64,000 nucleotides of DNA from Macrostomum lignano. Taxonomy: Eukaryota. The notes beneath the pieces are model-generated. The model made no database searches. It saw only the letters and a list, made by a program, of their open reading frames with translations, and was not told where the DNA came from. Both the position numbers and the translations under genes were made by a program. Shown here piece by piece: positions 1 through 64,000 of the stretch. Numbering within the stretch: position 1 is the stretch's first letter; each line of letters begins with the position of its first letter. Location of the stretch: contig NIVC01000778.1 of NCBI GenBank assembly GCA_002269645.1, positions 380,235 to 444,234 of the forward strand, in the 5' to 3' direction.

Positions 1-1
1 A

Positions 2-187
2 TTAGAAGTTGGCATGGAGGAGACCGACTGGCTCAGGCTGATGCTCAGGTCGGCTACCGCTTCCGCAGCTTTTGTTGCTGCCTCCGCGTCAACATCTGCT
101 TCCGTTGCTGCTGCTTCTGCCGCCGCAGACGCTTCTAGTGCAGCCTCTCCAGCTGGCGGCAAGCGGGCCCGTCTGCTCGACGCTTGA
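2..187 (+). CDS. C-terminal fragment of an unknown protein running in from the left edge
   Basis: Open frame LEVGMEETDWLRLMLRSATASAAF...AGGKRARLLDA* with exon-like GC content, ending TGA at 185-187 and followed by AT-rich sequence. No family recognised. Confidence 0.35.
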   Translation, partial: LEVGMEETDWLRLMLRSATASAAFVAASASTSASVAAASAAADASSAASPAGGKRARLLDA

Positions 188-1303
188 ACTTTTAAATTCT
201 GCAAAACAGAACAAATATATTATTTTATAATCCAAAAGAACTCAGACAGTGTTTGTGCTGTGTCTGGATATGTATATAGTGTTACTTATTATTATTTATC
301 CACCGAGCATACAGTTGTAGATAAATATAAACCTTTGCTATGATTGTGTGGATTCTGGAATTAACGCATAACTAATCTAATTTTTAATCATTACCTTTCT
401 CACCATTGCTGATCAGTTTTCTTAAGTTCGGACGAAAGCTTAGATAATAGCTTCTCCCCTGAGCCCACACTCCGCTTTGGCATATAATTTTTTTGTAATA
501 TACAGTTTGCTTGGTATTATTTAATTTCATTTGCTTTCAGCTTTCTGTTAAATTGTTTGTTTATTTAGACTAGGACCCCTAGCTATTGGCTTGCAGGCTG
601 TAAAATAGATATCAAACATTTTTGAGTCTTTTTATAACTATTATAGCTACCTGTTCTGTCGTGAGTTATTACTTATTGATTATAATAATACAATAAAACC
701 CACTATACCGCTTAGCTTAGTAAGTAGTATATATCGTTCCTCCGAATGTGTTTTAGTTTATTGCTTGTGTAGCGCTTCTGTTATTGCTATGGAAAAAATT
801 GTTTGTTTTATGTTTTGAAGTATAATATTTATTTGACTTACGAGTATTTTGCTGGCCCAGGCGTGTATATACTAATTCTATTACCTGTCGACCTTCTTCT
901 GTCATCTTAGTTATTCAAGATCGCATCTGTTAGTTTATCTTGCTTAAATTACCGATTACTTGTACATGTAGTTTAGCATTGACATTGACTTATCCCTGTT
1001 TACTTCAGATCTGTTTGAACTTGATCGTAACTCGGATGCAAGCCCCGCTCTGGCTATCCCCACCTACTTCTTTTCCTCTTTCTTTTCTCGCCAACACGTA
1101 GAAACTATATAAACTGAGAACCTGCGCACCGAACACAGGCCTTGAATAAGAAAGAGGCTTGACTGACAATTTACTTTTACAACATGTGACCTAGTAGAAT
1201 TGAAGCTGTCTGACTAAACAACCTGTGTTGCGTTGATTCATCAAGCAATTGCTAATTTAATCGTATTTGTTTGTATGTTGCTTTTTTATTTAATTGATAG
1301 ACA

Positions 1304-1805
1304 TTCGATAGTGTTAGACACGATAGTGTTAGACACGATAGTGTTAGACACGATAGTGTTAGACACGATAGTGTTAGACACGATAGTGTTAGACACGATA
1401 GTGTTAGACACGATAGTGTTAGACACGATAGTGTTAGACACGATAGTGTTAGACACGATAGTGTTAGACACGATAGTGTTAGACACGATAGTGTTAGACA
1501 CGATAGTGTTAGACACGATAGTATTAGACACGATAGTATTAGACACGATAGTGTTAGACACGATAGTGTTAGACATGATAGTATTAGACACGATAGTGTT
1601 AGACACGATAGTGTTAGACACGATAGTGTTAGACACGATAGTGTTAGACACGATAGTGTTAGACACGATAGTGTTAGACACGATAGTGTTAGACACGATA
1701 GTGTTAGACACGATAGTGTTAGACACGATAGTGTTAGACACGATAGTGTTAGACACGATAGTGTTAGACACGATAGTGTTAGACACGATAGTATTAGACA
1801 CGATA
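1304..1805. repeat. 15-bp minisatellite (CGATAGTGTTAGACA)n, about 33 copies
   Basis: Directly visible. It explains the spurious DTIVL/SNTIV ORFs. Confidence 0.98.
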
Positions 1806-1843
1806 GTCAGCAATCTATATTCTTAACATAATTAATCTCTTGC

Positions 1844-3481
1844 ATGTCGTCCAGCAGCACTAGCGGCAGTCTCGCCATCAGAAGCGGTAGCGACAGCACC
1901 AGCGGCTGTATCTGTTGCGTCAAGTGCGGCAGACAATTTCCAACTGAACGAGGAGCCAGAATTCATCAGAACTATTGCAATTCCTCTTCTGCCGCAGCCG
2001 CTCCCGTCATTGCGGCGGCTGCGTCAACAACAGCGGCAGCCGACTCGGGCACCAGACAGCGTCAGTTGGAGTCCGGCGTAATAATCGGCACCGTGTTTAA
2101 ACGCGAACCGGACACGGCCGATTTTAGCGCAGTAGATGCGGACAATCTGTCCGACATGAACAGATCTGGCAATGCTGTACTGTTGAGCTTAAACGAATGC
2201 GTCTTCTGTTGTAGACTATTTGACTCAGCTGAGGCTCTGGCTCGGCACCTGCTTAGTCATAATCAGATGCAGCCGTTTCTTTGCTGCTTCTGTCAGCAAC
2301 CGTTTCCCAGTAGGCAGACTCTTGATTGGCATTTTGTTCACCTGCACCGCATGCAGATGCCTGGCCAGCAGCAGCAGCAGCCAAACACGGCGCCTGTTAT
2401 CTCCGTTGCGGCTTCCGATGACATGCCTAGACAGACATCGCCGAGATCCTCGCCTCAGACCCCGCCGCCTCCACCTCCAGCAGAGTCGGAATCCTTGAAC
2501 CAGCCGCCAGCTGTGCGGGGAGTCAGCGGCGGCGGCAAGTGTGCGAGCACAGCACGGAAGAAGAATGCAAATAAGCAAAGACAGCAAAAGTCTAGCTTAG
2601 GACCAAGGAAGCCTGGTTTAATTCGAAAGAAAAATTTGCCGAAAATTCGGGCTCGCCTAGGCCCGACGACAGAAGAGCAGTCGAGTAGTCAACAGCCGCA
2701 AGCTCAGTTGGACTCTACGGAGCAGCCAGTTGAGCAATCGGATCAACAGCCAGAAGCACAGGACAAAAAAAATAAACAGGCAAGGCAAAAGCTTAATATA
2801 CAAGCGAAGCGAAAGGTGACAAGCGTTGATCCGCAGTTCACCTGTCACCTGTGCAGTCGCAGATACTGGACAGAGCGAGAGCTAGCCTCGCACTTCATCA
2901 TCTGCCTTAGGCGTCGCCGCTTGACCGATCCGGAGAAGCCGAAGTGTGAATTCTGCCAGAAACTATGCGGCAACAAGTTGCGCCTGATTAGTCACATTAG
3001 GCGGTGCCATTCGGGCAGGCGGCACTTCACTTGCCTAGTCTGTCGGGCAGTGTTTCCCACCCGTTCGTCCGTTATGCTGCACAGTTATCGATTCCGTAGG
3101 CTAGTCAACGCGCGGCTTTCTAAAAATGCTAATAGCAATACTAATAGTAGCAAGAAGACCGACAGGCGGCGACCGCGGAATTCTGTTCAATCTGAGCAGG
3201 CAGTAGAGACGGAAGCAGAACAATCGCTGCAAGCTGGAGAGGAGCTGTCATTAGAGGAGGAGCAATGCCAAGATGGCGAACAGAAGCTGTACGGAGAGCC
3301 GGCAGAGCAGGCGGCGGCAGGCGACTCAACTGGCGGCCGGCAGTGGCAGCCGTTCGTGTGGTGCGACCCCAACCAGCTAGCCGAAGATCTCCGCAGTGCC
3401 ACTTATGCCGCGGCTGCTGCCGACTCAAGTAAGATTATTTCACCCCGGATGGTGCCCTACGTTGTGTTGGACCAGCTATGA
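1844..3481 (+). CDS. Intronless C2H2/C2HC zinc-finger protein, 545 aa
   Basis: Fingers CVKC..H...C, CVFC-X12-HLLSH, CCFC-X12-HFVHLH, CHLC..H...C, CEFC-X12-HIRRCH and a degenerate CLVC. Basic K/R-rich linker (NLS-like) and Q/P-rich low-complexity segments. Confidence 0.88.
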   Translation: MSSSSTSGSLAIRSGSDSTSGCICCVKCGRQFPTERGARIHQNYCNSSSAAAAPVIAAAASTTAAADSGTRQRQLESGVIIGTVFKREPDTADFSAVDADNLSDMNRSGNAVLLSLNECVFCCRLFDSAEALARHLLSHNQMQPFLCCFCQQPFPSRQTLDWHFVHLHRMQMPGQQQQQPNTAPVISVAASDDMPRQTSPRSSPQTPPPPPPAESESLNQPPAVRGVSGGGKCASTARKKNANKQRQQKSSLGPRKPGLIRKKNLPKIRARLGPTTEEQSSSQQPQAQLDSTEQPVEQSDQQPEAQDKKNKQARQKLNIQAKRKVTSVDPQFTCHLCSRRYWTERELASHFIICLRRRRLTDPEKPKCEFCQKLCGNKLRLISHIRRCHSGRRHFTCLVCRAVFPTRSSVMLHSYRFRRLVNARLSKNANSNTNSSKKTDRRRPRNSVQSEQAVETEAEQSLQAGEELSLEEEQCQDGEQKLYGEPAEQAAAGDSTGGRQWQPFVWCDPNQLAEDLRSATYAAAAADSSKIISPRMVPYVVLDQL

Positions 3482-4260
3482 CCAGTTATGCTTTCATCAC
3501 GGCCCCTATAGCTGTTACTGTTGAGTGTTGAGCTAGCCGTGTCCTGAAACTACTATTGCCCTCGCTTTACCTAATTTTTAGACTAACGCTTTGTGTGAAC
3601 GTTTTCGTCGACTGTGCCATTAAGGATGATTAACAAGCCAAAAAACAGCCAGTGAGACTTTCTGCTCGAACAGAACGTATCCAACGCGAAAAAGTCCAGC
3701 ACTACTAATTAAAATTCTCTGAAGTTCAATATATTTTAACATAGTTATTACATGCTCATTATTACATTTTTAACTGCAACTGTTGTTCCGCTGCACCGCT
3801 GTACATGTGAGTACACCGATGTACATGCAGTAGTTTATAAGTTTTAAGCAACTGTGTAGTTTTTGAACCCGCAAGTCAATGAAGCTTGTATCTTTCCTCT
3901 GTTATTTGTAAAATTTACTCACAAAGTTGTTGCTTTAATATATAACGAATATTCACACTGTGGCATTAGTTGTTCCACCCGTTTGCAGTGCACAGCAAAC
4001 ATTCTATAACCATCCATTCTTCAAAAATCATATTTGAGTAATTTTTTACGCTTTCTAGTCTTATTTAGTAATATCAAAAGTAATTACATGTAGAAGAGAT
4101 TAGTGTACAAACGGTAACGGGATTTCTTAGCTCTTTATCAATAGATATTGATGAAAAGTCTACCTCGAATGAAATACATTCTAAGTACACTGTGTACCAG
4201 ATTTAAAACATTTAGAAGGAAAATCGATAAGTAGAGCACCTACTTCTTCACGATCTAGCG

Positions 4261-4558
4261 CATACATGCGCAACAGTCGGCCGAGTCGGCCGATCCGGCC
4301 GACTGATTTGGCAGCCAACCAAGGAAGTCGCAAAAAATGCCCACCCAAAAAATACCCACGCAGTAGTACTAAGCAGCTGACGAGGCATTTTTGCCTGATA
4401 AGACAGTCATAGTTACTCCCGCCGTTTACCCAAAGTTGCGTTAATTTTGCTTTAGGGTTTTTTTACATGTAAGTCGCATTTTTGGCCAAAAACTACGTCG
4501 CATTTTTGTTAAAACTAAGTCGCACGGCCGACCGAATTTTGGACGTTGCGCATGTATG
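4261..4558. mobile_element. hAT-type MITE, 298 bp
   Basis: Perfect 14-bp TIR CATACATGCGCAAC / GTTGCGCATGTATG and 8-bp TSD ATCTAGCG (4253-4260 and 4559-4566). Subterminal GTCGGCCGA and AAGTCGCA repeats. Confidence 0.9.
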
Positions 4559-4762
4559 ATCTAGCGGCCGGTTTTCGCTTCCTTAAAGCGTTAGAAACTA
4601 TCTATAAGTCATTGGCAGGAGCAGTCAAATAGCTACTCATTATATGCAGTCATGTAAATATAATAGTAATGTTAGTGTTATCTATATCCAATATTAGCAT
4701 CGGGTGGAACAATTTCTTGCTAAATGCTCGTGCATGCACGTTGTTGTGCAGAACCTTCTCCG

Positions 4763-18947
<14,185 letters not shown>

Positions 18948-19726
18948 GACGAGCTGTTGGGTCCGACTGACTGCCGCCAATGCGCTGGACTGACTCAATT
19001 AAATGCTCGGCTGCAACCGGGGCTGTTGATGAAGCAGCTGGGTGGGAGTGAGTTATCAGTTTGAGTAGCGCATACTATATAATATTCCCCCATTGTCTCT
19101 TGGGGATTTGGGAGAGTGGGGTAAGAGGCACCAGGTGAGCGAGGTAACACATGCGAAGCTACACCCAGCTCCCAGTTCCCTTCTCTCAAAAACACGCCGG
19201 GCTCCTAGAGGCTCTCCAGACACAACTGTTGGTGCCCCGCTGCAGCCGGCCCTGCCTCCCTTCCACTCTGCCCCTGGCCGCGTCAACATTTCAGCAGCTT
19301 CCCTCCTCACTCTGCAACGCTTTACAATAACGACAGCGATAATGACTTTAGCGAAGGTTTCTACCGGGCTAGCTGTGGTTGGAGAGGCATTGGGGAGTCA
19401 TAAGGGGTGGGGTAAGAGAAAGTGAAGCTTTTAAAAGATTGGGACCAGAAATACGGTCGCAAAATTCTCAGCACAGCACCCAAAAAATATAACATTTTCT
19501 GCAGGTGCGACTGACGTTTTTAGCAAACAGTTTTTTTCCGCGAAATTATTTCTTTGCTTTGGGCCGCTGCAGCATGAACTGATTAATTCTTGTGCGTTAC
19601 ATTTTTTTCTGGCGCTGCATTGAAAACTAGGGGCAATCAATTATCAAGGTAGGGAGGCCTCCCTCAGCCGGTAACATTTTTGAGGGGGGATCCAAGTAGG
19701 AGAGCAGTCAAACAGCTCCCATGGCG

Positions 19727-21460
19727 CTCAAATCTGCCACTCCCACCCTTCAAATCTGCCACTCCCATCAATCAAATCTGCCACTCCCACCCTTCAAATC
19801 TGCCACTCCCATCCTTCAAATCTGCCACTCCCATCCTTCAAATCTGCCACTCCCACCCTTCAAATCTGCCACTCCCATCAATCAAATCTGCCACTCCCAC
19901 CCTTCAAATCTGCCACTCCCCATCCTTCTAATCTGTCTCTCCTATCAATCAAATCTGCCACTCCCATCAATCAAATCTGCCACTCCCATCAATCAAATCT
20001 GCCACTCCCATCAATCAAATCTGCCACTCCCATCAATCAAATCTGCCACTTCCATCAATCAAATCTGCCACTCCCATCAATCAAATCTGCCACTCCCATC
20101 CTTCAAATCTGCCACTCCCCATCCTTCTAATCTGTCTCTCCTATCAATCAAATCTGCCACTCCCATCAATCAAATCTGCCACTTCCATCAATCAAATCTG
20201 CCACTCCCATCAATCAAATCTGCCACTTCCATCAATCAAATCTGCCACTCCCACCCTTCAAATCTGCCACTCCCATCCTTCAAATCTGCCACTCCCCATC
20301 CTTCTAATCTGTCTCTCCTATCAATCAAATCTGCCACTCCCATCAATCAAATCTGCCACTCCCATCAATCAAATCTGCCACTCCCATCAATCAAATCTGC
20401 CACTCCCATCAATCAAATCTGCCACTTCCATCAATCAAATCTGCCACTCCCATCAATCAAATCTGCCACTCCCATCCTTCAAATCTGCCACTCCCCATCC
20501 TTCTAATCTGTCTCTCCTATCAATCAAATCTGCCACTCCCATCAATCAAATCTGCCACTTCCATCAATCAAATCTGCCACTCCCATCAATCAAATCTGCC
20601 ACTTCCATCAATCAAATCTGCCACTCCCACCCTTCAAATCTGCCACTCCCATCCTTCAAATCTGCCACTTCCCATCCTTCTAATCTGTCTCTCCTATCAA
20701 TCAAATCTGCCACTTCCATCAATCAAATCTGCCACTCCCATCCTTCTAATCTGTCTCTCCTATCAATCAAATCTGCCACTTCCATCAATCAAATCTGCCA
20801 CTTCCATCAATCAAATCTGCCACTCCCATCCTTCAAATCTGCCACTCCCCATCCTTCTAATCTGTCTCTCCTATCAATCAAATCTGCCACTCCCATCAAT
20901 CAAATCTGCCACTCCCATCAATCAAATCTGCCACTCCCATCAATCAAATCTGCCACTTCCATCAATCAAATCTGCCACTCCCATCAATCAAATCTGCCAC
21001 TCCCATCCTTCAAATCTGCCACTCCCATCCTTCTAATCTGTCTCTCCTATCAATCAAATCTGCCACTCCCATCAATCAAATCTGCCACTCCCATAAATCA
21101 AATCTGCCACTCCCATCCTTCTAATCTGTCTCTCCTATCAATCAAATCTGCCACTTCCATCAATCAAATCTGCCACTTCCATCAATCAAATCTGCCACTC
21201 CCATCCTTCAAATCTGCCACTCCCATCAATCAAATCTGCCACTCCCATCCTTCAAATCTGCCACTCCCCATCCTTCTAATCTGTCACTTCTATTAATCAA
21301 ATCTGCCACTCCCCATCCTTCTAATCTGTCTCTCCTATCCCTCAAATCTGCCACTCCCACCCCTCAAATCTGCCACTTCTATCAATCAAATCTGCCACTC
21401 CCATCCTTCAAATCTGTCTCTCCTATCAATAAAATCTGCCACTCCCATCCCTCAAATCTG
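19727..21460. repeat. 22-bp minisatellite (CAAATCTGCCACTCCCATCAAT)n with variant units
   Basis: Directly visible. Confidence 0.98.
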
Positions 21461-22067
21461 CCTTTCCCCCGAGCGTATTCTTAAAAATCAACTTCTCTTA
21501 CCGAATCGCGCTTCAAGCAGCCAAGGGTTTTGTTTGCGTTATCTTTAGCTAGCAGCAAACTCTGCAACACTGCACAGCATCAATCTATTGCTTGTTGCTG
21601 TCTGTCATTCCAGTCTTTCCAAGCAGATCGATTTTTAATGAGCTGCAGCCACAGAGATGCGCGGGAGTTTTGACAACACTGAATGCGGATGCTTAAAGAG
21701 AGGGGAGTACGTGTTGCAGAGTTGGCTGGCGCTAAAAGTCCGCAGCTCATGAGTTCCTGTCAAAACTCACGACATGCATTGACAGGAAGTTTTCATGCGG
21801 AATGCAGCGACCACTTGTGCGCGCTGACTGTCTGTCCAATGTGCAGCGAGGGAGCCCAGAGCCTGTGCATAGCTTTCCCCATGCCCTGGCAACCAATCCT
21901 GACTGACCTCATCATGCTGTCATTAAAATGCTAGGGCTGAGTACCTGCATTTTATAGACAGTGGATTAGATGTTGTTCTGTAACTTTTTAACATTGCGCC
22001 ATTCAATTTTGTTCACACCGTTTTCTGCCTTACTACGAGCTACATTTAAACATCGAATGTGTTAACG

Positions 22068-22545
22068 GGTCCTTTCTGAGGTGTTACAGAGGTCCATTCT
22101 GAGGACTGGCTGAGGTGTTAAGGAGGTCCTTTCTCAGGACTGGCTGAGGTGTTACAGAGGTCCTTTCTCAGGACTGGCTGAGGTGTTAAGGAGGTCCTTT
22201 CTCAGGACTGGCTGAGGTGCTAGAGGTCCTTTCTCAGGACTGGCTGAGGTGCTAGAGGTCCTTTCTCAGGACTGGCTGAGGTGCTAGAGGTCCTTTCTCA
22301 GGACTGGCTGAGGTGTTACAGAGGTCCTTTCTCAGGACTGGCTGAGGTGTTACAGAGGTCCTTTCTCAGGACTGGCTGAGGTGTTACAGAGGTCCTTTCT
22401 CAGGACTGGCTGAGGTGTTACAGAGGTCCTTTCTCAGGACTGGCTGAGGTGTTACAGAGGTCCTTTCTCAGGACTGGCTGAGGTGTTAGAGGTCCTTTCT
22501 CAGGACTGGCTGAGGTGTTAAGGAGGTCCATTCTGAGGACTGGAG
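22068..22545. repeat. 32-35-bp minisatellite (GAGGTCCTTTCTCAGGACTGGCTGAGGTGTTACA)n
   Basis: Directly visible. Confidence 0.95.
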
Positions 22546-23114
22546 GATGTCAAAGCAAGAGCTTAATTGTCTGGATCAAAGATAGAAGGAATAAGACAGT
22601 TATATAGCTAATTGAGAAGACTGAGAAGAGCCACGCAGATTTGATACACCTCTCCTTATGAGCTCGCGAAAAGCATAGCTATTAATTATTATTGAATCGC
22701 TAAGCTTGCAAAGCGAAAGAGAATAAGGGATCGAGCTCAAGGAAAAATTAAATATACCTCAGCCAGTAACTATCTACACACTTAACGATCAGGTGATTAA
22801 GCCCATCTTAGTCTCACCCAAGGATATATTTTGCCATGTTGATCTTGCAGGACAATGTACCCAACCATAATAATACTCAACCCAGACGACAGACGGTGCA
22901 AGGGAAGAGAGATTGGCTGCGTCAACAGCAGGGGATATTGAACTGTGATCAGCTGTAGACAAACTACAGATCCCATTTCTGGGGCAGAGCAGAAAGGGTC
23001 GGCTGAGACGAAGCAGATTAGCAAGATTATAAAGAATGCCCTGAGTTCAAGTGCAGGATTGCAGAGGGGACGGTTTGAGCTTAACTTGGCCAGATATTGG
23101 ACCGACTAACCGGA

Positions 23115-23186
23115 GCGAGTGTGGTGTAACGGTTAGCATGGATGCCTTCCAAGCATTCGACCCGGGTTCGACTCCCGGCACTCGCA
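23115..23186 (+). tRNA. tRNA-Gly, anticodon TCC
   Basis: Acceptor stem GCGAGTG/CACTCGC, discriminator A, anticodon arm GATGC-CTTCCAA-GCATT, T arm CCGGG-TTCGACT-CCCGG. No encoded CCA at the 3' end, and a TTTTT Pol III terminator follows. Confidence 0.95.
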
Positions 23187-24089
23187 ACCAATTTTTACTG
23201 AAAATTTAATTCTCCAACATATTACTACGCTACGCTTGAACTACTGTTAGTAGTGCAACTTACTAAATTTTGATATTTAATAAAGAACAGAGATTGCAAG
23301 TGATAATTCTTCAATTTGTCTTCAATTTCAAAACAAAAATAATAATTGAATTTTTTTAAATATAATCTCGGAAATTAGCATCTGAAAGTAGTATATATAG
23401 TCTAGTTTATTTCAAAATTTCACCATCACTGATAACAAAAGGTAAAGGAAAATAATCTTGAATCAGTCCGAACACAAATAATAGACAAACAACAAAGAGA
23501 ATAATATAATTTTGCAAATATAAATATAAAAAAATTTGAGAGAGAACAAGGAACAGTAAGTAGTATACACACATTGGACAGTAGTATCGAATACCCTATT
23601 ATAGTATCGAATGAAGAAATGCCAATGATAAGAATATAATATAATATAGTATAATGTAACAATTTGCCTAAGAATAGAATCTGTGATGATTGACAGGTGA
23701 ACAAATCGCCAAAAATGAGACTTCTGATATTCTGAGCACTATATCGATCATTTAGCTCTTCCGTGAAATGGAAGGAAAAAATTAACGATTACTTGATAAA
23801 TAGAAACTCCTGTAAATGCTATATGAATTAATAATATTGATAGAAATACTAACGAGTGGAACAAACAATGCGGAGTAACGCTGACAATTTTTATGTAAAT
23901 TATAATTGCACCGATAATTAACATAATTTTTATATTTAATGACAACCGTTTATCAGTCCTGTGGGAAATACCGCAGAGTACTATAATTAACTCAGTGCCA
24001 AGCCAGACCACACAAAACAGTAATTATAAAGCTATCTTGTAGAGATCAATTGTGGAGTCAACAGTCTTAGCACTGGTTCATTGCTAATT

Positions 24090-25545
24090 AAGACTGAGGG
24101 GAGGATGGGGACTGGGGGGGCAGAGACGGCAAGGCTGGGGACTGAGGGGGGGGCAGAGACGGCAAGGCTGGGGACTGAGGGGGGCAGAGACGGCAAGGCT
24201 GGGGACTGAGGGGGGCAGAGACGGCAAGGCTGGGGACTGAGGGGGGGCAGAGACGGCAAGGCTGGGGACTGAGGGGGGGCAGAGACGGCAAGGCTGGGGA
24301 CTGAGGGGGGCAGAGACGGCAAGGCTGGGGACTGAGGGGGGGGCAGAGACGGCAAGGCTGGGGACTGAGGGGGGGGCAGAGACGGCAAGGCTGGGGACTG
24401 AGGGGGGCAGAGACAGCAAGGCTGGGGACTGAGGGGGGGCAGAGACGGCAAGGCTGGGGACTAGGGGGGCAGGGACGGCAAGGCTGGGGACTGAGGGGGG
24501 GCAGAGACGGCAAGGCTGGGGACTAAGGGGGGGCAGAGACGGCAAGGCTGGGGACTGAGGGGGGCAGAGACGGCAAGGCTGGGGACTGAGGGGGGGGGCA
24601 GAGACGGCAAGGCTGGGGACTGAGGGGGGGGGGGCAGAGACGGCAAGGCTGGGGACTGAGGGGGGGAGACGGCAAGGCTGGGGACTGAGGGGGGCAGAGA
24701 CGGCAAGGCTGGGGACTGAGGGGGGGCAGAGACGGCAAGGCTGGGGACTGAGGGGGGCAGAGACGGCAAGGCTGGGGACTAAGGGGGGGGCAGAGACGGC
24801 AAGGCTGGGGACTGAGGGGGGGCAGAGACGGCAAGGCTGGGGACTGAGGGGGGCAGAGACGGCAAGGCTGGGGACTGAGGGGGGCAGAGACGGCAAGGCT
24901 GGGGACTGAGGGGGGCAGAGACGGCAAGGCTGGGGACTAAGGGGGGGCAGAGACGGCAAGGCTGGGGACTAAGGGGGGGGCAGAGACGGCAAGGCTGGGG
25001 ACTGAGGGGGGCAGAGACGGCAAGGCTGGGGACTGAGGGGGGCAGAGACGGCAAGGCTGGGGACTGAGGGGGGCAGAGACGGCAAGGCTGGGGACTGAGG
25101 GGGGCAGAGACGGCAAGGCTGGGGACTAAGGGGGGCAGAGACGGCAAGGCTGGGGACTAAGGGGGGGGCAGAGACGGCAAGGCTGGGGACTAAGGGGGGG
25201 CAGAGACGGCAAGGCTGGGGACTAAGGGGGGGCAGAGACGGCAAGGCTGGGGACTGAGGGGGGCAGAGACGGCAAGGCTGGGGACTAAGGGCGCAGAGAC
25301 AGCAAGGCTGGGGACTGAGGGGGGCAGAGACGGCAAGGCTGGGGACTGAGGGGGCAGGGACGGCAAGGCTGGGGACTGAGGGGGGGGGCAGAGACGGCAA
25401 GGCTGGGGACTAAGGGGGGGGGCAGAGACGGCAAGGCTGGGGACTAAGGGCGCAGAGACGGCAAGGCTGGGGACTGAGGGGGGCAGAGACGGCAAGGCTG
25501 GGGACTGAGGGGGGCAGGGACGGCAAGGCTGGGGACTGAGGGGTC
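24090..25545. repeat. G-rich ~31-34-bp minisatellite (GGGGACTGAGGGGGGGCAGAGACGGCAAGGCT)n
   Basis: Directly visible, with variable G-run length. It lies just 3' of the GPR155 stop. Confidence 0.97.
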
Positions 25546-25586
25546 AGGGACAACACAGTATACACAGTAGCAAACCGTCCATGATT

Positions 25587-28500
25587 TCAGTGCAGATGGT
25601 CGGTCTCGGCGTTCACCAAATCCTCGATGTCGCGGGCGTCTCTTGAACTCAGCGACACACATCGGCCGCATCGTCGATTGACGGCGTCGCCAGCGGTGGC
25701 GGCGGCGGCGGCCTCCGGGCAGGCGGCGGCGGCGGCATTCTCGGTCTCCTCGGAGAAGACGTAGCGATAGTCGGGCGAGTCGCGGAAATGATAGGCCTGC
25801 TGCTCGTGGCGCAGCACCCTGGCCAGCAACAGCCGCTCGCCGTAGGCAACGGCGTCGATGCGGTCCTGGCAGAGGCCGACTGACATCAGCCAGTCCACCA
25901 GAGCCTTGCCGCTGAACTCGCCTGCCTGGTGGTTGGCGCCGAACTTGCCGACGCTCAATCGGCTGCAGGAAAGCATTTGAGAATTGCTGTTGCTAACCGT
26001 ATCCAAGGTAAACCTTGCTTATAGAGCTTGCAGTGGTTGCTCACAAAATGATTAATATTTATATTCGTATCCAGGGTAAACCCTGCCGTTGCTATGGTGC
26101 TAACTTTGTTGTTAAGTCACTAATCTATAGTAACATTCATCCGTATCCACGGTAAATACTACCGTTGCTATGGCGCTGGCTTGGTTGCTAACAAAATCAG
26201 CAACCGTATCCAAGGTAACAAAACACGTTGCTAAGACGCTAATAATAATAGCCTCTTCTAATAGGCAGATGTGTAACCGACAGCTCAGCCGCAGCTATTG
26301 CGCAGCGCATCTGAAGCCTGCGTACGGCTGTTCAGTCCAAGGACTGGGGGGGGGGGGAGGGTCGCCACACACCCTCAGTTACCCCAGCTAATGCTGGCAC
26401 CCATTTTACAGCTGGGTGAACTGAAGCAATGTAGAGTTAAGTGTCTTGCCCAAGGACACAGATTGTTCCAGTGGGATCGGGAATCGAACCCCCGACCTAT
26501 CAGTCGCGAGTCCGACGCTCCAACCACAAGGCTGCAACCCGCTAAATTTAGTTTCCTTATTTATATGAATAATAAAGAGAAGCCGTCCAAAGCAACTCAC
26601 CGCCTGGAGAAGCGCATGGAGTGCAGACAGTGGTCCATATGATGCATGAGGAAGTTATCCCTAGTGCTGATAACGTGCTGATCCAGATGCGACTCAGGCG
26701 GCAGGTGAATTCGATCCTCATTGAACATCAGCATGCGCAGCCTGTTATTCATGTATAAAATTGGCAGCGGTTAACCAGCAATTCGGTCAGTTATAAAAAA
26801 GTCTGGGCCAGAACTCCTTACCGTCTGCACAGCCGGTCAATCCTGCGCGTTAGCAAGGGCAGCACGGTGTAGTCCCAGCCGAGCAGGCCCAGTATGAACA
26901 CGCCCTGGCCGTAGTTGAACACCGAATCGAGGAATTCCAATTCAATATAGACGCCGCTGACCTCCTCGTTGACTATGCGCCAGATGAGCAGGAACAGGCC
27001 GATGAGCATGCTCAGGGTGAACAGCAGCAGCATCAGCTGGTACCTGGCGAGGGGGGGGGCACTGACATTAGCACACATTCTAAACATGAGAATTGTAAAA
27101 CACCCACTAGAATTGTAAACACGCCCACTAGAATTGTAAACACACCCACTAGAATTGTAAACACACCCACTTGAATTGTAAACACACCCACTAGAATTGT
27201 AAACACACCCACTAGAATTGTAAAACACACCCACTCGAATTTTAAACACACCCACTAGATATGTAAACACACCCACTCGAATTGTAAACACACCTACTAG
27301 AATTTTAAACACACCCACTAGAATTGTAAACACACCCACTAGAATTGTAAACACACCCACTAGAATTGTAAACACACCCACTAGAATTGTAAACACACCC
27401 ACTAGAATTGTAAACACACCCACTAGAATTGTAAACACACCCACTAGAATCGTAAACACACCCACTAGAATCGTAAACACACCCACTAGAATTGTAAACA
27501 CACCCACTAGAATTGTAAACACACCCACTAGAATTGTAAACACACCCACTAGAATTGTAAACACACCCACTAGAATTGTAAACACACCCACTAGAATCGT
27601 AAACACACCCACTAGAATCGTAAACACACCCACTAGAATTGTAAACACACCCACTAGAATTGTAAACACACCCACTAGAATCGTAAACACACCCACTAGA
27701 ATCGTAAACACACCAACAAAATTATTAACAAACTTTAATTTATTCTAATCTAAACACCTAAAAATCCATAAATTCTAAACCCCAGCACTAGCATAGACAT
27801 AAAAGGACCATTTTGCCAGATAGCAACAATCACCTAGCCGTCAGGAATTCCTCATCTGGCGTCACAATCTCCTCCCGACGCAGTCGAGGACTTCGATGCC
27901 GATAATTCAATAGCTGTCTGGTACACCTGGCTCGCTCTTCGATCGATTGGCAGCCAACTGATTGGGAGCACATACGGCGGGACACATAGGCCGCATGCTG
28001 CTGCTGCAGGTGCCGCTCCATCGGGCCCGACTCGCCATTCTCCTATGATATTCAGCAGCGGTGCGCACATTTTCTTTTTATTTAAAGTAAAAAATGAATG
28101 CTATCTTACTATCAGTAGTCAGGCTCTAATGTTAGATAAATTCCGACTTCTATTAACAGCACAACAATGCGCGAGGCGTTTGAAGTTTTGTTGCAAACAC
28201 AAATTTGGGTGAGCAGTAGTAAGTAGCGCATTTTTTAGCCGGCATTGTTATGCAAAGTGACGCTAACTGTTTCAGATCACGATAAGCATTAAGATTAAAC
28301 ATCAAACTATTTTATTACACAGATACATGTCGATTTTATAATACAAACCAAAGGAATTTCTATTTATAGAAGCCATCAAGAGTTTCTTTTCCTATTTAAA
28401 TCCCTACCTTATTTGAGTTATTCCAAACCAAATATATAAAGCACTTGGTTTGTCACTAGTTCTATTGCTAATACTGTTATCCAATGTGCTTATATATATG

Positions 28501-31500
28501 CATAAAAAACTAATATTGTATTAGTATGTAAGTACTACACGTACTTTTATAAGCCACACACACACACACATAAAAAGACAACATGTGTTAAATTTTGTGT
28601 CGAAAATATAAATAAGCTTTGCATGCAAGGTAGTACTGTTGCCCAGTGGTATAGCGAGGTGCTCTGATGCGCCAGCGGCCCAGGCTCGATTCCAAGTGCA
28701 GTCACATTAATTTGGGGCTAAATTGGAATCTCGGCTTGGCTCTGCTCGTGCAATTAACGGCCTTGAGAGCCAACCTTCAAGGCACAGTGAAGTTTACATG
28801 CCTAACGATAAATAAAGTTAGGGCCGCTGTACACTCCTGTGTGAGTGTGTGCCTGTGCGTATGACTGCGTACGTATCCGCGCGCTTGTGTGCCTGCTCAG
28901 GGGAGTCGGCGGAATGGACAGCAATGCCTCTCGCCGGTTGAGTGACAATGTCGCTTAAAGTGCGCCTGGTTTTCTGCCCATTTTCCAGGTGTTCAGGCAT
29001 GTAGCATAGCCTTGAAATCAGGCTGATTGTACCGAATGGGAGTCAATTAAAACACTCTTTATACCGTAACAGTGCACACAATTAGCAATAAACTCGTGCA
29101 AACCATAAAAAAGCAAAACAAAACAGCTACAAAAAATGAAAACACAAACCAACACAATAACCAACCATCAACTTATTAATCTAATCTATCATTAATAGAT
29201 TCATATACAGGTGTATATAAATTACCGAATATTCGTCCGAATCGATGGCCGCATCGGGTGCGTCTGAGAACTTGATTATTTGATTAAAAAAAAATAAATC
29301 GGAATGAGGCAAATAAATATAGAGATCTTATATTGTAAAAATATCTGGATATGTATTTTTCTTTCTTTTTTCCTTTCTTACTCTCTTTGCCAATGACCCA
29401 GGGTTCGATTCCTGATGCAGTGTGTGAGTTGATGAGAGTCAGGGCCGTTGTACACCCTGATGTTTGCTCAGGGGTCGGCGGACTGGACATGACTGCTTAC
29501 CTTCTAGCTGGCTGTGGGGCATAAACAAACCCCCAAAACTCGGCCATAAACCAACTCCAAGACAAGACTCGGACATAAACTAACCCCAAAACTCGGCCAT
29601 AAACCAACTCCAAGACAAGACTCGGACATAAACTAACTCCAAGACTCGGCCATAAACCAACTCCAAGACAAGATTCGGACATAAACTAACCCGAGACTCG
29701 GCCATAAACCAACTCCAAGACAAGACTCGGACATAAACTAACCCGAGACTCGGCCATAAACCAACTCCAAGACAAGACTCGGACATAAACAACCCGAGAC
29801 TCGGCCATAAACCAACTCCAAGACAAGACTCGGACATAAACTAACCCGAGACTCGGCCATAAACCAACTCCAAGACAAGATTCGGACATAAACTAACCCG
29901 AGACTCGGCCATAAACCAACTCCAAGACAAGATTCGGACATAAACTAACCCGAGACTCGGCCATAAACCAACTCTAAGACAAGACTCGGGCATAAACTAA
30001 CCCGAGACTCGGCCATAAACCAACACAAGACCCTTGCTGCAGATCGACTTTTGCATTGAGTTTCGGCAGCGCCCAGAGCCCCTACCTTACCCTGCAAAAC
30101 TAACATGATGCCTGCCTTCGGGCTGATTATATATGCGTACTAACCTTTGCCGATGGTGCTTAACCTAATCTCAATTTTCAAGCCAATGCACAAGCCCCGT
30201 ACCAAAACTAAAAGTATTGACGCCCGTTAGTGTTGCCAGGCCAGACACTAAACCCAGAGCTGCATTGAGCATACAGGGCAAAGAGAACATCACCAAGCCT
30301 CTCTGCCTACCTGCACAGAGAATTCCGGCGATCCGATGCCGCTAGCCTCGCCGGCGTAGGAATCGTCGCCAAATGAGTTATCAGTTGACGCTGCCGGCAA
30401 ACCGTCGGCCTCTTCGTCGGAGGCTGGCAGGCTCTCGTAGCCAGGTCTTGGCTGGTAGCTCAGCCGGTGGTGCAGCACGAGGGAGGCCACGGTGCAGACT
30501 AGGCAGGGCACCAGCACGGCTGTTGTGAATATGTACTGTGTGGGTGCGGGTGGAGGGAGCGAATGACTATAATGCTAGAGGTAAGTAAGGGCCAGAATGA
30601 GATAACGAGCGTAGATATGGGTGGAAAAGAGAGGGAGAGGAAAGAAAGGTGTAGAGGGGAGGGAGAGGAGGGAAAGGGGTAGAGGGGAGGGAGAGGGGGA
30701 AATGTGTAGAGGGGAGGGAGAGGGGGAAAGGTGTAGAGGGGAGGGAGAGGGGGAAAGGGGTAGAGGGGAGGGAGAGGAGGGAAAGGGGTAGAGGGGAGGG
30801 AGAGGAGGGAAAGGGGTAGAGGGGAGGGAGAGGAGGGAAAGGGGTAGAGGGGAGGGAGAGGAGGGAAAGGGGTAGAGGGGATGGAGAGGAGGGAAAGGGG
30901 TAGAGGGGAGGGAGAGGAGGGAAAGGGGTAGAGAGGAGGGAGAGGAGGGAAAGGGGTAGAGGGGAGGGAGAGGAGGGAAAGGGTAGAGGGGAGGGAGAGG
31001 AGGGAAAGGGGTAGAGAGGAGGGAGAGGAGGGAAAGGGGTAGAGGGGAGGGAGAGGAGGGAAAGGTGTAGAGGGGAGGGAGAGGAGGGAAAGGGGTAGAG
31101 GGGAGGGAGAGGAGGGAAAGGGGTAGAGGGGAGGGAGAGGAGGGAAAGGTGTAGAGGGGAGGGAGAGGAGGGAAAGGGGTAGAGGGGAGGGAGAGGAGGG
31201 AAAGGTGTAGAGGGGAGGGAGAGGAGAGAAAGGGGCAGAGAGGAGGGAGAGAAGGGGGTAGAGGGGAGAGAAAGAGACAGAGGGACGTAAAGGTTGTAGA
31301 GGAAGGCAGAGAAAAAAGGGGTAGATGATTTGATAAAATAAAGGACAGAACATTAGAAGCTAAATAACTGCATGATTAAGTACACATGATACCTGTCGCT
31401 TGCCGAACTGAAATGCAGGATCAACATCCTTAACGGGACCAGCATTGGTAGTGGAAATCAGCATGATGCCCGCCAGAAATGTAGTCAGCCTTAAGATTGG

Positions 31501-34500
31501 GAACGGGGGGATTTGGATAATAATCTCCATAATTTACATGTAGCAACTGAATAATGTATTTAAACTTTTAACTAAATTCGACTAGAAACGCTGACAGACT
31601 TCCTTCCTTGCACTCTCGGGGATTAATGATAAAATGGGGATTTAATGTCAGCTTAAGGCTTTCCGTGTGTTTTTCCACCATAAACCTAGCCCGAGACTCG
31701 GCAATAAACTAATTCTAGACTCGGCCATAAAACAACCAGAGACCCGAGACTCGGCCAGAAACTAACCCGAGACTCGCCCATAAACCTAATCTGAGACTCG
31801 GCTATAAACCAACCCCAAGACTCGGCCATAAAACAACTCCAACACAAGACTCGGCCATGAACCAACTCCAACCAAAGACTCGGCCATAAAACAACTCCAA
31901 CCTCAAGAATCGGCCATAAACCAACTCCAACCCCAAGACTCGGCCATAAACCAACTCCAACCCCAAGACTCGGCCATAAAACAACTCCAACCCCAATAAT
32001 CGGCCATAAACCAACCCCAAGACTGGGCTATAAAACAACCCCAAGACTGGGCCATAAACCAACCCCGAGACTGGGCCATAAACCAACCCCGAGACTGGGC
32101 CATAAACCAACCCCGAGACTGGGCCATAAACCAACCCCAAGACTGGGCCATAAACCAACCCCGAGACTGGGCCATAAACCAACCCCGAGACTGGGCCATA
32201 AACCAACCCCGAGACTGGGCCATAAACCAACCCCCTGCTGCTGCATTTAGTCGAGAACAGCCTGAAGTTAAGTCGACATTCCACAAGTAACAATAAATAG
32301 CACTCACCCAAATCCGGTAAAGAAAAAGTACGCCTTGTACTTCAGTACATAGCACAGTCCGCGCATTCGCAGTAGTAGCATGGATACGGCTAGCACGGCT
32401 GTCCAAATTCTAGTGCCAACAACGCCAAAGAAGAAGGCAACAAATTGTAGAAGATTAAGCTGATGACGAGAAGGATCCTGCGGTAAAGCCTGGGACACTA
32501 CCATGGCCAGACAGGTGACACAGTGACAAGCTAACAGGCTGAGCAAGAACAGATGAGGCACCCGAAATGCTCGCCTACTTAATAATAAATAAGCTAGAGT
32601 GACAAGTTGACAAGCCAAGCTAACCAAGCTGACATTGATTGACGTGTGAGAAATGAACTGTTCATAGTCTGTTGGCGACATAATCGGCAGCAGAATCAGC
32701 CGAGACGAGATGTACATAAGCGGAGCGCACAGGAATGTACTAGAGACTAGGCCGGAAGCTACTAGTTCCGGTGCCGGACTAGCGATGGAGAACTGGGCAG
32801 TATAGACGAACACAGTTGGAGCCGGTGGCAGGGCGCCATAGAGGAAGGCAAAGGTTGAGTAGGCCAGAGTATCGTTAGCATAGACACCAGGCCTGAAGCT
32901 CTGCACTAACTCTCTCATAACAAATGGCGCTATAAGCAATTTAATAATGAGAATTAGCATTAGTCCGAATAGCAGAGACCCGGATCGCAGCTGGGCAGTT
33001 TTTCCAACCATATTAACGCCCAAATAGAATAGTGCTGTAGCGCTGAACGCATTGCCAAATATGGATAACACAGAGTCCACTATCTCTGGCAGGCGTCTGG
33101 AGCAGATGAAATTGAATATGACGCCAAGAGCGGACATGAATACTAACGGGTTGAGTAGGACGCCTTTGGCAATGTCGCCTAGCACATCTAAGCAGCGCTG
33201 CCGATTGTTAGTCTCTGGCTGGCTGGACTCTTTAACAGCAGCGCAATCGCTATTGGCTGCCAGTTGTCCGGGCTCAGAGCCGGACAGCTGGTCATCAGCT
33301 GCTGCTCCAGCACTTGCCGCTGACAGAGCCCGGTCAATCTCGATCATTATGAAACCAATTGGATTGATAATCAGGAATGAGATTGGAGCGAACAGGTACA
33401 GGTAGCGGGTTATTGACGGGAACAGGATGTTCACTGAAATGCAGAGTGGGTGGGCGCGGAAGCGTGTGTTTTATGCGGCTGCTCTCTTGGGAACAAATGG
33501 GGATTAATTTTTGGAATAGTGGCTCCAGCTGGGAATTCGTGAGGTTGGTGGCCCAGCAGCTGAGGATCTGGGAGGCTGGCCCAGCAGCTGAGGATCTGGG
33601 AGGCCGGTTCAGCAACTGAGGATCTGGGAGGCTGGCCCAGCAGCTGAGGATCTGGGAGGCTGGCCCAGCAACTGAGGATCTAGGAGGCTGGCTGGCCCAG
33701 CAACTGAGGATCTGGGAGGCTGGCCCAGCAGCTGAGGATCTGGGAGGCTGGCCCAGCAGCTGAGGATCTGGGAGGCTGGCCCAGCAGCTGAGGATCTAGG
33801 AGGCTGGCCCAGCAACTGAGGATCTAGGAGGCTGGCTGGCCCAGCAACTGAGGATCTCGGAGGCTGGCCCAGCAACTGAGAATCTGGGAGGCTGGCCCAG
33901 CAGCTGAGGATCTGAGAGTCTGGCCGAGCAACTGAGGATCTGGGAGGCTGGCCCAGCAACTGAGGATCTGAGAGGCTGGCCCAGTAACTGAAGATCTGAG
34001 AGGCTGGCCCAGTAACTGAGGATCTGAGAGGCTGGCCCAGCAACTGAGGATCTGGGGTGTTGGCCCAGCAAGTGAGAGGCTGGCCCAGCAACTGAGGATC
34101 TGGGAGGGTGGCCCAGCAGTTGAAGATCTAGGAGGCTGGTCCAGCAACTGAGGATCTGGGAGGCGGTGGCCCAGCAACAGGTGTGGCCATTAGCTCACAT
34201 ATAGGATAGCCCAGCGCGAAATCGTTAGTCTGAGTGCAGAAGATGCCCAGTATGCCGGCAATCGCCAGCCGGTGCTCGGAGGCCAGCAGGAAGCTGAACA
34301 GCGCCACAGAGGCGAACACCAGAACTTTAGTAGCCAGAATGGAGCCTAGAAAGGCCCAGCTAACACCTGACAAATCTATTGTAACCATAAATCTAAATAT
34401 AAGCGACGGCAATGCAAAAGTGCTAACGAAACGGCCAAGGCCTTTGGCTTGACTCTCCGGCAGTAGGCCGGTGCGACAGGCGGCGTAGCCGGTGAGGATG

Positions 34501-34589
34501 ACCACGAAGCACTGGACAATGGCGGGGAACAGGTGGTCCATGACGCCGCCGCCAGCCCCGGCCGGGATGCTGGCGTTTGTGGAGAACAT
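25587..34589 (-). CDS. GPR155: GPR155/LYCHOS homolog (PIN-like transporter domain, GPCR-like TM domain, DEP domain), 8 exons
   Basis: Phase-consistent exons 34199-34589, 32308-33433, 31393-31489, 30311-30535, 27834-28042, 26822-27061, 26601-26741, 25587-25962. Motifs LFPAIVQCF, FALPSLIF, QTNDFALGYPI, LPPAPTVFVY, DPAFQFGKRQ, YIELEFLDSVFNYGQG, and DEP FSGKALVDWLMSVGL..AVAYGERLL. Confidence 0.93.
26240..26542 (-). mobile_element. tRNA-derived SINE (family 1), second copy
   Basis: Reverse complement of 12824-13132 with high similarity, including B box GGTTCGATTCC and (ATT)n tail. Confidence 0.85.
27093..27715. repeat. 21-bp minisatellite (AATTGTAAACACACCCACTAG)n
   Basis: Directly visible, intronic in GPR155. 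Confidence 0.97.
28641..28950 (+). mobile_element. Probable tRNA-derived SINE (family 2)
   Basis: A-box-like GCCCAGTGGTATAGCG and B-box-like GGCTCGATTCC. Shares AGGGCCG.TGTACAC.CCTG...TGCTCAGGG...GTCGGCGGA.TGGACA with 29395-29495. Confidence 0.55.
29395..29495 (+). mobile_element. Short or deleted copy of SINE family 2
   Basis: GGTTCGATTCC followed by the same blocks as 28641-28950. Confidence 0.5.
29520..30030. repeat. Minisatellite with ~52-bp dimeric unit built on CTCGGCCATAAACCAAC
   Basis: Directly visible. Confidence 0.95.
30640..31280. repeat. Purine-rich 28-bp minisatellite (GAGGGGAGGGAGAGGAGGGAAAGGGGTA)n
   Basis: Directly visible. Confidence 0.95.
31680..32232. repeat. 21/27-bp minisatellite of the CTCGGCCATAAACCAAC family
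   Basis: Directly visible. Same core as 29520-30030. Confidence 0.93.
33540..34175. repeat. 28-bp minisatellite (GGCTGGCCCAGCAACTGAGGATCTGGGA)n
   Basis: Directly visible. It fills GPR155 intron 1. Confidence 0.96.
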
Positions 34590-35209
34590 TCTAGCACAAC
34601 CGCGAGATTTTAAATCAACTGCACTACTGTCAGTAGCTGTGTAGAAAGCAGCGATGAAATTGTGGGCTGAAATTTTTTATAAAAAGAATAGTCGAAGCTT
34701 TATACTACTTAGTAAGTAGCTTAAAATACAATATTTTGTAAGATCGGAAACATTTGCAATACGAAACACTATCACAATATCTCTTATAAATTCTACATAC
34801 ATGATCATTTGTGGCAGTGTCTATGCTTGTACTACGTACTAAGTACTGGTGGGTTAAAGTACAGATATACGTACTTTTAGACTAGAAACAATTTCAAACG
34901 AATTTCAATTAATGGAAATTGCCCAGCTCGTTAAGTATCAGGGGGGAATGGGAGAGTGGCCAAGGAGTTTTGCGCGTCGGCAGCCAGCCTATTACAAGTT
35001 AAGCAGAGTTGGTCACGGTTAGTACGCAGCTAAAGAGTGACAAATTAAACTGAGAATTTGTAACAGAAATAATTAAGAAAGTCCAACACATATTGATGCT
35101 TGCTGATTGAAATGCTCAAAAGCTAATGAACTTTTATTGAGCCTATGAAATCTATACAAATAACTTCACTCAAATTATGTGTAATAACCATAACTGGTGA
35201 ATGAACGAA

Positions 35210-35533
35210 TCAGTCTTTCTTTTGCCGATTAAAATACGGAGTATGCTTAGAATCTTTGCCGCGCAGTTTTCTAAGCCGGTCCATCTCCTCCTGGAAGTCC
35301 CGGTACTCGTCCCTGAACACGCCCATAGAGCGCAGGCTGCGGAATATCGAGCTGAAGCTGTCCAGCGGCGGGTACCAGCCAGCCCGCTGCCGGCCCCACG
35401 GCTCCGCCATCAGTCGCCTGGCTACATTGCGATCCTGAGAAGACGTTGGCCGAGCGAAGTCAACAAAAATTCGGCCAGACAGATAGGCCATCCGTTTCAT
35501 GTAATTGCTGCTGCTTGCCGCTTTTTGGGCCAT
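35210..35533 (-). CDS. MRPS33: Mitochondrial ribosomal protein S33, 107 aa, single coding exon
   Basis: YMKRMAYLSGRIF..ARPT..WYPP..LRSMGVFRDEYRDFQEEMDRLRKLRGK matches the mS33 signature. Confidence 0.92.
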   Translation of the reverse strand: MAQKAASSSNYMKRMAYLSGRIFVDFARPTSSQDRNVARRLMAEPWGRQRAGWYPPLDSFSSIFRSLRSMGVFRDEYRDFQEEMDRLRKLRGKDSKHTPYFNRQKKD

Positions 35534-36389
35534 TGCTGTTGCTTCTAGTAGAGCATGCAAACAATGCATAATGCATAATGTACTTTCAAGTGTTAATCGC
35601 AGCACTACAATCAGTGTTGCTACAGGCATTTGAAAAAAAATAGACGCAGCCGATAAAAAAAAACGCAGGCAGTACTAAAAATTATAATGAAGCTCAGAAC
35701 TACTCTATTGTACATTCATGCCTCTGCCCTGCCTACGTGGGTGTGCTCTGTGTTTTTGCATATGTACACGGCACCGTGTAAAGCAACAATTTTCTTAACA
35801 AATCCGAAGCCTGCTGTCCTTAATTTTTAGATGCGAACTGCTAGTACATTACATGTTAGATGCCAGTCAGTAGCTAATACAAGTATTAAGAAGCTGTTCT
35901 CGAGTTGCACAACTGCAGGCTGTACCCTTGTCTGTTGAGCAAATAATGATGAACGACATCAAGGAGTTCGAGGAACAAATTTACATTGCACTATTAGTAG
36001 AATACAGAGAAATGATCTAGGCCCTGAAACATCCTAGCACTGTGCCCTGGATCACATACAACTATACTGTATAAATGCACACAAGTGACTAGCAGCCCTA
36101 GGATGATTAACAACAAGATACATTAGCAACGAAACATGTTCTTATATCTAATGCATAATAGAAAATCACGACGATGCTGAGCAATACGATAGTAAAAAGG
36201 CTGAGAGTACATCAGTACATTTTATTCCAAAATCAACACGGCTACCAGCCAACCAGCAGATGTCATAAATGGTCACATGCAAAAATTTATGTATTTCCTC
36301 TTTAATCAGCAGCGGCCAGCGAGTGCACAAAAATTGGCCGATGGATATTGGCTAACAGACAAACTAGGATACGCAACTTATCCTGCACT

Positions 36390-36752
36390 TATTGGGTTGT
36401 CCAGAAAGTTCTGTCCGATTTTTTCACATGGTCTAACTTCCTTATACTAAAACTTACTTATCTATTATCCATTGTTGTTCATATTTGCCTATTAGCAATA
36501 TGTTACTCACCTTTCTACCACCACCTGCATCTAACTGAAAGTTGCTTCTTTCCAGCAAAGAATGGCACATGATAATGAGCACCTTTTGCACTGCTTGCTC
36601 TATCTATCTATTCCGCGCCATTGACCGGCATCTGCAAGGCAAGAGCTTCAACAACGAACTGGCCCTCATCTCGGAGATCGGCAACTTTTTCGACTCGATG
36701 AACATTTGTATAAAAAAATGGACAGAACTTTCTAGACATTGGACAACCTATA
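36390..36752 (+). mobile_element. Mariner deletion derivative nested in the hAT element
   Basis: Imperfect TIRs TTGGGTTGTCCAGAAAGTTCTGTCC / GGACAGAACTTTCT..GGACAACC flanked by TA. Internal YLFRAIDRHLQGKSFNNE..IGNFFDS resembles the mariner transposase C-terminus. Confidence 0.78.
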
Positions 36753-37317
36753 CATATAAGAGCAACAGTGAGTACGTATACGTGCAATATGTGTATCTCG
36801 ATCGATAGCCGATGCAAACATACATGGAAACAGCACGACAACAACAATGCAACAACTTGAAGAATAAATGTAAAAATTCATGTCATCTGTTACTCTTTCA
36901 GTTCTCACTGTCTCTACCCTCTCAGTCACTCAAAGAGCAAGATTGCGAGCATAGCTGTTCGTAATAAAATGCATGTAAAATAAAACTGATGCCTAGATCA
37001 TGCCTGGATGCATCTTTGTTGCAAACCCTGTATCCCCATATGCAGTGTTTGGCAAAGTTCATTTTTGGAAAAGTTCAATTCATTTTTAAAATGATATTGA
37101 AAGAATAGCAGAATGAGATCATTTTTAACTGTTTGGCAGTAGAATGAGGTAAAGAAATGGTTGTTACTCGAGCATGACTGACCAAGTAGGAAATGCCCTT
37201 GCATAAAGTTCAAAAGTTCGTTGTACGAAAGTTCCTTTTTCGTGAACTTGCCCAACACTGCCTATCTATTTATGTCTATGTAAGCCCAAAAATCATTGTT
37301 ACCAAAAGTTACCGGCG

Positions 37318-37860
37318 TCACTTTTTGAAATAACTGGCGATGGTAGACTCGGTCGCCTTCTCCTCCAACTTTCTCTTTTTCTCTTTGAGGCCCTCAGTCT
37401 CCTTCTCCAGTGTCTTGCGCTCAATCGCTAGGGCAGCTACCTGTCGCTGATATTCGTCAAGCATTGCGGCAGCTCTGTCCGCTTGCGCATCTACCTCCAG
37501 TCTCCTCTTCCGTATGCTCTCCTCCTTTGCCTGCAACTGTGCAGAGTGTGTTGCCTTCTTAATTTCCTGTGCAATTTCTACTGCCAACTCTCTCTCCTTT
37601 GCCAACTTCTTCTGCTTCTCCTCATTCTCCTCCCGCTGCCGCTCCAGGTGCTGCTTCCAGCTGTGCCGAGCATGAAAGCCTGCGTTGATGTACGCGTCAT
37701 TGAAGTGAAACGTTTCACAAGTCAAACCGGTCGACTTTAGGAAACCTCGGGTAAGCAGACAGCCATCTATGGTGCGGATGTCCAGATTGCTTCTTTTCTT
37801 TGAAAAAAGGTCTGTAAGATCGGCAAACACACGCTCCACTGCCGCATTGCCACTTAAGTC
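37318..37860 (-). pseudogene. C-terminal fragment of a hAT-like transposase (dimerisation region plus coiled coil)
   Basis: SGNAAVERVFADL..KKRSNL resembles the hAT dimerisation motif, followed by a charged coiled-coil tail. It sits inside the TIR-bounded element. Confidence 0.7.
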
Positions 37861-38779
37861 ACCAACAAAACAGCTAGCAAGTAAAAACGCAGAATGAAAA
37901 AAAACGCAGAAAAAAACGCACAAACGCAGATTTTTCAAAGAAAAAACGCAGCTGCGTTAAAAACGCAGCCTGTAGCAACACTGACTACAATCATAGCTGG
38001 GCTACCCCCTCAAATAGGTTTTTCCCAGTTATACCCGATTTACAGAATTGAAGGATTATAAATAAATGGTTATTGTCCAATTGCCAAGACAATTAAGACA
38101 AGATAATAAAACATTCGTCTGACACTTATTCTAGTTGTTCAACAATATTAAAAAATTAAAGATAGACATTTATTCTAAGGAAGAATAGCAAATACTACAC
38201 TGGAGACCCAACACTTCCATTTCTATCCTATGCTTATTTACACTGTAAACTGTTAAGGTCTACAGAGGGTCAGAAGATATAAAATTTCAAATATAGACCC
38301 TAAGCTGTTTGGGTTTATAAACTAAATTCATTATTTAAATATGAACTAATTATTGCTTACACAACCATTACTTGATTCATTTCTTTACCATATATTACCA
38401 ATCTTCCGTAAATTTCTGTTGCACCTGCTAGTGCTACTAAAACAGCCTACATGTTCATATTTTAATAATAATTAACCTTTCATTTTCAAATAAAGAAGTT
38501 TCTTTTTCTTACTATTTGTTACTTAATAAATTGTAAATCACTTGGAAAACCTTTCTGCGTCAGCTGAGAAAATGGAAAGCCAAAGACAGTGCATTATGAA
38601 GTTTGTTGTTGTAAAAAAGTGCAAAACTCCTTTATGTTCTGTGTTAATGTTAATGGATTAATGCATATTAATCATTATCAGTTACCATAGCAAACTTAGG
38701 AATTAATAAGTTAAGACTTTTTTAATTCTAACACATTTGCCATTAATGGAAGTTAAGATTATCATTAATAGTGCCCGAC

Positions 38780-41700
38780 ACTGTTCTTGCCTAATCTTGT
38801 GATATAGAAGTGGTGCTATAGCTAATGATTCCAGTAGGCCTACTGGATTTTGATCATTGAAATCCCATCTAGAACAATCTGCTTGCCACTATATGCTTAT
38901 TATAGCTGCAGGTCTTAGTTGAAGGTAACCAAGGTTCCAAGTCCTAAGACAATACATGATATGCAAGTATTATATTAATATATTGATACATTTTTATAGA
39001 ATATTATACTATAGCTCAGTTATCAAATTACTATTATTATCTAGTTATATTGAACTACAACTATATAGTTATAGACTATATTTAGGCTTACTTAAGGGGA
39101 AAAATACTAGGGCATAACAACCTATGCCTATTTTATACTTATTCATTATTGGAATCACTACTATGAAGACAACTTATTAAACCATTAAAAACTGAATTCA
39201 ATGAATTCAACTGAATTTAATTATGTATTCAACTGAAATCTATATACTGTATCCCCCAAGCATCCTAAAGTTGAAAAATCCTAGATACATTATGCAGACT
39301 TAAATATTACTATTTGGCCTATCTTATTTTTTTATAAATAATATAAGGCCTATGGCTATAGCTTACACCAGGTGCTACCATATAGAAAATGCACTATATC
39401 AGCAAAAATTCCCTTTGAAAATAACTTAGCAATAAGGCCATAAGCATTTTTTTTCAATGGTAATTTGGCCTTTATTTCCTTATTTGAGAATATAGACCAT
39501 GCAAGGGCAGGCAATTAATTGGTCCAAAAATGTGGCAATAGATAAAACTTTCAACCTTTTCAGCCTCAGTTCAGGATATGGTTCCTTTGAATAGAATTTT
39601 GCCTAATCCATTTGTGAACATTTTGGTAGAAGAGGCAGATGAAGTCTATTAAGTTAAAGAAACATTCAACAAAAGTTATGCCAATACCAAGCTCTCCTAT
39701 TGCCTCAAAGTTTTGTGCTTTTTGATGGCTTATTTGTTATAAGCTATTGCTAAAATCATATTGGTAAATGTGCTAACATTTTGACAAAAAGTGAGCATTT
39801 TATCTATATAGAATCTTGCCTTCAATACTACCTATGCAACAAACTAGTAGTGAAGAACATGACATATGTCTACAATGTAGGCTGCAAGATGAAATGACAG
39901 TAGACAACCTATATTAACAGTATCATTGGAGTGCATCATTCTAGTAGTCAATGCATTTTATCTCTATAGGCATATTAGATAATTTCTTTAAGTCAAACAC
40001 CCTATATAGGTACTTTCCTAGTGCAGAAGACTAATAGAAAAAATGTTCACAATTAGCACTGTTTACTATTGGCTTGTCACAAATTAAAGCTTCCTTTCTT
40101 AGGAGAATCTTTGCCTTTTTTCTTGTTTATTTCAAGTATTAATGTAGTAATATGGTATGTATTTAAATCCACTGCTTAAATTTTAGCTTGTCAATTCAGT
40201 TTGGCTTGTGAAAGGCTGTGGATTGATAGATGGTGAACACTGCAAGCAGATTAACTCCTTATTATGGCCTTATAGTCCCAGCTTCCTAGTTTAAGTAGAT
40301 GCAATTAGATTGGCAAACCTTTTTTGTCATATATCATTAAGCACTTGGATGCAGTTCATCTTTTCTAATTGTGTACATAATAACTTTATTAGCTTAAAGT
40401 ATATACTTTATATTCTTATGTTGATCAATCTTTTTATAATATAATTAGTTTCTTTTTGAATAATGAATCTACCCCTTTCTCATTTTGTTTTTAAAGCTGA
40501 CTGGCTTCTTGATCAACTTTGACTATATAAGAAGCACACAGCCATCCACAAAGCTAAATTGGTGCATTGTTGAACACTTCCACTTTGAAAGTATACCTTT
40601 TTACAAGTTTGCTAAGTTTTGTATTGAAGTAAATTCTTACAACTCTACTCCTATGATAGTGTATAAGATTTAACTATACCAAAGCAATGTTTAAATAATT
40701 AGTTGGTTTATAAAAGGGTGACTACTCAGGATAGGAAATGACGAAACTTGAAGGCTTATCTATTAATAAATTAGTCCTTAAAAAGCATTACTTTGAGATA
40801 TGTTTTACCTTGTAGTCAGTGAGTTTGTCAGTGGTAAATAGGCCTTCAAGTTTGACATTTCTTATCTGAAGTATTGAGTAGTCCCTGAAGGGTGGGTTCC
40901 TGGAATTAGAATTCTGCCATATTTGCAAGTGGCACTGCACTGTCTTAAATGCATTAGCAAGCTGCACTTTATTTAAAACAAAACCTTAGATCTAGATCTG
41001 CTGTTTGTATAGCTCACATGGGCAAAAGGAGTTTTGCATAATCATGTACCATCTTGACACTCTTCTATTGAAAATGCAACAATTGATTTGCCATTTGCTA
41101 GAATGTTATCAGACTCAGCCAGTTCAAAGCTTCACTAACCCTGACTTGCTGATTTATGCCTCACTGGATATAGACCCTGCTGGCACAAACTTATCTTGAT
41201 TGCTATGAAAGCAAATTTTGGAGACTAGTGCATATGTAAAGTGACTTCAAGAAGAGATGAGTATGTTTCTTCATGAGTCCTACAATTTTTACAGCTGACT
41301 AATTGAGACATCAAGCTACTAACTGTAGCATTTGGACTGAAGGCTTAGTTTGGAATGCTATTTGAGTCTCTTTAAATAAAGTAGAAAAAATCTTAAAGGA
41401 TATTGTTAAACTTCTGAGTGATCCCCAAGTGACACAAACCAGTTATGTGACAAAATTTAAGTTCAGACAATTTAAGAAATAGTTCAAATGATTCAATGTA
41501 TAGTTCTTTGTCAGACAACTTAATTGAATAGAACAGTATATGCATATAAAATTAAATGCTAGTACCTAATATGTTTGAATCTATGTAGCAAGTTCAAATC
41601 AAAGTTTTTATATATTGTATTACTCTTTACTATCTTTGCTATAAAGCTTGTCTGTATATTGCTACTCTTTTGTTTAATGCATTCATGGCCTAGAAGCCTC

Positions 41701-43935
41701 ACCAATCAAGCCCCAATCTATTTTTAGCACATAGGTCACTTCCTACATCTTATACAAATGTTAAGGTAATCTCTAGGTTTTTTCAAGTAAAATAAATGGA
41801 ATTGAAGAAAGAACAATTATTCTTGAGACCTGAACTGCTCTTAAAATTATGTTGATATGATTCAATCTGTAGATTTTGCTATATCTTTATATATAGCAAT
41901 GCCTTTTGCTTCATATAAAAATGCTTTAAAGTCTTGTGCTTACCTTCTTTCTGTGATTACAATTGTATGCTAGCCTAAATTGCACTATATATTACTTGTA
42001 GCATTTTGTTTTGGTTGAAAAATAATTTTGGTAAGTAAATCCAACTATATTTTATATTTTTAGTTACTTACAAACATATTGCTTGCATTTTTGTTTGAGA
42101 ATAAAGCCTATTTATATATAGGCAACAGTTGTTTTCATGGAATCAATAAGGCTATAATGATTAATATACATGTAGCTATACAAGTTAAAAAACAAGCTTT
42201 AGGCACTTATAAACAGCCTGTTTTAATTTAAAAGTTCTGTATTTTGCCCAATGGACATTGTTATATTACTTGTATATTTCCCTCCCCTACCTTTCCTATT
42301 CTTAGCTATGGTACTGGCTTTTCCTACTATTTGTATATCTTTCTCTATCCTTTTATATATTTTCCTATAGCCTCTTCTACAAACTTGACTCTTTACACTT
42401 TCTTTCTATATATGCCTTTTGCCCTTACTATCTATTTTACCTTGAGGCATTTACCCTCCTCTGAACTGTCAGATGCAATAAGCAATAGAGCTATTGAAAG
42501 TGGTAGTAGGATGCAAAACTGGGATGTGACAAAGATATAAAGAATGCTGCCCTATGTAGACTTACAATAGAATATAAATTTCTTAAGTTATCTAATTTGT
42601 ACATTTTGCACTTTGCTTTCCAGAGTTTAGGAAATTTAGGTAATCTCAAAGGTAGTTAAATATGCAGAACTATCAGTGACCTAATAGGCATTGATATAGG
42701 GGAAAGGGAAGGCAATAGAAAGACAGTGATGGGTAAAGAGAGAGAGGGAGAAGATAAGGCTAGAAGGGAAAAAAGGATGGGGGCTAGGAAGAGAAAAGGG
42801 AGGGGCTAAGGAAAGAAGATGATGGGGGCTAAAAGAGAGGATAAGGTATGGGCTAGGGAGAGGAAAAGGTAAGGGGCCAAAGAAAAGGAAAATATGATTA
42901 ATGGAAAGTATAGAGGGCATAGGGGTTTTAGATGATAAGGAGGATATAGGGAGGGTATAGAATATAGGGAAGGTATAGAGCATATAAGGAGAGTCAAGGG
43001 TAAAGAGGATATGGAGGGTAAACTGAGAGTATAGAGGTTAGGGAATGTTAGAGGTTTTCCATGCATTTTGGTGCCTGTGCTTTTCAGTGCCCTACATTTT
43101 GGTGCCCCAGATTGCTTTTTGGTGCCTCAGTTTAAGATGCCAAAATAATAATAAAAAAGGAAGTCCTGTAACAAATATAATAAATACTTTACAAAATGTT
43201 CAATATTCCTAATAAAAGCAGTATTCATTTTGTTAAACTGGCATTTTTGTCAATGTAAAAAATATTGTCAATTTAATTGCTTGCATTTGTTTTATCTTGT
43301 ATAAACAATACAAGCTAGCTATACTCAGCAAGCATGCTAGTGCTATTAAGACTTAGTAAGGTAAAGTTGAAATCTATAAACAATACTATATAGTTTTTTA
43401 TTAGAATTATAAAATGTGACAAGTATATTTTATTATTTATTTTTTGTGAATCATATGATAATGTTTTATTTTATAAAACTGCATGGGAAATGAAGTGAGT
43501 ATTATTTAATAAGCTGAAATCTTTTGGGGCATAACTATCAGACTATAATCTATAAGATTTTACTACAAGTGCATTTGGGGCATGAGTTTAAAATTTTGAT
43601 GCCACTGATGCAGCAAGCAATATAAAAGTAAATTGAATCAAGAAAATTGAGTCTATGTAAAGAAAAAATTAAATTGAAATAAAACAAAACTATTTTTTAA
43701 ATTAATAGTTTTAGTTTACCTTGTAATATTAAGCCAATAATTTTATATATTGTATATTTTACTTTGTTGCAATTTCCTTGGCTTAGTTAATAAACTATAT
43801 AATCTATAGACTAACATAAACTTAATGTAATATTACATAATATGTATATATAGGCCAAATAAATATCATATATAGGCCTAGCAGGTCTAATTATAATTAG
43901 TAATAGTAGGGCCTATATGCTACCTACAAGCATAA
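38780..43935 (-). pseudogene. CpG-depleted decayed segment, possibly a Helitron2/Helentron-type remnant
   Basis: About 1 CpG in 5.1 kb. Broken minus-strand peptides near 41100-41240 (PKFAFIAIKI..PVRH, RVSEALNWL) resemble the Helitron-associated VR..V..AL.WL motif. The family call is weak. Confidence 0.4.
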
Positions 43936-44216
43936 ATGCGTATGAATAAATAGCAAAGAATTAAAACTAGAATTAAGAAAGTATTCTGAAAAATCTAAAA
44001 AATGGATTTTAGAATTGTATCTTGTCAAGAAATTGAAGACAAGATAAGACAAGACAAGAGCAAGACAAGATACAATTTTGAAATATATATTTTTAGATTT
44101 ACTTTGTCTTGTCTTGTCTCAAATTTCTCAACTTATAAGCCTTTCTTGTCTCAAATCTCGTCTCGAATAAAATATCTAATTTTGACACCTCTAAAAAGCA
44201 TAGATACCATATAAAG

Positions 44217-44830
44217 CAGGGTTCCCCAACCTGCAGCCTGTGGCAACTTCTAATAGTTTGCATTATATATATGTTATTATAAATTGATAACAACATGACT
44301 ATTATCATGACGATTCTGGTAATTAAAATGATTAGTTAATAACATGCTTGGGTGCAACCTAGGGATTCACCCGGCCGTTTCTATTGGCAACACACACATG
44401 TAAGTCATTATTGGACGGAATAGTAGTCACGTGACTGCTCTCAGCCAATAGTGACTTAAATGTGTGTGTTGCCAATAGAAATGGCCGAGTGATTCCAAAG
44501 GTTGCGCATGTATGGTTAATAAGAAAATAGTAGCAGAAAAAAGGTTTTTGAAATAATTTAACACAGAAAAATGCACAAAAAATTATTTATATTAATTTGT
44601 ACGCCAGTCATGTACACCACACTGTACACAGCCAAGAAATATACGCCAGTGTACACCACAAAACTCCTCTTTCTGCAATATGGTATGGACTGCCAAAACT
44701 AGATTTCATTATGCCAATTTATGGCTCTTAAAATGATATGCAGCCCCTTAAATAAAAAAAATGTATGCAATTGCAATTCCTAAATCATTTGGATTGCTAT
44801 TTTAACTATTCTAAAGGTTGGAGACCCTTG
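44217..44830. mobile_element. Degenerate hAT-type MITE
   Basis: TIR-like CAGGGTTCCCCAACCT / AGGTTGGAGACCCTTG. Flanks ATATAAAG vs GTGTAGAG differ only by transitions. Confidence 0.55.
44343..44514. mobile_element. Palindromic hAT MITE (172 bp) nested in the previous element
   Basis: Right TIR GTTGCGCATGTATG is identical to that of the MITE at 4261-4558. The left TIR is degenerate. 8-bp TSD GTTAATAA. The body is a near-perfect foldback. Confidence 0.82.
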
Positions 44831-45142
44831 GTGTAGAGTATTTAGGGAGGGTTTAAGGGTTAGGCAGGATATAGAAGGTATAAAGAGAGTATAAAGAAGA
44901 TATAAAGTATATGGAAAATATGGAAACTAGGAATATAAATTATAAATAGGATAATTTAGTTAGTTATAAACTATAAAATATTTACTAGTATTTACTATAA
45001 AATATTTACTTTACATTTTAGCTAGGGGCCTACACCAATAAGCTATTTTCTGACTCTTCATTTGTAGCAAATACTATTTTGTGTATCTGGTTGTCTTCTA
45101 AGAGGTATTGTCTATTGAGTCTATTGACAGAAATATTTTTCC

Positions 45143-45695
45143 GGCAATCCTACACTTCCGTTCGGTAAATTATTTTCACATTTGAATTCGTACCACTGAG
45201 TCAAATGACGTTGATTGGCAATGTGTCTATGGCCAAAAGTTTGAGCAAACAGAGTTTAAAGGGGTGTCAGTTTAAGGGAGCTGTTGCTTGTGAGCTGCTT
45301 GTTTTATTGAGCTTCAATTTCTCATATCTTCCAGTCTTCATTGCCATGGAGACATGTCCACACCAACACCGTGGAGGGCACATGGGCCCACGCGAAGCGC
45401 AAGATCCGCAACATGCATGGCATGAGCGACGCTCTCTTCGATGCACACATTGAGGAATTTCTCTGGCGTCGTCTGTATCCCCAATGTCCATTTGGGGCTA
45501 TCCTGTACTGGATTGGACATTACTATCCATTGTAGACACCTTAATGACCTGCAGACACACTCTAAGTGACTATGCGCTCTAACAGACTGCTACCATGTTC
45601 CACTGTTTTAGTTTTGTTTGGTTACATTGTTATTTACCACGCCTGTTCAAAATTCAATGTCAAAACAATTTACCGAACGGAAGTGTAGGATTGCC
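45143..45695 (+). mobile_element. Merlin (IS1016/ISXO2-like) DNA transposon deletion derivative, 553 bp
   Basis: Perfect 29-bp TIR GGCAATCCTACACTTCCGTTCGGTAAATT with GG..CC ends and 8-bp TSD ATTTTTCC. Internal HTNTVEGTWAHAKRK..FDAHIEEFLWRR is the Merlin transposase C-terminus. Confidence 0.92.
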
Positions 45696-46619
45696 ATTTT
45701 TCCTGATGTCTTGAGTTTGTGAAAATTTGGTCAAGTAGTGTAGGATGTCGGAACCATTTCTTGCTCCACACAGTCTACATGCTTCTTGAGAAAATATGTT
45801 GGGTGTAATGATCTCACATTACAGTTTTAGAAGTGTTGTTAGGATTTTTTGTTTCTAAATATGCATGGGAAATAATCTGAAAGGTCAGGCCTGCAGATTT
45901 TTTATAGAGATAGGCGTCTTTGTAGGATGTAACATTTTGCTGATCCTCTAGCAACAATATTAATTGCTAGATACAATTAATTTAGTAGTAGTAGTAGTAA
46001 GTTTGGCTCAGGCAAGAAGCCTGTTTGGCCAGTATATGTCAGTGTATTTAATATTAATATTTTTCGATAGAATGGGATCTGTGCGGCCGAGTTTTACAAT
46101 AATATAGTATTTGAAAGGGCGCCAATTTTCTTTTTCTTCTACGAAACTTCAAAAATCTTTAACGGCAAACAAAGCAAAAAGTATTTAAGTAAGGAATTAA
46201 AAGACAAGTATGGTGTCACTTAAATCCGTAGGTTTTCAAGTTTCAATATATTAAATTAATAATTTAATATATTATTATATAGATTTTAAATTCTGCCACG
46301 AGGGATTTTAAATTTTATTATCACCGTTAAATAACCGTTTATGTAAAACCATGCTTAGTTTATTGACTAGCAATCTAGTGCGGCCCCCCTTCGGGGCGCC
46401 CAATAAGAAAGGAGCAAAAATAGTTCATGGAAAACAATAAAAAAACACATTTTCTTAAACACTAATTCCTTCTTCACATTTTAAAAATCACCTTATTCGT
46501 GTAAAATTGTCACGGACTAAGATGTTTGCAAAATTAAAAAATCACTTTTTCTCTAAAATTAACAAACAGTCAACAAAATATCGTTTCCCTAAATAGAAAA
46601 TATTCCCAAGACAGCAAGC

Positions 46620-47005
46620 AACCCCCTCCAAAAGTGAACAATCGCAGATAGCAAGCATCCTCTAATGCTCATAGCAAGAATCACCACAGATAGCAAGCAT
46701 CTGCAGATTAGCAAGCATCCCCCAGATATTATAGAAGCATCCACCCAGATAGCAAGCATCCACCCAGATAGCAAGCATTCTGCAGATAGCAAGCACCCCC
46801 AGATATTATAGAAGCATCCTGCAGATAGCAAGCACCCCCCAGATATTATAGAAGCATCCACCCAGATAGCAAGCATCCTGCAGATAGCAAGAATCCCTGA
46901 ATAGCAAGCATCCCTGGATAGAAAGAATCCCATGCATGTAGCCAGTACCCCCTCTCCCAAATAGCAAGTATCCCCCCTCGAGAGCAAGCATCCACGAGAC
47001 AGCAA
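46620..47005. repeat. Degenerate GATAGCAAGCATCC repeats
   Basis: Directly visible. Confidence 0.85.
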
Positions 47006-47129
47006 GTAGCTAGTGCAAATGTTACTTCCGCTAATGCAATAATCGCTTTCTCAGGTTGTGCAACAATCCACGTCTCAGCGAGCGCAATAATCTCTTTTTT
47101 AGACAGCGCAGTAATCAGCTTCTCAGCTA

Positions 47130-50100
47130 GTGCAATAATCCTTGGTTTATTAATAGCAATAATCCTTGATTAATCAAGTGCAATGATCCTTGGTTTATCA
47201 AGTGCAATAATCCTTGGTTTATCAAATGCAGTAATCTTTGGCTTATCAAGTGCAATAATCCTTGGTTTATCAAGTGCAATAATCCTTTGTTTATCAAGTG
47301 CAATAATCCTTGGTTTATCAAGTGCAATAATCCTTGGTTTATTAAGTGCAATAATCCTTGGTTTATCAAGTGCAATAATCCTTGGTTTATCTAGCGCAGT
47401 AATCCTTGGCTTATCAGGTGCAATAATCCTTGGTTTATCAAGTGCAATATTTGTTTATCAAGTGCAATAATCCTTGGTTTATCAAGTGAAATAATCCTTG
47501 GTTTATCAAGTGCAATAATCCTTGGCTTATCAACTGCAATAATCCTTGGTTTATCAAGTGCAGTAATCCTTGGCCTATCAAGTGCAATAATCCTTGGTTT
47601 ATCAAGTGCAATAATCCTTGGTTTATCAAGCGCAGTAATCCTTGGCCTATCAAGTGCAATAATCCTTGGCTTATCAAGTGCAATAATCCTTGGTTTATCA
47701 AGTGCAATAATCCTTGGTTTATCAAGTGCAGTAATCCTTGGCCTATCAAGTGCAATAATCCTTGGTTTGCCAAGAGCAATAATCCTTAGTTTATCGAGTG
47801 CAGTAATCCTTAGTTTTCCAAGTGCAGTAATCCTTGGTTTATTAAGAGCAATAATCCTTGGCTTATCGAGTGCAGTAATCCTTGGTTTGCCAAGAGCAAT
47901 AATCCTTGGTTTATCAAGTGCAATAATCCTTGGTTTATCAAGTGCAATAATCCTTGGTTTATCAAGTGCAATAATCCTTGGTTTATCAGATGCAATAATC
48001 CTTGGCTTATCAACTGCAATAATCCTTGGTTTATCAAGTGCAATAATCCTTGGCTTATCAAGTGCAATAATCCTTGGTTTATCAAGTGCAATAATCCTTG
48101 GTTTATCAAGCGCAGTAATCTTTGGCCTATCAAGTGCAATAATCCTTTGTTTATCAAGTGCAATAATCCTTGGTTTATCAAGTGCAATAATCTTTGGTTT
48201 ATCAGATGCAATAATCCTTGGCTTATCAACTGCAATAATCATTGGTTTATCAAGTGCAATAATCCTTGGCTTATCAAGTGCAATAATCCTTGGTTTATCA
48301 AGTGCAATAATCCTTGGTTTATCAAGCGCAGTAATTTTTGGCCTATCAAGTGCAATAATCCTTGGTTTATCAAGTGCAGTAATCCTTGGCCTATCAAGTG
48401 CAATAATCCTTGGTTTATCAAGTGCAATAGTCTTTGGTTTATCGAGTGCAGTAATCCTTAGTTTTCCAAGTGCAGTAATCCTTGGTTTATTAAGAGCAAT
48501 AATCCTTGGTTTATCGAGTGGAGTAGTCCTTGGTTTATTAATATCAATAATCCTTGAATAATCCAGTGCATTAATCCTTGGCTTATCAAGTGCAACATTC
48601 TTTACTATCAAGTGAAATAATCCATGGCTTATCAAGTGCAATAATCCTTGGCTTATCAAGTGCAATAATCCTTGGTTTATCAAGTGCAATAATCCTTGGT
48701 TTATCAAGTGCAATAATCCTTGGTTTATTAAGTGCAATAATCCTTGGTTTATCAAGTGCAATAATCCTTGGTTTATCTAGCGCAGTAATCCTTGGCTTAT
48801 CAGGTGCAATAATCCTTGGTTTATCAAGTGCAATATTTGTTTATCAAGTGCAATAATCCTTGGTTTATCAAGTGAAATAATCCTTGGTTTATCAAGTGCA
48901 ATAATCCTTGGCTTATCAACTGCAATAATCCTTGGTTTATCAAGCGCAGTAATCTTTGGCCTATCAAGTGCAATAATCCTTGGTTTATCAAGTGCAGTAA
49001 TCCTTGGCCTATCAAGTGCAATAATCCTTGGTTTATCAAGTGCAATAATCCTTGGTTTATCAAGTGCAATAATCCTTGGTTTATCAAGTGCAATATTCCT
49101 TGGCTTATCAACTGCAATAATCCTTGGTTTATCAAGTGCAATAGTCCTTGGTTTATCAAGCGCAGTAATCCTTGGCCTATCAAGTGCAATAATCCTTGGT
49201 TTATCAAGTGCAATAATCCTTTGTTTATCAAGTGCAATAATCCTTGGTTTATCAAGCGCAGTAATCCTTGGCTTATCAAGTGCAATAATCCTTGGTTTAT
49301 CAAGTGCAATAATCCTTGGTTTATCAAGCGCAGTAATCTTTGGCCTATCAAGTGCAATAATCCTTGGTTTATCAAGTGCAGTAATCCTTGGCCTATCAAG
49401 TGCAATAATCCTTGGTTTATCAAGTGCAATAGTCTTTGGTTTATCGAGTGCAGTAATCCTTAGTTTTCCAAGTGCAGTAATCCTTGGTTTATTAAGAGCA
49501 ATAATCCTTGGTTTATCGAGTGCAGTAGTCCTTGGTTTATTAATATCAATAATCCTTGAATAATCCAGTGCATTAATCCTTGGCTTATCAAGTGCAACAT
49601 TCTTTACTATCAAGTGCAATAATCCATGGCTTATCAAGTGCAATAATCCTTGGTTTATCAAGTGCAATAATCCTTGGTTTATCAAGCGCAGTAATCTTTG
49701 GCCTATCAAGTGCAATAATCCTTGGTTTATCAAGTGCAGTAATCCTTGGCCTATCAAGTGCAATAATCCTTGGTTTATCAAGTGCAATAATCCTTGGTTT
49801 ATCAAGTGCAATAATCCTTGGTTTATCAAGTGCAATATTCCTTGGCTTATCAACTGCAATAATCCTTGGTTTATCAAGTGCAATAGTCCTTGGTTTATCA
49901 AGCGCAGTAATCCTTGGCCTATCAAGTGCAATAATCCTTGGTTTATCAAGTGCAATAATCCTTTGTTTATCAAGTGCAATAATCCTTGGTTTATCAAGCG
50001 CAGTAATCCTTGGCTTATCAAGTGCAATAATCCTTGGTTTATCAAGTGCAATAATCCTTGGTTTATCAAGCGCAGTAATCTTTGGCCTATCAAGTGCAAT

Positions 50101-50920
50101 AATCCTTGGTTTATCAAGTGCAGTAATCCTTGGCCTATCAAGTGCAATAATCCTTGGTTTATCAAGTGCAATAGTCTTTGGTTTATCGAGTGCAGTAATC
50201 CTTAGTTTTCCAAGTGCAGTAATCCTTGGTTTATTAAGAGCAATAATCCTTGGTTTATCGAGTGCAGTAGTCCTTGGTTTATTAATATCAATAATCCTTG
50301 AATAATCCAGTGCATTAATCCTTGGCTTATCAAGTGCAACATTCTTTACTATCAAGTGCAATAATCCATGGCTTATCAAGTGCAATAATCCTTGGCTTAT
50401 CAAGTGCAATAATCCTTGGTTTATCAAGTGCAATAATCCTTGGTTTATCAAGTGCAATAATCCTTGGTTTATTAAGTGCAATATTCCTTGGTTTATCAAG
50501 TGCAATAATCCTTGGTTTATCAAGCGCAGTAATCTTTGGCCTATCAAGTGCAATAATCCTTGGTTTATCAAGTGCAGTAATCTTTGGCCTATCAAGTGCA
50601 ATATTCCTTGGTTTATCAAGTGCAATAGTCCTTGGTTTATCGAGTGCAGTAATCCTTGGTTTTCCAAGTGCAATAATCCTTGGCTTCTTGAGTGCAGTAA
50701 TCCTTGGTTTGCCAAGAGCAATAGTCCTTGGTTTATCGAGTGCAGTAATCCTTGGTTTTCCAAGTGCAGTAATCCTTGGTTTATTAATAGCAATAATCCT
50801 TGGCTTCTTGAGTGCAGTAATCCTTGGTTTGCCAAGAGCAATAGTCCTTGGTTTATCGAGTGCAGTAGTCCTTGGTTTATTAATAGCAATAATCCTTGGC
50901 TTATCGAGTGCAGTAATCTA
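47130..50920. repeat. 24-bp satellite (GTGCAATAATCCTTGGTTTATCAA)n with higher-order duplications
   Basis: Directly visible. A variant anchor recurs at ~48563, 49565 and 50307, and another at 47391 and 48777. Confidence 0.98.
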
Positions 50921-51548
50921 AGTGTTTTTATTTAGTCCTTTAATAAAACCTTTTAATAAAAAATTTTACACTACTACTTTTAAACTACTTAGATTCGAAC
51001 CTAGGTCGCTGCATTAGCAGTCTGGTCTGTTCAGCTCTAGGCTAGCTCTCATCGAAGTTATCAGTGATGTTGTACCACTTATATAATTCAACACTCACAC
51101 CAAGTCAGGTAGAGTAAAAAGTCTCACGAAGCAGTTATGACATAATCAATTTCTTAGGCAAGTCAGTACCAGTGTCTATGAAAGTTAACAAATGGTTACG
51201 TAATATAAATTGAGTACTGTGCTATGCTTTCACACTCAACGCTGTGATGCAATTCAATTGAGTGTCAAATTCAGCCAGTACACAGACGATAAATAAAAGC
51301 CTATTGTTATGATGCAATCTATTTCAAAATCAGAATTCAACCAGTCAGTTTTTTCTCTAGCATTCTTACAATGCATTTCAAGTCGAAAGAGCTGCTTGAC
51401 CTTTGCAAAAAAGCATGTTTTTCGAATATTTAATCTCTTTAGCATCGAGCAATTTTTTAGCCACGATGCATGTACCGTCACGGAAAAATTTCTGATCGAA
51501 CAGTGCAAGTTCGAAGAAAATCGGTTGAGCCGTTTTTGCTAAAATCGA

Positions 51549-51586
<38 letters not shown>

Positions 51587-51719
51587 CGACAGACCATTTT
51601 TAGTATATTGGACTAGCAATCTACGCCCCCCGTTGGGGAGCCAAATAAATGCAATACACGTTTTTTAATAAGCAACATGTAGCTAAGCCTTGAAATCTTA
51701 AAAAATCTCCTGTCAAACT

Positions 51720-51960
51720 TCTAACCATAACCCCAACCCTAACCATAACCCTAAATTGAATATTTTGTTCACGAGTTTTTGCATGATGCTTGCATTATTT
51801 TTTGCATGACGCTTCCATAAATATTTTTAATAGGCTACTACATGAGCTAAGTTATAAGCTACCCTAACCCTAGCCCTAAGCCAAATCTTAACGCTATACC
51901 CTGAACCTAACACTAAACCTTGAAACCCTAACACCAATCCTAACACTAACCCTACAGCCT
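51720..51960. repeat. Degenerate CCCTAA-like (telomere-like) repeats near the Helitron 3' end
   Basis: AACCCTAACC, CCCTAACCCTAGCCCTAA and similar. Confidence 0.6.
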
Positions 51961-51989
51961 GACATTTTCATAAGTTTGTGAAGCGCTTA

Positions 51990-53935
51990 TGCACCAAATT
52001 TTTGTGAACAGAATATTCTCAGTGAAATGAAATATTTGAAGCTTTATTTATTCCCGGCATAGCACATCACTACAAAGAACGTGCATATACGCGTACCATT
52101 TAATACTGGCATACTTTAAGCGTAGGATGATACGAAACTGCGTGAATAAATTCGCCGAACTATTAAACATTTCTGTTAGTTTCACGATTATTATACACAG
52201 TACATGTACAAAGTAACAGTACTGTTCAACTGTACTGTTACGAGCTACAACAAACAAAAAACAACAAACGACCGGTACGTGCTTTTAATTAAATTTTAAA
52301 CAACCGAAAATTGACGTTCAGCAGTTAAAACAATATTTAAACCAACACATGCATTTATTCAAATGATATGATATGATCTTCTGCTGCTAATACGAGCGTA
52401 GCAGGTGAAAATTTGCAATGATGTAATAATTAATTAACAAAAGGATAGACTGTCGCTTCAGCAGATGGTGCCATCGACAAGCAGCCAGTATAGCTTTAGC
52501 AGTACAAAAATGTACATGTATATGCCATCCTGACTACCTGCCGACTCGCGTCACTGCTCAATTGCATGCATTGGGTGTAAGCAAAGGTAGAGACATTCAT
52601 TCTCAAACCAAACATTAAGTCGCTCCGCTCTGCTTAAGGCTGCTACAGAGCTTGACTGCAAATGCTCCTTTTAGAGTCTGGAACCACAGGGTATATAGAG
52701 CAGCTCCTATACACCATTCACAAACTCTTTTAGCCCAGTTAAGATGCAGTCAACCTACTCTCAATGAGGGCTGCTTCATAAATTCCAATTATACATACAT
52801 GTTTCACCTGCTTATACCTGTACTATTTCTGTTTACTGACTGTATTTTATGGTCTGTTCAGCGACTGTATTAGTGACTGCATTATTGTCTGTTTAGAGGC
52901 TGTATTGTCTGTTAAACGACTGTATTGTCTGTTTAGAGGCTGTATTGTCTGTTAAACGACTGTATTGTCTGTTTAGAGGCTGTATTGTCTGTTAAACGAC
53001 TGTATTGTCTGTTTAGAGGCTGTATTGTCTGTTAAACGACTGTATTGTCTGTTTAGAGACTGCATTGTCTGTTTAGAGACTGTATTGTCTGTTTAGAGAC
53101 TGCATTGTCTGTTTAGAGACTGTATTGTCTGTTTAGAGACTGTATTGCCTGTTTAGAGACTGTATTGTCTGTTTAGAGGCTGTATTGTCTGTTAAACGAC
53201 TGTATTGTCTGTTTAGAGACTGTATTGCCTGTTTAGAGACTGTATTGTCTGTTTAGAGGCTGTATTGTCTGTTTAGAGGCTGTATTGTCTGTTAAACGAC
53301 TGTATTGTCTGTTTAGAGACTGTATTGCCTGTTTAGAGACTGTATTGTCTGTTTAGAGGCTGTATTGTCTGTTAAACGACTGTATTGTCTGTTTAGAGGC
53401 TGTATTGTCTGTTAAACGACTGTATTGTCTGTTTAGAGGCTGTATTGTCTGTTAAACGACTGTATTGTCTGTTTAGAGGCTGTATTGTCTGTTAAACGAC
53501 TGTATTGTCTGTTAAACGACTGTATTGTCTGTTTAGAGACTGCATTGTCTGTTAAAGGCTGTATTGCCTGTTTAGACATTGTATTGTCTGTTTAGAGACT
53601 ATATTGTCTGCTTAAGGCTGTATTGTCTGTTTAGAGGCTGTATTGCCTGTTTAGAGGCTGTATTGTCTGTTTAGAGGCTGTATTGTCTGTTTAGAGGCTG
53701 TATTGCCTGTTTAGAGGCTGTATTGCCTGTTTAGGGATTGCATCATTGTCTGTTAAAGGCCTGTATTTATTCTGTAATTTCTACTTTAAGTACTGTTACA
53801 TTTATGTCCTATGAGTATAAGGAGGAACTTACGAAACATTCCTCGTAAATAGGATTTACTCAATGCACTCTCTCAGGGCTATCAGTTCATTGAGACTCTA
53901 CGCGACTTTGATTTCACTCTCAGCCATCAGACGCT
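51990..53935. repeat. Copy 1 of a ~2-kb internal direct duplication, including a 20-bp satellite (TGTATTGTCTGTTTAGAGGC)n at 52880-53760
   Basis: Matches 57070-59140. The core 52434-52920 is apparently identical to 57499-57985 (offset 5065). Confidence 0.95.
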
Positions 53936-53968
53936 CGGTCAAAAAAGTGGCGCGCCAACTGTGGCAAC

Positions 53969-55540
53969 TCACTGATACGAAGTGCTGTTCTGTACGCTGT
54001 GATCATCGAACGACATTCTGCTCGACTCATCCTGACCGTCGACACCTCCACTGCGGTGAAACTGACTCCGGTCATCACCCGTCGACACTCGTCTGTATCG
54101 AATCTGCGAGAAGAAAAAATTTATAAGGATATAAAATATGCGTAACAAGAAAGTCCTATTAAGCATGAATACATAAAAGCAACACAATAAGTACTGTTCT
54201 CTTTGCTATTCAATTTGCGATTTTCAAAATAAATAGCTTAACTGAACACCTGTCTAACCTGGTAACCTAACAAACTTTATTATATTTAATCTTAATACTA
54301 AAAGTGGTGCGTTGTTTGTCTGTATAATCAACTAAATTTGTAGAAAATCACTCACCTTTTTGCCATTTCCGAAGTCCCTCACAATTTCCTTCGAGTGTTT
54401 GTCATAAAACTCAAACAAGGCAGCAGGCTCCCGAATTATGGTCACACTTTCGTCTCCAATCTCATCAGCACCAAGTCCTGGAGTAGGCACTGGAGCGGGC
54501 ACAGGTTCAAACCGGGTATCGCCTTCCTTTGCATTCCTATACCAGTCAGCCAAGACTCTGGCTTCACCATCGTCACTGTTGCATTTTACGTCAGAGTTCG
54601 AGCATCCCAACGTGACGGAGCCCGAATACTCCTGCACCTTTGCTCTTCTTATGGACAAAACATCGCCGATGTTCCACCTGTCCACTTGAGCTGAGGACGA
54701 ACCCCAAAACGTGCAGCTTACAGAGCCGAAGGTTCGGTCAACCAAAGTCACTTTGGCTACGTTAACCTTTTTCCCAGCACGCGTTCGGACTTCTTCAGAC
54801 GGTTGCCTGGCGTCGATCACTCCAAGCACATCGACGATTCTGATAGTGAAAGGGAGCAAAGGGACTTTTTTTAACTATTTGCACACTAACTTAAGCATCA
54901 CATTAGATTTCTATTTGTACACTAACAGGAGCATCATGAAGCTAATAACCCAGGCTTCGTACAGTGTTGCGATGATAAATATTTTCAAACACAAGACAAA
55001 CTAACTGTCACCCAAAAACACGATTACATGTACTTTCACTCCGCGATATTTGAGCACTAATACATGACGAAAACTACTAAATCAATTAGTCACTCACCTG
55101 TCCAATCCAGTCTGTTGCAGTTGATTAATGCTAGTGTAATCAATTACTGGATCTCGAGCAACCGGCACTTCGTTGCTTCTATAGATGAAGCCCTTGGAAT
55201 CCACGGAAACGGTCATCTCAAGTGGATTGTCCGTACACTTGTACTCTGGCTTGGCAGTCTTCACCATCCCGCCGGATATGCGAACGGCTTCAGCATCGTT
55301 GCATACTTCCCAGATAGCTTGCAAATCCTTACCGAAGACGCTGACTCGCATCTCAGATGAGTCGTCCACCAAGATGAACGAAAACACTTGGCCCTGACCT
55401 TTGTTGTTATTATACGTGTGAACGTCTTTCAGGTTCGTCACAAGGCCAGTGACAGGCGTAGGCATTTGCCCAACTGTCAGACCGGCAATCCCATCCTTCT
55501 TCGACTTCTTTTTCAAAGGTGACTCTGAATAAGAGGCCAT
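53969..55540 (-). CDS. RPA70-like single-stranded-DNA-binding protein (two OB folds, DBD-A/B), about 353 aa, 3 exons
   Basis: Exons 55098-55540, 54356-54839 and 53969-54103, phase-consistent GT-AG. Motifs GQGQVFSFILVDDSSEMRVSVF, VKTAKPEY..NPLEM, IVDVLGVI, VTLVDRT..VSCTFWG, AKVQEYSG, EARVLADWY follow RPA1. No DBD-C/Zn finger or DBD-F. Confidence 0.88.
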
Positions 55541-55619
55541 TTTGCACAAAATATTATTCAACAATTGAAAAAAGAACTGATAAAAAGTATCAATCAAACT
55601 TTTTCTAAGCAATGATAAG

Positions 55620-56350
55620 CTTTAACTGTAAGACAACAAAATTGGCTCAACAAATCACAAGCTATATATATGTAGAAATAAAAGTAGCCACGAAAAAAAC
55701 ACCACCTCCCCTCCAGCCCAGTACATTGTACTCAATTTTGCATTCATTTTTACTTTATTACACAATCTAATTGGCTGGACACACAACCCAACCCAATCAC
55801 TCCAGTGCCCAGCATTAAAGCACACACTGCACCCTCTGATGTACGCTAAGGTCTCCTCACTTTTCTCACCTAATCCTTTTGTTTGTTTGCTATCTCGTTT
55901 TATGGTGACACAATTCTCACCGACTGACTCAGCAAGTGTAGGCAATACTTTAAGAGTTCGCGGCCGCGTGTACTTCACTGCACAAACAAAACTTGTATGG
56001 CGCGGCTGACTGGTTGAGCCATTTTCGCACCTTCTAAGCCGGGAAAGAAAAATAGGCGACCCTCCTCAAGTCAGGCTGCATGGCCACCAGTACGCTAGAC
56101 AATTTTTAGGCCAATCGCCGCTCTAAAGCCCTGACCTGCACAACCGACCAATAGGAAGCCTCAGACTTGTACAGAAAACCACCGTAAGGCTCAGCGAAGC
56201 GACGACGCACAACCCATAACCCCTAATTTTATTCGCCCCTACACCTCAGTTTCAGTGCCTATATAGTCTGATATAGTCTGATTCATATATTTAGAGTCAT
56301 ATATTTCTATATTAGAGTCTCAACAAATCATATTTTCTCAATCAAATCAT
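55620..56350. promoter_or_regulatory. Putative bidirectional promoter between the RPA-like and zinc-knuckle genes
   Basis: CCAAT/ATTGG boxes at ~55641, 55770, 55793, 56111 and 56148. TATA-like motifs near 55663 and 56261. A-rich contexts before both ATGs. Confidence 0.5.
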
Positions 56351-56363
56351 CAACAAATCAACA

Positions 56364-56976
56364 ATGCATATTACACAAATATTTGGTGGCGGCGGCGGCG
56401 GTAGGCGAGGCGGCGGTCAGCGCGGCGGCTGGCAGCGCGGCAGGGGCGGCCCACGCGGAAAGAGCAGTGAGTACCTTCCTAAGACACTGTAAATCTTGTG
56501 CTTTGAGTACATTCGAGTATAGTCTTAAATTTTATCTAATTGTAGCCTGTTACTGACTTTCATGCTACTCGTATTATTACTGATAAATTTTGCAAAAATT
56601 TCCCTTCTTTTAATTGCCAGTCGTTTGTTTCTTCTGTGGAGGCCGCCACCGCGTTGCCAGCTGCAACGCGATGAAGGCCGCCGCCCGCCTTCTGCAGCAG
56701 CAACAGCAGCAGCAACAGCAGCAGCAGCAGCCGCAGCAGCAGCCGCAGCAACAGCAGCAGCCGCAGCAACAGCAGCAGCATCAGCAGCCGCAGCAACAGC
56801 AGCAGCATCAGCAGCCGCAGCAACAGCAGCAGCAGCAGCCGCAGCAACAGCAGCAGCATCAGCAGCCGCAGCAACAGCAGCAGCATCAGCAGCCGCAGCA
56901 ACAGCAGCAGCAGCAGCCGCAGCAGCAGCAACAGCAGCCGCAGCAACAGCAGCCGCAGCCAATGAATGAATTGTAA
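56364..56976 (+). CDS. Small RGG-box / CCHC zinc-knuckle / polyQ protein, 152 aa, 2 exons
   Basis: Exon 1 56364-56466 (MHITQIFGGGGGGRRGGGQRGGWQRGRGGPRGKS) with donor A|GTGAGT. Intron 56467-56620 has a pyrimidine tract and CAG. Exon 2 56621-56976 (IVCFFCGGRHRVASCNAMKAAARLLQQQ..QPQ..PMNEL*). Phase 1 matches across the junction. Confidence 0.72.
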
Positions 56977-57069
56977 ATTCCAAAATAAACTATGACTTTT
57001 TTGACTTTTGATTAAAATCCGCGATAGACTTATTTATTTTTTTGGACTTTTGAAACAATGGCGCACCAG

Positions 57070-59140
57070 TACAAAGTTTTGTGAACAGAATATTCTAATG
57101 CCATGAAATATTCAAAGTATAATTCATTCTCACCATAGCATGTCATGACAAAGAATGACCGTACATACACACTTACCATTTCATACTGGCTTACTTTGAA
57201 AGTAGAACAATACGAATCTGCATGAATAATTTCGCCGAACTATTAAACATTTCTAAGTTTTACGATTATTATACACAGTACAAAAAACTGTTTTATCCAT
57301 TTTTAACTGCTATAACTAACAAAGAAGCAAACGGCGAATTAAATTTTAAACTATTAACAACCACAAATTGAAGTTTAAAAATTGAAACAAAAGTTAAACA
57401 AACACTTGTATTTATTCAAACAATATATGATCTGCTTCTGACTACTAACGCTGAGCAAGTTTAATATTTCGTACAGATATTGAAAAATGTAATAATTATT
57501 AACAAAAGGATAGACTGTCGCTTCAGCAGATGGTGCCATCGACAAGCAGCCAGTATAGCTTTAGCAGTACAAAAATGTACATGTATATGCCATCCTGACT
57601 ACCTGCCGACTCGCGTCACTGCTCAATTGCATGCATTGGGTGTAAGCAAAGGTAGAGACATTCATTCTCAAACCAAACATTAAGTCGCTCCGCTCTGCTT
57701 AAGGCTGCTACAGAGCTTGACTGCAAATGCTCCTTTTAGAGTCTGGAACCACAGGGTATATAGAGCAGCTCCTATACACCATTCACAAACTCTTTTAGCC
57801 CAGTTAAGATGCAGTCAACCTACTCTCAATGAGGGCTGCTTCATAAATTCCAATTATACATACATGTTTCACCTGCTTATACCTGTACTATTTCTGTTTA
57901 CTGACTGTATTTTATGGTCTGTTCAGCGACTGTATTAGTGACTGCATTATTGTCTGTTTAGAGGCTGTATTGTCTGTTAAACGACTGTATTGTCTGTTAA
58001 ACGACTGTATTGTCTGTTTAGAGGCTGTATTGTCTGTTAAACGACTGTATTGTCTGTTTAGAGGCTGTATTGTCTGTTAAACGACTGTATTGTCTGTTTA
58101 GAGACTGCATTGTCTGTTTAGAGACTGTATTGTCTGTTTAGAGACTGCATTGTCTGTTTAGAGACTGTATTGTCTGTTTAGAGACTGTATTGCCTGTTTA
58201 GAGACTGTATTGTCTGTTTAGAGGCTGTATTGTCTGTTTAGAGACTGTATTGCCTGTTTAGAGACTGTATTGTCTGTTTAGAGGCTGTATTGTCTGTTTA
58301 GAGGCTGTATTGTCTGTTTAGAGGCTGTATTGTCTGTTTAGAGGCCGTATTGTCTGTTTAGAGGCTGTATTGTCTGTTTAGAGGCTGTATTGTCTGTTTA
58401 GAGACTGTATTGCCTGTTTAGAGGCTGTATTGTCTGTTTAGAGACTGTATTGCCTGTTTAGAGACTGTATTGCCTGTTTAGAGACTGCATTGTCTGTTTA
58501 GAGGCTGTATTGCCTATTTAGAGACTGTATTGTCTGCTTAGAGGCCGTATTGTCTGTTTAGAGACTGTATTGTCTGTTTAGATACCGTATTGTCTGTCTA
58601 GTGACTGTATTGTCTGTTTAGGGACTGTATTGTCCGTTTAGAGACCGTATTGTCTGTAGAGACTGTATTGCCTGTTTAGAGGCTGTATTGCCTGCTTAGA
58701 GGCTGTATTGTCTGTTTAGAGACTGTATTGTCTGTTTAGAGACTGTATTGTCTGTTTAGAGACTGTATTGCCTGTTTAAAGGCTGTATTGTCTGTTTAGA
58801 GGCTGTATTGTCTGTTAAGAGGCTCTATTGTCTGTTTAGAGGCTGTATTGTCTGTTTAGAGGCTGTATTATTGTCTGTTTAGAGACTGTCTGCATAGTGA
58901 CTGTATTATTGTCTGTTTATACCTGTACTACTATCTGTTTAGTGACTGTATGATCAGTGGCTGTAGTTTTGTCTGTTAAATGACTGTATATCATGTTCGT
59001 GTAAAACTGTTATAGATGAGTATAAGAAAGAACTTATGAAACATCCCTCGTAAATAGGATTTACTCAATGTACTCTCTCAGGGCTATCAGTTCATTGAGA
59101 CTTCACGCGACTTTGATTTCATTCTCTACAGTCAGACGCC
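57070..59140. repeat. Copy 2 of the ~2-kb internal direct duplication, with the 20-bp satellite at 57945-58890
   Basis: Matches 51990-53935. Confidence 0.95.
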
Positions 59141-59197
59141 AGACACTTCTCAAACACATCTCTTGGACTTGAACTCACGAATAGCGTCCGAAAATGC

Positions 59198-62100
59198 TTA
59201 GTCTCCAGTCAGCACCTCTGGGTACACCACGTTCCTCGTCTTAGTTCCAGAAGTACGGACACGGACATTAGCAGCGTTCCTCGCTCGCGACAGAGCCGTA
59301 TACAGCTGGCCATGAGTGAAGCAACCGACAGCGAGGTCCACGCCAACTGTGTCCAGAGACTGTCCCTGCGACTTGTGGATCGTCAGGCAGAAGCTCGGCT
59401 TCACAGGGAACTGCAGCCGCTTGAAACTGACGGGGAGGTCCGCATTGCTTGGAATCAGCGGGATTCGCGGCAGAAGAATCTCGTCTCCCGTGAACTGGCC
59501 GGCGGCAATCTTGCATCTAAGCACGTTCTCGCCCATCGCGAGTATGATGAGCCGCGTACCATTGCACAATCGTGGCGGGTTGATGTTCCTGAGAAGAACT
59601 ACTGGCATACCCTCCTTTAGCCTCAGCAAGTGAATCGGAAAGTTCGGGGCATCCAGCTGGTTGAGCAACTCAGGCGGGAAGTGCGTAGCGGCATCCTCAT
59701 CGGCCACAGTGTCTATCGAGCGGTACTCCCGCAGGCTTCCGGGGAACATGCCCAGACACGTCTCATTGATGGCATCCACTGAGTCATTGTAAGGCGCCAG
59801 GATCGCTCGGCTTGCAAAGTAGCTGTCTCTCTCCACTGGTTCTTCAAACGATGGGTACACAAAATTGATTAGATCAGTGAGAGGCCCTTCCGCAGAAATC
59901 ACGATCTCGGCTGGCAGAGACACTTTCTCCTCCGCATCCTGCTTCATTGTTCCGGATCCGATCTGTGGAGGGTTAAAATGTCGAATATTTCATAACCTAT
60001 ACACACTTTTAAGCATAGACATTCCTAAATGACGCAAACTTAAAAAAATTGAGCTCAAAAACAAATCCGCGTCTAGTGTATCATTGTCAATCATTTAATA
60101 AACTGATGAAATCAGACTTACCTGCTTGAGTAGCTCGGTGTACATCTGATACGCTACAGAATCGGAACTGCTCAGCATCCGGATGTTTCTCGTCAGGCGA
60201 TGCCGTTGGAAGTATTTCCACAGTGAGGATCGGCTAACACACGCCATGACACTGTTAGCACGAGTCCCATGCACCACAACGGGTAGGAGCTGCCGGAAGT
60301 CACCAGCGCACACAAACACCAGTCCGCCAAATGGCGAGTCCTGCTTCCGCACATCTCGCAAGCACCGGTCGACCGCCTCCAAATCCTTCCGGTTTGTCAT
60401 AGAAATCTCGTCCCACACAATTAGACGCGCTGTGCGAAATACAGCAGCTTGTTTGGACTGCACTCCAACAGCGCACACGTCCTTGTTTGAGCGTAATACC
60501 CGAATTGGTATCTTGAACCTGACATGGAAAAATTTGGGTATCATACAGCAGAGGAAGTATTCACATATTTACTTGTTTAATTATTCGTAAGTTACTAATA
60601 ATTTACAAATTAAATATAAACAACTCACGTGGAATGCGCAGTTTGTCCACCTGGCAACAGAGTCGCTGCGATTCCTGAAGCCGCAACGGCGAGAGCGACT
60701 TCACCCCGGCTGCGCACGAAGGCCAGCAAAACCTCCAGCAGGAAAGTCTTGCCAGTACCAGCGGGCGCGTCCAGGAAGTGCAAGCCGCCGTTGCCGCTCA
60801 CAAGATCCTGAGTCACTGACTCGTACACGTCTTTCTGCTCGTCTGTCAGCATTGGTAAGCGTGCCTCAGTAATCTGCGCTTGCTCAATCGTATCGAACTG
60901 CATCGGTCCATCTTGAGGCATCACGGAGGCCGCAGGCAAGCCGTACTCTGGCAGGCTTCTCCCACCCATGGAGGTCAGCATGCTCTGCAGCTCGCGGAGC
61001 GCTAGGTCAGTAATCTCCTCGGCACTTAAATCTCGATGGTGGAACCGCAGGTCCTCGCACATATTTCGCAAAAGAGCACCAAAGGTCGTTGCCATCCTCA
61101 GGCTCGCCCCATATGAGAATGACAGCCAGAATGTGTCTCAGGGCTCTTGGCATTCTTGACTGAACGGCCTCAGCTAGGCACCGCCGCCAGTGGTCATCTC
61201 GCTGCAGCAGACAAGTGCCATGCAAGCAGCCTTGGCGCTCGGATGCACAACGCCGTCCACGGTCTGCAGCGCCTCGAAGCTGGTTGGTCCCTTGACTCGC
61301 AAAAGAAGCATGCGAACATAAAATAAATCACCAGTTCTTGGGCTCACCGTGTACATGCGTGCAACGTTTGTGTTCCGCACTACACCCGGGTGGCCATCGA
61401 CTTTCGCGCCTCGCTTGGCCCGCCGCCACACTCTTTCACTGGCATGCCACACGAAGTAGGACGGCACCTCCGTGTAGAGCAAGGACCGAGCAAACTCGTC
61501 AGTACGGCACAGCTTGAAAAATGCTGTCAACGTAGAGTCCCTCGGCGTCCTGGCTCTAGCACTTGCGGTCTGCTCGTTGAAATACACGAGCTGCTCCTCC
61601 GACTTGTGAACGCAGAGCCGGATGACCGCCGGAAATCTGTCATGCACCTGATCAGAAGGTGGAGAGAAATAATCGCTTTTAAGTTTTTTCTGAATACAAA
61701 AAGGCCACAGTTTTGCAATATTTACTCTTAAAATTTAAAATATTTATTACTTCAAAGCCCAAAATTGTATTCACAGCTTCCATTGGGCCAATGTAGCGCG
61801 CAGACAGATACTCCTTGATTTCATCACGCGGCCTCTCTCCATCGTTTGCCGCTACCGTTTGCGTCGGCTGCTGACTACCCGCACTCTGTTCTGTCGCTTC
61901 AGCAGAATTCTGATTGGCATTGACTTTGAACGTTGCCATGTCGCCGCCCTTCAGCAAGTACTTGATCACGTACTTGGACCGACTTTACAGTGGCACAAAC
62001 TTCAACGTTCATGTGGCACGCAAACTGGAGCAACAGTTCAGGGCTATAAGGCACAACCCACCTGTGGTTTTAAGGAAAAAAACATTGTCAAACGTTTCCA

Positions 62101-64000
62101 ACATAAAAATACAAGAGGCACCTAATACTCATGACTGCGCCTGTTGTCCATGCGAATGCTGCGGCCTTTGAACAGTTTTGTCCACTGTAAATCCACCCAT
62201 CTCAGGCGACAGTCTGCGGTACAGTGGGTAGCCAGTATCGCTGGTCAGCGTCACCTGCTGGAACTCCTTCGGAAAGCCCTTGCTGCATTCGCCATTCTCC
62301 ATGCACGGGCAGCGCTGGGTTTCCTTGCCACAAGGGCCATGGATCATGTGCGTTTTCACAGCTCATACAGCACAGGCTGCTGCTGTGGGTCCGGAATCTC
62401 GGCAGACACGATGTCATCGTATCGGTCCGGAGTCACCCGCTGGCCACTCGCTAGCCACAGCAGAAAGTGCACATGGGGAGACCTAAATTATCAAGAAAGT
62501 ATCAAGACATCTTTCAGTCCAATTATCCGATCTGTATCGAATTTGCATCACACAAACCCACCTGTATTTAGTATCTTTATAACGATATAACTATATAAAT
62601 TTCATAAAACATAATACTGAGACTTGTACTCACCACGCTTTTGGTACTCTAGCGAGCAGACGTGCGCAGCTCTTTCCCATAGCGCTTCGTTAGCTGGGGC
62701 CAGCAGAGCTTTCTTCTTCATTTCAAAGACTCGGCTAACAATGTCCGGTCGGTGTTCAGCCCGCTGTCCGGCCAGCAGCTGGGCGCTGATCTCCGGCCAA
62801 TTCGGATTGCATGTTTGCCGTGACAAACAGGTCCGGCTTACCAAAGCTTGTGAACATAGGTCATAGCGTCCTGCAGCCTCTCCATCAGGTACCTTGGCCC
62901 GCCAACGAAGCTTGAGGACAGAAGCACATGTGCGGGCTTGCCTATGTCACTCGGATCTCTGTCCGTAGATCTGCCATCAGCTGCAAACAGAGCGTCCCGC
63001 AGACCGCTGTACGTCTCGCTGCGCAGGTCCTGCTGATGGGTCCGCAAATACAGCAGCCTCTCTGCCTCAATCTTGCACACATGTCCACCAGGTACTGCTG
63101 AACAACCTTCGGCCATAGTGCAGCACACTGAACTGGCCCGCTCGCACCATGATTTCGCTTGCATAGTATTTTCATGGGGTCAGTTTCTTGTCATTACTCA
63201 TCCGCAACTCCGGGTGCCAGCCATCTTCGCCATTCGGGAACAGCAGCACATACTCCAGCGGGTCATATGAGCGGTGCGTCTCACTGATTCGCTGAGAACC
63301 GCCCCCACGCAGTTGAATCACGACGTCCCGACTGGCCGGTGCGTCCTCATTGTCCTCAACGATCAGGATACCGACCTCATTTGCCGTAGGCAAGTTGTAG
63401 CGCCTGATTTTAAACGGAGTTTGTGGGACACAAATTCTGTACAAATTGAATCACGTACTTATTACGCATTTTGCGAGTTCGAGTTACAATCAAAATTCAT
63501 AACTCATTTTGATTTCGCTTTCGTTTACATTTTTAAATTTCGTTATAACAAACACGACTAACTTACCGAATGTGTTCCCCAGATGGTCGACGGTCAGGGT
63601 GAATCACAATTCGCGCATCTCCCAGCTCTGGGTCTTGGCTAATTCGCTCAGCAGCAGCCTTCAGGCTGCGGACATAGCCGTTGCACTCGTGAAGCAGCGT
63701 CTGCAGCAGCTCCAGTAGTCCGGCTTTACCTTTGGCTGAGACTCTGGCGGCTTTCGAGTTCGCGATCATTGAAATACACCTGCCATCCCTGAGCTTCAGC
63801 AGAATCTCTGCAAACAGCGGCGCCGTGCGGTGATGCATCTGGCCGCTGATGATGAAGCTAGGACACCAGCCTGGCACCAACCGCAGTTTGGCACCCAGCG
63901 ATGTCAGGTGCAGCGCCGAGTTGTAGCTCTGATGTTGGCCAGGAACGCGGCACTCAATCTGTGCCGCCCCATGTACAGATCCGCCAGCACTTGAGGCACG
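59198..64000 (-). CDS. Helitron RepHel (HUH endonuclease plus PIF1-type SF1B helicase), partial, spliced, with frameshifts
   Basis: Exons about 63567->64000, 62634-63436, ~62130-62482, 61751-62061, 60629-61647, 60122-60518, 59198-59962. Motifs EYQKRG|LPHVHFLLW (HUH), WVVPYSP, KYVIKYLLKG, DAPAGTGKT, IVWDEISM, GDFRQLLPV, QFPVKPSFCLTIHKSQGQSL, HGQLYTALSR. Confidence 0.95.

What the first reader, a model, noticed from the sequence alone, without database searches (positions are those of the whole stretch)
56364..56976. Hidden spliced RGG / zinc-knuckle / polyQ gene inside a Helitron
Seen: the ORF track shows only a polyQ run. Joining A|GTGAGT (56467) to CAG|TC (56620) gives a clean 152-aa protein: Met, an RGG/RG box, CFFCGGRHRVASC (CX2CX3HX4C knuckle), then an ~90-residue Q/P/H tract. 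The CAG run has codon-like CAA/CCG/CAT interruptions and ends at a stop. Established: RGG plus CCHC knuckles characterise nucleic-acid chaperones (CNBP/Gis2, retroviral nucleocapsid), and RGG/Q-rich regions promote condensates. Known Helitron accessory genes include RPA, proteases and endonucleases; I do not know of this type. Inference: an element-encoded nucleocapsid-like or condensate-forming accessory protein acting on the ssDNA or RNA intermediate.
Basis: partly seen in the sequence, partly recalled or inferred. Interest (0 to 1): 0.9.

Follow-up and report, generated by a model that had tools for sequence, protein, structure and literature searches.

The report
Passenger zinc-knuckle gene in decayed Helitron
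A small two-exon reading frame for a glycine/arginine-rich, zinc-knuckle, glutamine-repeat protein really does lie between the two genes of a broken Helitron transposon in the flatworm Macrostomum lignano, but it points the opposite way, is about 70% triplet repeat, and nothing yet shows that it works for the transposon.

Summary
The ATG is at 56364. Exon 1 is 103 nt, the GTGAGT...CAG intron 154 nt, exon 2 356 nt. The stop is at 56974-56976, giving 152 codons plus stop. The frame holds a tri-RGG box, one CX2CX3HX4C knuckle and an 89-residue Q/P/H tract.

It is more than chance. The knuckle motif occurs once in six frames of the window. The intron looks like those of the neighbouring genes. A Macrostomum lignano database protein (A0A1I8JBM3) starts with the same exon-1 peptide, the same junction residue and an identical knuckle, then continues into a reverse-transcriptase fragment.

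The window is M. lignano. The frame does lie between Helitron genes, but on the opposite strand. RepHel (59198-64000, minus) has about eight frameshifts and one premature stop. The RPA-like gene (54332-55540, minus) is unbroken.

The polyQ "codon-like" interruptions are copies of one 27-nt unit, so they say little about selection. No expression data, no second genomic copy and no other Helitron copy could be examined.

Best reading: a passenger (captured or nested) low-complexity gene unit with a retroelement-type knuckle. The accessory-chaperone idea is untested and disfavoured. Interest is modest.

The parts
56111..56266 (+). Promoter-like stretch: CCAAT at 56111-56115 and 56148-56152, TATATAG at 56260-56266, about 100 nt upstream of the ATG. 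The ATG has A at -3.
   Evidence: Read directly. These are short motifs in AT-rich DNA, so the evidence is only compatible, not statistical. The stretch also holds degenerate copies of the 20-bp satellite motif.
56364..56466 (+). Exon 1: Met plus a Gly/Arg-rich tri-RGG box (34 codons plus 1 base)
   Evidence: TRF sees a degenerate GGC array at 56388-56450. The same peptide, with in-frame length changes only inside the G/R run, opens P0007.
56467..56620 (+). Phase-1 intron, 154 nt, GTGAGT...TTTCCCTTCTTTTAATTGCCAG, GC 0.33
   Evidence: Same size, composition and splice motifs as the introns of RepHel and RPA on the other strand. P0007 uses the same junction, Ser-Ile-Val.
56621..56976 (+). Exon 2: knuckle, short Ala-rich linker, 89-residue Q/P/H tract, MNEL, TAA
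56626..56664 (+). C-x2-C-x3-H-x4-C knuckle (CFFCGGRHRVASC)
   Evidence: The only match in six frames of the window. Identical in P0007. Best non-flatworm match is a Hibiscus Retrotrans_gag protein with four knuckles of the same spacing, E 6.8e-6. No Pfam zf-CCHC hit. PDB nearest is LIN-28 at E 0.7 with a one-residue gap.
56694..56959 (+). CAG-based array with a 27-nt higher-order unit (polyQ with periodic P and H)
   Evidence: period 27, 9.7 copies, 88% matches; self-matches; codon list.
56984..56989 (+). AATAAA, 8 nt after the stop codon
   Evidence: Read.
54332..55540 (-). RPA-like gene of the Helitron. Two exons (55540-55098 and 54839-54332), 316 codons, unbroken. Transcribed divergently from the RGG frame, about 820 bp apart.
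   Evidence: Pfam REPA_OB_2 2e-13 and an OB fold. 57-64% identity to three M. lignano OB-domain proteins. Intron 55097-54840.
59198..64000 (-). RepHel pseudogene. Rep (Helitron_like_N) and PIF1 helicase domains, colinear with Helraiser residues about 185-1475. About the first 184 residues lie beyond the window end.
   Evidence: About six AT-rich GT-AG introns. About eight frameshifts and one premature stop outside the introns, counted by eye.
57072..59142 (.). Module A'-satellite-B' between the RepHel stop and the 3' end of the RGG frame
   Evidence: 86-90% identical to 51995-53943. 20-bp satellite at 57948-58977.
51995..53943 (.). Module A-satellite-B downstream of the RPA-like gene (second copy of the module)
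   Evidence: 20-bp satellite at 52883-53734.

Best explanation
The frame is a real, intact two-exon unit on the + strand. It is carried as a passenger inside, or nested in, a decayed Helitron of Macrostomum lignano, in head-to-head arrangement with the element's RPA-like gene and tail-to-tail with the RepHel pseudogene.

Its only non-repetitive core is a short N-terminal peptide plus one retroelement-type CCHC knuckle. The RGG box and the polyQ tract are a GGC-type triplet expansion and a CAG-type (27-nt unit) expansion around that core.

The unit exists in at least one more copy in the genome. There it is followed straight after the knuckle by a reverse-transcriptase fragment that starts in mid-domain.

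Shown: the anatomy, the position, the strand, the second copy, and the state of RepHel.

Inferred:
- It reached this place by DNA-level capture or rearrangement, because it keeps an intron and abuts the end of a duplicated 2-kb module.
- It may be transcribed from its own TATA-type promoter.
- If translated, it would be a nucleic-acid-binding protein prone to forming condensates.
- It has no demonstrated role for the Helitron.
For: - Gene model.
- The intron matches the local introns of RepHel and RPA in length (110-258 nt), GC (0.26-0.36) and GTRAGT...CAG ends.
- The knuckle is not a chance motif.
- P0007 (UniRef100_A0A1I8JBM3, M. lignano) has the same N-terminal residues 1-7, the same PRGKS, the same junction Ile and 15/15 knuckle residues, then an RVT_1 fragment.
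- This knuckle spacing is documented in LINE ORF1 and retroviral Gag proteins (PMC2330053, PMC3391268, PMC5016936). It also occurs in a Retrotrans_gag protein that Pfam zf-CCHC misses too.
- Opposite strand to RepHel and RPA.
- RepHel has about eight frameshifts and one stop.
- The 3' end of the frame lies about 75-95 nt from the end of a duplicated module.
- Species: M. lignano.
Against: - No transcript evidence could be consulted.
- About 70% of the frame is triplet repeat, and the CAG tract is open in five of six frames.
- At the frameshift density seen in RepHel, an intact 459-nt frame is expected about 40% of the time, so intactness is not evidence of selection.
- No parent host gene was found. 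An exhaustive search of 1.84 billion representatives gave only P0007 with this knuckle.
- The element's termini were not found, so 'inside one element' rather than 'between two adjacent fragments' is not settled.
- Whether other copies of this Helitron family carry the unit is unknown. If they all do, 'passenger' is the wrong word.
Confidence: 0.5

Rival explanations
1. One reading: a Helitron-encoded accessory protein. It would be a nucleocapsid-like chaperone or condensate former, kept by the element family to act on its single-stranded DNA or RNA.
For: - It lies between RepHel and RPA.
- RGG box plus a Gag-type knuckle.
- It sits head-to-head with the ssDNA-binding RPA-like gene, about 820 bp apart, which could be a shared control region.
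- It is present in more than one copy in the genome.
Against: - It is antisense to both element genes.
- It is not known in any described Helitron. A literature search for Helitron plus zinc knuckle gave nothing relevant.
- The one other copy continues into a LINE-type RT fragment, and no Helitron link is visible for it.
- The host element is dead.
- The repeat parts evolve by slippage, and no selection test was possible.
Confidence: 0.12
2. An untranslated look-alike: repeat-rich DNA in which a GGC run, an AT-rich spacer and a CAG minisatellite happen to frame a relic knuckle. It would be duplicated passively with the surrounding sequence, and gene finders would model it as a gene.
For: - 28% of the window is tandem arrays.
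- The CAG tract is open in five of six frames.
- The interruptions are periodic copies of one 27-nt unit.
- A third of GT/AG pairs join in frame.
- The promoter-like stretch contains degenerate satellite motifs.
- No protein with the full architecture exists in 1.84 billion representatives.
- P0007 is a chimera with a TE fragment.
Against: - The knuckle is expected by chance about 1e-4 times in a frame of this size.
- The ATG, a strong donor, polypyrimidine-CAG acceptor, stop and AATAAA are all in the right order and strand.
- All non-repeat residues are identical in P0007, with the same junction.
Confidence: 0.25
3. A relic of a retroelement gag/ORF1 gene, from a LINE or LTR element. Its nucleocapsid knuckle has been cut loose and given a new start and tail by repeat expansion. 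Its place in the Helitron would be a nested insertion, not a capture.
For: - CX2CX3HX4C is a documented knuckle variant of LINE ORF1 and retroviral Gag.
- The best non-flatworm match is a Retrotrans_gag protein.
- P0007 joins the knuckle to a LINE-type RT fragment.
- LTR elements make up 21% of the M. lignano genome (PMC5730564).
Against: - There are no other gag, capsid or RT remains in or next to the frame.
- A canonical intron sits just before the knuckle, which retrotransposed copies normally lack.
- The RT part of P0007 starts in mid-domain, as expected of a 5'-truncated LINE inserted into the unit rather than of common descent.
Confidence: 0.13

Closest known systems
Helitron gene capture (passenger gene fragments in maize, bat and other Helitrons; end-bypass model)
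   Same: A non-transposase sequence with an intron, carried between Helitron parts and next to a rearrangement breakpoint. It is present in more than one genomic copy. It keeps genomic (intron-containing) structure, as expected for DNA-level capture.
   Different: Here the unit looks like a complete mini-gene (start, intron, stop, poly(A) signal) and not a fragment of a recognisable host gene. No parent gene was found. The capture event itself is inferred, not shown.
Helitron accessory genes (RPA-like, OTU protease, AP endonuclease of Helentrons)
   Same: Placed next to RepHel within the element. A predicted nucleic-acid binder, like RPA.
   Different: Known accessory genes are co-oriented with RepHel and recur across copies and species. 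This frame is antisense, and its recurrence across copies is unknown.
Retroelement nucleocapsid / LINE ORF1 CCHC knuckles, including the CX2CX3HX4C variant (helena, locust Nimb elements, HERV-W/H Gag)
   Same: Identical Cys/His spacing. An aromatic residue after the first Cys and Gly before the His. Basic surroundings. A significant match to a Retrotrans_gag protein with the same spacing.
   Different: It has a single knuckle. There is no capsid/MHR or other Gag domain. An intron lies just upstream. It is not part of a retroelement here.
CNBP/Gis2 and LIN-28 cellular zinc-knuckle proteins
   Same: CNBP combines an RGG box with CCHC knuckles. LIN-28 knuckles are the nearest solved structures by sequence (HxVASC shared).
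   Different: CNBP has seven knuckles and LIN-28 has a cold-shock domain plus two, all with CX2CX4HX4C spacing. The PDB match is not significant (E 0.7). No homology is shown.
Low-complexity RNA-binding proteins with RGG and Q-rich regions (FET-type, prion-like domains)
   Same: A tri-RGG box plus a long Q-rich tract (50% Gln), the composition associated with condensate formation.
   Different: The resemblance is in composition only. There is no RRM or RanBP2 finger and no sequence relationship.

Membership tests
Helitron (canonical RepHel element) | Rep (HUH) endonuclease domain | tested here: met
   Pfam Helitron_like_N in two ORF pieces, E 8.7e-9 and 5.5e-12. Colinear with the Helraiser Rep region.
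Helitron (canonical RepHel element) | PIF1-type helicase fused downstream of Rep | tested here: met
   PIF1, Pif1_2B and UvrD_C_2 hits. Helraiser 7lcc_A E 2.3e-81.
Helitron (canonical RepHel element) | Uninterrupted RepHel reading frame (autonomous copy) | tested here: not met
   About eight frameshifts and one premature stop outside the AT-rich introns. The N-terminal ~184 residues are off the window. Assembly indel errors cannot be excluded.
Helitron (canonical RepHel element) | 5'-TC and 3'-CTRR termini with a subterminal hairpin | tested here: inconclusive
   The 5' end is beyond the window. No GC-rich hairpin was found near the ends of modules A and A'.
Helitron accessory gene | Same orientation as RepHel | tested here: not met
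   The RGG frame is on +; RepHel and RPA are on -.
Helitron accessory gene | Recurs in the same place in other copies of the element family | not testable with these tools
   No other genomic copy could be fetched. The one related protein, P0007, has no DNA on record.
zf-CCHC zinc knuckle (Pfam PF00098 type) | C-x2-C-x4-H-x4-C spacing and a match to the profile | tested here: not met
   The spacing is x2/x3/x4. There is no Pfam hit even at E 10. A bona fide Gag protein with the same spacing is also missed by Pfam, so this failure does not exclude a zinc knuckle.
Retroelement Gag/ORF1 knuckle, CX2CX3HX4C variant | The variant spacing, with similarity to knuckles of proven Gag/ORF1 proteins | tested here: met
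   P0005 (Hibiscus, Retrotrans_gag) E 6.8e-6 over three knuckles. The spacing is documented in PMC2330053, PMC3391268 and PMC5016936.
Retroelement nucleocapsid | Part of a Gag or ORF1 protein (capsid/MHR or other ORF1 domains upstream) | tested here: not met
   No Gag or ORF1 domain in either exon or the flanks. An RGG exon and an intron lie upstream instead.
RGG/RG box | Three RGG spaced by 0-4 residues (tri-RGG, as commonly defined; definition from my own knowledge) | tested here: met
   RGG at residues 15-17, 20-22 and 27-29 of exon 1.
CNBP/Gis2 | Tandem array of about seven CCHC knuckles with an RGG box after the first | tested here: not met
   There is one knuckle only and no significant match.
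Helitron-captured host gene | An identifiable parent gene elsewhere in the host genome | tested here: inconclusive
   Only P0007 was found among 1.84 billion representatives. A 30-residue query has little reach, and the host genome could not be searched at DNA level.

The most novel reading that the evidence does not exclude
The RGG/knuckle/polyQ unit is a true, family-wide accessory gene of a Macrostomum Helitron lineage. It would be an antisense, separately promoted, nucleocapsid-like protein paired head-to-head with the RPA-like gene, and the first Gag-knuckle-type protein recruited by a rolling-circle DNA transposon.
Probability: 0.1. Interest if true: 0.75.

Novelty: new member of a known kind. 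Interest (0 to 1): 0.3.

Why it matters
If the unit is only a passenger, it is one more example of Helitrons carrying and copying foreign gene-like DNA. The new details would be that the host is a flatworm and that the cargo may be a complete mini-gene. It would also show how triplet-repeat expansion around a tiny zinc-knuckle core can produce something that looks like a new protein-coding gene.

If it proved to be kept in every copy of the family, it would add a nucleocapsid-like protein to the short list of Helitron accessory functions. It would also link rolling-circle DNA transposons to a protein module otherwise typical of retroelements.

In both cases the locus is unannotated in the public M. 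lignano annotation. That annotation excluded transcripts overlapping repeats (PMC5730564).

Tried and rejected
- **Word-index homology searches.** Queries with the knuckle ORF and with the N-terminus of P0007 returned no candidates. One earlier query was too short.
- **Exact-product look-ups.** Look-ups for the M. lignano RPA-like proteins, for P0007 and for four window ORFs found nothing. Exact cluster look-up of six window ORFs found nothing.
- **Metagenome scans.** A scan for a degenerate knuckle DNA pattern and one for RPA relatives found nothing.
- **Pfam on both exons.** Nothing, even at E 10.
- **PDB.** Only non-significant LIN-28 knuckles.
- **Rfam and tRNA scan of 51-64 kb.** Nothing.
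- **Hairpin search for Helitron 3' termini** near the module ends. Nothing convincing.
- **Wasik et al. 2015** (source of the annotation behind P0007) is not held.
- **Rejected idea: the minus strand carries the real feature.** Its frames give only poly-Leu/Arg, poly-Ala and a stop-ridden poly-Cys, with no start or signal structure.
- **Rejected idea: absence from NCBI/Logan proteins argues against expression.** The surely expressed MRP-S33 of the same window has no Logan source either. The GenBank annotation also dropped repeat-overlapping transcripts.

Full report
**1. What is there**

- An ATG at 56364 opens 34 codons: MHITQIF followed by a Gly/Arg-rich run with RGG at residues 15-17, 20-22 and 27-29.
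- One further base precedes GTGAGT at 56467.
- The next 154 nt are AT-rich (GC 0.33, against 0.69 and 0.63 in the flanking coding parts). They end in a pyrimidine tract and CAG at 56620.
- The two bases after the intron complete an Ile codon.
- The frame then reads VCFFCGGRHRVASC (C-x2-C-x3-H-x4-C, 56626-56664), a short Ala-rich linker, 89 residues of Gln/Pro/His, MNEL and TAA (56974-56976).
- 103 + 356 nt = 153 codons, so 152 residues. Half of them are Gln.

I checked this by arithmetic and exon-wise translation.

Upstream lie two CCAAT motifs (56111, 56148) and TATATAG (56260). The ATG has A at -3, and AATAAA starts 8 nt after the stop. These short motifs are compatible with a gene but prove nothing.

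**2. How much of it could be chance**

- A CAG array is open in five of six frames, and ORFs are indeed listed there on both strands. 'Ends at a stop' carries no weight.
- Only 6 GT and 5 AG candidates exist between the two ORFs, and 10 of the 30 pairs join in frame without a stop. The in-frame join alone is not significant. The only equal uses a disfavoured GAG acceptor inside the knuckle.
- The CAA, CCG and CAT 'interruptions' recur with a 27-nt period (TRF: 9.7 copies, 88% matches; self-matches; codon list). They are copies of a few changes, not many independent synonymous ones.

Three things are not chance.
- The knuckle pattern occurs once in all six frames of the 64-kb window. Shuffles expect 0.12 per window, about 1e-4 for a frame of this size.
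- The intron is of the same kind as those of the neighbouring genes on the other strand. Four RepHel introns of 110-159 nt and one RPA intron of 258 nt all have GC 0.26-0.36 and GTRAGT...CAG ends.
- There is an independent relative, described next.

**3. A second copy**

An exhaustive phmmer search used the 30 residues around the knuckle as query, against 1.84 billion representative proteins. It gave four hits.
- Two are unrelated Cys-rich or repetitive proteins (P0004, P0006).
- P0007 is UniRef100_A0A1I8JBM3 of Macrostomum lignano, 114 residues. It begins MHITQIF, then a G/R run that differs from the window only by substitutions and in-frame length changes. It continues ...GGWQRG..PRGKS, then Ile, then VCFFCGGRHRVASCN, identical to the window. 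An independent gene model in a paralogous copy therefore uses the same exon junction.
- Straight after the knuckle, P0007 continues as a reverse-transcriptase fragment that starts in mid-domain (RVT_1). The simplest reading is a copy of the unit hit by a 5'-truncated LINE. This is an inference, because no DNA for this protein is on record.
- P0005 is a Hibiscus protein with a Retrotrans_gag domain and four knuckles of the same x2/x3/x4 spacing (E 6.8e-6).

Pfam zf-CCHC misses the knuckles of P0005 as well as ours. The Pfam null is therefore not decisive.

The literature records CX2CX3HX4C as a regular variant in ORF1 of jockey- and Nimb-clade LINEs and in HERV-W/H Gag (PMC2330053, PMC3391268, PMC5016936). 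The nearest solved structures are LIN-28 knuckles. They are not significant (E 0.7) and need a one-residue gap.

**4. Where the window comes from**

The RPA-like ORF's best relatives are M. lignano proteins (57-64% identity). The MRP-S33 ORF of the window (35210-35533, minus) is found exactly on NCBI contig NIVC01003990.1 of GCA_002269645.1. That contig is colinear with window 46366-29517 at 94-99% identity. NIVC01000000 is the Mlig_3_7 assembly of M. lignano (PMC5730564).

The window is therefore M. lignano, from an allelic or homeologous copy of that locus. P0007 is a paralogue in the same species.

The same paper states that simple and tandem repeats make up 15% and LTR elements 21% of the genome. 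It also states that the GenBank annotation excluded transcripts overlapping repeats. Absence of this frame from NCBI proteins is therefore uninformative.

The surely expressed MRP-S33 has no Logan source in the collection either. The protein collection thus cannot speak to expression.

**5. The Helitron**

On the minus strand, 64000-59198 carries Helitron_like_N, PIF1, Pif1_2B and UvrD_C_2 domains in colinear ORF pieces. Frame-by-frame comparison with Helraiser (PDB 7lcc_A, E 2.3e-81) shows colinearity from about residue 185 to 1475. The first ~184 residues would lie beyond the window.

About six gaps are AT-rich GT-AG introns. Outside these I count about eight frameshifts and one premature stop. 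RepHel as it stands is a pseudogene, unless some of these are assembly indels.

The RPA-like gene (55540-54332, minus; REPA_OB_2 2e-13) has two exons in frame and no break.

The RGG frame lies between the two, but on the plus strand. It is head-to-head with RPA, the starts about 820 bp apart, and tail-to-tail with RepHel.

At the frameshift density of RepHel (about one per 490 coding nt), an unbroken 459-nt frame is expected roughly 40% of the time. Its intactness is therefore not evidence of selection.

**6. Local architecture**

A 2-kb module occurs twice at 86-90% identity. It consists of about 900 bp of unique sequence A, a 20-bp satellite, and about 130 bp B.
- One copy is at 57072-59142, directly after the RepHel stop.
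- The other is at 51995-53943, after the RPA gene.

The RGG frame ends 75-95 nt from the end of A'. RGG plus RPA thus sit between two copies of the module, and the frame abuts a rearrangement breakpoint. This fits an internal duplication, two adjacent element fragments, or an end-bypass type of capture. I could not tell which. No terminal hairpin or CTRR end was recognisable.

**7. Interpretation**

The best-supported reading (confidence about 0.5) is a passenger unit. It is a small, intron-bearing, gene-like sequence with a retroelement-type knuckle core, padded by GGC- and CAG-type expansions. It is carried in a dead Helitron and present at least twice in the genome. It is possibly transcribed from its own promoter. 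If translated, it would be a nucleic-acid-binding, condensate-prone protein.

Against it are the antisense orientation, the lack of any precedent, the dead host element, and the only other copy having no visible Helitron link.

An untranslated look-alike (0.25) remains a serious rival, because about 70% of the frame is repeat and no expression data could be consulted.

A nested gag/ORF1 relic (0.13) would explain the knuckle type and the RT neighbour of P0007. It does not explain the intron or the absence of any other retroelement remains.

**8. Novelty and score**

Helitrons carrying foreign gene-like DNA are well known. This would be a new member of that kind, in a flatworm, with an unusual cargo. 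A family-wide nucleocapsid-like Helitron gene would be new and interesting (0.75), but I give that about 0.1. Overall interest is 0.3.

The decisive evidence is descriptive and available in public data: spliced reads at 56466/56621, and a copy-by-copy survey of the unit's neighbours in Macrostomum assemblies. A functional test of a role in transposition lies outside what this report may propose.

Noticed in passing
window 35611-37984: A 2.37-kb segment with perfect 17-bp terminal inverted repeats and an 8-bp duplication (ATTGTAGT). It is absent from the otherwise 98% identical contig NIVC01003990.1, which has the undisturbed site with one ATTGTAGT. This is a hAT-type insertion polymorphism between haplotypes or homeologues. 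It holds an ORF at 37321-37956 (minus) with no Pfam hit.
   Followed up: partly
window 51995-53943 and 57072-59142: Direct duplication of a 2-kb module (unique A, 20-bp satellite TATTGTCTGTTTAGAGACTG, short B) at 86-90% identity. One copy follows the RepHel stop and the other follows the RPA-like gene. The origin is unresolved: internal duplication, tandem elements, or a separate satellite-bearing element inserted twice.
   Followed up: partly
window about 51720-51960: Degenerate telomere-like CCCTAA/CCTAA repeats directly beyond the end of module A, about 2.4 kb beyond the stop codon of the RPA-like gene.
   Followed up: no
window 47129-50918: A 3.8-kb array of a 24-bp satellite (158 copies, 85% matches) next to the Helitron region. 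In all, 23 tandem arrays cover 28% of the window, many of them inside introns of host genes.
   Followed up: no
window 25590-34676 (minus), 35210-35533 (minus), 8746-9291 (minus), 1844-3481 (plus): Host genes: a GPR155-like gene (Mem_trans exon at 34131-34676, DEP exon at 25590-26018), an intron-less MRP-S33 gene, a PDZ-domain exon, and a 545-residue ORF with a C2H2 finger. The Helitron therefore sits in gene-bearing DNA, not in a pure repeat desert.
   Followed up: partly
window 56240-56363: The promoter-like stretch upstream of the RGG frame is built of short repeats (ATATAGTCTG x2, CATATATTT/TAGAGTC x2, ATCAACAA x2) that resemble the 20-bp satellite unit. The 'TATA box' may itself be satellite-derived.
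   Followed up: no
tools: The word-index protein search returned no candidate for a 48-residue query cut from P0007, although P0007 is a cluster representative in that collection. Null results of that tool for short or Gly/Gln-rich queries should not be read as absence.
   Followed up: partly
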